Positions 1 to 64,000 of a stretch of DNA of 64,000 nt are shown here, in pieces. The position numbers and the translations under genes are program-made. Source of the DNA: a virus (lineage: Duplodnaviria; Caudoviricetes); IMG/VR virus record IMGVR_UViG_3300037487_000323, positions 1,387-65,386 of that record. The stretch is one strand, 5' to 3'. The notes under the pieces are model-generated. The model searched no databases. It saw nothing but the letters and a program-made list of their open reading frames with translations, and was not told the origin of the DNA. Numbering within the stretch: position 1 is the stretch's first letter; every line of letters starts with the position of its first letter.

Positions 1-393
1 ATTACGTTTAGCTTTCTCTACTTCTAGCTCCGCAGAAGACTGATACGTGTTAATCAGTTCTTTTTCCCCAGACTCAAGTAAGCTTTTTAAATGCTTGTTT
101 TCATCTAGTAACTTCTGCGCTATAGATAGTGCTTCGTCTTGTTCTCTATAGGCTTCTTCTTTAGACCTACGTTCATCGTGCCAAGCTTTCTTATACTGTT
201 TAAACTTAGTCTGCACCTTGCCAGAATAATCATCTGACTCGTCTGCATCTTCTAGTTCTTCAACTACGGTTTTTGGTAGCGGCGTTTTACCACGGTCTGC
301 CGCTGGTGCATCGTCTTCAATATCAATTTCAAACTCGTTATCAATATCTTCTGATACTTCATCTGGAAATTCAAAGTCTTTATCGTATGCCAT
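1..393 (-). CDS. probable capsid scaffolding protein (runs off the window edge)
   Basis: Not in ORF track. ATG at 393 with GGAG RBS, open to the edge: MAYDKDFEFPDEVSEDIDNEFEIDIEDD...WHDERRSKEEAYRE. Acidic N-terminus then coiled coil; lies downstream of portal and GroES. Confidence 0.6.
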   Translation of the reverse strand, partial: MAYDKDFEFPDEVSEDIDNEFEIDIEDDAPAADRGKTPLPKTVVEELEDADESDDYSGKVQTKFKQYKKAWHDERRSKEEAYREQDEALSIAQKLLDENKHLKSLLESGEKELINTYQSSAELEVEKAKRN

Positions 394-405
394 GTCTATT
401 CTCCA

Positions 406-822
406 TTATGCTCGTGAGATACCGCGCGGGTCTAAAACAATACCCTCAACAGAATCGTCATTAATCATGCGCATTTCTGTGCCATGAATCTTCATGCGTG
501 TACCTGCGTTAGGGCGTACTAATACAAAATCCCCAACCTTACACCAAGCCCCAGAAGGGTAACGCTCTTTGTCAGTATAACAATCAGGGCCCATAGCCAC
601 AACAAACAACACAGTAGCCAATAAGCCTTCATAGCGTAATGTCTCATCCGCTTTGATAATCCCACTTTCATACTCCTTATCTACTTCGGGCAGTGCACAT
701 AAAATGCGAAAGCCAGAAGGAATAGGCAACTGTGTTGCTTTCTCTTCATTAGTAGCTGTTAGGTCTATTGAGCCAACAACCGTAGGGTTCTTCGCATTAG
801 TGCCTATTAAGATTTTACTCAT
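406..822 (-). CDS. groES: co-chaperonin GroES/Cpn10-like protein
   Basis: Cpn10-type segments PSGFRIL, SGII, VVAMGP, CKVGDFVL, MRMINDDSVEGIV. Confidence 0.85.
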   Translation of the reverse strand: MSKILIGTNAKNPTVVGSIDLTATNEEKATQLPIPSGFRILCALPEVDKEYESGIIKADETLRYEGLLATVLFVVAMGPDCYTDKERYPSGAWCKVGDFVLVRPNAGTRMKIHGTEMRMINDDSVEGIVLDPRGISRA

Positions 823-1010
823 TAGTCTTCAAACTCCAGTTTCTTGGTTAGTGTTTCTATAGCCGTTCGTGCTTGGATTAACCCGTTGATTTGCCCACAC
901 GCATATTTGTATTGAGCGTAGTCTTCAGGTCGTCCAGCAGTTATTGCTTGTGTTAATAACGATACTCGGTCATCAATTTGTTTAAACAGAATCTCTGCTT
1001 CTTTATCCAT
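822..1010 (-). CDS. hypothetical phage protein
   Basis: 62-aa helical ORF coupled between portal and GroES. Confidence 0.7.
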   Translation of the reverse strand: MDKEAEILFKQIDDRVSLLTQAITAGRPEDYAQYKYACGQINGLIQARTAIETLTKKLEFED

Positions 1011-1016
1011 TACTTT

Positions 1017-3578
1017 TTACCGCCTTTGCTGTGCTTGTCTTTCGGCTTGCGCAGCTTGCATTGCTGCTAGCCCACGTTGATGGTCATGTTGTTGGCCTGT
1101 TTGGTGTTTTTGGTGTGTACGTTCACCTTCTTTAAGAGCGACATCTACACCTAGCTTTGCAGCTAACTCGTTTTGTTTTGCGGTTAGTTGTTTATCAACA
1201 TTTTGCATACTAGCTGCTACGTGTGCACCCACTGACTCTTGACTTGCGCCAATACGTTCACGGTCAACTTGTATCTTAAGCATTTCAATTTGAGCATCGG
1301 ATTGATCTTTAGCAGCTTTACGCTGTAAGTCTTGAGCCTTAATCTGAATCTCTTGTTGTTGCATTTGAATCAGAGGGTCTTGAGCCTTCTTTTGCGCGTC
1401 TTGTTGTGCCGCTTGCTGTTGACCTTGTTGCAATAACTTTTGTGATGCTTGAGCAGCCATTTTAGATATTTGTAATTCCATTTCTTCTGGAATAGTTATT
1501 TGATTATCTTCGTCATCGTCACCATAACTAGGGATATCTTGACCCATCATCTGCTCAATCTGTTTGCGATACTCGTAGCCAAGATGCTCATTAATATGTG
1601 CAGACATAGCCGCTTGTAATGCTTGTAGTGCTTGTGGGTTTTGGCCCATTGATTGCTGTAGTACTTGTAGTACTTCAGGTGATTGCATAGCAGACATATG
1701 TACCGTAATATGCGCTTGATGATCTTGATAAAGAAACGCTTTTACAGGCTTGCTCTTAAGAATGTTTTGATTTTCCGTAATAGGATCACGAGGTTTCATA
1801 TCATCATTCATCGGTACTAACTTTTGGTAATTAGGGATACCTAATACTTCAAGCATTTGTCTGTGTAACACAGGCATGTTGTATAGCTGTGGAGATTGTT
1901 GAGCTAGTGCCAGTGCCGCTTGGTACTGGACAACCCGCTGTGCCATTGTTGAGGCGTTGGGATCAGATACAGGAAGTACGTATACCAAATCATAGTCAGC
2001 TTGTTTAGCGTGGCGACCACCTTCAGTAGGTTCATAGGAGTATTCATCTGGTGTGTAGTCCCTAATAATATCCCTAAGCAGGATAAATTCTTGTTTCATA
2101 GAGTAGTGAACACGCGCTTGAACCGCACTCATTACTTTAAGAGTTCTTTCTAAAATAGCTAGTGTTGTACCTACAGGCGCATTAGCAGACATATCCGAAG
2201 CAGATAAATCAGCTGAACCTGCAAACTTACGACCTTCATCAACAATATTACCCAGCAAGACAAGTAGTGTTTGGCTTGGCTCTTTATACGGTAAACCATA
2301 GAAGTTATCTCTAATCACACCAGATGGTACGTCTACATCACGCCATTCGCCCGGAGCAATCGGTGTATCGTCACCCTTAACTCTTAATCCTCTAGTTTTA
2401 AAGCCCCCCGGAAGATTACTAAGAGTACCTGCATCAACAAGTTGACGCAAAATAGAAGTACTCGACTTGGCAAAACCACCAATAAGATGAATAAGACCAA
2501 GGCAATAAAAGCCAAAGCCCGGAACGTACCCATAGTGAACGAAGTGATTACGCTTTTTACATGATTCATCATCTGGATTCCAGTTTCTACGAATAGATAA
2601 GATGCTATTAGTGCCCTTCTCAATGGTCACTATATAAGGTAGGGCAATGTCTGTTTGCTCACCATCATGATCCTCATGCTCAAACCCTTCAAGGTTTATT
2701 TCAACATGCATCTCAAGTAGTTTAAAACGATCATCAGTAGACGCTCTAAAGCCTAACTTGTCAGCTATCTTCTTTTCTATGTCATCCATAGTGTTAGAAG
2801 GTTCGCCCAAATCAATATCTCTGTAGAACCCTTCGTACTGAAGTCTACGTATCTCATTATCGGTCTTACGCATTACGTGTGTTACACGTTCCGCACTTTG
2901 TAAGTCAGCCGCACCGTAAGGTACAACCATATCTTCTGCAGGTACGTACATAGATACTTGACGACCCAAGTAAGGATCGTAGTAAACTTTCTTAAAGGCA
3001 TTACCCGCCAAACCAAGGCCCCATAACATCCGCTCATGCTCAGGCCTATACTCAGTCATCACATCAGTAAGCTGGTAGTTCATGTCGTCTTGAACACGTT
3101 GTGCAGCTTCTTTCTTTTCTTGTGTTTCTTTACCAATGATCTGTGTTTTAACAGGGCCAGAAGCGGGGAATGTTGCAGTTATAGTCTCTGCTTGAAACTT
3201 AATAACAGCTTCAGTTAATAGTGGGTGATATACACCACACGCACCTTCCCAAGGCTCAGAGCGATCTTCCATATTAAGACCTAGTAACTCTAGCCCGTCA
3301 ACATAGGTTTGAACCCAATCTTTTCTGGCGCTTATATCAGACTCGAAATCATTAATAAGATCAGAAGCCAAAGACTCCAATACACTGTCTGAAATTTCCT
3401 CTGCAAGGTTAACATTAAATTTCTCCTCATCTACTTCTTTCTGTATTTTAAGTATTATGTCTTCGCCATGCTTTATGGTTACAGCTTCTGGGTCTTCTAT
3501 CTCAATTTCCAAAGGCTCTTCATTCTCACTTGCTGCTGCTATGCCTTGTGGGGCTGGGTTTAAACTTTTCTCTATCAT
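1017..3578 (-). CDS. portal protein
   Basis: 853 aa, next to TerL; podovirus-like portal features (AFKKVYYD, HYGYVPGFGFY) and a long Gln-rich C-terminal coiled coil. Confidence 0.85.
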   Translation of the reverse strand: MIEKSLNPAPQGIAAASENEEPLEIEIEDPEAVTIKHGEDIILKIQKEVDEEKFNVNLAEEISDSVLESLASDLINDFESDISARKDWVQTYVDGLELLGLNMEDRSEPWEGACGVYHPLLTEAVIKFQAETITATFPASGPVKTQIIGKETQEKKEAAQRVQDDMNYQLTDVMTEYRPEHERMLWGLGLAGNAFKKVYYDPYLGRQVSMYVPAEDMVVPYGAADLQSAERVTHVMRKTDNEIRRLQYEGFYRDIDLGEPSNTMDDIEKKIADKLGFRASTDDRFKLLEMHVEINLEGFEHEDHDGEQTDIALPYIVTIEKGTNSILSIRRNWNPDDESCKKRNHFVHYGYVPGFGFYCLGLIHLIGGFAKSSTSILRQLVDAGTLSNLPGGFKTRGLRVKGDDTPIAPGEWRDVDVPSGVIRDNFYGLPYKEPSQTLLVLLGNIVDEGRKFAGSADLSASDMSANAPVGTTLAILERTLKVMSAVQARVHYSMKQEFILLRDIIRDYTPDEYSYEPTEGGRHAKQADYDLVYVLPVSDPNASTMAQRVVQYQAALALAQQSPQLYNMPVLHRQMLEVLGIPNYQKLVPMNDDMKPRDPITENQNILKSKPVKAFLYQDHQAHITVHMSAMQSPEVLQVLQQSMGQNPQALQALQAAMSAHINEHLGYEYRKQIEQMMGQDIPSYGDDDEDNQITIPEEMELQISKMAAQASQKLLQQGQQQAAQQDAQKKAQDPLIQMQQQEIQIKAQDLQRKAAKDQSDAQIEMLKIQVDRERIGASQESVGAHVAASMQNVDKQLTAKQNELAAKLGVDVALKEGERTHQKHQTGQQHDHQRGLAAMQAAQAERQAQQRR

Positions 3579-3587
3579 CTATGTTCC

Positions 3588-3851
3588 TTAACCGTATTTT
3601 GAATATTCATCGCCTAACGCTACATTATGTATAAAGTAAAAATTTATTACATGTTTGCTAGACCCTTTATTTAAAACCACCCCTACCTCTTTTACTTGGT
3701 TATACATTGCTATTGCTTGTTCATTTGTAGGGTGTTCTGCCATTGGTAAATTTTTTACACGCTCTATTTCTTTTTCAATGTAAACACGTAACTGTTTTAA
3801 CCGCCTACGTGTTCGAAAATAGAATGTTATTTTTTTAATTAACCATTTCAT
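3588..3851 (-). CDS. hypothetical protein
   Basis: 87-aa AT-rich ORF between terL and portal. Confidence 0.55.
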   Translation of the reverse strand: MKWLIKKITFYFRTRRRLKQLRVYIEKEIERVKNLPMAEHPTNEQAIAMYNQVKEVGVVLNKGSSKHVINFYFIHNVALGDEYSKYG

Positions 3852-3860
3852 TTCTTACCC

Positions 3861-3977
3861 CTAACCGTATAAATATTGCCAATACTCATCTAATGATATG
3901 AGCACCAAACCTAAAAATAAAAAACTAAATGCTGCTATAGCGAGTGTATCTATAACCTTATGTAAAACTTTTCTCAT
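3861..3977 (-). CDS. small single-pass membrane peptide (38 aa)
   Basis: MRKVLHKVIDTLAIAAFSFLFLGLVLISLDEYWQYLYG; ATG overlaps the terL stop (TAATG). Confidence 0.55.
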   Translation of the reverse strand: MRKVLHKVIDTLAIAAFSFLFLGLVLISLDEYWQYLYG

Positions 3978-5503
3978 TAATAATATGCCGACCTGCCGTA
4001 TGATCGTCCTCTAAATTCTTCTGGCTCATCAGGTTTATCTAGGTTAGTTGTTAGGAACCCACCCTTACGAAATCTTGCCATTGCCATTGCAACAGTATCT
4101 ACATAGTCATCGTGTTGACCTGCAGGGAATGCAGCTACTTCTTCTACTACCTCATCAGCCCACCGTGTGTTGGGCATCCATACTCTACCAGATGCAAATA
4201 TATCTGCAATAGAGTTAAGCCTTGATATTTTATCGTTGCCGCGTGTGGGCGTAAACTCCCCAACAGGAATACCCATAGCCCTAAGCTCATATATTAGTGG
4301 AGCACCAGATGCCTTCTTCTCTATAATAATGCTATCAGGTTCCCAGTACTTGTACTCATCTAGCACGATCTGTTTTAACTCAGGAAACTCGTAACGCCCA
4401 CGTTTAGCATCAAGCATTATAATGTTTGCTTGTGAGAGTCCAGTCTCATCAGGTTTGTAAAATACCCCCCACGTAGTACACGCTGAGTAATCCGCTCGCT
4501 GACTCTTCTCGAAGGCAGTATCCCAAGTCTGTAGTACAAAATCTGTTTGTGGCGGTGTCTCACTAGGCCATTTCTGCCACCACTCTCTCTTTATTATGGC
4601 TCCCTCTTCAGATGTGGGGTTCTGTTGATACTGAGCCTGCCACTTGGACACATCAATAGCATCTCGTGTAGCTTCTAACTCCTCAATACTCCAGAACTCA
4701 GGCCATAGTGGTTTTCCGTTGGGTAATACTGCAGGTAACTCAACAACCCTCCAGTTCTCATTCCCTCTTTGAGTCGCAGCTTCAACCACTTGCCCCGTTA
4801 AGTCTCTTTTTGACCATCGGGTTTGGACTATAATAATGGCTCCGCCCGGCTGTAGTCGCTGTCTAGGCCCTGATGTATACCACTCATAGACCTTATCGTA
4901 CACTTCTGGGTTACTTGCAGCCATAGCTGCTTCTTGTTCTGAGTGAGGGTCGTCAATAATGAGTATGTCTGCACCTTTTCCGGTTACAGCACCCCCTACC
5001 CCAATCGCAAAGTAATCACCCCCTGCACTTGTGTTCCATCTACCTGCAGCTTTAGAGTCAGTTTGTAAACCTACGCCCGGAAAAATCTCTTGGTATGCAG
5101 GAGAACCTACTAAGTTACGTACCTTACGCCCAAACCCCACTGCAAGTTCTGCAGTATGCGAGCACTGGATAATCTTCTTGTCTGGGTAACGCCCTAAAAA
5201 CCATGCAGGTAGCAGGTATGAAGCGAACTCACTCTTGGTGTGTCGAGGGCCAAGGTTTATAATGAGTCGCTTACATTCCCCACTAACTACTTTTTCAAAT
5301 TCCTGTGCAATACGTGCATGATGCCTACCATATATAAAGCCGGGCCATACTGATTGCACAAAAGCTAAAAACTTTACTTGCGATAGCTCTCGGTTCTTGC
5401 GTCTAGTCAACTCGTTTATAAGCTGCCCTAGCTGTTCTTTCTCTGCATGGGACAGTAAAGCTAATTTGCCTTCCATGCCCCTAGTATCTTTTGCATTCTT
5501 CAT
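3977..5503 (-). CDS. terL: terminase large subunit
   Basis: Walker A-like GPRHTKS, Walker B LIIDDP, QTRW coupling motif, nuclease WDTA...HDDYVD. Confidence 0.95.
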   Translation of the reverse strand: MKNAKDTRGMEGKLALLSHAEKEQLGQLINELTRRKNRELSQVKFLAFVQSVWPGFIYGRHHARIAQEFEKVVSGECKRLIINLGPRHTKSEFASYLLPAWFLGRYPDKKIIQCSHTAELAVGFGRKVRNLVGSPAYQEIFPGVGLQTDSKAAGRWNTSAGGDYFAIGVGGAVTGKGADILIIDDPHSEQEAAMAASNPEVYDKVYEWYTSGPRQRLQPGGAIIIVQTRWSKRDLTGQVVEAATQRGNENWRVVELPAVLPNGKPLWPEFWSIEELEATRDAIDVSKWQAQYQQNPTSEEGAIIKREWWQKWPSETPPQTDFVLQTWDTAFEKSQRADYSACTTWGVFYKPDETGLSQANIIMLDAKRGRYEFPELKQIVLDEYKYWEPDSIIIEKKASGAPLIYELRAMGIPVGEFTPTRGNDKISRLNSIADIFASGRVWMPNTRWADEVVEEVAAFPAGQHDDYVDTVAMAMARFRKGGFLTTNLDKPDEPEEFRGRSYGRSAYY

Positions 5504-6078
5504 GCTTCGTCAAACTCTATGTCACCACGGAGTTCTTCATCTGTTATCTCTTCGTATATTGCATCTTCAACAAGGTTGCTACTTAACTCACCTAGCGAAT
5601 AAGTTTTTAAAAGGGTACTGAGTTCTCCCTCTAGTTCTTTAGTGGGTTTGTCGACATTAGCTATCTCAATCCTAGTAGTGAACAACCCGATCTCTGAAAC
5701 CTTACCTAACATCTCAAGGGCTTTAATAGCTAACTTAGGGTCTTCGTTTTCCGCAAGCTCAAACATCTTGAAGATAAGATACTGCCGCATTTTATTAGTG
5801 GCGTTGGGAAGATTGTAGTCAAAACGTTTTAAGAGTTTTTCAAGGGCTCTCGCGGCACCTGATGTAGTAGGTGCAAGGGGGGCATCAGGCTGTTCTAAGA
5901 AAATACTTAGGGCTTCTGTCTTCTCTTTGTGGGTATATTCGGGAATGTCTGCACCGTTCTCTCGTAGAAAGTCAGGGTTAGAAAAGGCATTTAATGCACA
6001 AGCACGGGCTTGCGTAACTTCGTTGGGGGTTCTATCAAGGGAAAAGGGTAGTGTTTCTTCTTCTTCTTCTGGTTGCAT
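5500..6078 (-). CDS. probable terminase small subunit
   Basis: Overlaps the terL start; helical, with IKALEMLGKVSEIGLF motif. Confidence 0.6.
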   Translation of the reverse strand: MQPEEEEETLPFSLDRTPNEVTQARACALNAFSNPDFLRENGADIPEYTHKEKTEALSIFLEQPDAPLAPTTSGAARALEKLLKRFDYNLPNATNKMRQYLIFKMFELAENEDPKLAIKALEMLGKVSEIGLFTTRIEIANVDKPTKELEGELSTLLKTYSLGELSSNLVEDAIYEEITDEELRGDIEFDEA

Positions 6079-6197
6079 GTGCTTTGTTTGCTGTGGGAGG
6101 CAATAGGTTTGGAGCTTAGCACGTTTTTAATTTTTTACAAAAATAATTTTTTAGGCTGGGTAAATATTTTTGGGGTGGGGGTGTTCTGAGGTGGAAA

Positions 6198-6223
6198 TTG
6201 ATAAGCTGTGCACAGCTTATCAA
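6198..6223. repeat. perfect 26-bp palindrome
   Basis: TTGATAAGCTGTG|CACAGCTTATCAA in the divergent terS/early intergenic region. Confidence 0.9.
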
Positions 6224-6380
6224 AAAAAGATTTGGGTGTCAAATATTATTTTATTTCCGTAGTGTTTTTGTGGGTATTAGGAGGTGTTTTGAAAAAATAT
6301 AGGATTGTTTGAGCGAACTACTATGTAAGAGAAAGGGACTCCTTGTTTGAAAAAGGGGGTGTATGGGGTCAAATATCCGC

Positions 6381-6393
6381 TAACTCACTGATT
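6381..6393 (-). promoter_or_regulatory. IHF-like binding site
   Basis: Minus strand AATCAGTGAGTTA matches WATCARNNNNTTR. Confidence 0.45.
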
Positions 6394-6461
6394 TATATCG
6401 CTTTTTCACCTACAACGCGCGCGTCCGCTTCATTAAATACACCGATTCACTCCGACAATAC

Positions 6462-6490
6462 TTGACAAGCTCCGGCAAGATGTGTAAAAT
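6462..6490 (+). promoter_or_regulatory. sigma70 early promoter P1
   Basis: TTGACA-N17-TAAAAT with TG extended -10. Confidence 0.85.
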
Positions 6491-6528
6491 GTATACCAGT
6501 TGATTGGCAACCAGCTGAATAAAACAAC

Positions 6529-6574
6529 GTAGGACACCGTCCTACACCACTAATTAAATAAATAAATAGGAATA
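6529..6574 (+). repeat. palindrome GTAGGAC-ACC-GTCCTAC plus leader/RBS (copy 1)
   Basis: 46 bp identical to 9686-9731. Confidence 0.9.
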
Positions 6575-6578
6575 CAAC

Positions 6579-7325
6579 ATGAAATCAACTAACATCGAAT
6601 CAACAACCGTAAAAGCTATCGCTTTGTTAAATGTTGCGCTTACTACGCTTGCAAGAATCAACAATAACAACGACGCAGAAACACTCAGAAGAGAATGTAT
6701 TGCTTTTCGCAATACTTTAGATATAACACCGTGCAAACTGGGTAACTACACAATGCCTAAAGGCTATCAAGATTTCATTGATAGTCAAACAACGGGAGCG
6801 ACTTCTGATATCAGAAGTCGTAGGCAAGCAACAACTAATTCAATAATAGCATGTTTTGCACTTGACAAAAAAGGTTCAAGAACAGCTGCTTATTTAAAAG
6901 AAGCTTTAAAGGGCAAAACAGCCCTTGAAGCAATTAGCCCGCTCGAGTGGGCGGTGCTTAAGACAAAAGTAAACTTAGCAGAAAAGAAAGCTAAAGAAGC
7001 GCGTGACACAATAAAAGCTAAAGAAGCACAAGCTAAACTTGACGCTTTAACACCAGCAGCAGCAGCAGCAGCAGCACCAGCAGCACCAGCAGCAGCACCA
7101 GCACCAGCACCAGCAGCACCAGCAGCACCAGCACCAGCACCAGCAGCACCAGCACCAGCAGCACCAGCACCAGCAGCAAATAAAATAAGTTTTAAGGCCC
7201 GGTTTACTCCCGAAATTATGGCAGAAGCAAAAACAGCTATTATTACCGTAGTCGATACTTATGGTATTCCCACGGCTGTGGCTATTGCTAGAATGATATT
7301 GGCTCAATACGAATCAGCTGAATAA
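6579..7325 (+). CDS. first early protein with Ala/Pro linker
   Basis: 248 aa, AGGA RBS, downstream of P1, followed by a terminator. Confidence 0.85.
   Translation: MKSTNIESTTVKAIALLNVALTTLARINNNNDAETLRRECIAFRNTLDITPCKLGNYTMPKGYQDFIDSQTTGATSDIRSRRQATTNSIIACFALDKKGSRTAAYLKEALKGKTALEAISPLEWAVLKTKVNLAEKKAKEARDTIKAKEAQAKLDALTPAAAAAAAPAAPAAAPAPAPAAPAAPAPAPAAPAPAAPAPAANKISFKARFTPEIMAEAKTAIITVVDTYGIPTAVAIARMILAQYESAE
7053..7178 (+). repeat. GCA/CCA codon microsatellite (42 Ala/Pro codons)
   Basis: Only GCA and CCA codons over 126 nt. Confidence 0.9.
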
Positions 7326-7331
7326 AACCCC

Positions 7332-7348
7332 GTAGGACAACGTCCTAC
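7332..7348. repeat. palindrome GTAGGAC-AAC-GTCCTAC (copy 2)
   Basis: Inside a 36-bp repeat (7315-7350) that is 33/36 identical to 6512-6547. Confidence 0.9.
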
Positions 7349-7390
7349 ACTACCAACTAATAGCCGTGAATAGGCTATAATAAACCTACT

Positions 7391-7418
7391 AAGCCCCGTT
7401 AATTCGGGGCTTTTTTTT
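7391..7418 (+). terminator. intrinsic terminator
   Basis: AAGCCCCG-TTAATT-CGGGGCTT followed by a T tract. Confidence 0.85.
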
Positions 7419-7447
7419 GCCTAAAATTCCTTATACCACGCCTTGCG

Positions 7448-7640
7448 TTATGACTGCTCCCTTTGTGACGGTGAGCATGGCTTTTCTAGCGAGGTAGCAT
7501 GCTCTTTATAAGGCGTTTTAAGGCGAGTTAATACATTGGGCAGGGTTTGAAATTATCGGGGCTTAAAGGGCATGCTAGTTAAAATCACCCTAACATAAAA
7601 AATTCGCTTATGACTGCTCCCTTTGTGACGGTGAGCATGG
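7448..7640 (+). repeat. two identical 33-bp direct repeats (7448-7480, 7608-7640)
   Basis: TTATGACTGCTCCCTTTGTGACGGTGAGCATGG twice, 160 bp apart. Confidence 0.9.
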
Positions 7641-7672
7641 ATGCAGGGCGGAGTCGGTGTTAGATATCCTGT

Positions 7673-8014
7673 ATCTGCCAACAATTTACGGCATCAAGTT
7701 GCATCTAAATAGACTTTGGAGCAACGGGAAGGCACGGACGGTAAGGGATAAAAAAAATAGGTCTTATTATTATTATTATTATAAATATATATATATAAAG
7801 GAAAAAGATTTTCATTTTTAGTCGAAAATAACGTCTTTTATCAGCGGCTTTTGTCTTTTTTAGTTTTTTGTCTTTCTTTCTTCGCTCATTTCCCCCAAAC
7901 ATTTATAACTGCATTTAATTACCCACCTAATACCTACACACTGCGTCTTTAGTGACCTCCCCTTGCTCCAAAGTCTTCGGAGGTATATTTTCCAACCCGT
8001 AATTGTTGACAGAT
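7673..8014. other. candidate replication origin: nested inverted repeats around an AT-rich core
   Basis: 7711-7724 and 7963-7976 form a perfect 14-bp IR; 7673-7691 and 7997-8014 a near-perfect IR; (ATT)n and (AT)n core at about 7765-7800. Confidence 0.5.
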
Positions 8015-8108
8015 TTGCCTATTTAGCCCCAAAAAGGTTATAATATGCCCTCAAAACGCAATGAGATTTTCCACTCACACAGAAGTCCCAAAAGACACCT
8101 AAATAGGT

Positions 8109-9443
8109 ATGAATATGTTAGATAAGAAAACACCCTCCAGCCCAGAGTACATGCACCCTGCGGTCTATAAAAGGCACTACAAAGAAGCACTAAGGCTAAA
8201 CAGGCTATATGCGAATGAGTATCAATGCTACAGAAGAAAAGTAAGGAAACATCAGTCCCCTGCCTACATAAAAACCCAAAAAGCTCAGCTGCAAACAATT
8301 GCAAAGCAAGTCCAATATCAAGATAAGAAGAATGCAATCATAGATGAGCTAACAGATATGGTGTGGTATACGTACATAAGCCCGACAGCGACCACACTGA
8401 CTATTAAAAAGGTATACGTAAACAAGTTAGTGCGCGATGCGTTAAAAGAGGTAGGACAACGTCCTACGCAAACGAGGGTATTAACTCAAGAAATGCTACA
8501 TGACACTTTATATTATGATGCAGAGCTAGGTACGTTTGAGTGGCAAGAAGGTAATAAGGCGGGCAAACAGGTAAACCTCTCTAAACCCAAAACACCACCT
8601 AAAAAGCTACGCAAGCAGCACGAGTACACACTACCCTTAAAATCACGCTCTTATATGCCATCACATGCAGGGTATAAGATAATAACAGAGCGAGAATACG
8701 TAGATACCCTAGCAGGCATAAAGAACAAGCAAACGACATGGATTGATGTAAAGGGCATGTATAAAAAGACAGATACATCAATGGAACACGTGCATAAGCG
8801 GCAATACTTGGTACGTACAAGGAAGGAGCGAGGCAAGCCAGCACCACTAGAAGCCACTGAACGGGTGACATATTATATAAAGAGTATTGCTGCTACTAAT
8901 TCAAATCCCAATCTCAAGATAACGCTATGGGGGAAATCATACCCCGTTGTATGGCTCGCAACACTGTACATGGGAGCAGGTGGCGACTGGGACTATTCCA
9001 GTGGACTGGATAATATAAAAAAGAACTCTGACCACGTCATGACTGCTCCTCATGGACTACGCCAATACAATCACAAAACCAACAAGCCTATGCAAACTAA
9101 GCCGCGTGATGGGGACTGGTATAACCTCAAATGGGACAACATCAAGCCTGCTGAGTTTAGTACTGCATCAATAATAAAAGCACCAAGCGACACAAAGCCC
9201 AAACCCAAGCTATCGACTAACACATACTCACCCAAGCGTAACATAAAAAAAACCTACATAGCTCATGACCCGATGAATCCGAGATGGGCAGTAAATGTAG
9301 CAGGTAGAGTAAGTTATGAGTGGAGTGAGGCAGATGCAATGAGAGTCTATGAGGATAATATAAAGGCACTACGCGGCACTAAGCGTATGCTAAAGAACAA
9401 AACACTTATGGTGACACGAGTGGGCGGGAGTAAGTTTTACTAG
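8109..9443 (+). CDS. basic protein with degenerate HNH-like and AP2-like segments
   Basis: LTQEMLHDTLYYDAELGTFEW, GKSYPVVWLATLYMG, DGDWYNLKWDNIK, RWAVNV...SEADAMRVY. Confidence 0.6.
   Translation: MNMLDKKTPSSPEYMHPAVYKRHYKEALRLNRLYANEYQCYRRKVRKHQSPAYIKTQKAQLQTIAKQVQYQDKKNAIIDELTDMVWYTYISPTATTLTIKKVYVNKLVRDALKEVGQRPTQTRVLTQEMLHDTLYYDAELGTFEWQEGNKAGKQVNLSKPKTPPKKLRKQHEYTLPLKSRSYMPSHAGYKIITEREYVDTLAGIKNKQTTWIDVKGMYKKTDTSMEHVHKRQYLVRTRKERGKPAPLEATERVTYYIKSIAATNSNPNLKITLWGKSYPVVWLATLYMGAGGDWDYSSGLDNIKKNSDHVMTAPHGLRQYNHKTNKPMQTKPRDGDWYNLKWDNIKPAEFSTASIIKAPSDTKPKPKLSTNTYSPKRNIKKTYIAHDPMNPRWAVNVAGRVSYEWSEADAMRVYEDNIKALRGTKRMLKNKTLMVTRVGGSKFY
8451..8467. repeat. palindrome GTAGGAC-AAC-GTCCTAC (copy 3, intragenic)
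   Basis: Direct read. Confidence 0.9.
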
Positions 9444-9446
9444 GAG

Positions 9447-9635
9447 ATGGTAATGACACAAGAAGAGCGAGATAAGGTAATAGAGATGCTGGTATCTAAT
9501 TGGAAGCACAGCACATCTACAACAGCAACTAAAGCATTTTGGGTAAATTTTTATAATAGCTATACAGATGAGGACTTATTAGAAGAACTACTAAACCCAT
9601 ACAACAGAAGACGCTTGACAACACCCGACAACTAG
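9447..9635 (+). CDS. small early protein (paralog of 11606-11791)
   Basis: MTQEERDKVIEML...YNSYTDEDLLEELLNP; GGAG RBS. Confidence 0.7.
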   Translation: MVMTQEERDKVIEMLVSNWKHSTSTTATKAFWVNFYNSYTDEDLLEELLNPYNRRRLTTPDN

Positions 9636-9643
9636 CGTATAAT
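9615..9643 (+). promoter_or_regulatory. sigma70 early promoter P2
   Basis: Perfect TTGACA-N17-TATAAT. Confidence 0.9.
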
Positions 9644-9685
9644 ATGTCCTGTAGTTTGAAGAAAGAGAAGAAACACCCACCCGCT

Positions 9686-9731
9686 GTAGGACACCGTCCT
9701 ACACCACTAATTAAATAAATAAATAGGAATA
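9686..9731 (+). repeat. palindrome plus leader/RBS (copy 4)
   Basis: 46 bp identical to 6529-6574. Confidence 0.9.
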
Positions 9732-9737
9732 AAGACA

Positions 9738-10091
9738 ATGACAAAAAGAACATTTAAAGTATCACACATTACCACATGTGGTACACAATATTTCAGGGGA
9801 CAACACCTCCCCACCTTTCAGATAAGCGTCACAGGCAACACTACTTATAAAGAAATGCTAGGCATGTGCCTAGAGTGGCAGAACACTGACCACCTTCGGT
9901 GGTTATTCCGTAACAACGAAGATTACAATGCCTTTAGAGATGCAATAACTGAAATGTTCTCTACTGTTGAGGACATGGACACTGCATTCCAACCAGACCT
10001 AGACAGCCCAGATACAGAAGAAGAGTGGGAGTACTGGGACGTGTGCGCATTCTTTGTAGTAGAGATATTAGGAGAAGATGATGAACTATAA
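9738..10091 (+). CDS. hypothetical early protein
   Basis: 117 aa, AGGA RBS in the repeated leader. Confidence 0.75.
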   Translation: MTKRTFKVSHITTCGTQYFRGQHLPTFQISVTGNTTYKEMLGMCLEWQNTDHLRWLFRNNEDYNAFRDAITEMFSTVEDMDTAFQPDLDSPDTEEEWEYWDVCAFFVVEILGEDDEL

Positions 10092-10683
10092 AGACTTAAC
10101 AGACAGCGCAAAGGAGTGCGCTTATAAGAACTTTCAGGAGTATAACAGTGGAGAAGGGTTTGGCTTTCAGGTAGAGAGCATCCTAGAAGATTGCCGTGAC
10201 ATGATAGAGACTAAGGGCATCTATGAGCCTGTATTTAGTTACTCAGGCTTTCACTCTCAAGGGGAGGGCGCATGTTTTACGGGGAATATAGACTTAAAAG
10301 ATTTCCTTGATGCACACCCTGAAGTGCGTAATAACCACCGAGAGCTGTACATAGCAGTCATACCTTTTGGGGGTAAAGAACCTGCGTGTCGTTACTTCGA
10401 CATAAACCTAACCCGTAGGACGATGTCCTACAACCACGAGAACACCGTACACTTAGTGGCATGGGACTTTGAGGTAACAGGTGCAGGGTGGGATGATGCT
10501 AACAACGGGTACTACGAGAAGCTCTTTGTAGATGCAGAAAAAGATATAGAAGAAACATGCAGAGACTATATGCGGCAACTGTACCGCACACTGGAGGAAG
10601 CTTACGAGTACTCAACAAGCTTAGATGCATTTCTTGAGCAGGCAGAGTTTCAAGACTTTAATGAGAGTGGAGAGTTATCATGA
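10078..10683 (+). CDS. acidic hypothetical early protein
   Basis: 201 aa with YSGFHSQGEGACF motif; contains palindrome copy 5. Confidence 0.75.
   Translation: MMNYKDLTDSAKECAYKNFQEYNSGEGFGFQVESILEDCRDMIETKGIYEPVFSYSGFHSQGEGACFTGNIDLKDFLDAHPEVRNNHRELYIAVIPFGGKEPACRYFDINLTRRTMSYNHENTVHLVAWDFEVTGAGWDDANNGYYEKLFVDAEKDIEETCRDYMRQLYRTLEEAYEYSTSLDAFLEQAEFQDFNESGELS
10415..10431. repeat. palindrome GTAGGAC-GAT-GTCCTAC (copy 5, intragenic)
   Basis: Direct read; flanks shared with copy 7. Confidence 0.9.
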
Positions 10684-10913
10684 AGGACGTAACGGGAGTT
10701 CGCATAATGGTGTTAGTATACCCAGTTGATATATATGATAGAGAAGATGCCGAGAATATAGAGAATAATATATACAGTATTGAAGAACTAGAATCAGTTA
10801 TACCTGACGATGTGCAAATGTTTACCCTTACAGACTTTATGGACGCTTGCAATAATGAGGATATTTCTCTTGAAACCTCTTGGATAGGCTATATTCGGGA
10901 GTACATGGCATGA
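10680..10913 (+). CDS. hypothetical protein
   Basis: 77 aa, ATGA coupling. Confidence 0.7.
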   Translation: MKDVTGVRIMVLVYPVDIYDREDAENIENNIYSIEELESVIPDDVQMFTLTDFMDACNNEDISLETSWIGYIREYMA

Positions 10914-11131
10914 TAGGTATAGCATTTGCAAGGACAAGTATGGAAGGTGTCTATGGAATAACACCTAATAAGATGTATATGAGCACGAAGTGGGACGCAG
11001 AACATGAATGGTCTATGACCATTCTAAATGACGACGGGTTCGAGATGTTTATACTAGAAAAAGAATGTACCTTTTTAAAAGGCGGGAACTGGGAGTTTAT
11101 AAGACCCAGCGAACTTGGAGAATTAATTTAA
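10910..11131 (+). CDS. hypothetical protein
   Basis: ATGA-coupled start at 10910 with GGAG RBS. Confidence 0.65.
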   Translation: MIGIAFARTSMEGVYGITPNKMYMSTKWDAEHEWSMTILNDDGFEMFILEKECTFLKGGNWEFIRPSELGELI

Positions 11132-11142
11132 AAAACAAAAAC

Positions 11143-11290
11143 CTGAGCTGAGCAGGTGGGGCAACCTTTTCCTCAGACAGCCGTAAATTAACGAGTGGGC
11201 TGTGTCAATAACCGTTAAGCTTAAGGGAGTGATATACCTATTATGTACAAAACCCGTTGCTTGCCTTAAGATCCCAACCATTACGGGATA
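11143..11290 (+). ncRNA. candidate structured RNA
   Basis: About 190-nt gene-free gap with pairings CTGAG/CTCAG, CCGTAA/TTACGG, TTAACG/CGTTAA, CTTAAGG/CCTTAAG. Confidence 0.4.
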
Positions 11291-11321
11291 TACCGTATAA
11301 CCTAACACACAGGATAAAACA

Positions 11322-11609
11322 ATGAGCGCACAATCAGATATAAGAAGTACAGGTGAGACTAAAGAAAGATCAGATGCGATTAATCGCATTATGCAAACAT
11401 ACGCACAAGCAATAGTAGACCGTAACGCACATGTGGCTAAGTTACAGGGACTTACTTGTATTTTAGTATTAGCTTTAGTATGCACAGTAGGTGTAAGCAG
11501 GTGGGTAATATATAAATCAGGAGCTAATACTGTATGTGAACAGCAGTCATATACCCAAGCCCAACCAGCGCACAAAAAGAGTGGGTTAGACTATACCATA
11601 AAGCCATGA
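11322..11609 (+). CDS. membrane-anchored hypothetical protein
   Basis: 95 aa, one hydrophobic segment, AGGA RBS. Confidence 0.7.
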   Translation: MSAQSDIRSTGETKERSDAINRIMQTYAQAIVDRNAHVAKLQGLTCILVLALVCTVGVSRWVIYKSGANTVCEQQSYTQAQPAHKKSGLDYTIKP

Positions 11610-11791
11610 CCCCCGAAGAACGGGAGAGAGCCATTCAGATAATGGCAGATAGGTACACAATCAGATATGAGAAGTACCATGTGGATAAAAGAAGGGCGTT
11701 AGAATATGCAACGTTTCACTACAACTTATACTCGGATGAAGCACTACTGAGCCTTATCATTAACCCTAAAGACCACAAACTTATACTCTGA
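11606..11791 (+). CDS. small early protein (paralog of 9447-9635)
   Basis: MTPEERERAIQIM...YNLYSDEALLSLIINP. Confidence 0.7.
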   Translation: MTPEERERAIQIMADRYTIRYEKYHVDKRRALEYATFHYNLYSDEALLSLIINPKDHKLIL

Positions 11792-11840
11792 TGAAGCACT
11801 ACTGAGCCTTATCATTAACCATAAAGACCACAACGTATAC
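11721..11840 (+). repeat. 54/55-bp tandem duplication
   Basis: 11721-11774 and 11775-11829 near-identical, plus a partial third unit. Confidence 0.85.
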
Positions 11841-11848
11841 CCTACCAC

Positions 11849-11877
11849 TTGACAAGTAAAGACAACTACTGTATAAT
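11849..11877 (+). promoter_or_regulatory. sigma70 early promoter P3
   Basis: Perfect TTGACA-N17-TATAAT; downstream ATGTACTGTAGTTT shared with P4 and nearly with P2. Confidence 0.9.
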
Positions 11878-11932
11878 ATGTACTGTAGTTTGAAGTAACG
11901 CCTCACCCTCTTAAGGGGTTGCATAACATAAC

Positions 11933-11949
11933 GTAGGACGATGTCCTAC
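11933..11949. repeat. palindrome GTAGGAC-GAT-GTCCTAC (copy 6)
   Basis: Immediately before an AGGAG RBS. Confidence 0.9.
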
Positions 11950-11960
11950 AGGAGACTGAC

Positions 11961-12239
11961 ATGATAACAATAAAAACAAATAAACAATACAGATCTATTC
12001 TTACATGGGAGGACTTAACCCCAAAAGAACAAAAAGAATATGACTTTAGGGGCAAAGAGTACAGCTCGTATTTTAGGTATAGGAACTGGGTGTACACCCT
12101 TGAGGATTTTATGCGGACTAACGGGAACGATACCTTAAACAAATGGGACGGGTATCTCGGAGATAGTTTTTTTAGTGGCATCCTTGTGAAATACAGTAAC
12201 TGCGGTGATGCAGTTATGGTTGGAACTTATTATAGTTAA
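11961..12239 (+). CDS. hypothetical early protein
   Basis: 92 aa, AGGAG RBS. Confidence 0.8.
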   Translation: MITIKTNKQYRSILTWEDLTPKEQKEYDFRGKEYSSYFRYRNWVYTLEDFMRTNGNDTLNKWDGYLGDSFFSGILVKYSNCGDAVMVGTYYS

Positions 12240-12437
12240 TTGGAGAATGAAATGAACAGCTTAACACAAGAACAAAGACGTGTAATGGTAAAAACAATTG
12301 CTCGTGATAGAGCAGAAAGAGCCTCAAGCGAGGAGCTAATGGCACTGTATACCCAAACTCAAATAGATGAGATATGGGACGACTACGAAGGCGATAAACA
12401 ACTAATGCAACTACTAGAGGAATGCAACAATGACTAA
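12240..12437 (+). CDS. hypothetical protein
   Basis: ORF track; the true start may be a downstream ATG after GGAG. Confidence 0.65.
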   Translation: MENEMNSLTQEQRRVMVKTIARDRAERASSEELMALYTQTQIDEIWDDYEGDKQLMQLLEECNND

Positions 12438-13293
12438 CATAAAATCACTATCATCATCAGCCATGCTGGTGGAACTTAACATCAGCCTATGGACAGCTCG
12501 CAAGCTGGACAAAAAGGTATCTAATGACGTAGATATCAGTAACAGCACACGTACTAAGGCGGGGAATTACCACAAGAACCTGTTAGCAGGTGACGAGTCG
12601 CTGTCAGCTATACAGAAATTAGCTGGGTTTATCAGAACTTACCATATGTCGGTAACAAGCCCTTGGAATGATGCAGGGCAACGGCTGCTAAGTACAGGTA
12701 TGTTTATCACATACCGCCAAGAAATGTCACGCTTAGAGAACGAGTACTGGGGGCTAGTCAATCAGTTCTTACCTGAGTATGGGGTAAAGATTAGCGCAGC
12801 AGCGTTCCAGTTAGGCGCATTGTTTAATAGGGATGAGTACCCTGACGTAGATCAGGTACAGCATAAGTTTGGCATGTCAGTGCGATATACCCCAGTGCCT
12901 GAGTCTGGGGACTTTAGGGTAGATGTAACCAACGAGGCTATGAATGACCTAAAAGACCAGTACGACATGGTATACAAGTCTAACCTAGACAAGGTAACTA
13001 AGGATGCGTGGGACAGGTTACACAAGGTCTTAACACAGCTTTCATTCGGGCTACGTACTGATGAGGACGGCAAGCAGGGCAAAATCTACAGCTCAGTAGT
13101 AGAGAACGCTCAAGAACTATGCAATATGCTGACTTATTTTAATGTATCAGGGGACACACAGTTAGAGGCTATGCGTATTAAATTAGAAGATACTATGATG
13201 GGGCTTGATGTTAAGGACATTAAGGACTCAGATTATATCAGGGGCACAGTTAAGCATACTGTAGATGCAATGTTAGACAAATTTAATTTTTAA
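12430..13293 (+). CDS. DUF3150-like helical phage protein
   Basis: MLVELNISLWTARKLD, PWNDAGQRLL, LGALFNRDEYP; linked to the AAA+/vWA genes. Confidence 0.6.
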   Translation: MTNIKSLSSSAMLVELNISLWTARKLDKKVSNDVDISNSTRTKAGNYHKNLLAGDESLSAIQKLAGFIRTYHMSVTSPWNDAGQRLLSTGMFITYRQEMSRLENEYWGLVNQFLPEYGVKISAAAFQLGALFNRDEYPDVDQVQHKFGMSVRYTPVPESGDFRVDVTNEAMNDLKDQYDMVYKSNLDKVTKDAWDRLHKVLTQLSFGLRTDEDGKQGKIYSSVVENAQELCNMLTYFNVSGDTQLEAMRIKLEDTMMGLDVKDIKDSDYIRGTVKHTVDAMLDKFNF

Positions 13294-13304
13294 GGAGAGC
13301 AGTT

Positions 13305-13532
13305 ATGAGAGCATTAGTAAGTTTTTTTGTAGTAGTTATAGCGTTAGGGTTAATATGCGGATCAGTGTCAGCAGCTAAGGTAAGTGATGCAGAACGCCAT
13401 GAGATATACAACAAACAGTTTGCTAAAGAGGAGACTGAGTTAGATAAGCTGATGAACGACCACTTCGGGAGTTGGAAATGCTACGATATACCCCCATGTA
13501 ACCAGCTTGTAGATGCAAATGGGGAGGAGTAA
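13305..13532 (+). CDS. small protein with signal peptide
   Basis: Hydrophobic N-terminus ending VSA-A; AAGGAG RBS. Confidence 0.7.
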   Translation: MRALVSFFVVVIALGLICGSVSAAKVSDAERHEIYNKQFAKEETELDKLMNDHFGSWKCYDIPPCNQLVDANGEE

Positions 13533-13541
13533 GAGCAGGGG

Positions 13542-13570
13542 TTGACAACTACCCTATAACCCTGTATAAT
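13542..13570 (+). promoter_or_regulatory. sigma70 early promoter P4
   Basis: Perfect TTGACA-N17-TATAAT. Confidence 0.9.
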
Positions 13571-13623
13571 ATGTACTGTAGTTTAGATAAAGTCTCATCC
13601 ACTTAAAGGATTGAACCCAACCC

Positions 13624-13640
13624 GTAGGACGATGTCCTAC
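13624..13640. repeat. palindrome GTAGGAC-GAT-GTCCTAC (copy 7)
   Basis: Followed by leader CACAACTAGGAAATTGACATGAA, repeated at 13972-13994. Confidence 0.9.
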
Positions 13641-13657
13641 ACAACTAGGAAATTGAC

Positions 13658-13924
13658 ATGAACAACAACAAATTAGTAGGCGCAGTAATTTCATCAATGG
13701 TAGAAAAATTTCAAGTTATTGAAATTAAGGTTTTAAATGTAGAGGAGGGTCGCTTAGCAACGAGTGACTATAAAATAACTATTTTGCTCGGTCAAGGTCA
13801 GCAGATAAGTTTAGTAATAAACTACCACGCTCGAATCAAAGAGCTGACAGTAAAAAACAATAGTATTACAGCGATGAGTATTAATGCGCTGTCGTACATT
13901 GAATCAATTACAGCGGGCTTTTAA
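13658..13924 (+). CDS. hypothetical protein
   Basis: 88 aa between duplicated 23-bp RBS/start leaders. Confidence 0.7.
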   Translation: MNNNKLVGAVISSMVEKFQVIEIKVLNVEEGRLATSDYKITILLGQGQQISLVINYHARIKELTVKNNSITAMSINALSYIESITAGF

Positions 13925-13989
13925 GATTAAACCCCAACCCAAGGCCGTTATGAGCGGCCTATACCAACCACCACAACTAGGAAATTGAC

Positions 13990-15063
13990 ATGAAAAAACC
14001 ATACAGCAGTATATCCATGCAAGAAACCATCAGCCTTATTAGTAAGATAGGCGACACACTAACAGTTCTAGTACAAGGAGAGATGGGTATTGGTAAGAGC
14101 AGCATACTTAAGTCTCTAGTAGAGATTTACCCCAACCATATACCCTGCTACATAGATATCACAACTAAAGATGTAGGTGACTTCCTTGTACCACAGATAC
14201 GTACCCTTGATGGTACACCTGTATGCTCCTTTATACCCAACGAGGAGTTTGGCTTTCACTTAAACAAACCGCTTATACTTATGTTAGATGAGATAGGTAA
14301 AGCAGGTAAAGCAGTCATGAATGCCTGCTTGCGTTTAATGTTAGAGCGTAAGTTAGGTATTCACTCACTACCAGAAGGCTCAATTGTATTCGCTACAACT
14401 AACTTAGCGGCAGAGGGTATTGGGGATAACTTACCGCCCCATGCTAGAAACAGAGTGTGTGTAGTCAAGATGCGTAAGCCTACGGCGGAGCAGTGGAGAT
14501 GGGACTATGCTCAGAACGCTGGTGTTGACCCTGTAGTAATAGCAACAGCTATTGAGTACCCGTCTATGTTTGGTAGCTTCGAGGACTATGAACGCCCTGA
14601 TATGAACGAGTATATCAATGACCCACGTGTACCTAGAGCTGCATTTGTTACACCACGTTCAATGGAGAGAGCATCCGACATACTCAAGAGATGCCGCGAT
14701 ATGCCTGAAGATGTACTAACACATGCCTTGTTCGGTGTAATAGGTGAGAGGGCTACTATGGATATGATAAATATTCTTAAGCTGGATAATCAAATGCCCG
14801 CGTGGTCAGAGATCATAAACAAACCATCTACTACTATTATCCCGCCTAACGGTGCGGCTGTGTGTCTTGTAGTTAGTAAGGCATTAAGTAATGTAGTAGC
14901 TGAAACATTCGATGTATGGATGACGTATTTAGCTAGGATGCCACGAGAAGCCCAAGCCTTGTTCGCTATGGGTGTGATGTCAAACAAGAGCCCTAAACGT
15001 ACCATAGCAGTGACTAACAAGATGTTCACTGCATATGCTGTATCTCAAGGTTATTTATTCTAG
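13990..15063 (+). CDS. AAA+ ATPase (MoxR/dynein-related type)
   Basis: Walker A GEMGIGKSS, Walker B LMLDE, sensor ATTN, TPRS. Confidence 0.9.
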   Translation: MKKPYSSISMQETISLISKIGDTLTVLVQGEMGIGKSSILKSLVEIYPNHIPCYIDITTKDVGDFLVPQIRTLDGTPVCSFIPNEEFGFHLNKPLILMLDEIGKAGKAVMNACLRLMLERKLGIHSLPEGSIVFATTNLAAEGIGDNLPPHARNRVCVVKMRKPTAEQWRWDYAQNAGVDPVVIATAIEYPSMFGSFEDYERPDMNEYINDPRVPRAAFVTPRSMERASDILKRCRDMPEDVLTHALFGVIGERATMDMINILKLDNQMPAWSEIINKPSTTIIPPNGAAVCLVVSKALSNVVAETFDVWMTYLARMPREAQALFAMGVMSNKSPKRTIAVTNKMFTAYAVSQGYLF

Positions 15064-15066
15064 GGG

Positions 15067-16320
15067 GTGTGTAATGGCAATGACAAAAGAAGAAAGAAGA
15101 AAGAAGAAAGAAGAATGTATGAGGCTAAATACAGAGCCGCAAATCCAAAGGAGAATACCATGAGTTTATCAGCAGAAGATAAAATCACTAAAGCCCATAT
15201 AGCACTAATGCAACACAAGACTACCCTAGCGTACTCAGGGCTGTTAATGGTAGGTAAGGCAGAGATTAAAGATGGTTGTCCTACCGCCTGTACTAATGGG
15301 CGAGATGTTATCTATGGTAGGGCATTTGTTGAGGGTCTTACTGACCAAGAAGTACGGGGGCTAGTCTTACATGAAACAAAGCATAAGATATACCAACACC
15401 TATTTACATGGCGCAAACTGTATGACGAGGATGCACAGTTAGCCAATCAAGCGTGTGATTATGTGATTAACCTAGAGATCAAAGACCTTAACCCTTACGA
15501 GGATTTCATCAAATTACCAGCAGGTGCATTAATAGACGAGTGCTATAGGGGCTTAGATAGCGGCGAGGTATTTGCACGGTTGAAGCAGGATAAGAAAGAC
15601 GGTAAGGGTAAAGGAGGTAAGGGTGAACCACTAGATGAGCATGACTGGGAGGGAGCACAAGCATTAGGTGAGGAAGAACAGAAAGAGTTAGCCAAAGAGA
15701 TAGATGCCGCTATTAGAACAGGTGCACTACTAGCGGGTAAACAGGGGGGCGATGTTGATAGGAGCTTTGATAGCCTCATGCAGTCTAAAGTTGACTGGGC
15801 TGAGCAGCTAAGAGAGTTCGTATCATCGACCTGTGTAGGTAAGGGTGACAGTACATGGGCTAAGCCTAATAGACGTTGGTTACAGCACGATATGTACTTA
15901 CCTAGTCAGATCAGTGAGAGTATTGGTAGCATCTGCGTAGCAGTAGATACATCGGGCAGTATATCAGGGGAGGATATAACAAAGGCATTGTCAGAGATCG
16001 TAGCTATATGCGATAATTGTACCCCTGAAAAGATTGACCTGTTGTACTGGGATACTCAGGTTGCCTCTCATGAGCAATATCATGAAGGTAGTTATAGTGG
16101 GCTAATGACCTCTACAAAACCTAAAGGTGGGGGTGGGTCATCGTCACTGTGTGTATTTGGCTATGTGCTAGAGAACAAGCTAGAGCCTCAATGCCTTATC
16201 TTAATTACTGATGGGTATATTGAGTACCCAACACAAGCTCCTACGTACCCAGTTATATGGGTAATGGTAGGCAATAAAAATACTGTACCTGCATTTGGGG
16301 TAGTGATACAGGTGGATTAA
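15067..16320 (+). CDS. DUF2201-type metallopeptidase-vWA protein (likely start 15160)
   Basis: HExxH (LHETKH), MIDAS DTSGS, ITDG; AAGGAG before ATG 15160. Confidence 0.85.
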   Translation: MCNGNDKRRKKKEERRMYEAKYRAANPKENTMSLSAEDKITKAHIALMQHKTTLAYSGLLMVGKAEIKDGCPTACTNGRDVIYGRAFVEGLTDQEVRGLVLHETKHKIYQHLFTWRKLYDEDAQLANQACDYVINLEIKDLNPYEDFIKLPAGALIDECYRGLDSGEVFARLKQDKKDGKGKGGKGEPLDEHDWEGAQALGEEEQKELAKEIDAAIRTGALLAGKQGGDVDRSFDSLMQSKVDWAEQLREFVSSTCVGKGDSTWAKPNRRWLQHDMYLPSQISESIGSICVAVDTSGSISGEDITKALSEIVAICDNCTPEKIDLLYWDTQVASHEQYHEGSYSGLMTSTKPKGGGGSSSLCVFGYVLENKLEPQCLILITDGYIEYPTQAPTYPVIWVMVGNKNTVPAFGVVIQVD

Positions 16321-16535
16321 TGACAGTACGCATAGACTTAAAACTTAAGCAGATGACTTCCCTAGATGATGTTGTTACTAAGCTAGGGGATATAGTACAT
16401 TTTGAGGATTTATCCGACCTTGACCCACCTATACCAGAGAGAATGGCTTTGCTTAAGATTAGTGTAGCTAAAGATATTATCCCTAATATAGGTACAAGAT
16501 TAGATGACACCACATATATAGTCCACGAATTATAG
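16320..16535 (+). CDS. hypothetical protein
   Basis: 71 aa, TAATG coupling. Confidence 0.7.
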   Translation: MTVRIDLKLKQMTSLDDVVTKLGDIVHFEDLSDLDPPIPERMALLKISVAKDIIPNIGTRLDDTTYIVHEL

Positions 16536-16548
16536 AGAGCAGTCATGA

Positions 16549-16570
16549 GCGTAGGGCGATTGTCCTACGC
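16549..16570. repeat. variant palindrome GCGTAGGGC-GATT-GTCCTACGC (copy 8)
   Basis: One G-T wobble, 4-nt loop, just before an AGGAG RBS. Confidence 0.8.
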
Positions 16571-16589
16571 AAATTAATCAGGAGTTAAA

Positions 16590-17252
16590 ATGAGAATAAA
16601 ACTAACACCAGAACAACTTAAAGAAAACCGTAAAGTTGCAAGTAAGATATACAGGGACAATATGCCTCTTGAAATGCGAGCAAAGATCGCCGATAGCAAA
16701 CGCAAGGGCGCAGAGAAACGTAAAGTGCAAGCCAAAGAAGAACGCGCAGCGTACTACCAAGTAAACAAAGAACACATGAATGCCAAGTCTAAAGAGTATC
16801 ACAGGAAGGCGCGAGAAAAGATCGCAGCTGAGAAAGCAGCGGGCATAAATGTACCACCAACAGCACATGCACCCAGAGTACGCAAGGTTATGAACCAACC
16901 TGCAGGCATGACTACGCTCAAGGATGAGGCGAAGAAAATGGGTATAGCGACAGCGCACTTAAGAACTATACAGAAAGATGCTAGGTTTAACATGCCTAAG
17001 TCTAAGATGTTACGTATAGATGGTATGGAGTTGTTTGATATCTATGAGATGGCAGCTTGGCAACAGCAGTATAGAGAAGTTCTGGCACAAGAAACAATAT
17101 CAGGAGCATCAAAGAACAAGAAAGGCATAACTCTAAGTAAAGACGTAATACTAATCATCAACTGGCTACAAGCATCAAAACACATAACTAAATACTGCAA
17201 CACCCAGCGCGTTGCAATTAATTCAAACCAATTTTGGGCGAGGTGGGCGTGA
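16590..17252 (+). CDS. basic hypothetical protein, possible C-terminal HTH
   Basis: 220 aa, Lys/Arg-rich helix then TLKDEAKKMGIATAHLRTI. Confidence 0.7.
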   Translation: MRIKLTPEQLKENRKVASKIYRDNMPLEMRAKIADSKRKGAEKRKVQAKEERAAYYQVNKEHMNAKSKEYHRKAREKIAAEKAAGINVPPTAHAPRVRKVMNQPAGMTTLKDEAKKMGIATAHLRTIQKDARFNMPKSKMLRIDGMELFDIYEMAAWQQQYREVLAQETISGASKNKKGITLSKDVILIINWLQASKHITKYCNTQRVAINSNQFWARWA

Positions 17253-17515
17253 TGAGTCCTGAAAGAGAGTTATTGAAAAAGATTTTAGCAACGGGGTGGC
17301 TAAATAACGAGTTTAGCTGTGGAGTAGACGCACTACTCGTCCAACCTGAGCAAGAGCCTGTGGCTTGGTTGTGGACTAGAAACTATGAGGGGGGAGGATA
17401 TACAAATATGGTATTCCAAATGAAGTGCGCAGCTGACGAATACGCAAAGGATAGTGAAAACTTAAAATATCCTGATCTTGTGCGTCCACTTTACTTGGGG
17501 GTAGATGATGAGTAA
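17252..17515 (+). CDS. small QPEQEPVAW-family phage protein
   Basis: Tandem paralog of the next gene; 29-bp identity 17341-17369 and 17606-17634. Confidence 0.7.
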   Translation: MSPERELLKKILATGWLNNEFSCGVDALLVQPEQEPVAWLWTRNYEGGGYTNMVFQMKCAADEYAKDSENLKYPDLVRPLYLGVDDE

Positions 17516-17860
17516 AGAAAGAGAGTTGCTATATAGATGGTACAAAGGAGCGCAAGATCAAGTAGATTTTAATGAGTTATACGATAAAACCGAAGAACTC
17601 CTCGCCCAACCTGAGCAAGAGCCTGTGGCTTGGTGTCAATTGATTGACGGAAAGGTACAAGATTTATTAACTAGCTTTGAAATGAAAGATTGGATTAATG
17701 ATGACACATGGACGCCACTCTATGCAACACCACCCAAGCCGAGCCCTTGAGTGATGATAAAATAACAGGCTTATGGGCTAACAAATCACCTGTTAATGAA
17801 TTTGAGTGTGTTAGGTTAGTAGAAAAAGCACACGGTATTGGAGTAGGTAATGAGACTTAA
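17505..17860 (+). pseudogene. QPEQEPVAW-family protein, apparently frameshifted near 17740
   Basis: Frame stops at 17750, but a shifted frame continues EPLSDDKITGLW...VEKAHGIG to TAA 17860. Confidence 0.5.
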
Positions 17861-17983
17861 TGGCATGACAAGAATAGGTAGTTTTTTAGAAAGCACCCGA
17901 ACACTCCCTGCAAAACAGATTAACTTTAAACAACTAATATGGCTTAAGCCTTTTTCAAGTATGTATTTAAGGAGCAAAAAGAA

Positions 17984-18148
17984 ATGAAACTCTATGAATT
18001 AGGCAATGACAAACGATTTACGCTAGTAGACGACAGCTCAGGCACGGTTTTTTTATTAGACCATATAGACGGTGCATATTCTGTGTGCTATATAGGTAAT
18101 GTAATTGTACATATTTCAGCAAGTGCTGAAATTGAGGGGGTAGAATAA
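17984..18148 (+). CDS. hypothetical protein (54 aa)
   Basis: MKLYELGNDKRF...LDHIDGAYSVCY; AAGGAG RBS. Confidence 0.65.
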   Translation: MKLYELGNDKRFTLVDDSSGTVFLLDHIDGAYSVCYIGNVIVHISASAEIEGVE

Positions 18149-18342
18149 TGGCTATTAGTAGAAAGGATGTTTTTAAAGATATGTTTTCGAGTGAATCGGC
18201 AGATAGGGTGTTTGCTACAACGGAGGATGCTGAAGACTATATACTAAAGTGCAAAGAACAAACGCACTTTAGTAGCTCATGGGACGCAATGACGTTTAGA
18301 CTTGCGCAAGTAAAATGTGGAATACCTCTGGAGGTAGAATGA
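18148..18342 (+). CDS. hypothetical protein
   Basis: 64 aa, coupled. Confidence 0.65.
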   Translation: MAISRKDVFKDMFSSESADRVFATTEDAEDYILKCKEQTHFSSSWDAMTFRLAQVKCGIPLEVE

Positions 18343-18686
18343 AAAACTTAAGAATCGGCGGCACAGATGTTGGCGAATATATCAAAGAACAAGTAGCAAT
18401 AGCAATAGCCGAACATTTCAAACAGCCTGAACCCAAATGGTACGAAAATATCCCTGAGCAAGGTGTGTTGTGTTGGTGTGAAGGGGAGCATGAAGGGAAA
18501 GGGTTTTTGGCTGACATACCCCGCAAAAGAATACTTGCGCGTATTGATAGTTACACGCCTAAACCAACCGCACCACGTAAAGATAGTTTTACTGCTAACT
18601 GGGGATTTTTAAATAGGGAGCACTGGGTATGGTATGAAAATGTACAACCACTAACCAACGAAGAAATTGAGGGGTTTAAAAGATGA
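18339..18686 (+). CDS. hypothetical protein
   Basis: GGAGG RBS before ATG 18339. Confidence 0.7.
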   Translation: MKNLRIGGTDVGEYIKEQVAIAIAEHFKQPEPKWYENIPEQGVLCWCEGEHEGKGFLADIPRKRILARIDSYTPKPTAPRKDSFTANWGFLNREHWVWYENVQPLTNEEIEGFKR

Positions 18687-18922
18687 GCGAGATAACAATA
18701 AGTTTAGAACAAGTAGAAACCTATATAAAAACCTTAAGTGGTGAGTACGATGAGTGGTGGATGGCTGAATATGGCTTATATACAACAGGTATTATAAGGT
18801 TCTTTGAAACGGTAGATGAGGGTTTTGCCAGTAAGATAAAAATTGCAGTGCAAGATCATAGTGTTATAGCAGATAGGCTAGAAGCAGAAAGACAAGATGA
18901 GTGGCAAAGGCGGCGCAGGTAA
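18683..18922 (+). CDS. hypothetical protein
   Basis: 79 aa, coupled. Confidence 0.65.
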   Translation: MSEITISLEQVETYIKTLSGEYDEWWMAEYGLYTTGIIRFFETVDEGFASKIKIAVQDHSVIADRLEAERQDEWQRRRR

Positions 18923-19000
18923 GTTCTTAAGGGGGTTGACACCTGTAGTATATGAGCGAGAAGAGGAAGATAAGCAGTACGATAGTTATTGGAGGAACAG

Positions 19001-19294
19001 GTGAGTATAACTAAAGAGGGGGTAGTTAAAAAAGATATTAAAGCTATCCTAGATACATTAGGGGTTTATTACTTTATGCCCTCTGGTAATGGGTATGGAC
19101 GGTCAGCTATCCCTGACTTTGTAGGCTGTTACAAGGGGCACTTCATTGCAATAGAAGCTAAGGCAGACAACCTGCAAGCTACGGCGATACAACAACGCGA
19201 GCTTACTAGGATCAACAGTCATAAGGGGCTGGGGCTTTGCATCAATGCTGAAAATATTAGAACGCTTAAGGCTCTACTGGAGTTATTACCATGA
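19001..19294 (+). CDS. VRR-NUC / PD-(D/E)xK nuclease
   Basis: EGVVK, IPDFVGC, FIAIEAKA, Q motif; GGAGG before GTG 19001. Confidence 0.85.
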   Translation: MSITKEGVVKKDIKAILDTLGVYYFMPSGNGYGRSAIPDFVGCYKGHFIAIEAKADNLQATAIQQRELTRINSHKGLGLCINAENIRTLKALLELLP

Positions 19295-21117
19295 GATTGA
19301 TGACGCTGGATTTTGAAAGCTTCTACAGCAGGACTTACAGCTTAACTAAACTAACAACAGAAGCCTATGTAAATGGCGATGAGTTTGAAGTTATTGGGCT
19401 ATCTATTAAGTTTAATGATACAGAGACTACATGGTACACAGGTAACAGAGGGTACATACAAGATGTATTAGATTCTTTTGATTGGAAGAACATCACCATA
19501 GTAGCCCATAATTGTTTCTTCGATGCTAGTATTCTTTCATTAGTGTTTGGCATATTTCCCGCAAGGTATATTGATACTCTTTCTATGGCACGTGCTATAC
19601 ACGGTATCTCTGTAGGGGGGAGTCTAGCTAAACTAGCGGCGTACTATAATCTAGGGGAGAAAGGCACTGAAGTTGTTAATGCATTAGGTAAGCACCTTAA
19701 AGACTTTAACCAAGAAGAGTTAGATGAGTATGGGGATTATTGCATTAATGATACAGAACTGACCTATAAATTACTCCAATGCCTAATGCCTCAATTTAAT
19801 GCCACTGAGTTAGCGTTAGTAGACATAACTATTAAGATGGGTGTAGTGCCTAGATTAGAAGTGGACTTAGCACTACTAGAGAGCCACCTCTATGCAGTAA
19901 AAGCAGCGAAGCAAGATTTACTAGACAAAATAATAGTAGATAAGTCCGAAATTATGAGTAACCCTAAGTTTGCTAAGTTGTTAGAAGATTGCGGCGCAGA
20001 AGTGCCGATGAAGGTATCTCCTACTACTGGCAAGATGACGTATGCGTTTGCTAAAACAGATGACGGGCTTAAGGACTTACTAGAACACCCTAATGTAATG
20101 GTGCAGACTTTAGTAGGGGTAAGGCTAGGTGTTAAAAGCACTATCGAAGAAACACGCACAGAACGCTTTATAGACATCGCAAAGCGTATGGGCAGGCTAC
20201 CTATCCCCTTAAACTATTACGGAGCAGCAACAGGCAGGTGGTCAGCAGGTGGTGGGCAAAAGGTAAACTTTCAGAATATTCCTAGAGGCTCTACACTTAA
20301 AGAAGCTATTGTTGCACCAGAAGGGTATCTAATAGTAGGAGCTGACTTATCAAACATTGAATTGCGTGTAGGTATGTGGGTTGCAGGAGAGATGGATGCA
20401 CTTAAGTTATTAGGTGACGGTGGAGATTTGTACAAAGACTTTGCTAGTAAAGTATTTAATGTACCATATGATGAGGTAAACAAAGAACAGAGGTTTATTG
20501 GTAAGACTTCACAACTATCACTAATCTTTGGGGTAGGTGCGGCTAAGTTACGCAGTGCAATTAAAGCTGGGTCTGGGCTAGACTTAGGTGAGGTAGAGTC
20601 TAAACGTATTGTTGATTTGTATAGGAATACTTATACAGGAGTGACAGCACTATGGAAAACATGCGGCAAAGCTATAGAGAGCATAGCAACTGATGGAGAG
20701 TTTACATTTGGTACTAACAGCCTATATACAGCTAATAGTTTGGGGGTACGGTTTCCATCAGGGCTATATATGCAATACCCACAACTTGCTAATGTAGTAG
20801 ACTCCAAGACAGGGGAACAAGGATATAAGTATAAGTTACGTAACGGGTATGATAGACTATACGGCGGTAAACTAATGAATAATCTAGTGCAGGGTACAGC
20901 CCGTTGCATTATGTCTGAGGCGATGGTCAGGGTAAATAAAAGATACCCTATCGTATTAACTATTCATGATGCCCTGTATATCCTAGCTCCAGAACATGAG
21001 GCACAAGAAGCATTAGAGTTTTTAATGTTAGAGATGACAAAAGTTCCTTTGTGGATGCCCGACTTACCGTTGGCAGCAGAAGGGGGGTTTGGTAAAACTT
21101 TAAAAGATGCGGGCTAA
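19291..21117 (+). CDS. polA: family A DNA polymerase with 3'-5' exonuclease
   Basis: ExoI LDFES, ExoII HNCFFD, ExoIII YCIND; TGRWS; motif A DLSNIELR, motif B RFIGKTSQLSLIFG, motif C TIHDA. Confidence 0.93.
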   Translation: MRLMTLDFESFYSRTYSLTKLTTEAYVNGDEFEVIGLSIKFNDTETTWYTGNRGYIQDVLDSFDWKNITIVAHNCFFDASILSLVFGIFPARYIDTLSMARAIHGISVGGSLAKLAAYYNLGEKGTEVVNALGKHLKDFNQEELDEYGDYCINDTELTYKLLQCLMPQFNATELALVDITIKMGVVPRLEVDLALLESHLYAVKAAKQDLLDKIIVDKSEIMSNPKFAKLLEDCGAEVPMKVSPTTGKMTYAFAKTDDGLKDLLEHPNVMVQTLVGVRLGVKSTIEETRTERFIDIAKRMGRLPIPLNYYGAATGRWSAGGGQKVNFQNIPRGSTLKEAIVAPEGYLIVGADLSNIELRVGMWVAGEMDALKLLGDGGDLYKDFASKVFNVPYDEVNKEQRFIGKTSQLSLIFGVGAAKLRSAIKAGSGLDLGEVESKRIVDLYRNTYTGVTALWKTCGKAIESIATDGEFTFGTNSLYTANSLGVRFPSGLYMQYPQLANVVDSKTGEQGYKYKLRNGYDRLYGGKLMNNLVQGTARCIMSEAMVRVNKRYPIVLTIHDALYILAPEHEAQEALEFLMLEMTKVPLWMPDLPLAAEGGFGKTLKDAG

Positions 21118-21181
21118 TGGCTAACAAAAAAACAAACAAAGATAGAAAGAAAAAGATTAACCCTTTTAAAGCACACGAGGA

Positions 21182-21469
21182 ATGGCAATGCCTAAAACAA
21201 GTAAAACAAAACTAGCTTATCAAGCAGGCCGTCAAAAAACACCTGCCGAAGTAGAGAAACGGGTAGCCCGCAACAAAGCTAGGAGACACGCTATAGCTGA
21301 CGGCAAAGCTTCTGTCGGAGATAATACCCAAGTAGATCATATAAAACCCTTAAGTAAAGGGGGCAGCACTAAAGACAGCAACACACGAGTAGTTAGTACT
21401 GCAAAGAACGAGGGGTGGCGTAAGGAGTACCCTGAGATGTATGGTAAGACTAAGAGCAAGAAAAAATGA
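21182..21469 (+). CDS. HNH endonuclease
   Basis: VDHIKPLSKGG...NTRVVSTAKN. Confidence 0.85.
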   Translation: MAMPKTSKTKLAYQAGRQKTPAEVEKRVARNKARRHAIADGKASVGDNTQVDHIKPLSKGGSTKDSNTRVVSTAKNEGWRKEYPEMYGKTKSKKK

Positions 21470-21654
21470 GTGATGTAATTGATAGTGCTAATGACCAAGT
21501 GCAACTTATACTAGAGAAACAAATTGCGATAGCTAGAGGCCGACCCCTAAATGTATTTCAAAATGAGTCAGGCCTTTGTTGGGAGTGTGATGCAACAGTT
21601 AGTGATGGTAGGCGTTGGTGTTCAAAAGAATGTGCTGACAGGAGCGAGAGATGA
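21466..21654 (+). CDS. TraR/DksA-like C4 zinc-finger protein
   Basis: MSDVIDSAND (DxxDxA) plus CWEC...CSKEC. Confidence 0.75.
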   Translation: MSDVIDSANDQVQLILEKQIAIARGRPLNVFQNESGLCWECDATVSDGRRWCSKECADRSER

Positions 21655-21797
21655 GAACTGAATTTGAAGAGTTAGATGTTGTACCTGTAGAACAAGAGAA
21701 AGAAGTTGAAGGGTATTATGGAAAGAAAGCGGTTATAATCTGGAGTCTGGTTGTGGTAATCAGCTTGCTCGGCATACTTAGGTGGCATGTATTATGA
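21651..21797 (+). CDS. small membrane protein (48 aa)
   Basis: Coupled at both ends; C-terminal hydrophobic segment. Confidence 0.55.
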   Translation: MRTEFEELDVVPVEQEKEVEGYYGKKAVIIWSLVVVISLLGILRWHVL

Positions 21798-21976
21798 AAA
21801 ATAAAGCGGATTATATAGAAGAAAGCATTAGGTTTAGGTGGCTTCAAATTAACGCAGCGCTAAACAACATAGATTTTAACACCACAATGATCTTACGAGC
21901 AGAAGAATTACTTGAAGGGTTGTATGAAGAAGCACGAATAGCCAGCATTATAAAGCTATGCTTAACAGGTAAATGA
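21794..21976 (+). CDS. hypothetical protein
   Basis: ATGA coupling. Confidence 0.6.
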   Translation: MKNKADYIEESIRFRWLQINAALNNIDFNTTMILRAEELLEGLYEEARIASIIKLCLTGK

Positions 21977-22326
21977 GTGTCTGGCCTGATTTCTTTTTTC
22001 AACCTGTTAACCTATGGAATTACCCAAAACAATATCGAGATTATCAAATGAGTATCAACGAAGAAACAACAGTACGTCCTCAGTGGGTACTAAAAGACCT
22101 AAAAGCAAACGACACTCAAGTAGATGGTACACACTACAAAGATATGGCTATAGAACCTTGGGAAGTTATGGGGGTTGTCTTAACCCACGAAGAATTTGTG
22201 GGGTATCTCAAAGGCAACGTTATTAAATACGCTATGCGTGAAGGTAAGAAAGATGGAGCTACTAAAGATGCAGCGAAAGCAAGGCACTATGCAGCTAAGT
22301 TAAAAGAAGTAGAAACAGAATGGTAA
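21973..22326 (+). CDS. DUF3310-family protein
   Basis: QVDGTHYK..IEPW...GYLKGNVIKYAMR. Confidence 0.8.
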   Translation: MSVWPDFFFQPVNLWNYPKQYRDYQMSINEETTVRPQWVLKDLKANDTQVDGTHYKDMAIEPWEVMGVVLTHEEFVGYLKGNVIKYAMREGKKDGATKDAAKARHYAAKLKEVETEW

Positions 22327-22466
22327 AACGAATTAAAGAGTGGTTTCACCCTCCGCACGTGTGTAAGATATTTAAACACTTTTATGGTATGAATATTAAG
22401 CAGTGCGTACACTGCAACAAAGAGTCTCCTATTGGAGAAGACCATTTTATAAAACACCAGAGGTAG
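22320..22466 (+). CDS. small Cys/His protein (48 aa)
   Basis: MVKRIKEWFHPPHVC...CVHC; fills the gap between coupled genes. Confidence 0.5.
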   Translation: MVKRIKEWFHPPHVCKIFKHFYGMNIKQCVHCNKESPIGEDHFIKHQR

Positions 22467-22468
22467 TA

Positions 22469-23158
22469 ATGAAAGTGCCTAGTTTCTCATACAGCTCACT
22501 AAGCCAGTTTATCACCTGCCCTAAACAGTATGAGGCGCATAAGGTTTTAAAGTACATTCCGTTTACCGACACAACAGCTACACTCTACGGTAAAGATGTC
22601 CATACAGCAGCAGAGCACTATATAGGGTCAGGCACCGTGTTGCCTGAGAAGTACAACTATATTAAAAGCTACCTTGATACACTAAATAGCATCAGTGGCG
22701 ATAAGTTCTGTGAGCTTGAATTGGGGATTGCTTTAAAGGATGGGGACTATACGCTGTGTGATTTCAATGCAGATGACAGGTATTGGAGGGGTATAGCAGA
22801 TTTAGTTATTGTTGATGAAGCGGCAAGCAAAGCGTATATTGTGGATTACAAGACAGGTAAATCTGCCAAGTATGCAGATACTAAGCAGCTTGCTCTTCTA
22901 GCTGCAGCAGTGTTTTTAAAATACCCAGCTCTTAAAGTTATTAAAGGGATGCTACTATTTGTAGTCTCAAAGGAAATAATAAAAGCTGAGTATACGTATG
23001 ATAACCGATTTGAGATATTTGACAAGTTAAAAGAAGTGCTTACTCAACGTGAAGTAGCATACGAGACAGGCATATTTAATACATCACCTAATGGTCTTTG
23101 CCGTCAATGGTGTCAGGCTACACGATGTATCCATAATGGGAGGTACAAACAAGAATGA
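22469..23158 (+). CDS. Cas4-like PD-(D/E)xK exonuclease
   Basis: SYSSL..CP, GIADL, IVDYKTG, C-terminal CRQWC...C. Confidence 0.85.
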   Translation: MKVPSFSYSSLSQFITCPKQYEAHKVLKYIPFTDTTATLYGKDVHTAAEHYIGSGTVLPEKYNYIKSYLDTLNSISGDKFCELELGIALKDGDYTLCDFNADDRYWRGIADLVIVDEAASKAYIVDYKTGKSAKYADTKQLALLAAAVFLKYPALKVIKGMLLFVVSKEIIKAEYTYDNRFEIFDKLKEVLTQREVAYETGIFNTSPNGLCRQWCQATRCIHNGRYKQE

Positions 23159-23370
23159 AAGTAACAATAAAGTCAGTGCAGACTACAGCGGCTGATGCAG
23201 GACTACCAGAGAGCGTTATAGAGAGGCACATAGATGCCCTATGTGAGATGATACTACGTGCTAAAACACAAGAACGTAAATCCTGTAGCAACAACTTAAG
23301 AAACTGGTTTCACCAGAAGGGTAGTAAGCCGCCACTACATGATCTATTAGAGGCATTAGAGCACAACTAA
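23155..23370 (+). CDS. hypothetical protein
   Basis: 71 aa, coupled. Confidence 0.65.
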   Translation: MKVTIKSVQTTAADAGLPESVIERHIDALCEMILRAKTQERKSCSNNLRNWFHQKGSKPPLHDLLEALEHN

Positions 23371-23403
23371 CTGAGTCGCTTCCATAAGAAGCTGGGTAGG
23401 AAA

Positions 23404-24945
23404 ATGATAACAGTACTAAATAAAGACGTGGTGTCTGTACGTACAGATGACCCTGCTGCTATTACAGCAGTCATAGAAAGAAGTAAGCACGTAGCAGAAA
23501 ATGAAGTTTGGGTTAAGTTTGGCTTAGGTGAGATGCACATATTAAACAATATGGGGTTTAAAGATGTACCCTCCCCTATAAGCACTCAGTACCAGTGGAC
23601 GGGTATGTACAAGCCATTTGACCACCAACGAGTAACAGCAGAGTTTCTAACCCTAAACAAAAAGTGTTTCTGTTTATCAGAAATGGGCACAGGCAAAACA
23701 AATTCTGTTATTTGGGCTGCAGACTACTTAATGAAGCAAGGGGTAATTAAACGAGTACTAGTGATTTGCCCTCTATCCATTATGGATGCTGCATGGCGTA
23801 GAGACTTATTTAGGACTGTAATGCACAGGTCTGTAGAGATAGCGCATGGCTCTAGGGAAAAGAGAGCCGCTATTATTAAAGGTGCTGCTGAGATAGTTAT
23901 TATTAACTATGATGGTGTAGAGATAGTACAGAAAGAAATAGATGCGGGCGGGTTTGATTTAGTCGTAGTTGATGAATGTACGCACTTAAAGAACGTAGCA
24001 ACAAAACGCTGGAAGGTGCTAAACAAGTTAATCAAAGGGGATATGTGGTTATGGATGCTTACAGGTACACCTGCGGCGCAGTCTCCAGTGGATGCATACG
24101 GCTTAGCTAAGATAGTAAACCCCAAGAGTGTACCAAAAGCATTTAACGCTTTTAGAGATATTGTACAAATAAGGCAGTCTGTATTTGTGTTTAAAAACCG
24201 CCCAGAAGCTGAAACAATAGTACACAGCATCTTACAACCTGCTATACGGTTTACTAAAGAAGAGTGTTTAGATTTACCTGAGCTTTTGTATCAGACTAGA
24301 GATGTACCACTTTCAATACAACAAGATAAATACTATAAGCTCTTAAAGAAAGAGATGCTTATGCAAGCAGGAGGCGAAGAGATATCAGCGGCTAATGCAG
24401 CGGTAGCCTTGAATAAGTTATTGCAGTTATCAGCAGGTTGTGTGTACTCAGATACAGGAGAAGTAATAGAGTTTGATGTTAAGGGTAGGACTAGTGAGCT
24501 ACTAGATATAGTAGATGAAGCATCACATAAAGTAATTGTATTTGTTATGTTTAGGCACACTATTGAGCTAGTGCAGAAAGCGTTATTAGCCGCAGGACAT
24601 ACAGTAGATGTAATACATGGTGGCGTGAGTGTTAGTAAGAGGGCAGAGATATTTAATCAGTTCCAGATTAGCCCAGACCCCCGTATACTGGTTATCCAGC
24701 CGCAAGCTGCAGCTCATGGCGTTACATTACATGCAGCTAATACAATCGTCTGGTGGGGCATAACACTATCACTAGAGACATACATGCAAGCTAATGCTCG
24801 CATACACAGAGCAGGACAGATTAATAGGTGTAATGTTGTGCACTTAATAGGAAGTCCAGTAGAAAAAAAGGTACTAAATGTACTGGAGAACAAAGGCGCT
24901 TCTCAAACGAAGCTGTTAGATTTATTTAAAGAGGTAGTGCAATGA
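23404..24945 (+). CDS. SNF2-family helicase
   Basis: EMGTGKT, DECTH, LTGTP, HGVTL, QANARIHRAGQ. Confidence 0.92.
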   Translation: MITVLNKDVVSVRTDDPAAITAVIERSKHVAENEVWVKFGLGEMHILNNMGFKDVPSPISTQYQWTGMYKPFDHQRVTAEFLTLNKKCFCLSEMGTGKTNSVIWAADYLMKQGVIKRVLVICPLSIMDAAWRRDLFRTVMHRSVEIAHGSREKRAAIIKGAAEIVIINYDGVEIVQKEIDAGGFDLVVVDECTHLKNVATKRWKVLNKLIKGDMWLWMLTGTPAAQSPVDAYGLAKIVNPKSVPKAFNAFRDIVQIRQSVFVFKNRPEAETIVHSILQPAIRFTKEECLDLPELLYQTRDVPLSIQQDKYYKLLKKEMLMQAGGEEISAANAAVALNKLLQLSAGCVYSDTGEVIEFDVKGRTSELLDIVDEASHKVIVFVMFRHTIELVQKALLAAGHTVDVIHGGVSVSKRAEIFNQFQISPDPRILVIQPQAAAHGVTLHAANTIVWWGITLSLETYMQANARIHRAGQINRCNVVHLIGSPVEKKVLNVLENKGASQTKLLDLFKEVVQ

Positions 24946-25517
24946 AAGTAACACTTGAAGAACATACCAACCCCCTAAACTTAGGGAAATATGCTGGGAT
25001 ATGCTACGGGAGAGAAGGAAACGATGAGAAAAGATTGGCTCACATTATTGGGGTTGGGCATTTATCTGTCCTTAGATTCGGCGCTGCTGTATTTCGCATT
25101 CAGGGGATTAGTAGAGTATGCCTAGCACAGTTAACACGTAGTAAGCATTTAGAATATCTTGTAAGAAGTTCTAGGTATTGCGATGAGAGTGAGGCAGAGT
25201 TTCACATGCCTGAGAGCCTTAAAGAGTTGGACGCAGTGTCTCAAGATCGTATACTTTCGTGTTTACAGAAGGCTGAGGATTTATACAAAGAGTTACGCGA
25301 CAAAGGCATATCAAAACAAGATGCGCGGTATATCCTACCCCAAGGGCAAGAGACAGAGTTATACGTAACAGGTAACTACCAAGCTTGGAAAGACTTTATT
25401 AAACTTAGATCATCTAAGTCAGCACAAGAAGAAGTACGTAAAGTTGCCTTAGAGATTGAACGACAATTACAAGAGATTGCCCCCATAATATTTGGTAATT
25501 TACTTGACGACAATTAA
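24942..25517 (+). CDS. thyX: flavin-dependent thymidylate synthase
   Basis: GHLSVL, ISRVCLAQLTR, SSRY, QDARYILP, LRSSKSAQEEVR. Confidence 0.85.
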   Translation: MKVTLEEHTNPLNLGKYAGICYGREGNDEKRLAHIIGVGHLSVLRFGAAVFRIQGISRVCLAQLTRSKHLEYLVRSSRYCDESEAEFHMPESLKELDAVSQDRILSCLQKAEDLYKELRDKGISKQDARYILPQGQETELYVTGNYQAWKDFIKLRSSKSAQEEVRKVALEIERQLQEIAPIIFGNLLDDN

Positions 25518-25532
25518 CAGATGTAGTACAAT
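25504..25532 (+). promoter_or_regulatory. sigma70-like promoter
   Basis: TTGACG-N17-TACAAT. Confidence 0.6.
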
Positions 25533-25550
25533 ATAGTCTCTTTTGGGGGA

Positions 25551-25712
25551 ATGATGCACAAGAAAGTAGTTTGGGTGTGTGGCATAGCCCACATAAAGAC
25601 ATGGCCTATATTTCCTTGGATACAGACAGATACTTACGGCTGGTATTTTAGCTGGTTATTTATACGTATTGGTAGGTACAGCAGGTATTGTGGTGAGATA
25701 GAAGAGGAGTAA
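25551..25712 (+). CDS. small aromatic-rich protein (53 aa)
   Basis: Open frame after the promoter, preceded by GGGGGA. Confidence 0.45.
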   Translation: MMHKKVVWVCGIAHIKTWPIFPWIQTDTYGWYFSWLFIRIGRYSRYCGEIEEE

Positions 25713-25717
25713 ATAAA

Positions 25718-26104
25718 ATGAATGCAGAACAACTGGTCACTATCTATATAAAGATGCGTGATGCCAGACAGAAGTTACAGAAAGAGTTTGATGATGCAGA
25801 TGGTAGGATTAAAGAACAGCAAGACCAAGTTACTCAGGCTCTACTAGAGCTTTGCAAAGAAACAGGCGCAGATGGTTTACGGACTGCCGCAGGTAATGTA
25901 TTTAGAACAGTTAAAACTAGATACTGGACAAGTGACTGGGGCAGTATGAAGTCTTTTATTAAAGAGCATGATGCAATGGAGCTACTAGAACAACGTGTAC
26001 ATCAGACTAACATGAAGAACTTTTTAGATGAAAACCCAAACCTCATGCCTCCGGGCATGAATATTGATAGCAGATACAGTGTTACTGTAAGAAGAGGCAA
26101 GTAG
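25718..26104 (+). CDS. phage coiled-coil protein
   Basis: 128 aa, GAGG RBS, replication module context. Confidence 0.75.
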   Translation: MNAEQLVTIYIKMRDARQKLQKEFDDADGRIKEQQDQVTQALLELCKETGADGLRTAAGNVFRTVKTRYWTSDWGSMKSFIKEHDAMELLEQRVHQTNMKNFLDENPNLMPPGMNIDSRYSVTVRRGK

Positions 26105-26105
26105 A

Positions 26106-26318
26106 ATGGAAAAAGACAATGAAGTAGTGTATTTGACAGGTGCAGAAGTTTCTAAGATACTAGGCCTCTCCCGTCAAACCCTACTAGCACTACGGAAGAA
26201 AGGAGCTCTTGAAGGGTATAAACAAGGGTCAACGTTACTGTACAGCTCAGACAATGTTAGAGCATTTCTAAGCAACAGAACAACAATTACTAAACTATCA
26301 ACTGGAGTACAAAAATGA
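26106..26318 (+). CDS. helix-turn-helix (excisionase-like) protein
   Basis: YLTGAEVSKILGLSRQTLLALRKKG. Confidence 0.8.
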   Translation: MEKDNEVVYLTGAEVSKILGLSRQTLLALRKKGALEGYKQGSTLLYSSDNVRAFLSNRTTITKLSTGVQK

Positions 26319-27196
26319 GCAATGACGTAAGTATTTTTAAAAATGGCGGCGCAGTTCCTTCTCACTTTAAAAACAGAGAATTAAGTGATACTACGAAAGC
26401 CCTAATGGGTGGCGGCACAAGCATACGCAGGATTTCTCTCAAAGGTAATATTTTCCGTATGAATGTAGGCGGTCAAGAAGTTGCTAAGAATGAAGACCGT
26501 GCAATGAACATTATTATTGCGGCTGCAGCCCCTAAGACTTCAAGACAGTTTTATGCAGGCACATACCAAGAGGGTGTTGCTGCGATCCCTGCATGTTGGA
26601 GTAATAACGGCGATCAACCTGACACTACATCGGAAGCCCCACAAGCGGTTAACTGTGCTAACTGCCCTCAAAACATAGCAGGGTCTGGTCAAGGTCAAAG
26701 TAGAGCATGTAGGTACGTACACAGGTTAGCAGTCATGTTAGAAAATGACGTAGCTGACGGTGAAATTTATGAGCTGTCTTTAGCTGCTACATCTTTGTTC
26801 GGTAAAGGCGAAAATAATAAGATGCCCCTGTTTCAGTACGGTAAACTGTTAGGTTCTAATGGTATGAATATCACAGACGTAGTAACTGAAATGCGTTTTG
26901 ATACAGATTCGGCAACACCTAAGATGACATTTAGAGCTGTACGTGCACTATCTGTTGATGAACTAGAGTCTATCACCGTACATGGCAACTCTATGGAGGC
27001 CAAGTCAGCAATCAAAGCATCGTACTCCCCTGTATCAAAAAAGGCAGATACTACTGAAGAGTTGACATTTGTGCAGCCCGCTGCTAAGGTAGCCTCCACT
27101 CCAGCTCAGACGGATGAACCCGTAGTAAGAGAGAAAAAATCTTCTACTCCTGTACCTTCTAGCATGGATGCAGTGCTCGCTGAATGGGCCGAATAA
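26315..27196 (+). CDS. probable ssDNA-binding/annealing protein
   Basis: Cys cluster (PACWS, CANC, RAC), flexible tail ending in acidic/aromatic EWAE; next to the primase. Confidence 0.55.
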   Translation: MSNDVSIFKNGGAVPSHFKNRELSDTTKALMGGGTSIRRISLKGNIFRMNVGGQEVAKNEDRAMNIIIAAAAPKTSRQFYAGTYQEGVAAIPACWSNNGDQPDTTSEAPQAVNCANCPQNIAGSGQGQSRACRYVHRLAVMLENDVADGEIYELSLAATSLFGKGENNKMPLFQYGKLLGSNGMNITDVVTEMRFDTDSATPKMTFRAVRALSVDELESITVHGNSMEAKSAIKASYSPVSKKADTTEELTFVQPAAKVASTPAQTDEPVVREKKSSTPVPSSMDAVLAEWAE

Positions 27197-27212
27197 TTTA
27201 ATTGCGCTCCTT

Positions 27213-27238
27213 GGGGTGGCTAGTCCACCCCTTTTTTT
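27213..27238 (+). terminator. intrinsic terminator
   Basis: GGGGTGG-CTAGT-CCACCCC followed by T7. Confidence 0.85.
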
Positions 27239-27259
27239 CCTGTAAAATTTGGTACCCTT

Positions 27260-30049
27260 ATGAATAGGCATGATTTCTTAACTACAGTATTAGCCCCAGA
27301 AGGAAAATACTGCGTAGTAGGGCTAATTGGTGGTAAACCTAGAACACATTTTTTCGATACGGTTCAAGAAATAGAAGAATGGGCAGATGCACAGCCCGCT
27401 AATGGAACAGATGCATATTTTTCTCTTGCAACATATAAAGACCTTGTTCAGGGTAGGAACGTTAAGAACGCTAAGTTATTTAAATCCCTATGGGTAGACT
27501 TAGATATAGGCAAGGGCACAGAATTTGATACTCAGATGGCAGGATTTGCTGCCTTAAGAATATTTATTAACGCTTTAGGGTTACCAGAGCCTTCTATCGT
27601 ATCTTCAGGGTACGGGTTACATGTGTACTGGACGTTTGATGAAGCCATTGACTACAATGCGTGGAAGCCTATAGCAACTGCATTAATAGCTAAACTAAAC
27701 TCAGAGAACTTTAAAGTAAAAGACAAGGGGTTAACTGGCGATGCCGTAAGAATACTACGTATTCCTGAGACTACAAACTTTAAAGGCGGTTCACAAGTAC
27801 CTGTAGAGTTATTAGTACTTAGCCCATCCGCTCCTGTTCAAGTTTATATAGATGCATTGGGCGCAAGTGGCTTATCTCCTTTAGCTTTGGTAGAACTGTC
27901 TAACTCTAGCGGTGCGGTTAATGATACGACTAAAGCCTTAATGGGTAACATAGTATACTCATTCGCTCGTATTATGAGAAAGTCTGCTAGGGGTGTAGGC
28001 TGTGCACAAATGATGCATGTGTATATAAACCAGAATGATATTACTGAACCGCATTGGAGATCAGGGCTGTCTATAGCTCAGTTTTGTGAAGATAAAGAAA
28101 CAGCTATACACAAACTATCTAATCAGCATATTGAGTATGACCCTGCAGAGACAGAAATAAAAGCGTACAAGATAAAAGGCCCACACCTATGTACTACGTT
28201 TAGTACACATGCACCAGAACTCTGTGCAAACTGCCCGCACTCAGGAAAGATAACAACCCCTTTGATGCTCGGTAAGGACATACTAGAAGCAACACCACTT
28301 GATAATATAATAACAGCACATAGCCCAGACTTAGGGACTATAGACATTGAAATCCCTGCATACCCAGAAGCCTATACTAGAGGGCCTAAAGGCGGTATAT
28401 ACATTAAAAAACCGTTAGAAGATAGTGAGGACGGAGAGTCAGAGAAGGCTCTAATATACGAAAACGACTTTTATGTAGTGGGTAGACGTACTGATCCTGA
28501 TTCAGGAGAGGTACTACACATGCGGTTAATCAGACCTTTTGATGGCGTAAGTGATTTTACCGCGCCACTAGCTACTGTATCAGCAGCAGATAAGTGTAGA
28601 GATATGTTATCCCATCATGGGATTGCCGCAGGTGCTACTCAAATGAAAGGGCTGCTAGGCTATTTAATTGCATGGACTAAACTACTGCAAAACGAATCAA
28701 AGGCAGAGCTAGTAAGAGTACAGTTTGGGTGGAATGATGGTATAGATGCATTTGTAATTGGAACACGGGAGCTATCTAAAAACGCACCCCCTAAATACAG
28801 CCCCCCATCAACAGCAACAGAAACAGTAGTGGGTATATATTCTAAGCAAGGCTCTTTAGAAGAATGGAAGAAAGTCGCAGATAACTATGCAGCACCGGGA
28901 AATGAAGTAAGAGCATTCTCATTGTTCCTAAGTTTAGGCGCACCGATGTTTAAGTTCTTTTCTTTAGGAGGTGCGATACTGCATCTCACTAATGCATCTT
29001 CAGGTGTGGGTAAGTCTACTATTCAGATGGTAGCTAACAGCGTATGGGGTCATCCTATCCAATCAATGTTAGTTAAAGATGATACTACGTTGTCGAAGTA
29101 TCACCGCATGGGTGTAGTGCAGAACATGATTATGTGTATTGACGAGTTAACAAACTTACCTTCTGAAGAGATAAGTAACTTAGCCTTTGGCGCTACTAAT
29201 GGTCGTGGTAAGAATCGTATGAGTGCATCAAGTAACTCTGAGCGAATTAACAATACTACGTGGGCACTGCCTTGTATTACCTCTGGAAACAATAGCCTGC
29301 ATGAAGTTCTACAAGCACTAAAGGCAGACCCAGAAGGCGAGATATTACGTGTATTAGAGTTAGAAGTATTGAAGAGTGACACCCTAACAAAGCAACAATC
29401 AGATCAGATATTTTCTAGGGATATGGTAGATAATTATGGTCATGCGGGTGAAGCTATGATGCAGTTTGTACTTGATAACCATGACGACTGCCTTAACGAG
29501 TTGTATGCAATACAGCTAGAGTTTGATAAAGCGGCGAGCCTACAGCAGCGAGACAGATATTACTCAGCCTTGTGCGCTACTGCTATTTGGGGTGGGAGAC
29601 TAGCTAATAAATTAGGCTTAGTTGATATTCCAGTAGAGCCTGTATTTAAGTACCTAGTAAGCAAAGTAGGCCGTACGCAAGAAGGAACATCAGGGCAGGA
29701 AGAAAAAGCAGCTGCACATCTAGGGCTTTTTATGTCAGAGAATATACAGAACCAGTTGATTATAAATAAAGCTCCCCCTGCAATAGAGGGTATGTTAAGT
29801 GTTCCTATAGAATCTCCTCGCGGTGCACTAGTGATACGCAGGGAACCTGATACTCAACGAGCCTTTATTATATCTAGTGTATTAAAATCTTGGTGTGCTA
29901 GGAAACAAATATCTTTCTCGTGTATGGTAGCCGACTTAAAATCTACAGGTATACTAATAGATGTGTACCGTGTTCGTATGTCAGCAGGTACAGTACAAGA
30001 TAGTCCTGCAGTTTTAGCATTGGTATTAGATGCTACTAAAATGCATTAA
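27260..30049 (+). CDS. primase-helicase (AEP-like N-terminus, DUF927-like P-loop C-terminus)
   Basis: WVDLD, SSGYGLHVYW, RILRIP, Cys cluster, Walker A SGVGKST, Walker B CIDE. Confidence 0.85.
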   Translation: MNRHDFLTTVLAPEGKYCVVGLIGGKPRTHFFDTVQEIEEWADAQPANGTDAYFSLATYKDLVQGRNVKNAKLFKSLWVDLDIGKGTEFDTQMAGFAALRIFINALGLPEPSIVSSGYGLHVYWTFDEAIDYNAWKPIATALIAKLNSENFKVKDKGLTGDAVRILRIPETTNFKGGSQVPVELLVLSPSAPVQVYIDALGASGLSPLALVELSNSSGAVNDTTKALMGNIVYSFARIMRKSARGVGCAQMMHVYINQNDITEPHWRSGLSIAQFCEDKETAIHKLSNQHIEYDPAETEIKAYKIKGPHLCTTFSTHAPELCANCPHSGKITTPLMLGKDILEATPLDNIITAHSPDLGTIDIEIPAYPEAYTRGPKGGIYIKKPLEDSEDGESEKALIYENDFYVVGRRTDPDSGEVLHMRLIRPFDGVSDFTAPLATVSAADKCRDMLSHHGIAAGATQMKGLLGYLIAWTKLLQNESKAELVRVQFGWNDGIDAFVIGTRELSKNAPPKYSPPSTATETVVGIYSKQGSLEEWKKVADNYAAPGNEVRAFSLFLSLGAPMFKFFSLGGAILHLTNASSGVGKSTIQMVANSVWGHPIQSMLVKDDTTLSKYHRMGVVQNMIMCIDELTNLPSEEISNLAFGATNGRGKNRMSASSNSERINNTTWALPCITSGNNSLHEVLQALKADPEGEILRVLELEVLKSDTLTKQQSDQIFSRDMVDNYGHAGEAMMQFVLDNHDDCLNELYAIQLEFDKAASLQQRDRYYSALCATAIWGGRLANKLGLVDIPVEPVFKYLVSKVGRTQEGTSGQEEKAAAHLGLFMSENIQNQLIINKAPPAIEGMLSVPIESPRGALVIRREPDTQRAFIISSVLKSWCARKQISFSCMVADLKSTGILIDVYRVRMSAGTVQDSPAVLALVLDATKMH

Positions 30050-30050
30050 T

Positions 30051-30078
30051 AAAAGAGGGGGCTTTTACGCCCCCTTAT
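30051..30078. terminator. terminator between the convergent arms
   Basis: AGGGGGC-TTTTAC-GCCCCCT with an upstream A tract. Confidence 0.7.
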
Positions 30079-30080
30079 GT

Positions 30081-33000
30081 TTACCTCGGATAAAACGTAT
30101 CTCTGTTTAACCTGCGCACCTCAGATAAAATATTTTTTTCCTGTTGGTCTAAGCTCCTTAACCGCTCTGCTTTTCGTCTAGCACTAAGGGTTTCATCTGC
30201 ATGTGTACGAGTTACTTCTTTTCTAACTTTACCTAAAGATTTTTCTATAGAAGTTATAGCCCCTTGTGCCTGCATCATAGGTAAATGTTTAACCCTATAG
30301 TCTTCTGCATGTGCTGGGTCTGTAATTAGCATTCGTTTATAGGTTCCATATACGCCCTCAACGCCTTCCTTCCAGTTAGCTAATATCTCTCTTAAAGCAC
30401 TTTGTTTTTTCTCAGATAAAAATTTACCTGCTCCGGGAACTAGCCGTACATTTTCTTTAGTAGTTCTTTCAGCATGTTGGTTCCCACCAAAGTATTTCTC
30501 TTTAGCAAGATCAGTTGTAGATAATATAAAAGTACCTAGAAACCCTGAATAGCCTTTAACTAGGTAGTCAAACCTAATACCTGAAAGTCCTAAGTGTTCT
30601 CCTACCCATTTTCCAAGGTTTGATGTTGTATCAGGATTATATTGTTGTGCAGCATCTAAGGGTAAAAGCTCAGAACCTAAAATAGGTTTTCCTGTAAGGG
30701 AGTTTTTATCAGTTATTACATCATACAAAGGTTTAATAGCATTTATATTTAAAGGGTTAAAGTTACCTAATGAGGCAATAACAGCGGCTTGAATAGCTAT
30801 CTTTGTATCTCTAGGAGTATTTGAATTTTCTTTTACTAGAGAGTCATATATGTACCTAGTAATTACTATAGGCAGAGTATTTATACTAGGACGAATAGGT
30901 AATGCTACATCTGACTTAGTACCAAAGATATATAGTTTAGTATCTTTGTCTTTATTAGAGATATCATCATCGTCATCAGTACCTGCTAACATATTATATA
31001 GAAGACTAAAAGCAGCAAACTGAACCCCTGTACTAACTAAGGTAGCTAAAGCTCTTTTTCTTTCTATAGGTGCAATACCCGTTCCATTTAAAGTCCTCAG
31101 TGCAATATTAGTTACTTGGAGGTATGCACCAAAAAAGGCCACACTCTGTCTAGCTGCAGTTATACCTGCACTAGCTCCCTTCCTTCTAAAGTTGATAATC
31201 TCAAAAGCTCTTTCTGAAGCAAGACGTTCATTCTTTGTCTCCGCCATAGTACGTGCATATACAGCTTGTCTAATAGCGTTATCCCCTATAGAAGAGAAAT
31301 GTGCTAAGTTATATCTAAGCCGACTCCACCACCCAGATTTAGTATCTGATATAGGTGCTTCCCAGTATGTAGCTTCTTTGTCCCCTGATTGAGATATAAA
31401 CTCTTCCCCTGCTGCACCGATTGCTTTTAGGGCAGTTCTAGCTTTAGTTTCAGGAATGTACCTAGAAACCGCTTTAGGAGTAAAAAACCCTTCCCTAGCA
31501 AACGTCAACGCAAACTCTTTAGTTACATAGGGGATCAGTGCCACTGGGTTTCTTAAGTTTGACGTTACCATAGCATCTATAGTGTCATCGTGTAATTGAG
31601 CTAGAGTAAACAAAGGATCGAGTACAATGGTAGCTCTTAAAAACTTAGACACAGGAGCAAAAACCATTTTTATAATAGCAGATTTAACGGTTTCGCCCCC
31701 TTTAAAAGCAGGGATAAATAAAGGGTCTTTAAGGTTATAAAACTCTTTAATCCCTGAACGATATATAGGAATTACATTAAGGCCGTCTTTACCACTAGCT
31801 ACTTGCTCTACTTCTCCGTTAGGTAAGAAAGCGCGAGCAGCATCAACCATCATTCTAGCTTTTTGAACTCGCATAGCCATAACACTAGTGTTAACCATAA
31901 AAGAATGGATGTTACTTATAACATCAACTGCTCGCTCACTACCTTTAAATGCATGTAAAGCTGTACCAGTAACAACACCATGCCCTCCATTAAACATAGA
32001 CTCAAAAGCTGCATCAGGATCAACAGTCTCCATTATCCTGTTTAGAGGTACATAAGATACAAACCCCATGTAATTATTAGCTTGTGTTTTAGTAACCCTT
32101 CCTGAAGACACTAGTAAATCAACCATCTGTTTACGTATATGGTTCCATGTATCTATAGGGCCATTAGGAGCAAAGAACTCAGGAGTAGTAGTACGAGCAT
32201 CACCTACAATAGCGTTTGCCTGAACTTCTGTAATACCTTGTGTTTTTGCTATTTCGGGCTTTAGCACATTATTTTTAAAGTATGATCGCGCCCGTTTCTC
32301 TGCAGGAGTTGTATCAGGCATAGAGGCTAAATCAGCTTCATACCCCTTAACTATGTCAAATATTTCTAACATGCGTCTAGCTACCATAAGCTTATTAAAA
32401 CGCTCCCGAACTTTACCCTCTGTGTCCGTGTGTACTTTTGCTATGTCTACTAACGATTGTTTTAAAGAATCAATATTATGCTTAGAAGCTTCAATAGAGA
32501 ACTTACCTATATCATCTCTATACTTAATATACCCTATATGCGAAGCCTGTTCCGCTAAGAATAATTCATGGGCTGCTTGAGAGGACTCTACTTCTACAAT
32601 AACTTTTTCAATGTCTTTCATAGAAATCCCTTGTGCTCGCATGTTCCTTCTTATCTGATTAACAAACCTAGCATTTTCCCGCATTACATAAGTCTCTATT
32701 AAATCTAAAGTCTTAGGTAAGACACTAGTCCCTTTTTCTGAAGTACCCCATATAGATTCTAATAAAGATTTCTTTGTAGGTGTTACTCTTTTAGCTTTCT
32801 CATCCTGAGTATATTGGGCAGACTCAGCAGATTCTAAGGGTAAGGAGTAACGTATATCATCATTTTCAGCAGAAAACGCACCTGTGTTACCAGACTCAGG
32901 AGTAAATACAGTACCTTCTAAAGAGTTCAACCAAGTATGCATAGTTTGCGTAGGTAAGAAATCTCTATTTTGTAAAAAGAATCTCTTTAATGCTTGACCT

Positions 33001-36000
33001 AATCTTTGGAAAAACTTTTCTACTACTGACAAAGGTTTGTCTGATGTTGTAGCCCATCGAGCCACTTGATCTGCAAACCATTCTGACTTTGAACTCCAAT
33101 AAGAGGTTAGTTTATCAGAAAGCATACCTTCTGAAACTTTTGTGGCTTTTGCAGTACTACGAGCACGGAGACTATCTATGTGTTCCCTTGCAGTTTTGCC
33201 TTTAGTAGATGTTAACCATGTTTTATAATCTGCATCAATAGCTGCTTTAACTTCAGGACTAGCAGACTCATACATAGTTTTTTCTAGCACATGCCCCATC
33301 TCGTGAGATAGTATCTCTAAAGTATAAGAGAGTTTATTAGGGGTATAAGCTATAACATAGTCCCCGTTAGCTAGTTTTCTAGCAGACCCTTGTTCTAAAT
33401 TCAACCCTTGATGTGAAGCGACAGTAGCAAAAGGGCCATGAAAGTCACTAGTTGCGGCATCCGCTAGAGTGGTAATGTATATACGTTCTGAAATCCCTAG
33501 CATCTTTTTCCATTCGTTTATTACCCCACGAATACTATCAGGTACTTGGTCAGAAAAAGCTGTAGTTTCCCCTGAGCTAAAGGGCCCATTAGGGTTAGCT
33601 TCATGTAAAGCAGTATCTGCAGATAGCCATTCTTTTTTAGCTTTTACTAATTCCGCTTTTTCTTCTACTGAAAACAACTCCCCTGTATACCGCTCTATAT
33701 CAAGACTAGTTATAGAGGTGTCAGTAGCCCCCATAAATACAGGAGCCCCACTAACCACACTACTCCCTTTTACTAAAGCCGTATTACCTTTAACATAAAC
33801 TATTGTGCCCCCTTTCATCTTAGCTGCATTTTGTGCCCACTGAGGAGGGTTTTCTACTTTAGGTTTAACTATTTCTTTTTTAACTTTAACCTCTTTAACT
33901 GCAGCTGCTTTCTTAGCTTTAGCTTCAGCTCTCTTCTTAGCCGCTATTTCTCTTTTCTCTTTAGCTACCTGTTCTGCTGCTGCATGTTCTGCTGCTATTC
34001 GGTCTGCCTCTACTTTAGCTGCAGCTTTCTCTTCTTTCTTCCTAGCAGCATTTTCTTTAGCTTGAGCTTTAGCTAAATCTTTAGTTTTCTTTAAGAGTGT
34101 TTGTGCTTCTTTTTCAGCAAGTAGCTCATGTACCCTAACATCTTGTTCACCTTGTTCTGATATAATATCTTCTGGGTGGCTCTCTCTTACGCCTTTTAAT
34201 TCGGCAGTGATAGCAGCATCAAGTTTACGGGCGGCTATTACCTTAGCATTTAAGTCTGCTAATGTAGGTGCTGCTTTACCTGTTATAGTAGGTTTGTTTT
34301 GTGCTTGTTCATTAAGCCTACGTATTTCTCTTGCAACGGCCCTCTTCTCCTCAGCAAGTCTTTCAATTTCAGCTTTCTTAGCTTCTATATTTGCACGTAA
34401 TACATCTGCTGCTTGCTGTCTTCTCTCAACCCCAGTTAAGCCTTTCTCTTTTATAGGAGTAGCTTTAGTTGTCTTAGCACCAAACACTGTGTGAGGTATT
34501 AGCTTTGTAGGGGTTACTGGAGTAGTTAGTGTAGTCTCCCTACCTGTTTGTAAGTCTGTGTTGACCGCTTGCATAAGCTCTGTAAGAGGGGCATCATTAT
34601 CGTACTTTTTAAGCTGTGCCGCAGATATTAGTCCTTGGGCAACTAAGCTCTTCATAAAAGGCCGAGCAGCCCCTTTACTACCCCCCTCTGCTAGTACACT
34701 TGCACGTTCTAGTGCGCTGTCATAAGCTGTTACTTTAGCCTCATCTATTTGTATAGGTTCGGAGGATTTTACTTCTTTTACTACTGGCGCTTTTACTTCT
34801 TCTACTGGTGCTTTTACTTCTTCTTCTACTGGCGCAACTTCAGCTTTAACCTTCTTAACTTTCGGTGCTTTTACTTCTTCTACTGGCGCAACTTCAGCTT
34901 TAACCTTCTTAACTCTTGGTGCTTTTGCCGCAGGCGTAGTAGTAGTAGTAGGCTCTACTATAGGTGCTTTTACTTCTTCTATTACTGGTGCTTTTACTGG
35001 GGGGTTAACCCTGTTCATTAAATTAGTGTGTGCTAAATCAAAATACTCATTATTAGTAAAATCCCCACTACCTAAATTACCCTCTTCAAACCAATGTTCG
35101 TATAAAGCCTTTTTTTCTTTAGCAGAAAGTAAACCACTAAACATTTTATTAAACTGTTTTTTTACTCTAGGCATAGTTTTACTCTGCCCATACATAGCGT
35201 CTTCTTCTTGTGCTTGGTGATACCCTTCTTGTAAATTAACAACAGCATTAAATAACTGGTTAGACACCTCAGCAGATTTTAGTTCTCTATCTCGTGCTTG
35301 AGCTACTACTGGCGCTTTTACTTCTTCTACTGGTGCTTTTACTTCTACTACTGGTGCTTTTACTTCTTCTACTGGTGCTTGTTCTTCAGTTGATTGCTCT
35401 TGTTCAGGAAGTCTAGCACGTAGCTCTGCTAAGTTTTTTTCAAACTGAGCAGTTTTTTTAGTATTAAGCCCTGCATACTTAGATTCATTATAGGCTTCTT
35501 CAATATTATCTAACCCTTCTGCAGTATTGAAATCCTGATCTAGCATAGTCCTATGCAATTTACTTTCTTTACCTGACTTGCTATTAGTTCTTTTTACGCC
35601 CCATGAATCTATTATGCCGCTCTTAGCAAGCTCTATATTTTCTAACTCTATTGCTTTTTGCTTAGCTAAAGACTCTTCACCTTTTTTAGTTAGAGTCTCA
35701 CCACTCTGGTCACTTGGAGCTACTATTGCACTCCCCCCACCTACTAAAGAACCTAACATACCGCCTTTAATAGCATCATTAGGTACCCCATCAAGTAATC
35801 CTTTAGGGTTATCTGTAGCAACGTTATTCCATATTCTTTCTACTGCTGACTGGGAGGCTTCTTCAACACCTTCACCTAACATAGAAGTAAGAACCCTTCT
35901 AATAGCACCTATATCTGCTTGTACAGGAGTCTCAAGCGCCCTTCTAAGACCTCCCACAAACAGTGTATCTGGGTCTATACCGCCTAACTTCTCAGTTAAT

Positions 36001-37211
36001 ATGCTACCGTACTTACTTAATACACCTGTTGTAACACCTGCACCTATTGCAGATAGCCCTTGTTTTAAATGTAGTTTTCCTTCAGGGTCAGCATTTCTAT
36101 AGTCTTCAGCTGTTTGAGCTGCAGTTAACCCACCCTCAGCAGCACCCAATGCAGTTGATGCTCCTACGCCTAAACCTTTAAGCCCTGAAGCTACTGCACC
36201 TATACCCATCATAGCAGGGAGGGTTTTTAATACTTCACCGCCAACTGCATTAGGAGCAGTCATAAGGGTTTTAAGGTGATCGGCTACCCCCTCGGCATCT
36301 TGCCATACTTTTTGTTCTGCTTTATATTCAGGTGAATACCCCTCCTCTACCTTCTTCTGCATGTTATTAACATTAAGCCCGTGCTCAGAAAGATATTTTC
36401 CAGACTCTCCTCCAGAAACTAGATCACTAAGCCCAATCGCTGCTTTTGGAATTTCTAAAACCCCCTGTCCTACAGCTTTACCTGTATCCCCAAACCCTAG
36501 TATAGATTCACCTACACCTTGTATAAACTTACCGGGGCCATACTTAGCTTTGTAGTTTAGAGTATCTTGTTGTTCTTGAGTAAGAGCTTTATCCCCTTGC
36601 GGTTGTGTCTCTACAGGCTGGGCAGACTGCACCTTTACAGGTTCAGGCGTAAGCCCATCTTTTGCCATTCTGTCTTCATACTCTGCTCTAAACATACTAG
36701 CTTCTTCTGGAGTATAGCTAAGTTCAGATTTAGCACTAGAGGCTGAAGCTTCTTGAGGTTGTGGCTCTACTCCTTTAGCTTTCATCTTACCTTCATACTC
36801 AGCCCTGAACATACGAGCTTCTTCTGGGGTATAGCCTACGTCTTCTTGTTCGTTCTTAATACCTAACTGCTTATTAAACTTTTCTATGTAGTGTTCAGTT
36901 TCTTTATAAGGAGGGATACCATTGTGTTTATCTACCGCACCCGCACCTGCATTATAAGCAGCAGCAGTTAAATCTAAGTCCCCTGAGTATTTATTAAATA
37001 AGGCTTGTAGTAAATCTACCCCTACGCGGTCAAACTCTGCTACAGAGTTATTTTTTGCAGGTGTAATCCCATACCCCGGCTTATAGGCTGTAGCAGGCAT
37101 GACCTGCATTGAACCCCTAGCTCCTTTACTAGAGACTGCATTTTGTTTACCTGCTGACTCAATATACCTAATAGCGTCAACTGCTTCTGGGGGAATAGTA
37201 TACTTAGCCAC
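30081..37211 (-). CDS. giant internal virion (ejection) polyvalent protein: lytic transglycosylase, zincin-like domain, LPD38-like C-terminus
   Basis: IESAG/GARGSMQVMP/AAYNAG transglycosylase motifs; LSHEMGH...EWFAD; PVEEVKA repeats. Confidence 0.85.
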   Translation of the reverse strand: MAKYTIPPEAVDAIRYIESAGKQNAVSSKGARGSMQVMPATAYKPGYGITPAKNNSVAEFDRVGVDLLQALFNKYSGDLDLTAAAYNAGAGAVDKHNGIPPYKETEHYIEKFNKQLGIKNEQEDVGYTPEEARMFRAEYEGKMKAKGVEPQPQEASASSAKSELSYTPEEASMFRAEYEDRMAKDGLTPEPVKVQSAQPVETQPQGDKALTQEQQDTLNYKAKYGPGKFIQGVGESILGFGDTGKAVGQGVLEIPKAAIGLSDLVSGGESGKYLSEHGLNVNNMQKKVEEGYSPEYKAEQKVWQDAEGVADHLKTLMTAPNAVGGEVLKTLPAMMGIGAVASGLKGLGVGASTALGAAEGGLTAAQTAEDYRNADPEGKLHLKQGLSAIGAGVTTGVLSKYGSILTEKLGGIDPDTLFVGGLRRALETPVQADIGAIRRVLTSMLGEGVEEASQSAVERIWNNVATDNPKGLLDGVPNDAIKGGMLGSLVGGGSAIVAPSDQSGETLTKKGEESLAKQKAIELENIELAKSGIIDSWGVKRTNSKSGKESKLHRTMLDQDFNTAEGLDNIEEAYNESKYAGLNTKKTAQFEKNLAELRARLPEQEQSTEEQAPVEEVKAPVVEVKAPVEEVKAPVVAQARDRELKSAEVSNQLFNAVVNLQEGYHQAQEEDAMYGQSKTMPRVKKQFNKMFSGLLSAKEKKALYEHWFEEGNLGSGDFTNNEYFDLAHTNLMNRVNPPVKAPVIEEVKAPIVEPTTTTTPAAKAPRVKKVKAEVAPVEEVKAPKVKKVKAEVAPVEEEVKAPVEEVKAPVVKEVKSSEPIQIDEAKVTAYDSALERASVLAEGGSKGAARPFMKSLVAQGLISAAQLKKYDNDAPLTELMQAVNTDLQTGRETTLTTPVTPTKLIPHTVFGAKTTKATPIKEKGLTGVERRQQAADVLRANIEAKKAEIERLAEEKRAVAREIRRLNEQAQNKPTITGKAAPTLADLNAKVIAARKLDAAITAELKGVRESHPEDIISEQGEQDVRVHELLAEKEAQTLLKKTKDLAKAQAKENAARKKEEKAAAKVEADRIAAEHAAAEQVAKEKREIAAKKRAEAKAKKAAAVKEVKVKKEIVKPKVENPPQWAQNAAKMKGGTIVYVKGNTALVKGSSVVSGAPVFMGATDTSITSLDIERYTGELFSVEEKAELVKAKKEWLSADTALHEANPNGPFSSGETTAFSDQVPDSIRGVINEWKKMLGISERIYITTLADAATSDFHGPFATVASHQGLNLEQGSARKLANGDYVIAYTPNKLSYTLEILSHEMGHVLEKTMYESASPEVKAAIDADYKTWLTSTKGKTAREHIDSLRARSTAKATKVSEGMLSDKLTSYWSSKSEWFADQVARWATTSDKPLSVVEKFFQRLGQALKRFFLQNRDFLPTQTMHTWLNSLEGTVFTPESGNTGAFSAENDDIRYSLPLESAESAQYTQDEKAKRVTPTKKSLLESIWGTSEKGTSVLPKTLDLIETYVMRENARFVNQIRRNMRAQGISMKDIEKVIVEVESSQAAHELFLAEQASHIGYIKYRDDIGKFSIEASKHNIDSLKQSLVDIAKVHTDTEGKVRERFNKLMVARRMLEIFDIVKGYEADLASMPDTTPAEKRARSYFKNNVLKPEIAKTQGITEVQANAIVGDARTTTPEFFAPNGPIDTWNHIRKQMVDLLVSSGRVTKTQANNYMGFVSYVPLNRIMETVDPDAAFESMFNGGHGVVTGTALHAFKGSERAVDVISNIHSFMVNTSVMAMRVQKARMMVDAARAFLPNGEVEQVASGKDGLNVIPIYRSGIKEFYNLKDPLFIPAFKGGETVKSAIIKMVFAPVSKFLRATIVLDPLFTLAQLHDDTIDAMVTSNLRNPVALIPYVTKEFALTFAREGFFTPKAVSRYIPETKARTALKAIGAAGEEFISQSGDKEATYWEAPISDTKSGWWSRLRYNLAHFSSIGDNAIRQAVYARTMAETKNERLASERAFEIINFRRKGASAGITAARQSVAFFGAYLQVTNIALRTLNGTGIAPIERKRALATLVSTGVQFAAFSLLYNMLAGTDDDDDISNKDKDTKLYIFGTKSDVALPIRPSINTLPIVITRYIYDSLVKENSNTPRDTKIAIQAAVIASLGNFNPLNINAIKPLYDVITDKNSLTGKPILGSELLPLDAAQQYNPDTTSNLGKWVGEHLGLSGIRFDYLVKGYSGFLGTFILSTTDLAKEKYFGGNQHAERTTKENVRLVPGAGKFLSEKKQSALREILANWKEGVEGVYGTYKRMLITDPAHAEDYRVKHLPMMQAQGAITSIEKSLGKVRKEVTRTHADETLSARRKAERLRSLDQQEKNILSEVRRLNRDTFYPR

Positions 37212-40200
37212 TATTGAACCCTCCCAGTAACTTCTTCCTCTTCCTCTTCCTCTTCAGGGGGGGTAAGCCCGTGATCCTTATAATATTGCAGCCGCTTGCT
37301 ATTTAATATTTGTTGGGGTGTTTGTGTTGCAGCAGGTTTAGCAGGTTTAGCAGGTTTAGCTGCTGACTCCTCAGCTGTTTCATAAGCAAACCCCTCTTTA
37401 TCTGCCATGCGCTTTACCGCCTGTATCGCTACGTTATACGCCTTACTATATTGTAGTTTTTGTTCGGGAGTACCTTCATTGGGAAAGGGAGTACTCAACA
37501 ATTTCTGTGCGTCTGCTAGTGTCTTACGCTCTGCCTCAGACCTCTTAGCATTACTATTTGATAAAGTTGTAGCTAGATCAGAAGCAGATGCAATCTGAGC
37601 TTTTGTGATCTCTGTAAGATTACCTTGGGTTGCAATTCTTTCTTTTGATTGGGTGTCAGTATCTTGTAAATTTTGTTTAGCCCCAATATCCTGAGCTTGC
37701 ATAGATGCACCCATACCATACTTAATAAACATATCGGTGTTATGTTGCGCAATATCTGCAGCTCGTTCTCTTCGGCGAGTACCTTCTTTAGTGTCCCCTT
37801 TCTGCTCAGCTAACTCAGACAACCGAAGTTCTGCTATGGACTGATTGACCGTTTTCATCATAGCCTTTTGGTCTTTTTTGTCTGCCTCTAAAGAAGGAAT
37901 AATATCCTTCATAGCTTTCATACCTGCTACTAGAGGTTCCCCCGCTGTTGTACCCCAGTTAGAAAAGAACTCTGCTGCACGGAACCCAAACTGCCGTCTT
38001 TTTTCATCAGGAGCATTAGCCCTTTCATCCATTAACTCTTTCATTCGTGTTGCTCTAATTTCAGCAGCTTCGGCATCAGTACCTTTATTTTCTTCTTTAT
38101 TTTGCGCAGCATAGTCTACAGGAGCTGTTTTTTGCCCTGCAGTGACATCTGTTAAAAACTTAAGGGGGGTAACATCTGCATCTGTGTTAATGGGCCCTAT
38201 ACCTGCTTCTTTAGAAGGCAGCGGTTGAAAAGTCCCTGCTGGAGGCACTGGTAGCGGAGCAATAACTGGCACAGTTTCAGCACTCGCAATACCTCCTTGA
38301 GAACCTGCTTTACTAACTGCTAATTTTTGTTCCGCTACCGCATCTGCAGCAGCTTGCTTCCTCTCCTCTTTTTCTTTCTGTTTAGGGCTGTAAGACACAT
38401 GGCTACCGTTTTCTCCAGAAAAAGCAACAATCCCACCCTTAGCGTAATTAGACCGCATAACCTCTTTAGCAATCTTGGTCATTTCAGGGCTTTCGTTTGC
38501 CTTGATAATTGATATTAAGCGGGGGTTGTCTAAGTCTTCTAACTTATTACGCATACTCTCTTCAACATCACCGCCAACCTTGTAGCCAACGACACCACCA
38601 TTAGCGTAACCACGATCTTCAATCACACCACCATTAGCCTTTAATGCTCCGTATAGGGAACCAACTGTACCAAGTGCGCCTATTGCTTGATTTACCCCAC
38701 TTGCTTGCGCATTTCGAGTTTCTTGCGCCCGTCCGCCTGTACTTACACCATGTAATATATCGGACATGATACCCAACTTGTTTAACTCATTAGACTCTCT
38801 ATTTGCATAATCAAGCATACCTTGATCCAATATTGATTGCTCTCTGGAACGTGCTTGACCGCCTATATCGGCTTGTGTGTTAATAATACTTTGTTGTGCG
38901 GCTAGCTCTTGAGCACCAAGATTACCCAGTGCAGTACCTGCACTGACACCACCCATGTAGCCAGCTTGAGCGCCTTGGACACCTTGAAGTGCTGTGTTAA
39001 TACCTGCAAGGTTTTGTTGGTTACCTTGAAGAGCTTGAGCATTACCCGCAAGTGCTTGTTGATTACCTTGTAACACCATGTTAGAAGCAGCGGTTTGTGC
39101 ACCAACACCCTGAATAGCAGCTTGTTGTCCTTGAATACCTGTTTGAGCACCTTGTAACACCATGTTAGAAGCTGCGGTTTGTGCGCCAACACCCTGAATA
39201 CCTGCTTGTGCGCCTTGAATACCCGCTTGAGATGCATTAACACCTGCGCCAAGACCTTGTATGCCCAAGTTAGCACCAAATTGTTGTTGGCCTCGACCTT
39301 CAGTAAAAGCGTCTTGTAACCCTTTTGCTTGAATACCGCTTATTTCTGTGTTTCTATTGCGCTCATTCTCAGCAGCCATAAGAGCTTCACGGCTTCCACC
39401 AAACGCATTGGCTTTAGTGGCCTGACCCATTTGTTGAGCACCAGTAATATCGTACTGCCTGTTAGTCGCACCGATTTGTTGGTTAACTACGTTTTGCATA
39501 TAAGGGGACATATACGCAGCACTTGTTCCGGGATCAGTTATTTGCTTAGCAAAATTGGCTTGAGCATTATAGCCTTGTCCAGCCATACCTGCAGCCGATG
39601 AGCCAAATCTTGCTCCTTGTGCGCCATACTGCCCAGCTTGATTTATTTGGGCACCACCTTGAGTAGCAGCATTAGCAGCCCCCTGCGCCCCAATATTAGA
39701 TGCGTTTGAACCATACTGCCCAGCTTGATCTATTTGGGCACCACCTTGAGTAGCAGCATTAGCAGCCCCCTGCGCCCCAATATTAGCACCTTGCGCGCCA
39801 ATAGCTTGTCCTTGCGCGCCAATAGCGGCACCTTGCGCGCCATACCCTAGCGCTGTTTCCCCGGTCCGAAATAGGTTTTGACCCGAATCAGTAGTTAATA
39901 CTTGTGCGTTATGAAAATCTTCATTGGTAGTTAAGTTTTGTGCTGAGTTATATGCTTGTACTTGCATGGGACTCCACCCAGCAACACCTTTAGAGGGATC
40001 GTAGCTTCCCGCTATTTCTTTACCATTAGCATCGTACTTTGAACCGTAGGGGTTATACGCCTTTACACCCGTAACTTCGTTTGTAGGTTCTCCTGTTTCA
40101 GGGTCTATCGCATAGTCGTATAAGGATTTTTCAATTCCTTTTAACATCGTATCGTAGTATGGCTTTAACTCTTCAGGTATGGTTGCTTGAGTTACTGTGG

Positions 40201-40288
40201 ATGTTGATTGCCCACTGTCTTTATAAAACTTAGGGCCTTGTATAAGGTATAAAAATGTTTTGCGAAGACTACTTACTTTAAAGATCAT
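37211..40288 (-). CDS. internal virion / DNA ejection protein
   Basis: Gly/Ala/Gln repeats, YMSPYMQNV, AFGGSR; ATGA-coupled start at 40288. Confidence 0.7.
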   Translation of the reverse strand: MIFKVSSLRKTFLYLIQGPKFYKDSGQSTSTVTQATIPEELKPYYDTMLKGIEKSLYDYAIDPETGEPTNEVTGVKAYNPYGSKYDANGKEIAGSYDPSKGVAGWSPMQVQAYNSAQNLTTNEDFHNAQVLTTDSGQNLFRTGETALGYGAQGAAIGAQGQAIGAQGANIGAQGAANAATQGGAQIDQAGQYGSNASNIGAQGAANAATQGGAQINQAGQYGAQGARFGSSAAGMAGQGYNAQANFAKQITDPGTSAAYMSPYMQNVVNQQIGATNRQYDITGAQQMGQATKANAFGGSREALMAAENERNRNTEISGIQAKGLQDAFTEGRGQQQFGANLGIQGLGAGVNASQAGIQGAQAGIQGVGAQTAASNMVLQGAQTGIQGQQAAIQGVGAQTAASNMVLQGNQQALAGNAQALQGNQQNLAGINTALQGVQGAQAGYMGGVSAGTALGNLGAQELAAQQSIINTQADIGGQARSREQSILDQGMLDYANRESNELNKLGIMSDILHGVSTGGRAQETRNAQASGVNQAIGALGTVGSLYGALKANGGVIEDRGYANGGVVGYKVGGDVEESMRNKLEDLDNPRLISIIKANESPEMTKIAKEVMRSNYAKGGIVAFSGENGSHVSYSPKQKEKEERKQAAADAVAEQKLAVSKAGSQGGIASAETVPVIAPLPVPPAGTFQPLPSKEAGIGPINTDADVTPLKFLTDVTAGQKTAPVDYAAQNKEENKGTDAEAAEIRATRMKELMDERANAPDEKRRQFGFRAAEFFSNWGTTAGEPLVAGMKAMKDIIPSLEADKKDQKAMMKTVNQSIAELRLSELAEQKGDTKEGTRRRERAADIAQHNTDMFIKYGMGASMQAQDIGAKQNLQDTDTQSKERIATQGNLTEITKAQIASASDLATTLSNSNAKRSEAERKTLADAQKLLSTPFPNEGTPEQKLQYSKAYNVAIQAVKRMADKEGFAYETAEESAAKPAKPAKPAATQTPQQILNSKRLQYYKDHGLTPPEEEEEEEEVTGRVQ

Positions 40289-40707
40289 ACATTTAACTCC
40301 ATAACAATATGTGCGGGGGTGTACCCTAATTTTTGTTTCCATAGCCTAGCTACAGATTCTTTAGCGTACCCTTGAATTTTTGTACCACCCATTGCGCGAA
40401 CCCAGTTCACAAACTCTTGGTGGGCTTCTTTTGAAGAAATAAGTTTCCCCCCTATTGCAACCACAAGTGCTATCCTTGAGTGCGGAGAATTTATCCAGCG
40501 TAAACTTATAGCCCCGTGAATTACACCCTCATCGTCACTAACTACAACAAGGGTATATTCGCCCCTAATAATATAGTCTTTTATGTTGTCAATAGAATAC
40601 TGCTCACCTAAAGAGCTATTTTCAAACACAGCTTCAAACCAAGGTTTAACCAACGGCCAAACATGGTGTATGTGTTTAGGGTCTACGTGCTGGACTTTCA
40701 GTTTCAT
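40285..40707 (-). CDS. GNAT-like acetyltransferase-fold protein
   Basis: 140 aa, GGTKIQGYAKESVARLWKQKLGY; sits before the ejection genes. Confidence 0.55.
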   Translation of the reverse strand: MKLKVQHVDPKHIHHVWPLVKPWFEAVFENSSLGEQYSIDNIKDYIIRGEYTLVVVSDDEGVIHGAISLRWINSPHSRIALVVAIGGKLISSKEAHQEFVNWVRAMGGTKIQGYAKESVARLWKQKLGYTPAHIVMELNV

Positions 40708-42329
40708 GCTGGAAGGTTTTTAGTAGCTTTAGAATCTACCGCAATCTTACCTTTACCTGTGGTTTTACTTCTACGTGCTTGAACCCTATCTACCATTACT
40801 TGCAGTGCTTTCGCCCCTGCTTCAGTAGAGCCATTACCTAACTCAGAAACAATACGGCTAGGGATAACAAATTCCCCATCCGCTAGTCTTGCGGGTTGCT
40901 TACCACTATCGCCTATCTGAGCTGGAATATCATCAGATACACCGTCACCCGGCCCTCTAGTTAAACCTGCAATACCCCCATGTGAATAGCCACCCAAGTT
41001 ATCTTGCATGATCCCGCCATTAGCCGCTGCTTGTACAGGTTGAGCAGGTGCACTTACAGCTTGAGCAGGGCTTTGTGGCATTTGACCTTGTGGCATTTGT
41101 GAGGCTAACTGTTGAGCTTGTTGAGCATAATACTCTTGAACTTTTTGTGAAGCTAACGCTCTAACTTGATCCGCAAACGAAGCTTGCCCACCTACATTAA
41201 TAGCACCGCCATCGGCATAAAACTTGGGTTGTTGCATTTGCGGTTGTTGCATTTGCGGCTGTGGCATGGGTGTAGGAGGAACAATACCTTGCTGCACTTG
41301 TGGCTGTTGGGCTTGCTGCACTTGAGCTTGTTGCTGGTCATAAGTTTGTTGCCCAATTTGAGCAGCCTGTACCCCCATACTAGCAAAAGGGTTCATCTTA
41401 ACATCTTGTGCTGGAACCGCTTGTTGTGAGACTATATCTCCACCTTCAGCATAGTATCTTGTAGGCGCAGGATAGTATCTTGTAGGCGCAGGGTGATAAG
41501 GCTTATAGTCTTTGGACATTGTTGCCCCCCGACGCATCTTGAATTTGGGCTTTTCCTCGGGTTCAATGTAATCACCAGCGTCCGCACCTTCTATAAGACC
41601 GCCAATTAGACCTGAAGCTGCTCGCATTGGCTCGGCCTTAACCGCACTCATACCGCCTTTAAAAGCATCACTAGCTAAGTCCAGTCTGTCAGACATTGCG
41701 ACAGGGGCGGCTGGAGGTGCAACATTTGCTACAGTACCTGTACCCGGTGCCATAGGGCTATACTTTATTTCTGGGGGTGTAAATTCTATATTATTTCCAA
41801 TAGGAATATCTGGAGACAGTTTAGTTGTTGTTGCCGATGCACTATCAATTTTAGGATTAGTAGTTCCCTCTGTAGAAACTGCAACATCAGCTTTACCCAT
41901 ACCACCTAGACCTCCAGCAACAGCACCTATACCACCACCCATTAAAGCAGCTTCACCAGCGTCCCGACCTGTGGCACCAGCACCAGCAGCAGAACCAGCA
42001 GCGCCAGCTACCCCCCCGGTAACTATACCACTACCAACAGGCCCAAGGCCTGCGGTTGCGCCACTTAAACCGGGAGCAATACCTCCAGAAACAGCGCCAG
42101 AAACAGCGCCAGATAATGCACCTTCACCAGCATCACCGCCCGTTATACCTGCGCCCGCAGCACCTATTCCCGCGCCTAACGCAGCGCCAGTGGCGGCACC
42201 AGCAGCAACGCCCCCGACAGCCGCGCCAACACTCCCAGCCGCAATAGCCCCTGTGACACCTGTTGTAATCGCCCCTGCCGATATTGCAGACACCGCTGCT
42301 GTTGATGCTGCTGCTACGATAAAACTCAT
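40704..42329 (-). CDS. Gly/Ala-rich internal virion protein
   Basis: Glycine-zipper N-terminus; GPGDGVSDDIPA...ARLADGEFVIP C-terminal domain. Confidence 0.7.
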   Translation of the reverse strand: MSFIVAAASTAAVSAISAGAITTGVTGAIAAGSVGAAVGGVAAGAATGAALGAGIGAAGAGITGGDAGEGALSGAVSGAVSGGIAPGLSGATAGLGPVGSGIVTGGVAGAAGSAAGAGATGRDAGEAALMGGGIGAVAGGLGGMGKADVAVSTEGTTNPKIDSASATTTKLSPDIPIGNNIEFTPPEIKYSPMAPGTGTVANVAPPAAPVAMSDRLDLASDAFKGGMSAVKAEPMRAASGLIGGLIEGADAGDYIEPEEKPKFKMRRGATMSKDYKPYHPAPTRYYPAPTRYYAEGGDIVSQQAVPAQDVKMNPFASMGVQAAQIGQQTYDQQQAQVQQAQQPQVQQGIVPPTPMPQPQMQQPQMQQPKFYADGGAINVGGQASFADQVRALASQKVQEYYAQQAQQLASQMPQGQMPQSPAQAVSAPAQPVQAAANGGIMQDNLGGYSHGGIAGLTRGPGDGVSDDIPAQIGDSGKQPARLADGEFVIPSRIVSELGNGSTEAGAKALQVMVDRVQARRSKTTGKGKIAVDSKATKNLPA

Positions 42330-42748
42330 AATATTTCTCCTAACAGCAGTTGCTGTTCATATTCTTCAAAGGTTGCAGAGACTAGCTCATCTTCTATGGC
42401 TTCAATCTCTGTATTGTCTGTTCTGTGTACGGTAATAAACACTACGTCTGTTTCTGCATAACCAAGGCGTTTAACGCCCGGTTGGTCTACCATTATGTGA
42501 CCTTCAGATATAACGTAAGATTCAGTGCCGTTAGTAATTCGGATAGTGCCTTTGGCTATGATAGCGATACTTTCAAAGTTGTGTATCTTCCCTGTTAATA
42601 GAGTACCTGCAGGTATAAACATGCTACGCGCGTAAACACCGTTAATATGATAATGCTGAACAGGGCACTCGACTTGCACCTCTTTAATAATCAGGTCTTC
42701 TATGCGCAGTATCTCAGGCATACACCCTATGGATGCTAAGTTACTCAT
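42326..42748 (-). CDS. cupin-like protein
   Basis: GVYARSMFIPAGTLLTGKIH...PGVKR...FITVH. Confidence 0.7.
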   Translation of the reverse strand: MSNLASIGCMPEILRIEDLIIKEVQVECPVQHYHINGVYARSMFIPAGTLLTGKIHNFESIAIIAKGTIRITNGTESYVISEGHIMVDQPGVKRLGYAETDVVFITVHRTDNTEIEAIEDELVSATFEEYEQQLLLGEIL

Positions 42749-43140
42749 CTTTTAGTGCCATTAACTTCACCTGCTTGACGATAATTAATTGTAACTTCTT
42801 CACCAGAGGTGATATTGTGTAACGCTTCCATACGTAAGTCCCCAATCTTATCAAGGACAAATAATGCATTGGGTGTAGGGGAGTGGTTAGTGTATCGACC
42901 GGCTAAGACCCTATCTCCGTCTATCCTTACCATCGCTAAGTAGCCACCAGCTTCAACATCTTGTATAGCAAACATCCCTTTACCTTCAATAGCAGACTCT
43001 TTAAGTTCTACTTTACACATATTATCTTCGTTATCTAGTGTCCTCAAAGCAAGGAGAGTATCTACAAATTCTTGGGTAAAATTATATTCATCTAGAAAGT
43101 CAACATAGTCTGCGCGTATTGATTTTATTGAGTATATCAC
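42745..43140 (-). CDS. SET-domain protein
   Basis: SAIEGKGMFA, GRYTNHS, GEEVTINY. Confidence 0.85.
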   Translation of the reverse strand: MIYSIKSIRADYVDFLDEYNFTQEFVDTLLALRTLDNEDNMCKVELKESAIEGKGMFAIQDVEAGGYLAMVRIDGDRVLAGRYTNHSPTPNALFVLDKIGDLRMEALHNITSGEEVTINYRQAGEVNGTKR

Positions 43141-43790
43141 GAGGGTAGGGCAGAGACAAACGTAACTGTTATAATGACAGCGGGTGCGCGCGGATGAATA
43201 GGTGCAACTACTGACGCAGGTACTGTGGATAGAGAAACGGCGGCATCATCAGATAGCCATATAAGTTCAATATAGTCCCCAGCCTCTACATGTAAAAGAT
43301 AGTTGATAGCCAAAATAGTTTCAGAATTAACCGATCCCCGCTTAACTGGCAACTGAGCGGCAGAGTTAGAATCAGGCACGTCCACCCCATTCTGTCTTAT
43401 CCACACTTCTAGGGGATGAATCTGAGCTGCGCTATTAGTAACTTGAACACTAAACTGATAGTTATACACCCCTGCATTTGTTATATAAACCCTAGAGGTT
43501 GGTGTACCGATATACACTTCGCTTGAGTTAGTATTTACACCGTTAAGTAGTACCGTTGTTGGTACATTGGGCACTGCCGCTACGGTAGATGTATCTATAA
43601 AAGAACCATAAGGCGCACTAAAACTAGTAAGCCCTACCACCCCAACTAACGCTGAAGTAAAGTTATCTAGCTGATTAAAGTACAGCCGTAAGATATTGTT
43701 TAAGTAATCTTGGTAGCCCTTACCATAACCTGCTGGGGCAATAGTAAGGTTGGGTGCTTTAGGCGGTAGCAGCTTATTTATGTTAGCCAT
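43137..43790 (-). CDS. virion structural protein
   Basis: LRLYFNQLD helix plus beta-rich C1q/BclA-like C-terminus. Confidence 0.6.
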   Translation of the reverse strand: MANINKLLPPKAPNLTIAPAGYGKGYQDYLNNILRLYFNQLDNFTSALVGVVGLTSFSAPYGSFIDTSTVAAVPNVPTTVLLNGVNTNSSEVYIGTPTSRVYITNAGVYNYQFSVQVTNSAAQIHPLEVWIRQNGVDVPDSNSAAQLPVKRGSVNSETILAINYLLHVEAGDYIELIWLSDDAAVSLSTVPASVVAPIHPRAPAVIITVTFVSALPS

Positions 43791-43792
43791 AT

Positions 43793-45709
43793 CTAGCGTT
43801 TTCCGTCAGATTTGAGGTCAATTCTAGGTTTACCTAACTGCCAAGCAACACCCAATGCATCAGACTCTATTCTAAAGCTCATCTGTCTACCACGTAGTCT
43901 AGTGTAAACCTGCCCTGTAAATGTCTGGACAATATACACACTTGAGTTGGGTGGGTAAGGTAGAGCATAGTTATCAGCACTAGTTACTATTGGAGCATCT
44001 GCACTACCATAGGGCGCACCTGCGTTTTCTCTAGGCACAACAGTCATAGTTACGTATGGGTTATTGACATCAGAGCCATTAAAGTTTATATCAGGCAATA
44101 TGCGCCACACAAAACCAAAGTTCTGCCCGTCTTCAATATCAAAGTCAGATGATTGCACGTAAGCTGCAATAGGTACGGGGGTTAAACCAGACACATCATC
44201 TACAGATGCCTCATGATATAACAACCTATGATCGTAATTAGCAGCAATAGGGTATTGACGTATACCTGAGTCTAACCACGCAGTTCTGCTCATATTGCCC
44301 GAATACCAGACTTGATCTAAGTAGTTAAAGATAACATAGCGGTCAATTACAGACGTATCTTCAGAGCAGTAAAACCACCATATTTCATTGTACCCACTGT
44401 TAGAACCTGAGAATACTTGAAAGGATTGGTCGACATTTAAATCTTCAAACACGTACTGCCATAAGGTGCAGGGTAACGTGTGCACACTACCGTCATAGTA
44501 GTAAAACTTATCTATACCCATCCAGTAAGTAGCATTGTTTACTGTAGTAACCGCATTAGGCGAAATTATGGATATGTTATCCATTAACACCTGAAAACTA
44601 AATACGTAGGGTGGGCCTAAATACTGCATGGAGTATAGAGCTGCATCAGTCCATATTAAATTTTCTTGCCGTGTTACTTGGGAGGCCACAATGTAAGAGC
44701 CGTGTGTAAGCCTAAACTCACCTGACTGATTTGTTATAGAGGGTACCCATTGATACTGATTATTTTGATCTGACCAACGCACAAGCATAGGGTCAAATGT
44801 ACTGGCAGGTGTTCCAGAAATATAAGGGTTAGCACCAAAAGCAATTACAAACCTTTGTATAGAAGATGCCATAATTTGATTGGTTGTCGTAGGCACATAC
44901 GTTCCGTCATACCCAGCAGCTGTTGCTAAAGAAGCAAGGGTTTGTGCCCTAGTAGTTACACCACCAGAATCAGGCCAGTAATAAATACCTCCACCACGAG
45001 GCGCTATTATAAGGTCTTGCCCGTAGTTGTCATTACTCCATAGGCGTAACTGTGTTCCAACAGTATTAATAACACCTGTTCCCCAGCCTCCACGACCCCA
45101 GCCTCCAGCACCCCAACCTACGCCAGAACTGTAAACATCAAGCCCTGTGGTAATTTGAAACGCTGCGGATATTGCAACGCCACCCCCAGCAGCCACTGTT
45201 GATGTTGCTAGGGTAGGGACGGTTATTGTAAATGTATTGGCTGTTAAATATGTTATTTGATATTCGGCATTTAAAGTAGGGGCAGTAATACCACCAACAG
45301 CCACAGCACCTGAGAAGGTGACAAAGTCATTTTGTATTGCACCATGCGCAACGATAGTTACCGTGACTACATTTGAGTTTATTAAAGTTGCAAAGCAGTT
45401 ATTAGTGGCGGGGGCTACGAGTGTGGTTCTGATAGGGGTAATGTCATAATAAAGGCCACCCTTTTCAATATAGTATTTTAACTCAGTGCCTAAACTTACA
45501 TAGTTAGTCCCGTCTAAATCTATCCAGTTCCACATGGCTCTAACTAAACCTAAGAAAGTACTGTTAGATAACCGCACCCAACCCCCTATCTTTTCAGGGT
45601 TTCCTGATCGAAAGCGTATCTTATCCCCATCGTAATACCCGCCTTCATTACCATAATTGGTACTTTCGCGGTTAATCCCCGGTGTTAGTATTAACTTCTT
45701 TAAAGCCAT
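43793..45709 (-). CDS. tail nozzle / head-stabilisation protein
   Basis: Start MALKKL at 45709 with GGAG RBS; beta-propeller-like, VRWSDQ motif; tail module position. Confidence 0.65.
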   Translation of the reverse strand: MALKKLILTPGINRESTNYGNEGGYYDGDKIRFRSGNPEKIGGWVRLSNSTFLGLVRAMWNWIDLDGTNYVSLGTELKYYIEKGGLYYDITPIRTTLVAPATNNCFATLINSNVVTVTIVAHGAIQNDFVTFSGAVAVGGITAPTLNAEYQITYLTANTFTITVPTLATSTVAAGGGVAISAAFQITTGLDVYSSGVGWGAGGWGRGGWGTGVINTVGTQLRLWSNDNYGQDLIIAPRGGGIYYWPDSGGVTTRAQTLASLATAAGYDGTYVPTTTNQIMASSIQRFVIAFGANPYISGTPASTFDPMLVRWSDQNNQYQWVPSITNQSGEFRLTHGSYIVASQVTRQENLIWTDAALYSMQYLGPPYVFSFQVLMDNISIISPNAVTTVNNATYWMGIDKFYYYDGSVHTLPCTLWQYVFEDLNVDQSFQVFSGSNSGYNEIWWFYCSEDTSVIDRYVIFNYLDQVWYSGNMSRTAWLDSGIRQYPIAANYDHRLLYHEASVDDVSGLTPVPIAAYVQSSDFDIEDGQNFGFVWRILPDINFNGSDVNNPYVTMTVVPRENAGAPYGSADAPIVTSADNYALPYPPNSSVYIVQTFTGQVYTRLRGRQMSFRIESDALGVAWQLGKPRIDLKSDGKR

Positions 45710-45720
45710 ACAATGTACTC

Positions 45721-45900
45721 CTACCCTAAGTCGCCAGTCAATGTGAATGGGTTGGCATATATTGTTACATTCTGTGTAGGCGCAAGCATAGGTGCTCCAC
45801 ATGACCCACACACATCAGAGCTAACATCTTCATCTGACAAACTAACATCACATATACTGCAGAACAACTCAATTAAGTGTGTATTATCTATTGCGCTCAT
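45721..45900 (-). CDS. small zinc-ribbon protein (59 aa)
   Basis: CSIC...CGSC; ATGA-coupled to the fibre gene. Confidence 0.6.
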   Translation of the reverse strand: MSAIDNTHLIELFCSICDVSLSDEDVSSDVCGSCGAPMLAPTQNVTIYANPFTLTGDLG

Positions 45901-46889
45901 GATTTTTGAATGTAGGCTAATGCAAAGTAAGGGGGTAGGTTAGCGCCTGTACCAGAAGAACCTGCAGAGTTAACCGTAATACCTGTTGTAACTGATCCTG
46001 TTGTAGCGGACGTTTGTGTTGCTAAGGCAGTGTCTCCACCAGCCGTTACCGTTGTTGTGGTCGATGCCGTGTTATAAGAATGAACATGCCCTCCATCAAC
46101 AAGCGTATGGGTGTGATCTACAACAATAGCGTTGGCTGTCCCACCTATAGCCTCAAAAGCATACGTACTACCAGCACCTATAACAAAACGGTCTTGTAAA
46201 TTTGGTGTCCCGTTAAGCCCATTGCATAAGAGCCACCCTGCGGGAATAGTAGCAATAGAACCGGACCACATGATAATGCCGCCTGATGGAAAAAACGTGC
46301 CTATGATAAAACCAGAAGCCCCATTAACAGTTAAAACACCTGCGTTACTAACACTAACATCGCCAGTTCCACCTGAAAGAGTAATGCCTGACCCACCCGC
46401 AATAGTCCTAACACCTGCGTTAGTGACGGTAGCGACAGTACCAACTGTGTTTACAGAGATACCTGAACCAGCAGCTACGCTTATTTCATTAAGCACTACA
46501 GTAAAGTTAGTTCCGTCACAGTATACAATTTGGTTAGTACCAAAGGCTACACTTGCAGAAGTACCTGAAGCAGCTCTGATATTAATAGCGTAGCCCCCGA
46601 TAGTATTATTCTCTACGATATATATTTTTTTAACTAGGGGGGCGATAATGTCTCTAATAGCCCCATTGGTGCCAGTAACAACTAAAACAGCTTGTCTGGC
46701 CTCATCTGTTGCGCCATTAAGATTAGTTAGTGTGTAGTTAGCATTGGTCATAACTATTGAAACAGTACCAACAATAGACTGTTCTAACAGCGTACCTAAG
46801 TTTGAGTTAGTCGTTGTGTTCCATGATCCGATCTGTTCACCAGCGCCTATAAGTTCTAAGCGTAGTGAGGGGGAAAAAGTACTAGGCAT
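45897..46889 (-). CDS. tail fibre protein with collar domain
   Basis: PSGGIIMWSG..IPAGWLLCNG..TPNLQDRFVIGAG...NLPPYFALAYI. Confidence 0.8.
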   Translation of the reverse strand: MPSTFSPSLRLELIGAGEQIGSWNTTTNSNLGTLLEQSIVGTVSIVMTNANYTLTNLNGATDEARQAVLVVTGTNGAIRDIIAPLVKKIYIVENNTIGGYAINIRAASGTSASVAFGTNQIVYCDGTNFTVVLNEISVAAGSGISVNTVGTVATVTNAGVRTIAGGSGITLSGGTGDVSVSNAGVLTVNGASGFIIGTFFPSGGIIMWSGSIATIPAGWLLCNGLNGTPNLQDRFVIGAGSTYAFEAIGGTANAIVVDHTHTLVDGGHVHSYNTASTTTTVTAGGDTALATQTSATTGSVTTGITVNSAGSSGTGANLPPYFALAYIQKS

Positions 46890-46908
46890 AAGAGTCCTTG
46901 TTTAAAGT

Positions 46909-47352
46909 TTATACGTACCAGTTAGGGAGTTGCGCTACATCAACATCAACCCATGTGTTTGGTGTTAGTACGCTGTGTGTTGATTGGGTAATGCTAGAGA
47001 GGGGTATTCCAGAAAAAGATGCCCCACCAAACATGGGGCCTTCGTCAACTACAAAAACGCCTGAAGTAGTTGTGATAATATCAATCCAAGCATTAACCTG
47101 AGTGGTATTACCGTTAACAATACCCAAATAAAGCGTTGCAGATAGCCCTGTTGGAGAAAAACTTGCGCCTGCATTTACTGTTTCGCTACCCAAGTAAGTT
47201 TGAGCGCCCGTACCTACAACTGGAGCATCTACATCACCAATTACAGATACCGACCCAAGATACCCTGTTGCGGAGATGCCACTAACACCAACAAGCGTAA
47301 CGCCTGTGATTGACGCTAGTGGAAATTCTGAGAACGGATCAAAACCAAGCAT
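46909..47352 (-). CDS. virion structural protein
   Basis: Gly/Ser/Thr/Val-rich, tail module. Confidence 0.55.
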   Translation of the reverse strand: MLGFDPFSEFPLASITGVTLVGVSGISATGYLGSVSVIGDVDAPVVGTGAQTYLGSETVNAGASFSPTGLSATLYLGIVNGNTTQVNAWIDIITTTSGVFVVDEGPMFGGASFSGIPLSSITQSTHSVLTPNTWVDVDVAQLPNWYV

Positions 47353-47364
47353 GTGTGTGCCCTT

Positions 47365-47811
47365 TTAACTTAGGTATAGTTTTTGTTCGGCCTTGCGTCT
47401 ACGTGATAATCCTGCAGAGACAGTACCCATAGCTTTGTTCCATCTTAAGAATTGTGCGCTAGTTTCTTCATTGGGCGCGCCCTTATTTATTTCTTTAACC
47501 AAGGTAGATGATGCAAAGTTTCCTTGACCTATGTTATAACACAAACAGACGCAAGCATCAAATTGATTCTGTGTCAAGGGAACATTAATTGCTTTATCCA
47601 CAGTCTGTTCGTATTTATGCAGGGTATCATGGAATAGTTCTAAGGCTGTTGCTTCAGATATGGACACATCACACAGCTTTACTTTCCTACCATCAGCATA
47701 TAATGTAGAGCCAAACCCTATGGTTGGGACCCCCGCACTGCAAAGATAAGGGGCTTTTCTAAACCCTTCAAACTCTTTAATTAACGCAATACCCGCATCA
47801 CCTATTTTCAT
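47365..47811 (-). CDS. endolysin, GH24 lysozyme
   Basis: IKEFEG..PYLCSAGVPTIGFG, QNQFDA, YNIG, GLSRRRKAE. Confidence 0.93.
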   Translation of the reverse strand: MKIGDAGIALIKEFEGFRKAPYLCSAGVPTIGFGSTLYADGRKVKLCDVSISEATALELFHDTLHKYEQTVDKAINVPLTQNQFDACVCLCYNIGQGNFASSTLVKEINKGAPNEETSAQFLRWNKAMGTVSAGLSRRRKAEQKLYLS

Positions 47812-48245
47812 TTAATCATAGCCTTTATAAATTGGCTGCACAACACAGCATACGCACTTATTTCATCGGCTCTGTAGGCTTCTGACTTGAGAAATTCTGT
47901 AAGTTCTGCTGAAAGCGCCCCATCTGTTTCGGAGGTGTTAATAGTGGCGCTGGTATTGCTATTGGTGCAATTACTACTTTTCCGATGGGTGTCGTACATG
48001 CGCTTAGACTTAAAAGCATTGCGCTGGTCAGTAATAGTTTTAAGAGCTGTAGCATTTGCATCTTCCAGTTGTGTATTAACTTTGTTAGCTTGTTCTGCTA
48101 AGTTAGCATATTGTATTTCTGCTTCTCTATTTTGAGCAGCTATGCCGTCTGACATACGTTGAATTTTATTATGGCTTATGGCAGTAGCTACGCCAAACCC
48201 AGTAGTAAAACCAACTAAGAGTAACCCGACCCATATATAAGGCAT
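47808..48245 (-). CDS. i-spanin (Rz-like)
   Basis: Start MPYIWVG at 48245; N-terminal TM segment plus coiled coil. Confidence 0.75.
   Translation of the reverse strand: MPYIWVGLLLVGFTTGFGVATAISHNKIQRMSDGIAAQNREAEIQYANLAEQANKVNTQLEDANATALKTITDQRNAFKSKRMYDTHRKSSNCTNSNTSATINTSETDGALSAELTEFLKSEAYRADEISAYAVLCSQFIKAMIK
47858..48061 (-). CDS. o-spanin lipoprotein (Rz1-like), embedded
   Basis: Signal peptide with lipobox LSAC, Pro-rich mature part, in another frame inside the i-spanin. Confidence 0.8.
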   Translation of the reverse strand: MQMLQLLKLLLTSAMLLSLSACTTPIGKVVIAPIAIPAPLLTPPKQMGRFQQNLQNFSSQKPTEPMK

Positions 48246-48412
48246 TAGTCTTTCACCATTAAACCTAAGCCACCAGCAACACCGCCAGCAAGCAGTAATA
48301 GTTGATCTATAGATTTGTCTTGGTAGAGTAAAACAGCACCCACAAGAGCCGTAACTACCCAAATTAAACCACGTTGTGTAGATGCTTGACCCCAGTGGAT
48401 GCCTAGTTTCAT
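48245..48412 (-). CDS. holin (55 aa, two hydrophobic segments)
   Basis: MKLGIHWGQASTQRGLIWVVTALVGAVLLY...LLLLAGGVAGGLGLMVKD; coupled at both ends. Confidence 0.65.
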   Translation of the reverse strand: MKLGIHWGQASTQRGLIWVVTALVGAVLLYQDKSIDQLLLLAGGVAGGLGLMVKD

Positions 48413-48990
48413 TCTTTTATAACCTTCATTTTCATCATAGTGTGGACGGCTACGTTATTTGCTTCACGCATTAAACGTCTGAATATAAAGTCTTCATCTT
48501 GGGTAATCGTACCATCAGCCATCTTGGCTTTCATTCTAGCAACCATCTCTGCATAAAAGGCATCGTATTCAAAGTCATACCATTCCATCTCAAAGTTTAC
48601 ATTATACTTTAAGCCCATACCTGAGCTAGAGCCGTAAGCTTCGATATGCTCTTTGTTAGTTTTTTGGCAGAACATAAACATACCACCCACAGTGATAGGT
48701 CTTTTATGCGTAGGGTCTGAATAGTAGTTATCATGAAAGTGGTGCGGTACAACAATATCTAAAATAGCACCGTGTTTACATACGCGGTAAATCTCTTGCA
48801 TCAAAGGAATAAACCCTTGACCAATGTGTTCTAAGATATGATGCGCTCTAACTTCACTTACTGAGTTATCTTCAAAAGGAAGTATTGCAGCTTCAATATC
48901 TACAAGGTAATCTGGTTCTACAAGTACATCGTCATCAACATTTACAAAGCCTTCAATTCGCTTATAACCCGATCCGAGATTGACTTTCAT
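48409..48990 (-). CDS. class I SAM-dependent methyltransferase
   Basis: VNLGSG, NVD, HILEH, EIYRVCKHGA, DPTH. Confidence 0.85.
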   Translation of the reverse strand: MKVNLGSGYKRIEGFVNVDDDVLVEPDYLVDIEAAILPFEDNSVSEVRAHHILEHIGQGFIPLMQEIYRVCKHGAILDIVVPHHFHDNYYSDPTHKRPITVGGMFMFCQKTNKEHIEAYGSSSGMGLKYNVNFEMEWYDFEYDAFYAEMVARMKAKMADGTITQDEDFIFRRLMREANNVAVHTMMKMKVIKE

Positions 48991-49397
48991 TTAAGTATTT
49001 CCATTATTATGTTTAGCTCCTCTTGGAGCGTTAGGCCTGTTGGGATAATAATATCCGCATTCTTTGGAGCAACAAATACTCTGTTAGTATCTGCGTATCT
49101 GCTTTCTTTTATTCTATCCACCCAAATGATGAACGCACTACCAAACGCAGCTCTTGTTTCATCAGTCGGGCATATAAAATCTGCAATCACGTTGTGACCA
49201 GCAGCAACCACTGTATCACATAAATACCCCATGCGGGTCGCTTGCTCTAACCGATCTTCGGCACTAAAGCCTAAATCCTTATTAACGTGCTGCCTTATCG
49301 CGTCTGCATTAAAGTGTACAGCATTGAGCTTACGGGCTAACGCCTTAGCAAGAGTTGTTTTACCAGACCCCGCAAGCCCCATAATAAGGATTTTCAT
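48987..49397 (-). CDS. cysC: adenylyl-sulfate (APS) kinase-like protein
   Basis: GLAGSGKTT, ADAIR, DLGFSAEDR, FICP. Confidence 0.75.
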   Translation of the reverse strand: MKILIMGLAGSGKTTLAKALARKLNAVHFNADAIRQHVNKDLGFSAEDRLEQATRMGYLCDTVVAAGHNVIADFICPTDETRAAFGSAFIIWVDRIKESRYADTNRVFVAPKNADIIIPTGLTLQEELNIIMEILK

Positions 49398-49398
49398 A

Positions 49399-49785
49399 TT
49401 ACATTAAAACGTCTAATTCGTCATGCGTAGTTGCCGCTTCAATCAATGCTACTCTAGGAGCAACAGCAGCTTGGGCATCAGCAACAGCTTGTGGATCATA
49501 CTTTAAAGGATCACGAGCTTGTTCTTGAATAACTTGTTGGAAAGCAAATGAGGCATTAGAGATCATACCTGACTTACGTTCTTCTACGGTAATATCAAAA
49601 GTATCGTACACGATTTCTACTGGTGTTTTAGTAATATCAAAAACGTGTGCTGTGTAACCTTGACGGTGTGGGATAATGGTAGGTCTTACTTCAATAGCAT
49701 CTTTCCAGCCATCTTCATTAGCGGGTGGTAGAGTGTCCCAGACATCTGTGACTTCGTTGTTTTGTATTCTTACATGTAATGACAT
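49399..49785 (-). CDS. hypothetical protein (possible fibre chaperone)
   Basis: 128 aa directly after an RCC1 gene. Confidence 0.6.
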   Translation of the reverse strand: MSLHVRIQNNEVTDVWDTLPPANEDGWKDAIEVRPTIIPHRQGYTAHVFDITKTPVEIVYDTFDITVEERKSGMISNASFAFQQVIQEQARDPLKYDPQAVADAQAAVAPRVALIEAATTHDELDVLM

Positions 49786-49811
49786 TTTGTTTCCTTTTGT
49801 TTGTGTGTGAA

Positions 49812-51023
49812 TTATGCTGATATGGCTAATGTGCTTTGACGGCCTCCAGCTACCTTAGACCAAGTGGTTAATGAACCTACTTGTTTAGGGCTTGAGTAGT
49901 TAGTTATATTACCTAGACCTAACTGACCTTGAGCATTATATCCCCAAGACCAAAGTATATTATCGGTTTTAGTGGCTATGGTGTGGTAGGACCCTGCAGT
50001 GATGTTAAGCCAAGTGGTTAAACTACCCACTTGTTTAGGGCTTGAGTATCTGGTTGTAACACCTAGTCCTAACTGACCTTGAGCATTATATCCCCAAGAC
50101 CATAATGTACCATCAGTTTTAGTGGCTAAGTTGTGGTAAACCCCTGCAGTGATCTTAAGCCATGTGGTTAATGAACCTACTTGTTTAGGGCTTGAGTAGT
50201 AAGTGGTATTACCTAAACCTAACTGACCATAATAATTATATCCCCAAGACCATAGCGTACCATCGGTTTTAGTGGCTATGGTGTGCGCTTGTCCTCCAGA
50301 TACAATATACCAAGTAGTCAATGAACCAACTTGTTTAGGGCTTGAGTAGCCAGTTATATTACCTAAACCTAACTGACCTTGAGCATTTCTTCCCCAAGAC
50401 CATAGCGTACCATCTGTTTTAGTGGCTATGGTGTGGAAGGACCCTGCAGTGATGTTAAGCCAAGTAGTTAGTGAACCTACTTGTTTAGGGCTTGAGTAGT
50501 TGGTAATATTACCTAGACCTAATTGACCATAAGGATTATATCCCCAAGACCATAGCGTACCATCGGTTTTAGTGGCTATGGTGTGGTAGAACCCTGCAGT
50601 GATGTTAGACCAAGTGGTTAAACTACCCACTTGTTTAGGGCTTGAGTAGTAAGTTCTATTACCTAAACCTAACTGACCATAATAATTATTTCCCCAAGAC
50701 CATAGCGTACCATCGGTTTTAGTGGCTAAGGTGTGGTAGCCCCCTGCAGTGATTTTAAGCCATGTGGTTAAACTGCCAACTTGTTTAGGGCTTGAGTAGT
50801 TGGTAATATTACCTAGACCTAACTGACCATTAGTGTTTAGTCCCCAACTGTATAATCCACCAAAAGGAGCTAAATTACCAGCAGTAGGCCACTGACCTTG
50901 TTTGATCCAATACCCTGCTTGCTCCATTGTCCATATACCCGAAGCTGTACTTGATTGGTATGGGCCACTTGGTGTTACTGGGTTTACAGCAGTTATTACG
51001 CCCGCAGGGTATTTCGTTGACAT
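49812..51023 (-). CDS. RCC1-repeat 7-bladed beta-propeller protein A
   Basis: Seven 50-aa units WSWGxNxxGQLGLG...SSPKQVGSLTTW...HTxATKTDG. Confidence 0.92.
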   Translation of the reverse strand: MSTKYPAGVITAVNPVTPSGPYQSSTASGIWTMEQAGYWIKQGQWPTAGNLAPFGGLYSWGLNTNGQLGLGNITNYSSPKQVGSLTTWLKITAGGYHTLATKTDGTLWSWGNNYYGQLGLGNRTYYSSPKQVGSLTTWSNITAGFYHTIATKTDGTLWSWGYNPYGQLGLGNITNYSSPKQVGSLTTWLNITAGSFHTIATKTDGTLWSWGRNAQGQLGLGNITGYSSPKQVGSLTTWYIVSGGQAHTIATKTDGTLWSWGYNYYGQLGLGNTTYYSSPKQVGSLTTWLKITAGVYHNLATKTDGTLWSWGYNAQGQLGLGVTTRYSSPKQVGSLTTWLNITAGSYHTIATKTDNILWSWGYNAQGQLGLGNITNYSSPKQVGSLTTWSKVAGGRQSTLAISA

Positions 51024-51025
51024 AT

Positions 51026-52777
51026 TTAGCCTTCTAGTCGTTCTTTGATCTTGTTAAATGGGGTTTCCCATGACCCAAACTCGGTCTGGCGAAATAAAGT
51101 CATACTATCATAATAAGGTGTTTTCTCACCATCAAGTGCGTACAGGTAATAGCCCATAATAGGCAGGATAACCCAAGTAGGAATCCCCATAGCCGCTGAT
51201 AAATGGCTTACCGAAGTACAACTACTTATTACTAAATCACAGCTCGCGATTGCTCTTTGAGTGTCTGTCCAACTATCTAATGGAACATTCTTAACCCATA
51301 GCGGAGCATCGCCAGCACCTTCGTCTTTTTGTAAGCTGATAAACTCATACTCTACAGAGGCATCTTTTACAGCCATAAACATCAGCTCGTAAGGAAACTT
51401 CTTGTTGTGATCTTCTTCGTACTTAGAGCTACCCTGCCACCTTAAGCCAATACGTTTCTTGTTACCTGCAATTACAGTAGGTCTATCTATATAGGGCTTA
51501 CCTGAGATGTCATCCATTGTATACCCAAGTGGATAAGGCACTACCATAGCGTAAGTCCAGAAATCATGAAAGATGCCAAACTCTGCACCATGCTGAATAA
51601 CAGCAGACACGCCCTCTATAGTAGAGAACAACTGAGCAAGCATACCTGTACAGGCTACAACCACTTTATTACCACGAGCCACTAAGTCTTTAGCATATCT
51701 TACTTGGTGTATCTGATCGCCTAGACCATGATCGCAGTATAATAAAATAGTACCCTTAGCTTTGCCGTCCCACTCTGGCATCGGTGTGTCAGGTCTTTTA
51801 GAGCCTATAATACCACAGTACCGACCCCTATCCATTTGAGCGTAACCGTTTGCAATATCACCCTGTTTTAGTAAGTACCAGCTACGATTGTACGCAGCTC
51901 TGTGATCTGTAGGGCGTTCTTCGTTAAGCTTTTCTGATAATCTCCAGCCCTCTACAAAGTCACCAATCTTACCTGATGCAACCTGTAAATCTAAATCATC
52001 CAATTCAGGCATGGTGCGAGCATTGTCATTCCAGAACTCAGGCTGACAAAACTGATTATAGTGGTGTTTTAATACGTCTTTAGCATCATCGTTGTGTTGC
52101 TTTTCTAACTTAGTTTTAACATCGTGCATACCTGCATAACCATGCAAGTTTTCATCATCTTCCGATACAGTAGAACCGTCTATTGCATTGAAGTCATAAG
52201 CGAATGGAGCAAGACCTAAGAACTCATGCACTCTTTCTAGTTGACCTTTAGGATCAGCAAGAAGATTATCGTACTCAACGAACAGCATAGATTCAGGATC
52301 GTACTCAAACCCAGACTGTAACGATTGGTATGCGGCTTTTAAATGATCGGCTAATTGACCTGAGTAAATAAACTCATCAAGGTTTTCTGGTTTAGCAACT
52401 CTAACAAAAGAAGCCATACAATCAGGCACTGAACGAACTGTCGCAATCACTTTACAAGGACGATCTAAAACCTGAGTCATAGCCGCCATGATTTGTGGTA
52501 TAGGCCAACCGCGTGATTTATCTATGATGACAGGCTTATCAGTGTCTTCGTAAAAGGCATCAATCATGCCACGCATAGTTTGTGCTAACTTGGTTCTCTT
52601 AGGATCATTCTCATTTAAAAGACCAGCCGAATGCCAAGTATTTGCCAAACCATCAAGTGCATGAACTAACCCTGATGTAGTAGAAACATGAGTCTCTGGG
52701 TTTTGATTAAGAATAGCTGCTAATACTGTACTTCCGCTACGAGGTATGCCTGATAAAAAATGTAAAGTCTTGTTCAT
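51026..52777 (-). CDS. sulfotransferase-TPR-glycosyltransferase (GT9-like) fusion
   Basis: 5'-PSB GIPRSGST, 3'-PB TVRSVPDCMAS; GLGDQI; CDLVISSCTSVSHLSAAMGIPT. Confidence 0.85.
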   Translation of the reverse strand: MNKTLHFLSGIPRSGSTVLAAILNQNPETHVSTTSGLVHALDGLANTWHSAGLLNENDPKRTKLAQTMRGMIDAFYEDTDKPVIIDKSRGWPIPQIMAAMTQVLDRPCKVIATVRSVPDCMASFVRVAKPENLDEFIYSGQLADHLKAAYQSLQSGFEYDPESMLFVEYDNLLADPKGQLERVHEFLGLAPFAYDFNAIDGSTVSEDDENLHGYAGMHDVKTKLEKQHNDDAKDVLKHHYNQFCQPEFWNDNARTMPELDDLDLQVASGKIGDFVEGWRLSEKLNEERPTDHRAAYNRSWYLLKQGDIANGYAQMDRGRYCGIIGSKRPDTPMPEWDGKAKGTILLYCDHGLGDQIHQVRYAKDLVARGNKVVVACTGMLAQLFSTIEGVSAVIQHGAEFGIFHDFWTYAMVVPYPLGYTMDDISGKPYIDRPTVIAGNKKRIGLRWQGSSKYEEDHNKKFPYELMFMAVKDASVEYEFISLQKDEGAGDAPLWVKNVPLDSWTDTQRAIASCDLVISSCTSVSHLSAAMGIPTWVILPIMGYYLYALDGEKTPYYDSMTLFRQTEFGSWETPFNKIKERLEG

Positions 52778-52845
52778 AAGTTTTATAAGTTTAGGGTTTG
52801 GGTTTTATGGGTGCAGTATATATCATAGCTTTTAGGGTTTGGGTT

Positions 52846-53988
52846 TTATGAGATTGCTATAGCTATGGTGTTGTAGCCCATTGCAGCGATTTTAAGCCAT
52901 GTGGTTAATGAACCTACTTGTTTAGGGCTTGAGTAGAAAGTTGTATTACCTAGCCCTAACTGACCTTGAGGATTATATCCCCAAGACCATAACGTACCAT
53001 CAGTCTTGGTGGCTATGGTGTGGGTGTTTCCAGCCCCCAAAGCGTTCCAAGTAGTTAATGAACCTACTTGTTTAGGGCTTGAGTAGTTGGTAATATTACC
53101 TAGACCTAATTGACCATTAGTGTTTAGTCCCCAAGACCATAATGTACCATCAGTCTTGGTGGCTATGGTGTGGTAGAACCCTGCAGTGATCTTAGACCAA
53201 GTAGTTAGTGAACCAACTTGTTTAGGGCTTGAGTAGTTGGTAATATTACCTAGACCTAATTGACCCTTATCGTTAGCACCCCAAGACCATAATGTACCAT
53301 CAGTCTTGGTGGCTATGGTGTGGTAAACCCCTGCAGTGATCTTAGACCAAGTGGTTAGTGAACCTACTTGTTTAGGGCTTGAGTATTTGGTTATATTACC
53401 TAGACCTAATTGACCATAAGGATTATATCCCCAAGACCATAATGTACCATCGGTTTTAGTGGCTATGGTTTGGTAGAACCCTGCAGTGATGTTAAGCCAA
53501 GTGGTTAAACTGCCAACTTGTTTAGGGCTTGAGTAGTTGGTAATATTACCTAGACCTAACTGACCTTGAGTATTTTGCCCCCAAGACCATAATGTACCAT
53601 CTGTTTTAGTGGCTATGGTGTGGAAGAACCCTGCAGTGGTGTTAGACCAAGTGGTTAATGAACCTACTTGTTTAGGGCTTGAGTAGAAAGTTATATTACC
53701 TAGACCTAATTGACCAAAGGGATTATATCCCCAAGACCATAATGTACCATCGGTTTTAGTGGCTATGGTTTGGTAATATCCTGCAGTGATCTTAGACCAA
53801 GTGGTTAAACTACCCACTTGTTTAGGGCTTGAGTAGTACGTTCTATTACCTAGACCTAACTGACCCTGAGAGTTACTCCCCCACGCATAAAGAAAAGGTA
53901 ACCCTGTCCAAGTCCCCGCTGCGACTGCTTGCATTTGTGCTTGTTTTGTCCACATCCCTGAGTATTGGACGTATGGATATGTTGCCAT
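52846..53988 (-). CDS. RCC1-repeat beta-propeller protein B
   Basis: Seven 150-bp units. Confidence 0.92.
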   Translation of the reverse strand: MATYPYVQYSGMWTKQAQMQAVAAGTWTGLPFLYAWGSNSQGQLGLGNRTYYSSPKQVGSLTTWSKITAGYYQTIATKTDGTLWSWGYNPFGQLGLGNITFYSSPKQVGSLTTWSNTTAGFFHTIATKTDGTLWSWGQNTQGQLGLGNITNYSSPKQVGSLTTWLNITAGFYQTIATKTDGTLWSWGYNPYGQLGLGNITKYSSPKQVGSLTTWSKITAGVYHTIATKTDGTLWSWGANDKGQLGLGNITNYSSPKQVGSLTTWSKITAGFYHTIATKTDGTLWSWGLNTNGQLGLGNITNYSSPKQVGSLTTWNALGAGNTHTIATKTDGTLWSWGYNPQGQLGLGNTTFYSSPKQVGSLTTWLKIAAMGYNTIAIAIS

Positions 53989-54000
53989 TGTATTTCTCCT

Positions 54001-55119
54001 TTATCCTAGGGCTATTGTAAATTCATTACCTGTCGCAACAGTAAGCCAAGTAGTTAAACTACCTACCTGTTTAGGGCTTGAGTAGTGGGTAATATTACCT
54101 AGACCTAATTGACCAGAGTTATTTTGACCCCAAGACCATAGCGTACCATCGGTTTTAGTGGCTAGGGTGTGGTAGACCCCTGCAGTGATGTTAAGCCAAG
54201 TGGTTAAACTGCCAACTTGTTTAGGACTTGAGTAGTTAGTTATATTACCTAGACCTAACTGACCGAAATTATTATTCCCCCAAGACCATAGCGTACCATC
54301 GGTTTTAGTGGCTATGGTGTGGTAGCCCCCTGCAGTGATTTTAAGCCAAGTTGTTAAACTGCCAACTTGTTTAGGGCTTGAGTATTTGGTTATATTACCT
54401 AGACCTAATTGACCATAATTATTATATCCCCAAGACCAAAGTGTACCATCTGTTTTAGTGGCTATGGTGTGGCCAATCCCACCTGCAATATTAAGCCAAG
54501 TGGTTAAACTACCCACTTGTTTAGGGCTTGAGTAGTGAGTCCTATTGTTTAGTCCTAACTGACCTTGAGTATTATATCCCCAAGACCAAAGTGTACCATC
54601 TGTTTTAGTGGCTAAGGTGTGGACTTGTCCTCCAGATACATTATACCAAGTAGTCAATGAACCTACTTGTTTAGGGCTAGAGTAGTAAGTTGTATTACCT
54701 AGACCTAATTGACCATAATAATTATTTCCCCAAGACCATAGCGTACCATCAGTCTTGGTTGCTGTGGTGTGTTGGCCCCCTGCAGTGATGTTAAGCCAAG
54801 TTGTTAAACTGCCAACTTGCTTAGGGCTTGAGTACCAAGTTGTATTGCCTAGACCTAATTGACCGTTGTTATTATATCCCCAAGACCATAATGTACCATC
54901 TGTTTTAGTGGCTAAGGTGTGGCCAAACCCTGCAGTTATTTTAGACCAAGTAGTTAATGATCCAACTTGTTTAGGGCTTGAGTATGTAGTTCTATTATTT
55001 AGACCTAATTGACCATAGGGATTATTTCCCCAAGATAACAAATTATATTGGATTGTAGGCGCAACCAAAGGATTAAAGAGTCCGGCTTGGACGGACCCTG
55101 CTAAATATCTTCTTGACAT
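54001..55119 (-). CDS. RCC1-repeat beta-propeller protein C
   Basis: Seven 150-bp units. Confidence 0.92.
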   Translation of the reverse strand: MSRRYLAGSVQAGLFNPLVAPTIQYNLLSWGNNPYGQLGLNNRTTYSSPKQVGSLTTWSKITAGFGHTLATKTDGTLWSWGYNNNGQLGLGNTTWYSSPKQVGSLTTWLNITAGGQHTTATKTDGTLWSWGNNYYGQLGLGNTTYYSSPKQVGSLTTWYNVSGGQVHTLATKTDGTLWSWGYNTQGQLGLNNRTHYSSPKQVGSLTTWLNIAGGIGHTIATKTDGTLWSWGYNNYGQLGLGNITKYSSPKQVGSLTTWLKITAGGYHTIATKTDGTLWSWGNNNFGQLGLGNITNYSSPKQVGSLTTWLNITAGVYHTLATKTDGTLWSWGQNNSGQLGLGNITHYSSPKQVGSLTTWLTVATGNEFTIALG

Positions 55120-55129
55120 TTTAGCCTCC

Positions 55130-55501
55130 TTAAGAGAGTTGTTCCCAACTTGAAGTTACCACTAAGGCAGTAGATGTACCCGCAGTAGCACCAATAGATT
55201 GGTTCTCAAGCAAATAAAATGTTGTTGTCTTGTCAACAATGATAAGCGAGGCGTTAGCAGGCACTGAGATAGTAGACGCAATAGGAAATGCTGTACCACC
55301 AAGAGCCGCTGCGCTATAGATGTTAATAGTGATGTTAGCCGCAGATGCTGAGGTGTTAGCCACTACGATTGAGTTCACTTTGAATGCAATACCGCTTGAT
55401 GCTGCATTAGATGCTAATGAAGTAGCTGAAGTAGTTGTTAAGGAAACTGAAGACATGTTCCCATTAATTGTTGTTACGTTGACCAAATTTGGGTTTGCCA
55501 T
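55130..55501 (-). CDS. virion structural protein
   Basis: 123 aa beta-rich, MANPNLVNV. Confidence 0.65.
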   Translation of the reverse strand: MANPNLVNVTTINGNMSSVSLTTTSATSLASNAASSGIAFKVNSIVVANTSASAANITINIYSAAALGGTAFPIASTISVPANASLIIVDKTTTFYLLENQSIGATAGTSTALVVTSSWEQLS

Positions 55502-55510
55502 TAGTGTTCC

Positions 55511-56071
55511 TTAAGAGCCAAAGATAAGAGAGTATGCAATAGATTGTCCTTTAGAGACTCCACTAGCTGCTGGGGTAGAAGATACCCATGTTGTGCCGTT
55601 TGATGTAAGTATGTTACCTGAAGCACCAACAGCTGATAAATTTGTACCACCGTTTGCAACTGGCAAGATACCAGATACACCTGTAGTTAATGGTAGACCT
55701 GTTACATTAGTTGCAACAAAAGCTGCAGGTGTACCCAGACCGATAACATTACCCGACACATCTAAGTTAACAGACTTACCTGCAGGGTAGGTACAAAACA
55801 CATCTTTAGTGCCTGTTGTAAACGCAACAGCTGCGCCACCATTACTGGAGGTTAATACTGTAGTTCTAGTTAAAAGCCCGGCACTAACTGTACCTATACC
55901 CACTTCCCATTCGGCTGTACCTGAGTTAGTTACACCGTAGTAAGTTGTATTAGTGTTACCTATTGCTGCTGAAAACCCTTGATACCCGCTTACTGCGCCT
56001 GTAAGTACAAGTGCGCCAGTACCTATAGATGTACTTACTTCCCGAACTCTATCTGCTAATACTAATGCCAT
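55511..56071 (-). CDS. tail fibre-associated protein
   Basis: MALVLADRVRE...WEVGIGT; LPVANGGT and GNILTSNGT fibre motifs. Confidence 0.65.
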   Translation of the reverse strand: MALVLADRVREVSTSIGTGALVLTGAVSGYQGFSAAIGNTNTTYYGVTNSGTAEWEVGIGTVSAGLLTRTTVLTSSNGGAAVAFTTGTKDVFCTYPAGKSVNLDVSGNVIGLGTPAAFVATNVTGLPLTTGVSGILPVANGGTNLSAVGASGNILTSNGTTWVSSTPAASGVSKGQSIAYSLIFGS

Positions 56072-56084
56072 TACGCTCTCCCGA

Positions 56085-56534
56085 CTATGCTAAACGCAGG
56101 ATAGCACTTGTGCTGTCCGCTGTAGGGAATATTATTGAAAAAGTCCCTGTTGTAGATGTTTTATCTGAACCAAAGTCTAAGACAGCTACAGCAATATTAC
56201 CTTGAGAGCTATTATATATTAAAGCCCCCCGCGCTGTTATAGTAGCAGAAGGCCACGAGGCGTTAGTAAAAGATAAGAACGCTGTTGTGCCTGTAGAAGT
56301 AGGTGGGGTAGATACTGTTAATGAAATGCCCCCAGCAGTATATCCCGCCCCCACTACTTCATCATATGTTGTATACGCCGCTGTAGTTGCATCTAGTGTT
56401 GCGATTGAACTGTACAGCGCAATTTTAAACACATCTTGCGCTGTTGATGCGCGTATGACACCTACACCAAAGTTATGTACCCCATCGAATAGACCTACTT
56501 TAAATACAGTTGCCAAACCTTGTGTTATAGCCAT
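56085..56534 (-). CDS. virion structural protein
   Basis: FKIALY, GYTAGG, ARGALIYN, VLDFG. Confidence 0.65.
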   Translation of the reverse strand: MAITQGLATVFKVGLFDGVHNFGVGVIRASTAQDVFKIALYSSIATLDATTAAYTTYDEVVGAGYTAGGISLTVSTPPTSTGTTAFLSFTNASWPSATITARGALIYNSSQGNIAVAVLDFGSDKTSTTGTFSIIFPTADSTSAILRLA

Positions 56535-56562
56535 TGTGGTACCTTATAGTAATATGTTTGTA

Positions 56563-57198
56563 TTAGGCAACAGGCAATCTAACTTGCCCATCACGATATG
56601 CTGTTCTGCGTTCTTTTCCATCACCCATTAACTTAAGCAACATCAAAGATTCTTGATACTTTTGTTCATAGTTAGCAATAATATCTGCTTCACCTTTTTG
56701 GTATACAGCGGCTTCTCGCAAAGAACCATACAGCAATACCGACTCAAAGTTATCCCCGACCCATGATGTACCAGCAGTCACAATAGACTCAGGGTAGTAA
56801 TACTCGTGTAACTCAACTTGATATACTTGATCTGGTGTAGGGCCAAAGATTATCGTATCTGGATCAAACTGACCAAAGTATTTAGGTATCCCCTGACTAT
56901 TAGGGTTAGGGTAAGCTTCTCGGATAAAGTTAACATCCTTATCTATTAAAAACTGCTGAGCACCTGTATTGTCAACAACAGCTAACGAGAAGGTTGCTAG
57001 GTAGTCATCAGGAAGCTGTAAATACTTTAACCCAGCGATAGTATTACTTAAGACGTTTCTACGTATAGCGGGTAGCTGAACAGTATTATAAATACGTTCT
57101 TCTGCAATATTAACAAAGTTAGGTATGTTAGCTACAAAAGACTGTTCTGTAGTTTCTGCGTAGTTACATATTGCTGTGACCAGAGCCGCGTAATTCAT
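56563..57198 (-). CDS. head-tail adaptor / tail tubular-like protein
   Basis: FVNIAEERI, LPDDYL, GPTPD, LLYGSL. Confidence 0.65.
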   Translation of the reverse strand: MNYAALVTAICNYAETTEQSFVANIPNFVNIAEERIYNTVQLPAIRRNVLSNTIAGLKYLQLPDDYLATFSLAVVDNTGAQQFLIDKDVNFIREAYPNPNSQGIPKYFGQFDPDTIIFGPTPDQVYQVELHEYYYPESIVTAGTSWVGDNFESVLLYGSLREAAVYQKGEADIIANYEQKYQESLMLLKLMGDGKERRTAYRDGQVRLPVA

Positions 57199-57201
57199 AG
57201 G

Positions 57202-57357
57202 TTACGCCATTGGGCCGCGAGCTGTTACGCCTTTTGTTGCAGCGCCATTTCCACGGGTTTTAACACCTGTAGTCTTAATATCTTTTTGAGGATAGCCTGA
57301 TGTGTTAGCAGCGGGTGCTGGTTTAATTTGTGGGTACTTATCGGTTAAATGTGACAT
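57202..57357 (-). CDS. small basic protein (51 aa)
   Basis: GAGG RBS; ends KTRGNGAATKGVTARGPMA. Confidence 0.65.
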   Translation of the reverse strand: MSHLTDKYPQIKPAPAANTSGYPQKDIKTTGVKTRGNGAATKGVTARGPMA

Positions 57358-57366
57358 GGTTGCCTC

Positions 57367-57756
57367 TTAATTTGTTGTAACTGTTACTATACCTAACTGC
57401 CCTTTAGCAACTAGATCGTTGGGTGTTAATACACTATCAAACTGACTAGAACCACCAACAGGGTTCCACCCCCATTGTATTTGTCTACTGCCTTCGCCCG
57501 GATTGCCGTTAGCGTTTAGCCCTGATGCTACATAACTGGTATCTCTACGTGGGTTACGTAAGGCCTGTGGATCACTAATCGGATACATACCAAGCTGTAA
57601 TTGCGGTTGATCTGGCTCCCAACACGAAGGGCAAACTAGGATGTTAGTTATCTTAGTTTTTATTGTTAAGGGCTTTAAAGCCTTTAACAGGTACTCCATT
57701 CCGCAACGATCGCATTGGGATATTGCAATTTTACCACGGGCATACTTAGAACTCAT
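57367..57756 (-). CDS. zinc-finger phage protein
   Basis: CDRC...CPSC, PQLQ, DPQALRNPR. Confidence 0.7.
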   Translation of the reverse strand: MSSKYARGKIAISQCDRCGMEYLLKALKPLTIKTKITNILVCPSCWEPDQPQLQLGMYPISDPQALRNPRRDTSYVASGLNANGNPGEGSRQIQWGWNPVGGSSQFDSVLTPNDLVAKGQLGIVTVTTN

Positions 57757-58475
57757 TAGTTAAATGACATTCTAGGCACCATACGTACAGGCGCTTTTTC
57801 ACGGTTTTCATCGGCTGCTAATTGAAACTGCTCGTCATATACCATCTTTAATCCAGCAATTCTTTGCACGTCTACATTAGGGAGCTTCATAGCCAAATAA
57901 TAAGACAACCCTGCAATTAGTGCGGGTAAGAATAAATAGGGTATGTCTTGTGTATTAACACCGTCACCAGCATCTTGCATTCTCCTTAAGCGCCAGTAGA
58001 CAAACGTGTACTGGTTGCCCGGAGACTGTGGCGTAGGCCATACATTAATTGTTGGGTAGGTTATGCCTGTGGGTGTTAACGCACCTGATTGTCTGTTTAT
58101 CCAAACTTGGATAGGTTTACCTAACGCAGTCTTATTAGGGATTGTCGAATAAGTAGAACCTGAAATTCTTGATATTGTTATATCGGATTGATTCTGGCCT
58201 GTGCCTGTACGTATTACTTGGTCTAGTAAATCAACAGTATCTATGGGTAGATTGTATACAGCTTGTCCTGTAACCATAGGGATTGCGCCCTCTTCCACAG
58301 TCCATAAATTTATACCCCTATTGCCCCATTCTGCAAAAAGAAGATTAAGAGATCGTCTAGCTGTTTTAAAATCATAACCACTACGTAGTTCTGTACCATT
58401 CCCGCAGCGCTCAAAACTTTCTTCGATTATATCTGCCAAATCCATATTGAACAAAGCTGTACCTGTAGTGGTCAT
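57756..58475 (-). CDS. head-tail connector-like protein
   Basis: ARRSLNLLFAEWGNRGINLW, VWPTP, GLSYYLA. Confidence 0.65.
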   Translation of the reverse strand: MTTTGTALFNMDLADIIEESFERCGNGTELRSGYDFKTARRSLNLLFAEWGNRGINLWTVEEGAIPMVTGQAVYNLPIDTVDLLDQVIRTGTGQNQSDITISRISGSTYSTIPNKTALGKPIQVWINRQSGALTPTGITYPTINVWPTPQSPGNQYTFVYWRLRRMQDAGDGVNTQDIPYLFLPALIAGLSYYLAMKLPNVDVQRIAGLKMVYDEQFQLAADENREKAPVRMVPRMSFN

Positions 58476-59329
58476 TTCTTTTCCTTACAGTTATCTAAAT
58501 GCCAACGTTTCATATTACTTAAAATACCTTGTTTGTTACAATGTGGACAATCTATTAGCGGTCTATTTTTATGCGCATTACGCATTTTTTCTAAAGCTTC
58601 TGCAGAATGTTTTTTACCATAATAGGGGTTATTTACACCCGTTGCTATTTCCGATAATTTTTGTTTTTCTTTATCTGATCTAAGTTTACCATACATTGGG
58701 TTTTTAACCCCTAGCATTCTTTTTGACAAAACACTAGAATTTAATTTTGCACGGTATGCTATTTTTTCATTCTTGGTTAAACCTTGCATAGGTTCTCGTA
58801 ATTCTTCTGGAAGATTCAATATGTATTTTATATCGTATCTGCTTTTACGTTCTTCTTTTGACATCCCCGTTTGCCTTTCAGGGTATGTTCTACCTATTTG
58901 GGCAATACTAATTTTTAACCGCGTTTCTTCAGATACTACACGCCCTATTTGTCTCGCGCTTTGATTTTCAGATTGTTCTTTGGTTATTTTTCTACCTTTA
59001 GAACTCTTAGAGATTTTTTCTCTAACTTCAGCTGTTGGTGAGCCTAGCCCACCCCCTCCGGCACACATATTATATTGAGGGTTTAGATTAGAAATAAATA
59101 ATATTTCTAATGCGTTTAATGCATCTTTATCTCCGGCTCCAGCAACTTCTTCTATCGTAAAACTATCTTTACCATACTTTCTAATTGCCGCACATATAAC
59201 CCAAAGTTTATTACATTTAGCAGAACTTATATGTGATGCCCATCTTGATTTTAAAGATGTTATTGTTTGGCCAATGTAAATATTACCATTTGTTATGTTT
59301 GTTATTTTGTATATTACTCCGTATTTCAT
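58472..59329 (-). CDS. free-standing GIY-YIG homing endonuclease with NUMOD3-like repeats
   Basis: GVIYKITN..NGNIYIGQT, RW..H, NPMYGK/NPYYGKKHS, CPHC. Confidence 0.9.
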   Translation of the reverse strand: MKYGVIYKITNITNGNIYIGQTITSLKSRWASHISSAKCNKLWVICAAIRKYGKDSFTIEEVAGAGDKDALNALEILFISNLNPQYNMCAGGGGLGSPTAEVREKISKSSKGRKITKEQSENQSARQIGRVVSEETRLKISIAQIGRTYPERQTGMSKEERKSRYDIKYILNLPEELREPMQGLTKNEKIAYRAKLNSSVLSKRMLGVKNPMYGKLRSDKEKQKLSEIATGVNNPYYGKKHSAEALEKMRNAHKNRPLIDCPHCNKQGILSNMKRWHLDNCKEKK

Positions 59330-59368
59330 ACCGACTCCAATTATGATGTGGGTATGATAACACTATTT

Positions 59369-59482
59369 TCATTTCTTAGCCCGTCTGTTTTTGGTAAGAG
59401 GAGGGAAGCTTTTTACATCCCCCCCTTTCTTCTTAGAGATTTTCTTAGGGTTAATATCGCCCATACCTCTACTTGGACGCAT
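59369..59482 (-). CDS. small basic peptide (37 aa)
   Basis: MRPSRGMGDINPKKISKKKGGDVKSFPPLTKNRRAKK; TAATG coupling. Confidence 0.55.
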   Translation of the reverse strand: MRPSRGMGDINPKKISKKKGGDVKSFPPLTKNRRAKK

Positions 59483-60282
59483 TAGCAGTACTTACCTTTA
59501 GTTCTACCCCTAATAGCACAGCCGTCACCACGAGAAGCACCTGACTTAACTGCACCACCTTTTTTGAACGGAGTAGCGTCAGGGTTATCTTGTGCAAACT
59601 GTAATGCTCTCATTCTATCAGGGGTAGCTTCATTTATCATTGCCTGAATATCCGCTTCACTTCTACCACCTCGGTACTTGCTAGTAGGTTTAGAGGTAGC
59701 TTCAGAGGTAGCGTTAGGCGATGAATATTCATCTATCATTGCCTGAATATCCGCTTCACTTCTACCACCTCGGTACTTGCTAGTAGGTTTAGAGGTAGCT
59801 TTAGAACCCGTACTTTTATAAGGCGTATTACTTTTTGCCGGTAGCTTTTTTTTAGTTAACCCAGAAGATTTAACTTTAGGGGCTTCTGTGGGTATTGGAG
59901 CCGCTACTTTATCAGGGGTAGATGCGTTTTTGTATTGAGGATCAGACTTAGCATCTGCAACTTGTTTGATAAATCTACCTTTGTCAGACTCTCTTTCTTT
60001 AGCTGCCTGCATATCTTGTTTGGCCCTGCCAGAATCACTTGCAATGCGCTCATCCAGTGAAGGGGTAGATGCGTTTTTGTATTGATGATTACTACGTACT
60101 GAGAACTCAGACTTAGCATCTGCAACTTGTTTGATAAATCTACCTTTGTCAGACTCTCTTGCTTTAGCTGCCTGCATATCTTGTTTGGCCCTGCCAGAAT
60201 CACTTGCAATGCGCTCATCCAGTGAAGGAGTTTTTTCTTTTTTATTTGGAACAACAAACCCTGCATTATTATTAATAGCCAT
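59482..60282 (-). CDS. basic repeat-containing protein
   Basis: Two internal duplications; C-terminal RGDGCAIRGRTKG. Confidence 0.75.
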   Translation of the reverse strand: MAINNNAGFVVPNKKEKTPSLDERIASDSGRAKQDMQAAKARESDKGRFIKQVADAKSEFSVRSNHQYKNASTPSLDERIASDSGRAKQDMQAAKERESDKGRFIKQVADAKSDPQYKNASTPDKVAAPIPTEAPKVKSSGLTKKKLPAKSNTPYKSTGSKATSKPTSKYRGGRSEADIQAMIDEYSSPNATSEATSKPTSKYRGGRSEADIQAMINEATPDRMRALQFAQDNPDATPFKKGGAVKSGASRGDGCAIRGRTKGKYC

Positions 60283-60524
60283 TATACAAACCTACCTTTT
60301 GTTTTACCTTTAGTTGCACAACCATCGGCAGCCCTTACGAACCCGCCTTCTTTATAACAACTACCACCAGTTTTCATCTTTTTCATTGGTTCAGACTTCT
60401 CACCTTTAGCGTATTGCATAGGAGTAATCTTACCAGACTTAATGGCTTTAGCTTCTTTAAGCTCTTCGTCTACAGACTCTTTACCTTTAAATAATTTCTT
60501 TGGATCAAACTTTTTAACAGCCAT
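60282..60524 (-). CDS. small basic protein
   Basis: 80 aa, ends ADGCATKGKTKGRFV. Confidence 0.7.
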   Translation of the reverse strand: MAVKKFDPKKLFKGKESVDEELKEAKAIKSGKITPMQYAKGEKSEPMKKMKTGGSCYKEGGFVRAADGCATKGKTKGRFV

Positions 60525-60546
60525 TTCGCCACCTTGTTTAAATTAG

Positions 60547-60813
60547 TTATTTAGTACCACATTTCCATCTTTTTAATGCTGCTGCCTTACGTGTAGGCTT
60601 ACCGCTTTCATCTTTCATAGGGCCGGGCACACCGCTCATCCGGGCGCAAAATGATTTCTTTCTTGGGCCGCCTTCAGGTTGTGGAGCTTTTAAGTTAGAG
60701 CCTGTAGCATTGTTATACTTAGCGCGACCCTTTGCCGTTAGACCAGCGCCCTTAGATACAGGTAATTTTTCACCTCTACCGACCGATAAAACTGGAGCCT
60801 TTTTAGTAGCCAT
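60547..60813 (-). CDS. small basic phage protein
   Basis: GAGLTAKGR, RKKSFCARM, LKRWKC; coupled start at 60813. Confidence 0.7.
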   Translation of the reverse strand: MATKKAPVLSVGRGEKLPVSKGAGLTAKGRAKYNNATGSNLKAPQPEGGPRKKSFCARMSGVPGPMKDESGKPTRKAAALKRWKCGTK

Positions 60814-61070
60814 TAGTGTTTTAGAAAGTCTAGTATCCAAGCAACCACTGTTGCTACAGATGCGCCAATGCTACCAACCACCAATAGCAGCTTCCAACCG
60901 CCTTTAGCTTCAGATAATGTAATGCTAATATCTCTAAGAGCATCTTTTATCTCTTCAATATCTTTAGCCATCTTATCCATGTCAGTTTGTATGTGTTTAA
61001 TATCAGCGGTGTGGGTAGCCAACTCTCGTACTGTTTGTATTGCCGGATCATCTGATCTTTGATGTTCCAT
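60813..61070 (-). CDS. coiled-coil protein with C-terminal TM segment
   Basis: 85 aa. Confidence 0.65.
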   Translation of the reverse strand: MEHQRSDDPAIQTVRELATHTADIKHIQTDMDKMAKDIEEIKDALRDISITLSEAKGGWKLLLVVGSIGASVATVVAWILDFLKH

Positions 61071-61073
61071 ACC

Positions 61074-61355
61074 TTAGCCGTAGAACACAGAAGCGGTTGT
61101 TAACGCTGCGGTAGTAACGTATAACCCATTGTAAGCTAAAACACCTTCTCCGGGAATAAGTACATTTGTTGCACCAATCGCTGCGGGGGCTGTAAAAGAA
61201 TATAAAGTTGCGCCACCATTACCATCGGTAACAACAACAGTTCCACCAGAAGCAAAACTGATAGTTAAACCTTTTAATCTTGTTCGACCTGTAAATACCG
61301 TTGTGCTTGCACCTGCTCCACACGCTGCTGATTTTACGTCTGTTTGCATAGCCAT
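61074..61355 (-). CDS. virion structural protein
   Basis: 93 aa, AGGAG RBS, IPGEGVL. Confidence 0.65.
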   Translation of the reverse strand: MAMQTDVKSAACGAGASTTVFTGRTRLKGLTISFASGGTVVVTDGNGGATLYSFTAPAAIGATNVLIPGEGVLAYNGLYVTTAALTTASVFYG

Positions 61356-61451
61356 ATCTAATCTCCTATATGTAAAAAATCAAGGGCGGGTTTATGCGTT
61401 CTCGTTTAAGGCCAAGGTCGATCAACTCTGGCCCCCTAGACTAATTAATTA

Positions 61452-61937
61452 TTATGCGTCAAACGTAGTTGAACGATCGTCAGGCTGTGCGTAAATCAAA
61501 GTTACAACAACAGAACCTGCAGTAGGTTGGCCTACAGAAGTAATAGTAGTAACAATAGCAGAACAAGCTGATTCACCAGTAATGGCGCTAGATACATCTA
61601 ATGTAGTTGATTGCATAGCAAGAAGCTGTGCGGCAGTGAAAGTAGGGGTAGTTCTCGCTAAGGTTTTAGCGTTAACACCAGAAGCGTATTCAGTACCAGC
61701 AGCAGTTTTACCTACAGTTAATGTAGCAGAGGTGACTGAGTCAAAGGCAACTAAGACATCAACAGTAACGTTAAGTAACTGGCAACCAGAAGGTAAATAG
61801 TTAGTAACAGTTGAAGTTAAAGTAGTATTGAAAGTAACAGCTTGGATTTGTTTTAAAACAGTTGTACCAGTGTTTTTGTATTGGTTGTACTTAATAGTAC
61901 CTGATTTTACTGGGCCTGAGAATGTAGTACGTGACAT
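61452..61937 (-). CDS. capsid decoration-like protein
   Basis: MSRTTFSGPV start with AAGGA RBS; Thr/Ala/Val-rich. Confidence 0.65.
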   Translation of the reverse strand: MSRTTFSGPVKSGTIKYNQYKNTGTTVLKQIQAVTFNTTLTSTVTNYLPSGCQLLNVTVDVLVAFDSVTSATLTVGKTAAGTEYASGVNAKTLARTTPTFTAAQLLAMQSTTLDVSSAITGESACSAIVTTITSVGQPTAGSVVVTLIYAQPDDRSTTFDA

Positions 61938-61945
61938 ATTAGTTT

Positions 61946-62029
61946 CCTTCATAGAAAGTATAAGCTTAGTGGTCTTCTATGCGTCAGCGGGGGCTGTCTA
62001 CTAAGCCGAGATAATCCCCGGTATGAAGG
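61946..62029 (-). ncRNA. candidate structured 5' leader RNA with two pseudoknots
   Basis: GCUUAGU/ACUAAGC stem; AGC-CCCC-GCU hairpin complementary to upstream CGGGG; CAUAGAA/UUCUAUG; three GAC linkers. Confidence 0.55.
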
Positions 62030-62031
62030 TA

Positions 62032-62060
62032 CTTATACTACGTATTTACTATTCGTGCAA
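62032..62060 (-). promoter_or_regulatory. sigma70-like promoter
   Basis: TTGCAC-N17-TATAAG. Confidence 0.5.
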
Positions 62061-62282
62061 GTTTATTTTTAGTCGTTTGTCTTTCTTATAATCTTCCTTC
62101 ATACATACCACACATGTGCCTTTTGCTTTACGTGGAGAGATATGCCCCCGGTCGCAAGGTATGCCTGTAAAGTATAGCTTTGCACCTAACTCTTTAGCTT
62201 CTTGCCTTGTTCTTGGATACTCTAAATATTCTTCAGGTATCACAGGCGCTGCATTTGCTTCTTCACTAGCATACGATAACAC
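62049..62282 (-). pseudogene. remnant of an HNH-type homing endonuclease N-terminus
   Basis: TRQEAKELGAKLYFTGIPCDRGHISPR...CVVC, with no nuclease domain following. Confidence 0.5.
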
Positions 62283-62312
62283 ACGGTGTGTAAAGTTTTT
62301 ATTTTTTGATAC

Positions 62313-62336
62313 AAAAAAACCCTCCGAAGAGGGTTT
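62313..62336 (-). terminator. intrinsic terminator after the major capsid gene
   Basis: AAACCCUC-UUCG-GAGGGUUU followed by a U tract. Confidence 0.9.
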
Positions 62337-62345
62337 AGTTGAAGC

Positions 62346-62358
62346 TAAGTGCTTGATT
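62346..62358 (-). promoter_or_regulatory. IHF-like binding site
   Basis: AATCAAGCACTTA matches WATCAANNNNTTR. Confidence 0.4.
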
Positions 62359-62366
62359 TACAAGGG

Positions 62367-63275
62367 CTAAGCGCCTGTCGAGCCGTACATAGAAAGTGGA
62401 TCACTATAGCCGAAAGAATATCTCTCGCGACTGCGGTACCTTACATTTCCCGTATCAAAGTCACCGCTCATGTCATTCGTGATAGGAGCACGAACAAAAT
62501 GCTTCATGCCGTTAGGCACATCAGTAGTTAAGAACCAACCATTAGAATCAGTCAAGAAATGGTTTATCGCGTAACCTTGTGGGATAGCGCCATTGCTCTT
62601 CAATGCGTTCAAGTCATTGTCAGCTGTACCAACACGTTGTTCAGTTTCTAACAAGCGAGTAGCAACAAATTGCAATGCAGGTGGAACGATCAACTTTTTA
62701 GGTTTAGCAGCAATCAATAAGCCACGTTCATCAGTCCATGCAGCGATTTGAATAACAGCAGCTTCTAAAGAAGTTTCGTTTAAATCAGCAGGGGTAGAAG
62801 GAATGTTGCTGTTAGTAGCGCCATTAACTAAAGGGTGAGCAGAAGAGAATAAAGCAACACCATCACCACCAGCATAAGCTGCAGAGAAACCGTTGTTTAA
62901 AACAGCAGCCGCTTTAACTTGCTTAGTATAAGACATAGCACGAGCCAAACCTTTAGTATAACGAGCAGACAAAGAGTCATACAAGTTATCTTCAATAGCT
63001 TCTTCGGTTAAAGAGAAACCTAAAGCGATTGTTTCGTGGTTGTATCGAGCAGTCCAAGCTTCTTGAGCATTGTCATAACTAATGGCTGAGCCTTCGTTTT
63101 TGACAGGAGCTGCAGAAAAACCAGACAATTTTGTTTCTTCTTCAAATGAACGTTCTGATGATTCAGTTTCATAAATTTCTTTATGTTCTTCACCGTAACG
63201 AGCGTATTCTAAACCGAAAAGAGCGTTTAAGCCCGGAAGCAACTCTTTCAGTAACTGTGCGCGTGAAATAGCCAT
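62367..63275 (-). CDS. major capsid protein
   Basis: 302 aa, MAISRAQLLKELLPGLNALFGLEY, APVKNEG, PKKLIVPPAL, ERYSFG; AAGGAG RBS and strong terminator. Confidence 0.88.
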   Translation of the reverse strand: MAISRAQLLKELLPGLNALFGLEYARYGEEHKEIYETESSERSFEEETKLSGFSAAPVKNEGSAISYDNAQEAWTARYNHETIALGFSLTEEAIEDNLYDSLSARYTKGLARAMSYTKQVKAAAVLNNGFSAAYAGGDGVALFSSAHPLVNGATNSNIPSTPADLNETSLEAAVIQIAAWTDERGLLIAAKPKKLIVPPALQFVATRLLETEQRVGTADNDLNALKSNGAIPQGYAINHFLTDSNGWFLTTDVPNGMKHFVRAPITNDMSGDFDTGNVRYRSRERYSFGYSDPLSMYGSTGA

Positions 63276-63291
63276 ATATTATAACTCCTTA

Positions 63292-63999
63292 TTAAGCAGC
63301 TGCTGCTGTGTAGTAACTTGAAACACCGAAGTTAAGTTTGGCTAATACTTCAGTATACTGAGTAATAACAATAACAGCGGCGGCAGGGATAGTAACTTGT
63401 GATGCTAAGTTTAAGGCGATAGTAGTACCACCAACAGCAACAGCAGTTGTTACGAATGAACCTGTTTCTACAAGTTGTCCGTTAGCTGCAAGGAATGCAA
63501 CGTCAGAACCAGCAAGGATTGCTACAGGACTAGCAGGGATAGTGATGTTAGTAGTTGTAGTTGAAGTACTTGGAACACTGTTTGTTACGGCAGTTTCACG
63601 AACAACGTCTAAAATACGTAATGGAAGACCAGCAGTAGTAGCAGGTGCGCCAGCAGCAACAACAGCCAATACAGCATTAGTAGAGTTACCAGCAGCAAGG
63701 TTACCTGCAGCGGTATCAATCATAGCCATGTTTTGACCGATCATAGATTTAGAAGTTGCACCAACAACAGTAGTGCCAGAACATACAACAGCTTTAAAAA
63801 CCGTATCTGGATCATCACTAACGATAGCAACAGCGTCGCCAGCAAGAGTTCCACCGGGCCAGTACTGAGCAAACAATTTTTGCTTAGTAGTTGGGTTAGT
63901 ATATGAACAACCTAAAAATACACCGATAACTGCACCAGTAGTATTAACAGTAGCACGGACAATAGAGCCTCTAGCTAAAGTAACAGCATCACCATAAAA
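63292..63999 (-). CDS. capsid-associated protein (start beyond the window)
   Basis: Frame open to the edge: FYGDAV...GVFLGCSYT...DDPDTVF. Confidence 0.7.
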   Translation of the reverse strand, partial: FYGDAVTLARGSIVRATVNTTGAVIGVFLGCSYTNPTTKQKLFAQYWPGGTLAGDAVAIVSDDPDTVFKAVVCSGTTVVGATSKSMIGQNMAMIDTAAGNLAAGNSTNAVLAVVAAGAPATTAGLPLRILDVVRETAVTNSVPSTSTTTTNITIPASPVAILAGSDVAFLAANGQLVETGSFVTTAVAVGGTTIALNLASQVTIPAAAVIVITQYTEVLAKLNFGVSSYYTAAAA

Positions 64000-64000
64000 G

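Follow-up and report, generated by a model that had tools for sequence, protein, structure and literature searches.

Concerted evolution of 21 blades in three predicted RCC1-like propeller genes of a phage tail module

In DGRs of the Bordetella phage Mtd type, the host-binding protein of the phage varies mainly at a small number of surface residues, and the variable sites are Tyr/Asn-rich. In the antigenic variation systems pilE/pilS, vlsE and msp2, segmental gene conversion copies short patches between repeats or cassettes, and the repeats of TAL effectors consist of an invariant scaffold with two variable specificity residues each. Phage receptor-binding proteins usually have a conserved N-terminal part and a variable C-terminal binding domain.

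Repeat proteins with very similar units have also been described elsewhere. The WD40 repeats of the fungal het-d/het-e (nwd) genes, which encode immune receptors of the NLR type, show 'high internal conservation', as worded in the part cited here of Paoletti, Saupe & Clave (2007, PMC1805685). A model in which a single blade is amplified has been put forward for highly repetitive beta-propellers generally in the consulted part of Pereira & Lupas (2022, PMC9218822). The present work concerns three propeller genes of a lake phage, located in a window of 64,000 nucleotides, which is the whole stretch of DNA analysed. We document their repeat anatomy, predicted fold and concerted evolution, together with the patch-wise differences found between close strains of their relatives.

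The repeat unit is exactly 50 residues long, with seven units per gene and 21 in total (Table 1). Gene C encodes a 26-aa N-terminal segment followed by seven blades (array from 55041 down to 54001), gene B a 32-aa segment and seven blades (53892 down to 52846), and gene A a 56-aa segment, with the same motif as that of gene B, and seven blades (50855 down to 49812). This motif, SG[IVM]W[TS]..Q...G.W, is followed by RCC1 blades in 89 of its 91 occurrences, and the segment of gene B has a tblastn match in 48 of 78 related loci. All three N-terminal segments are kept across relatives, and so is the gene order. Among 57 propellers compared, 43 show seven blades by the anchor motif and 14 show six, where anchors may have been missed. 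The three proteins match Pfam RCC1 with seven repeats each (E 1e-82 to 1e-89) and scores of 270-293 bits, the gathering cut-off being 21.7; all 21 RCC1 matches of the whole genome are above this cut-off, with none outside genes A, B and C.

Table 1. Features of the propeller locus (positions in the window)
Feature	Position	Strand	Length	Evidence
APS-kinase-like P-loop kinase	48987-49397	minus	136 aa	Pfam APS_kinase, E 1.2e-16, 61.6 bits, above cut-off
orf128, conserved companion downstream of gene A	49399-49785	minus		tblastn match in 49/78 related loci
RCC1 propeller gene A	49812-51023	minus	403 aa	ORF; Pfam RCC1 x7
Sulfotransferase-glycosyltransferase fusion, between genes B and A	51026-52777	minus	583 aa	Pfam Sulfotransfer_3, E 1e-14
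RCC1 propeller gene B	52846-53988	minus	380 aa	ORF; Pfam RCC1 x7
RCC1 propeller gene C	54001-55119	minus	372 aa	ORF; Pfam RCC1 x7, E 5.6e-89
orf123, conserved, directly upstream of gene C	55130-55501	minus		tblastn match in 51/78 related loci; no family match
orf186, Gly/Thr/Ser-rich	55511-56071	minus		tblastn match in 29/78 loci; no family match
SU10-type head-tail adaptor	56563-57198	minus		Pfam SU10_adaptor, E 5e-20; PHROG 2941, virion structural protein

The motif SSPKQVG is spaced exactly 50 aa apart over six intervals in every gene. TRF gave a period of 150 with 6.5-6.7 copies and 80-83% matches in the three arrays, with 0% indels in two of them and 1% in the middle one. The initial annotation described 3 x 7 units without indels, and codon extraction found no indel in any of the 21 units; its recurring 14-nt anchor is exact in 19 of the 21, in steps of 150 nt or 300 nt. 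The description of the framework DNA as nearly identical was overstated, as the units are only 68-91% identical in nucleotides and the framework codons of the window blades have a pS of 0.34 versus a pN of 0.047. The serine at position 28, for instance, is written with two unrelated codons, AGT (10 units) and TCA (11 units). It is the framework protein that hardly varies, not its DNA.

The variation had been assigned to three loops, and it is indeed concentrated at unit positions 6, 8 and 9, at 17 and 19, and at 33-37, 39 and 40. Up to nine different residues were found at one of these positions among the 21 window blades, and 25 of the first 40 unit positions are invariant in amino acid. The loops are aromatic and Asn-rich, as had been noticed, with Tyr 26%, Asn 13%, Ile 9%, Thr 8%, Phe 8% and Gln 7% at the seven most variable positions. 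The same positions vary in the relatives (Spearman 0.75; 522 blades from 63 loci). Regarding selection, pN/pS among the window blades is 0.14 in the framework versus 1.3 at six core loop codons, the latter with saturation. In 24 close pairs of relatives, 45 non-synonymous and 7 synonymous changes were counted in loop codons versus 27 and 54 in framework codons (Fisher p = 1.3e-9). A pN/pS significantly above 1 was not found at the loops in these pairs, the value being about 1 (1.18 for loop codons, binomial p = 0.32; 1.05 for the six core codons, binomial p = 0.49). The loops could simply be unconstrained.

The product of gene C, the only one of the three that was folded, gave an AlphaFold2 model with 28 strands (pLDDT 91.1, pTM 0.87). 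The best Foldseek match of this model was UVR8 (TM 0.85, rmsd 1.5), with TM values of 0.85-0.89 against UVR8, HERC2, HERC1, RPGR and RCC1, and the match to UVR8 at the sequence level reached an E value of 1.6e-63 with 33% identity. The fold is confidently predicted to be a seven-bladed RCC1-like beta-propeller (Pfam PF00415, PF25390) with four-stranded blades. In the model, the strands of the unit comprise positions 1-5, 20-25, 31-37 and 41-46, so that, by the alternation of the beta-meander, loops 6-19 and 38-40 would lie on the same side. In HMMER alignments, positions 6/8/9 align with W94/D96/F97 of UVR8, position 19 with D107, and positions 39/40 with W233/R234 and W337/R338; position 39 also aligns with residue 285, which is F in the W285F mutant chain used. 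Salt bridges at the UVR8 dimer interface are formed by R286, D96 and D107, according to the cited part of PMC5091643. Since the main variable positions align with dimer-interface residues, they would share one face, made of the S1-S2 loop (6, 8, 9, 17, 19) and the S3-S4 turn (39, 40), as judged from homology and strand topology, not coordinates. The earlier idea that the variable sites occupy one propeller face therefore holds for the main positions by the UVR8 alignment, with the exception of positions 33-37, which lie inside a strand and are not part of this assignment.

Nucleotide identity among the window blades is about 77-80%, versus 65-71% between them and the blades of the nearest relative, L009. 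In the comparison of both genomes, the diagonal (0.65-0.71) is close to the off-diagonal (0.645-0.686), which indicates that there is no positional orthology of blades; the repeats of the window are more alike within the genome, both within and between genes, than at orthologous positions of relatives. In a tree based on framework nucleotides only, with 133 blades of 10 genomes, the genome label required 47 changes, a count that low occurring in none of 500 shuffles (mean 96), and the blade-position label 93 versus 86 shuffled. Genome-wise clustering was observed in the window, L041, L011 and L049, was weaker in L055, L013 and L012 (43 of 500 shuffles as low in L012) and was absent from L009, L019 and L047, three of the ten tree genomes. 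Inside the window, no clustering was found by gene (11 changes versus 10.4) or by blade position (17 versus 15.2), and no blade correspondence between genes A, B and C at any offset.

Furthermore, several states are specific to the window. Ser28 is present in 21/21 window blades versus 123/522 elsewhere, its AGT codon in 10/21, spread over all three genes, versus 2/123 Ser blades elsewhere, and Thr36 in 14/18 versus 6% elsewhere. All 21 blades are of the 'YSSPKQ' type, which the relatives have in a mix with 'RSSPVQ'. The blade-to-blade identity of the three proteins (0.81-0.84) is at the top of the 57 propellers, the others ranging from 0.50 to 0.80. The 21 blades behave as one shared pool that evolves in concert through non-allelic gene conversion, while the loops stay diverse.

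Recombination was detected by PHI with all sites of the window blades (p = 0.0005), and site incompatibility increases with distance. With 21 synonymous sites, PHI gave p = 0.001 and 0.024 at short range, a result aided by three fully linked sites of one codon, and was not significant at long range (p = 0.61). Sawyer's SSCF gave p = 0.0005, a sum statistic that may be inflated where fast sites cluster, and the maximum-fragment statistic was not significant (p = 0.20). The two shared patches of the initial annotation were recovered, one of 40 bp at 50288-50327 and 54624-54663 (1 mismatch; blades A4 and C3) and the other at 50824-50846 and 53111-53133 (0 mismatches; blades A1 and B6). Among the relatives, differences were clustered in 8 of 9 close strain pairs (p < 0.05), and for 4 of 13 clusters the same locus contains a second copy with at most one mismatch, versus 4 of 40 control segments. 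The patches that lack such a candidate donor may derive from other phages. The exchange among blades that had been proposed, within and between genes, is supported by these tests, the genome-wise clustering, the lack of positional orthology, the window-specific states across the three genes and the patch-wise differences in strains of the relatives.

The RCC1 genes are located between the SU10-type adaptor, which is the start of the tail module that holds them, and tail-collar/tail genes, with enzymes and lysis genes interleaved. Given these non-structural neighbours (APS-kinase-like, methyltransferase, lysozyme), position alone does not make the propellers tail proteins. The protein encoded between genes B and A has an N-terminal PAPS-type sulfotransferase domain and, in its C-terminal part, helical repeats and a GT-B glycosyltransferase-like domain (AlphaFold2 pLDDT 86.2); its top Foldseek matches were tyrosylprotein sulfotransferases (E 2e-6), followed by SPY, OGT, WaaC and TibC. 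An RCC1 ORF is found at most 400 nt upstream of the fusion gene in 70 of the 72 loci fetched with it. The APS-kinase-like protein, whose gene is present in 37 of 78 related loci, scores 60.9 bits against NCBIfam, below the curated cut-off of 138.7 bits, and its match extends over no more than the first half of that profile. No family match to orf128 was obtained in Pfam, PHROG or NCBIfam, and orf186 looks fibre-like by its composition. The RCC1 genes belong to a widespread freshwater phage module, always with the sulfotransferase-glycosyltransferase fusion and often with the APS-kinase-like gene.

Taken as a whole, the explanation that we favour, with moderate confidence, combines a shared blade pool, gene conversion, one variable face, tail-associated binding proteins and general recombination. 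The genome would be that of a lytic freshwater podovirus of ~65 kb with three paralogous genes, each with a gene-specific N-terminal segment and a seven-bladed propeller. Short-tract gene conversion (non-allelic homologous recombination), within and between genes, would keep the scaffold uniform and would also carry loop-bearing patches between blades, and positions 6, 8, 9, 17, 19, 39 and 40 on one face would stay diverse and Tyr/Asn-rich. This face could bind a host-surface ligand, and the propellers could be receptor-binding proteins or adhesins associated with the tail, their conserved N-terminal segments holding them in place; such a putative receptor-binding role is plausible. Exchange among the blades would proceed over evolutionary time by way of general recombination.

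It is unlikely, in our estimation, that the propellers are not receptor-binding proteins of the virion and act in or on the infected cell (e.g. as host-protein binders), or that they are substrates or partners of a sulfotransferase-glycosyltransferase that remodels the host surface. Eleven RCC1-like proteins of unknown role are described in the jumbo phage phAPEC6 (cited part of PMC7247149). In addition, the genes are interleaved with the sulfotransferase fusion, the APS-kinase-like and the methyltransferase genes, lysis genes follow, and PHROGs places RCC1 families, by name only, under nucleotide metabolism. However, the genes lie inside the adaptor-to-tail block, in the same order in most relatives, weak PHROG matches point to 'tail protein' families (E 1e-9 to 8e-13), and a conserved N-terminal segment with a variable C-terminal domain fits the usual build of receptor-binding proteins. 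It seems improbable that a single blade was recently amplified and that the copies then diverged in the ordinary way with no further exchange. The window blades are near the family consensus, and highly repetitive RCC1/BLIP-II propellers, a few of them viral, are catalogued as products of repeated amplification in the consulted part of PMC9218822; but the blades cluster neither by gene nor by position, no offset brings the genes into correspondence, site incompatibility grows with distance, and what separates close strains of the relatives is the replacement of patches, for some of which the genome contains another copy. Moreover, the three-gene layout with distinct N-terminal segments is common to distant relatives, so amplification would have been needed inside three pre-existing genes.

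The initial annotation had envisaged an RT-independent diversity generator, and the mosaic patches of the window, the PHI and Sawyer tests and the clustered patch differences between close strains of the relatives would all be consistent with a dedicated, fast one that continually reshuffles the binding loops within the phage population. We consider it very unlikely. The reported absence of RT and site-specific recombinase extends to the whole 65,386-bp record, rated 100% complete, in which no reverse transcriptase (PF00078), tyrosine integrase, serine recombinase or resolvase was found; the RT, tyrosine integrase and serine recombinase searches each gave matches in control genomes (PF00078 in 3 of 14). 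There is no distinct template copy of a template/variable repeat pair, and the variable codons show changes at each of their three positions and at every base, not only adenines. Two other studies speak against a dedicated or fast generator, as array pieces recur in their runs at 99-100% identity, on contigs with 0-1 differences (e.g. 54656-54858, 54389-54536 and 54507-54622). In the relatives, 282 cross-locus pairs of RCC1 genes are at least 90% identical, of which 198 are identical, an upper bound because some loci are the same contig fetched twice, and 45 are at 99.x%. The loop pN/pS of about 1 also argues against it, as does the large synonymous divergence of the blades, whose pS of 0.34 indicates that the last homogenisation is old. 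The evidence fits slow concerted evolution by ordinary homologous recombination, not programmed or rapid variation. Finally, chimeric assembly of short metagenome reads is a most unlikely source of the mosaic and of the exact 3 x 7 arrangement. In all four public runs, the k-mer contigs end within the arrays and so give no independent confirmation of the blade order, and many 31-mers are common to several blades. On the other hand, no exact repeat in the region exceeds 65 nt, which is shorter than ordinary reads, each of the three reading frames runs intact through exactly seven blades, the same layout of seven blades per gene recurs in dozens of independent contigs of relatives, and stretches of the arrays as long as 203 nt have an identical match in a run of another study.

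Compared with the known systems, the phage genes resemble DGRs in having variation at a few Tyr/Asn-rich sites, here in a protein that is only putatively host-binding, and differ from them in that there is no reverse transcriptase, no template repeat and codons vary at all bases. As in pilE/pilS, vlsE, msp2 and TAL effectors, patches are copied between near-identical repeats with few variable residues each. Unlike pilE/pilS, vlsE and msp2, the three phage copies are intact and presumably expressed, not silent cassettes, and a high switching rate is not in evidence. The seven-bladed fold is the same as in UVR8, the HERC2 RLD, RPGR and RCC1, whose blades are divergent, and the variable positions fall on the residues that make up the dimer interface of UVR8, whereas the tryptophan/arginine GWRHT motif is lacking in the phage proteins. 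This likeness would not imply a GEF or photoreceptor function for the phage propellers, nor would guanine-nucleotide exchange or binding to chromatin, as in RCC1 itself, be expected from a phage protein.

Near-identical blades are shared with the repetitive RCC1/BLIP-II propellers surveyed by Pereira & Lupas (2022, PMC9218822), of which a few viral members appear in the consulted part. Symmetry is explained there by amplification, whereas the blades of the three phage genes are one mixed pool, which, together with the replaced patches in close strains of the relatives, points to continuing exchange. No description of the phage module, its variable face or the linked enzymes was found in that part of the survey. 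Concerning the fungal nwd WD40 repeats, as portrayed in the cited part of PMC1805685, the phage differs from them in having an RCC1 and not a WD40 fold, a tail-module gene and not an NLR, and seven repeats in all three genes where the fungal number is variable. Positive selection was shown for the fungi, whereas the phage loops have a pN/pS of about 1, and there is no RIP-like mutator in the phage. The likeness, which is an analogy and not homology, lies in propeller repeats nearly identical within and between paralogous genes (at the protein level in the window), in concerted evolution with exchange of repeats within and between loci, and in a few hypervariable positions per repeat on an interaction surface, which in the phage is suggested by the UVR8 alignment.

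The three RCC1 propeller genes A, B and C lie on the same strand of a virus record rated as 100% complete in IMG/VR (65,386 bp, of which the window covers 1387-65386; GC content, 41.7%), and no plus-strand ORF of at least 80 aa was found within 49812-55119. Pfam RCC1 matched seven times in each of the three products (E 1e-82 to 1e-89), and these 21 matches are the only ones in the genome. The SSPKQVG motif recurs at exactly 50 residues in A, B and C, TRF returned a period of 150 with 80-83% matches, and the 14-nt anchor that the initial annotation had placed every 150 bp is exact in 19 of the 21 units. Each gene starts with its own N-terminal segment (56 aa in A, 32 aa in B and 26 aa in C), followed by seven in-register units, the final one being 3-4 residues short. 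The longest exact repeat in the region is 65 nt. The N-terminal segments of A and B carry the motif SG[IVM]W[TS]..Q...G.W (50939 and 53958, minus strand), which in the related loci L009-L166 is followed by RCC1 blades in 89 of 91 occurrences and might serve to attach or to close the propellers.

Table. Positions of the propeller genes and of other features in the window.
Feature	Positions	Strand	Description
Gene C	54001-55119	-	372 aa ORF, RCC1 propeller
Gene B	52846-53988	-	380 aa ORF, RCC1 propeller
583-aa gene	51026-52777	-	ORF between genes B and A
Gene A	49812-51023	-	403 aa ORF, RCC1 propeller
APS-kinase-like protein	48987-49397	-	136 aa; two genes downstream of A; above Pfam APS_kinase cut-off
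Lysozyme gene and upstream 184-aa ORF	47365-48362	-	Pfam Phage_lysozyme, E 3e-42
Tail protein	43793-45811		
2376-aa protein	30081-37211	-	N-terminal lysozyme/transglycosylase-like part
Homing-endonuclease-like gene	58472-59329	-	PHROG 314, E 4e-37; within structural module
HNH-type homing-endonuclease-like gene	15067-16320	+	PHROG 1314, E 5e-88; replication module

Variation along the blade (one unit of 50 residues or 150 nt, numbered from LWSWG) is unevenly distributed. In the 21 window blades, 25 of the first 40 positions are invariant at the protein level, positions 6, 8, 9, 19, 39 and 40 carry 6-9 different residues each (2.2-2.95 bits), and positions 17 and 33-37 are moderately variable. 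The framework, that is, the conserved unit positions, had been described as nearly identical in DNA, which does not hold, since the units are 68-91% identical in nucleotides and the framework codons show a pS of 0.34 (pN 0.047; pN/pS 0.14). The twelve variable codons reach a pN of 0.44 with a pS of 0.38, and the six core loop codons a pN of 0.56 with a pS of 0.43. The scaffold is under strong purifying selection at the protein level, and the window blades are not recent copies. The same positions vary in 522 blades of 63 other loci (Spearman 0.75 against the window profile), and Asn and Tyr again make up 16% each of the residues at these positions. Some blade statistics, including this profile and the 133-blade tree described below, consider only blades of exactly 50 residues that precede another blade, a filter that drops every seventh blade and all indel blades and keeps 540, 18 of them from the window.

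Regarding the fold, the AlphaFold2 model, built for gene C only with 25 relatives in the alignment, has 28 strands and a disordered N-terminus of 22 residues (pLDDT 91.1, pTM 0.87). Foldseek ranked UVR8 first (TM 0.85, rmsd 1.5, 33% identity), followed by HERC2, HERC1, RPGR and RCC1. The strands of this model span unit positions 1-5, 20-25, 31-37 and 41-46. Consecutive loops of a beta-meander switch sides, so the loop 6-19 and the turn 38-40 would lie on the same side of the propeller, and the topology would place the invariant stretches 26-30 and 47-50 on the opposite one. Moreover, in the HMMER alignment to UVR8 (E 1.6e-63), positions 6, 8 and 9 correspond to W94, D96 and F97, position 19 to D107, and positions 39 and 40 to W233/R234 and W337/R338, position 39 also matching residue 285 (F in the W285F mutant chain). 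According to PMC5091643, UVR8 R286, beside W285, forms inter-monomer salt bridges to D96 and D107, in a residue set that also includes R234 and R338. Since the variable positions match interface residues of UVR8, the main ones (6, 8, 9, 19, 39 and 40) map, by this alignment, to one interaction face of a solved homologue, as the initial annotation had proposed to check.

The two patches that had been reported as shared between blades were both present on re-check. The PHI test over all informative sites of the window blades gave p = 0.0005; incompatibility affects 66-68% of site pairs, a share that grows with distance. Restricted to 21 synonymous sites in invariant codons, it gave p = 0.001, 0.024 and 0.61 for PHI windows of 3, 6 and 10, respectively, the short-range value being flattered by three sites that belong to one linked codon. 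Sawyer's sum-of-squares statistic, which is open to inflation by clustered fast sites, gave p = 0.0005, and the maximum fragment p = 0.20.

Close strains were compared among the 519 RCC1 ORFs of all fetched loci. They form 282 cross-locus pairs with at least 90% identity, of which 198 are identical and 45 lie at 99.x%, both counts being upper bounds because some loci are a single contig fetched twice. Across 24 non-overlapping pairs with at least 95% identity, the changed codons are 45 non-synonymous versus 7 synonymous at variable positions and 27 versus 54 in the framework (Fisher p = 1.3e-9; totals leaving out two pairs with internal gaps). By the Nei-Gojobori method, pN/pS in close pairs is 1.18 for the variable codons, 1.05 for the six core codons and 0.16 for the framework, the loop values not being significantly above 1 (p = 0.32 and 0.49, respectively). 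In eight of nine pairs, more differences have another one at most 10 nt away than random placement would give (p < 0.05); for example, the 15 differences over 1161 nt in one pair consist of 6 within 19 nt, 8 within 15 nt and a single one. This clustering between close strains indicates that patches are replaced as units. Of the 13 repeat-part clusters with at least four differences, 4 recur, with one mismatch at most, at another site of their own locus, versus 4 of 40 control segments taken in the same register from unchanged blades, a count that omits the non-repeat first 120 nt of each gene. Hence, for a minority of patches the donor is visible in a paralogous blade, and the remaining ones may come from unfetched sequence or other phages. 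A further relative was seen over 49300-55600 in the lake-water sequencing run X4; it is about 93-95% identical in the flanking genes, has, for example, 23 differences in 461 nt at 50881-51341, and has 6 nt inserted at 53979, close to where gene B starts. The contigs of this run yielded no usable array sequence.

Homogenisation of the blades is also apparent at a larger scale. The blade-to-blade identity of the three window proteins (0.81-0.84) is the highest of 57 propellers, the others ranging from 0.50 to 0.80, and the window blades share on average 77-80% of their nucleotides with each other. Compared with the nearest relative, L009, no positional orthology was found, as same-position blades are 65-71% and other-position blades 64.5-68.6% identical in nucleotides. 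When 133 blades of 10 genomes were placed in a maximum-likelihood tree on the 114 framework nucleotides alone, the genome label required 47 changes versus a shuffled mean of 96 (none of 500 shuffles being as low), and the blade-position label did not cluster (93 changes versus 86 shuffled). The 18 window blades account for three changes and two other genomes (L041 and L011) for one each, while the blades of L009, L019 and L047 show no genome clustering, so the degree of homogenisation varies among lineages. Inside the window, neither gene (11 changes versus 10.4) nor position (17 versus 15.2) groups the blades, and no register shift between A, B and C stands out.

Furthermore, several states are almost private to the window genome and distributed across all three genes. 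Ser28 is present in 21/21 window blades versus 123/522 elsewhere, its codon is AGT in 10 of the 21 versus 2 of the 123 Ser blades elsewhere, Thr36 occurs in 14/18 window blades versus 6% elsewhere, and all 21 blades are of the YSSPKQ type, which relatives carry mixed with RSSPVQ. The three genes and their distinct N-terminal segments predate these states, which must therefore have spread between genes. The other 11 Ser28 codons are TCA, and no single change connects AGT with TCA; the codon pattern suggests two origins, each spread through conversion. In addition, among loci L167-L243, those relatives with a 583-aa gene 78-80% identical to that of the window have propellers that reach at most 70%, and in L009 the enzyme gene is 68% and the propellers 74-75% identical. 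On these identities, the propeller genes are uncoupled from the neighbouring 583-aa gene.

The repeat observation is real and well above chance. The initial annotation had attributed it to an RT-independent diversity generator that shuffles the loops of receptor-binding proteins. Its exchange among blades is supported by the PHI results, the genome-wise clustering, the spread of private states and the patch differences between strains. A dedicated generator is not supported. As had been stated for the window, the whole record lacks a reverse transcriptase, and also a tyrosine integrase and a serine recombinase, with controls matched in each search. The variable codons vary at all bases. Moreover, contigs from runs of two other studies match the flanks and pieces of the array with 0-4 differences (none at 54656-54858 and one at 54389-54536). 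Run X1, which shows no differences, may be the source sample itself. The Logan contigs of public runs break inside the arrays and show neither blade order nor minority variants; blade joints in these contigs, having short sides or coming from relatives, were left out of account. The best reading is a known mode, concerted evolution, acting on a repeat scaffold whose surface residues are diverse. The setting is new, namely three paralogous propellers from the tail module of a widespread group of freshwater phages. Across the three genes the scaffold is kept uniform over 21 blades, and short patches that bear loops can be copied from blade to blade. Phage host range is set by receptor-binding proteins, a function that is likely for these putative binding propellers. 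The known routes by which such proteins diversify are the swapping of modules between phages, invertible segments and mutagenesis by retroelements.

The module belongs to a large family. Propeller relatives were confirmed in 134 of 149 candidate stretches of IMG/VR and in 209 of 229 from JGI metagenome contigs, with a best propeller identity of 74-75%; near-identical strains were found neither in the JGI contigs nor through the neighbouring gene in IMG/VR, in collections that may lack the records closest to the window (best propeller, 75%). A megablast search with the region gave zero matches among 50,697 phage records, and propeller identity to cultured phages never exceeds 46%. The usual order is SU10-type adaptor, orf149, orf186, orf123, RCC1 (C type), RCC1 (B type), 583-aa gene, RCC1 (A type) and orf128, often followed by the APS-kinase-like gene and a methyltransferase. 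By tblastn on 78 loci, many of them truncated contigs, the two halves of the 583-aa gene were found in 60 and 64, orf123 in 51, orf128 in 49, the B-type N-terminal segment in 48 and the APS-kinase-like gene in 37. NCBIfam returned nothing for the propeller, orf123, orf128 or orf186. The tail protein in the table is 39% identical to its counterpart in phage DSL-LC04 and about 30% to Pelagibacter, Roseobacter and cyanobacterial podovirus proteins. Runs containing the window stretch are labelled as lake water, freshwater and sediment metagenomes, and the module is frequent in metagenomes from lakes and other waters. Being so common and so distant from cultured-phage propellers, it may represent a major unstudied host-recognition class of freshwater phages.

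Other genes of the window also deserve mention. Two homing-endonuclease-like genes are present (see table). The 2376-aa protein, which has a weak match to a virion RNA polymerase (PHROG 2206, E 8.5e-8), is probably an ejected internal virion protein. The lysozyme gene and its upstream ORF sit within the tail gene block, with the RCC1 cluster on one side and a tail-collar gene on the other, which is not where lysis genes usually lie.

The most intriguing lead comes from the linked modifying enzymes. The 583-aa protein matches Pfam Sulfotransfer_3 (E 1e-14) and, weakly, NoeE as its only NCBIfam match; among solved structures searched by sequence, tyrosylprotein sulfotransferases were best, also weakly (E 0.01). 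The search with its model (pLDDT 86.2) placed TPST2, TPST1 and a tick TPST first (E ~2e-6, TM 0.46-0.53 on target), followed by carbohydrate sulfotransferases. For the C-terminal half, sequence searches of Pfam and PDB found nothing, and the fold search alone gave matches to SPY, O-GlcNAc transferase, WaaC and TibC (E 4e-5 to 1e-4). The protein is a fusion in which a sulfotransferase domain is joined to helical repeats and to a GT-B glycosyltransferase-like domain. Its gene has at least 551 relatives, and 75 of 77 new loci fetched through it contain one or more RCC1 ORFs. In 70 of 72 loci with enough sequence, an RCC1 ORF ends at most 400 nt upstream of the 583-aa gene, and in 45 of 70 one begins at most 400 nt downstream. 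The APS-kinase-like protein falls below the NCBIfam cut-off and covers half of the profile.

One speculative and rather improbable explanation is that the fusion modifies the phage's own propellers. The APS-kinase-like gene would supply PAPS, the fusion would add sulfate to tyrosines in the Tyr-rich variable loops, sugars to the Asn-x-Thr site, or both, and the binding face would become a genetically shuffled, post-translationally modified paratope, a type of receptor-binding protein so far undescribed in phages. The propellers do offer candidate acceptor features, namely the Tyr-rich loops, an invariant Tyr20 and Asn16-x-Thr18 in 20/21 blades. The nearest solved structures to the sulfotransferase domain being those of tyrosylprotein sulfotransferases, the presence of protein glycosyltransferases (SPY, OGT and TibC) among the matches of the C-terminal part, and the location of the enzyme between RCC1 genes in nearly every relative, a linkage seen from both search directions in hundreds of contigs, are consistent with this proposal. 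However, a host-surface glycan would be an equally likely acceptor instead of the propellers.

Searches of main texts in the open literature turned up neither this phage family, nor an exchange of blades among propellers of phages, nor a sulfotransferase/APS-kinase module in a phage. Strings beginning with "RCC1" in PMC12906663 and PMC4611503 are culture-collection strain numbers, and those in PMC10218006 are locus tags, not proteins. PMC9218822 catalogues highly repetitive RCC1/BLIP-II propellers, with a few viral members, as products of repeated amplification, and PMC7247149 notes RCC1-like proteins of phAPEC6 without a function. With a uniform scaffold and about seven positions of specificity in each blade, these propellers would also be an attractive natural template for engineered binders. 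The closest process described is that of the fungal het-d/het-e WD-repeat family (PMC1805685), in which the repeats of ten genes undergo concerted evolution, both inside a gene and from gene to gene, and diversifying selection acts on four residues of each repeat at the interaction surface. The scaffold and patch pattern of the window follows the logic of these fungal NLR repeat domains, here in a virus.
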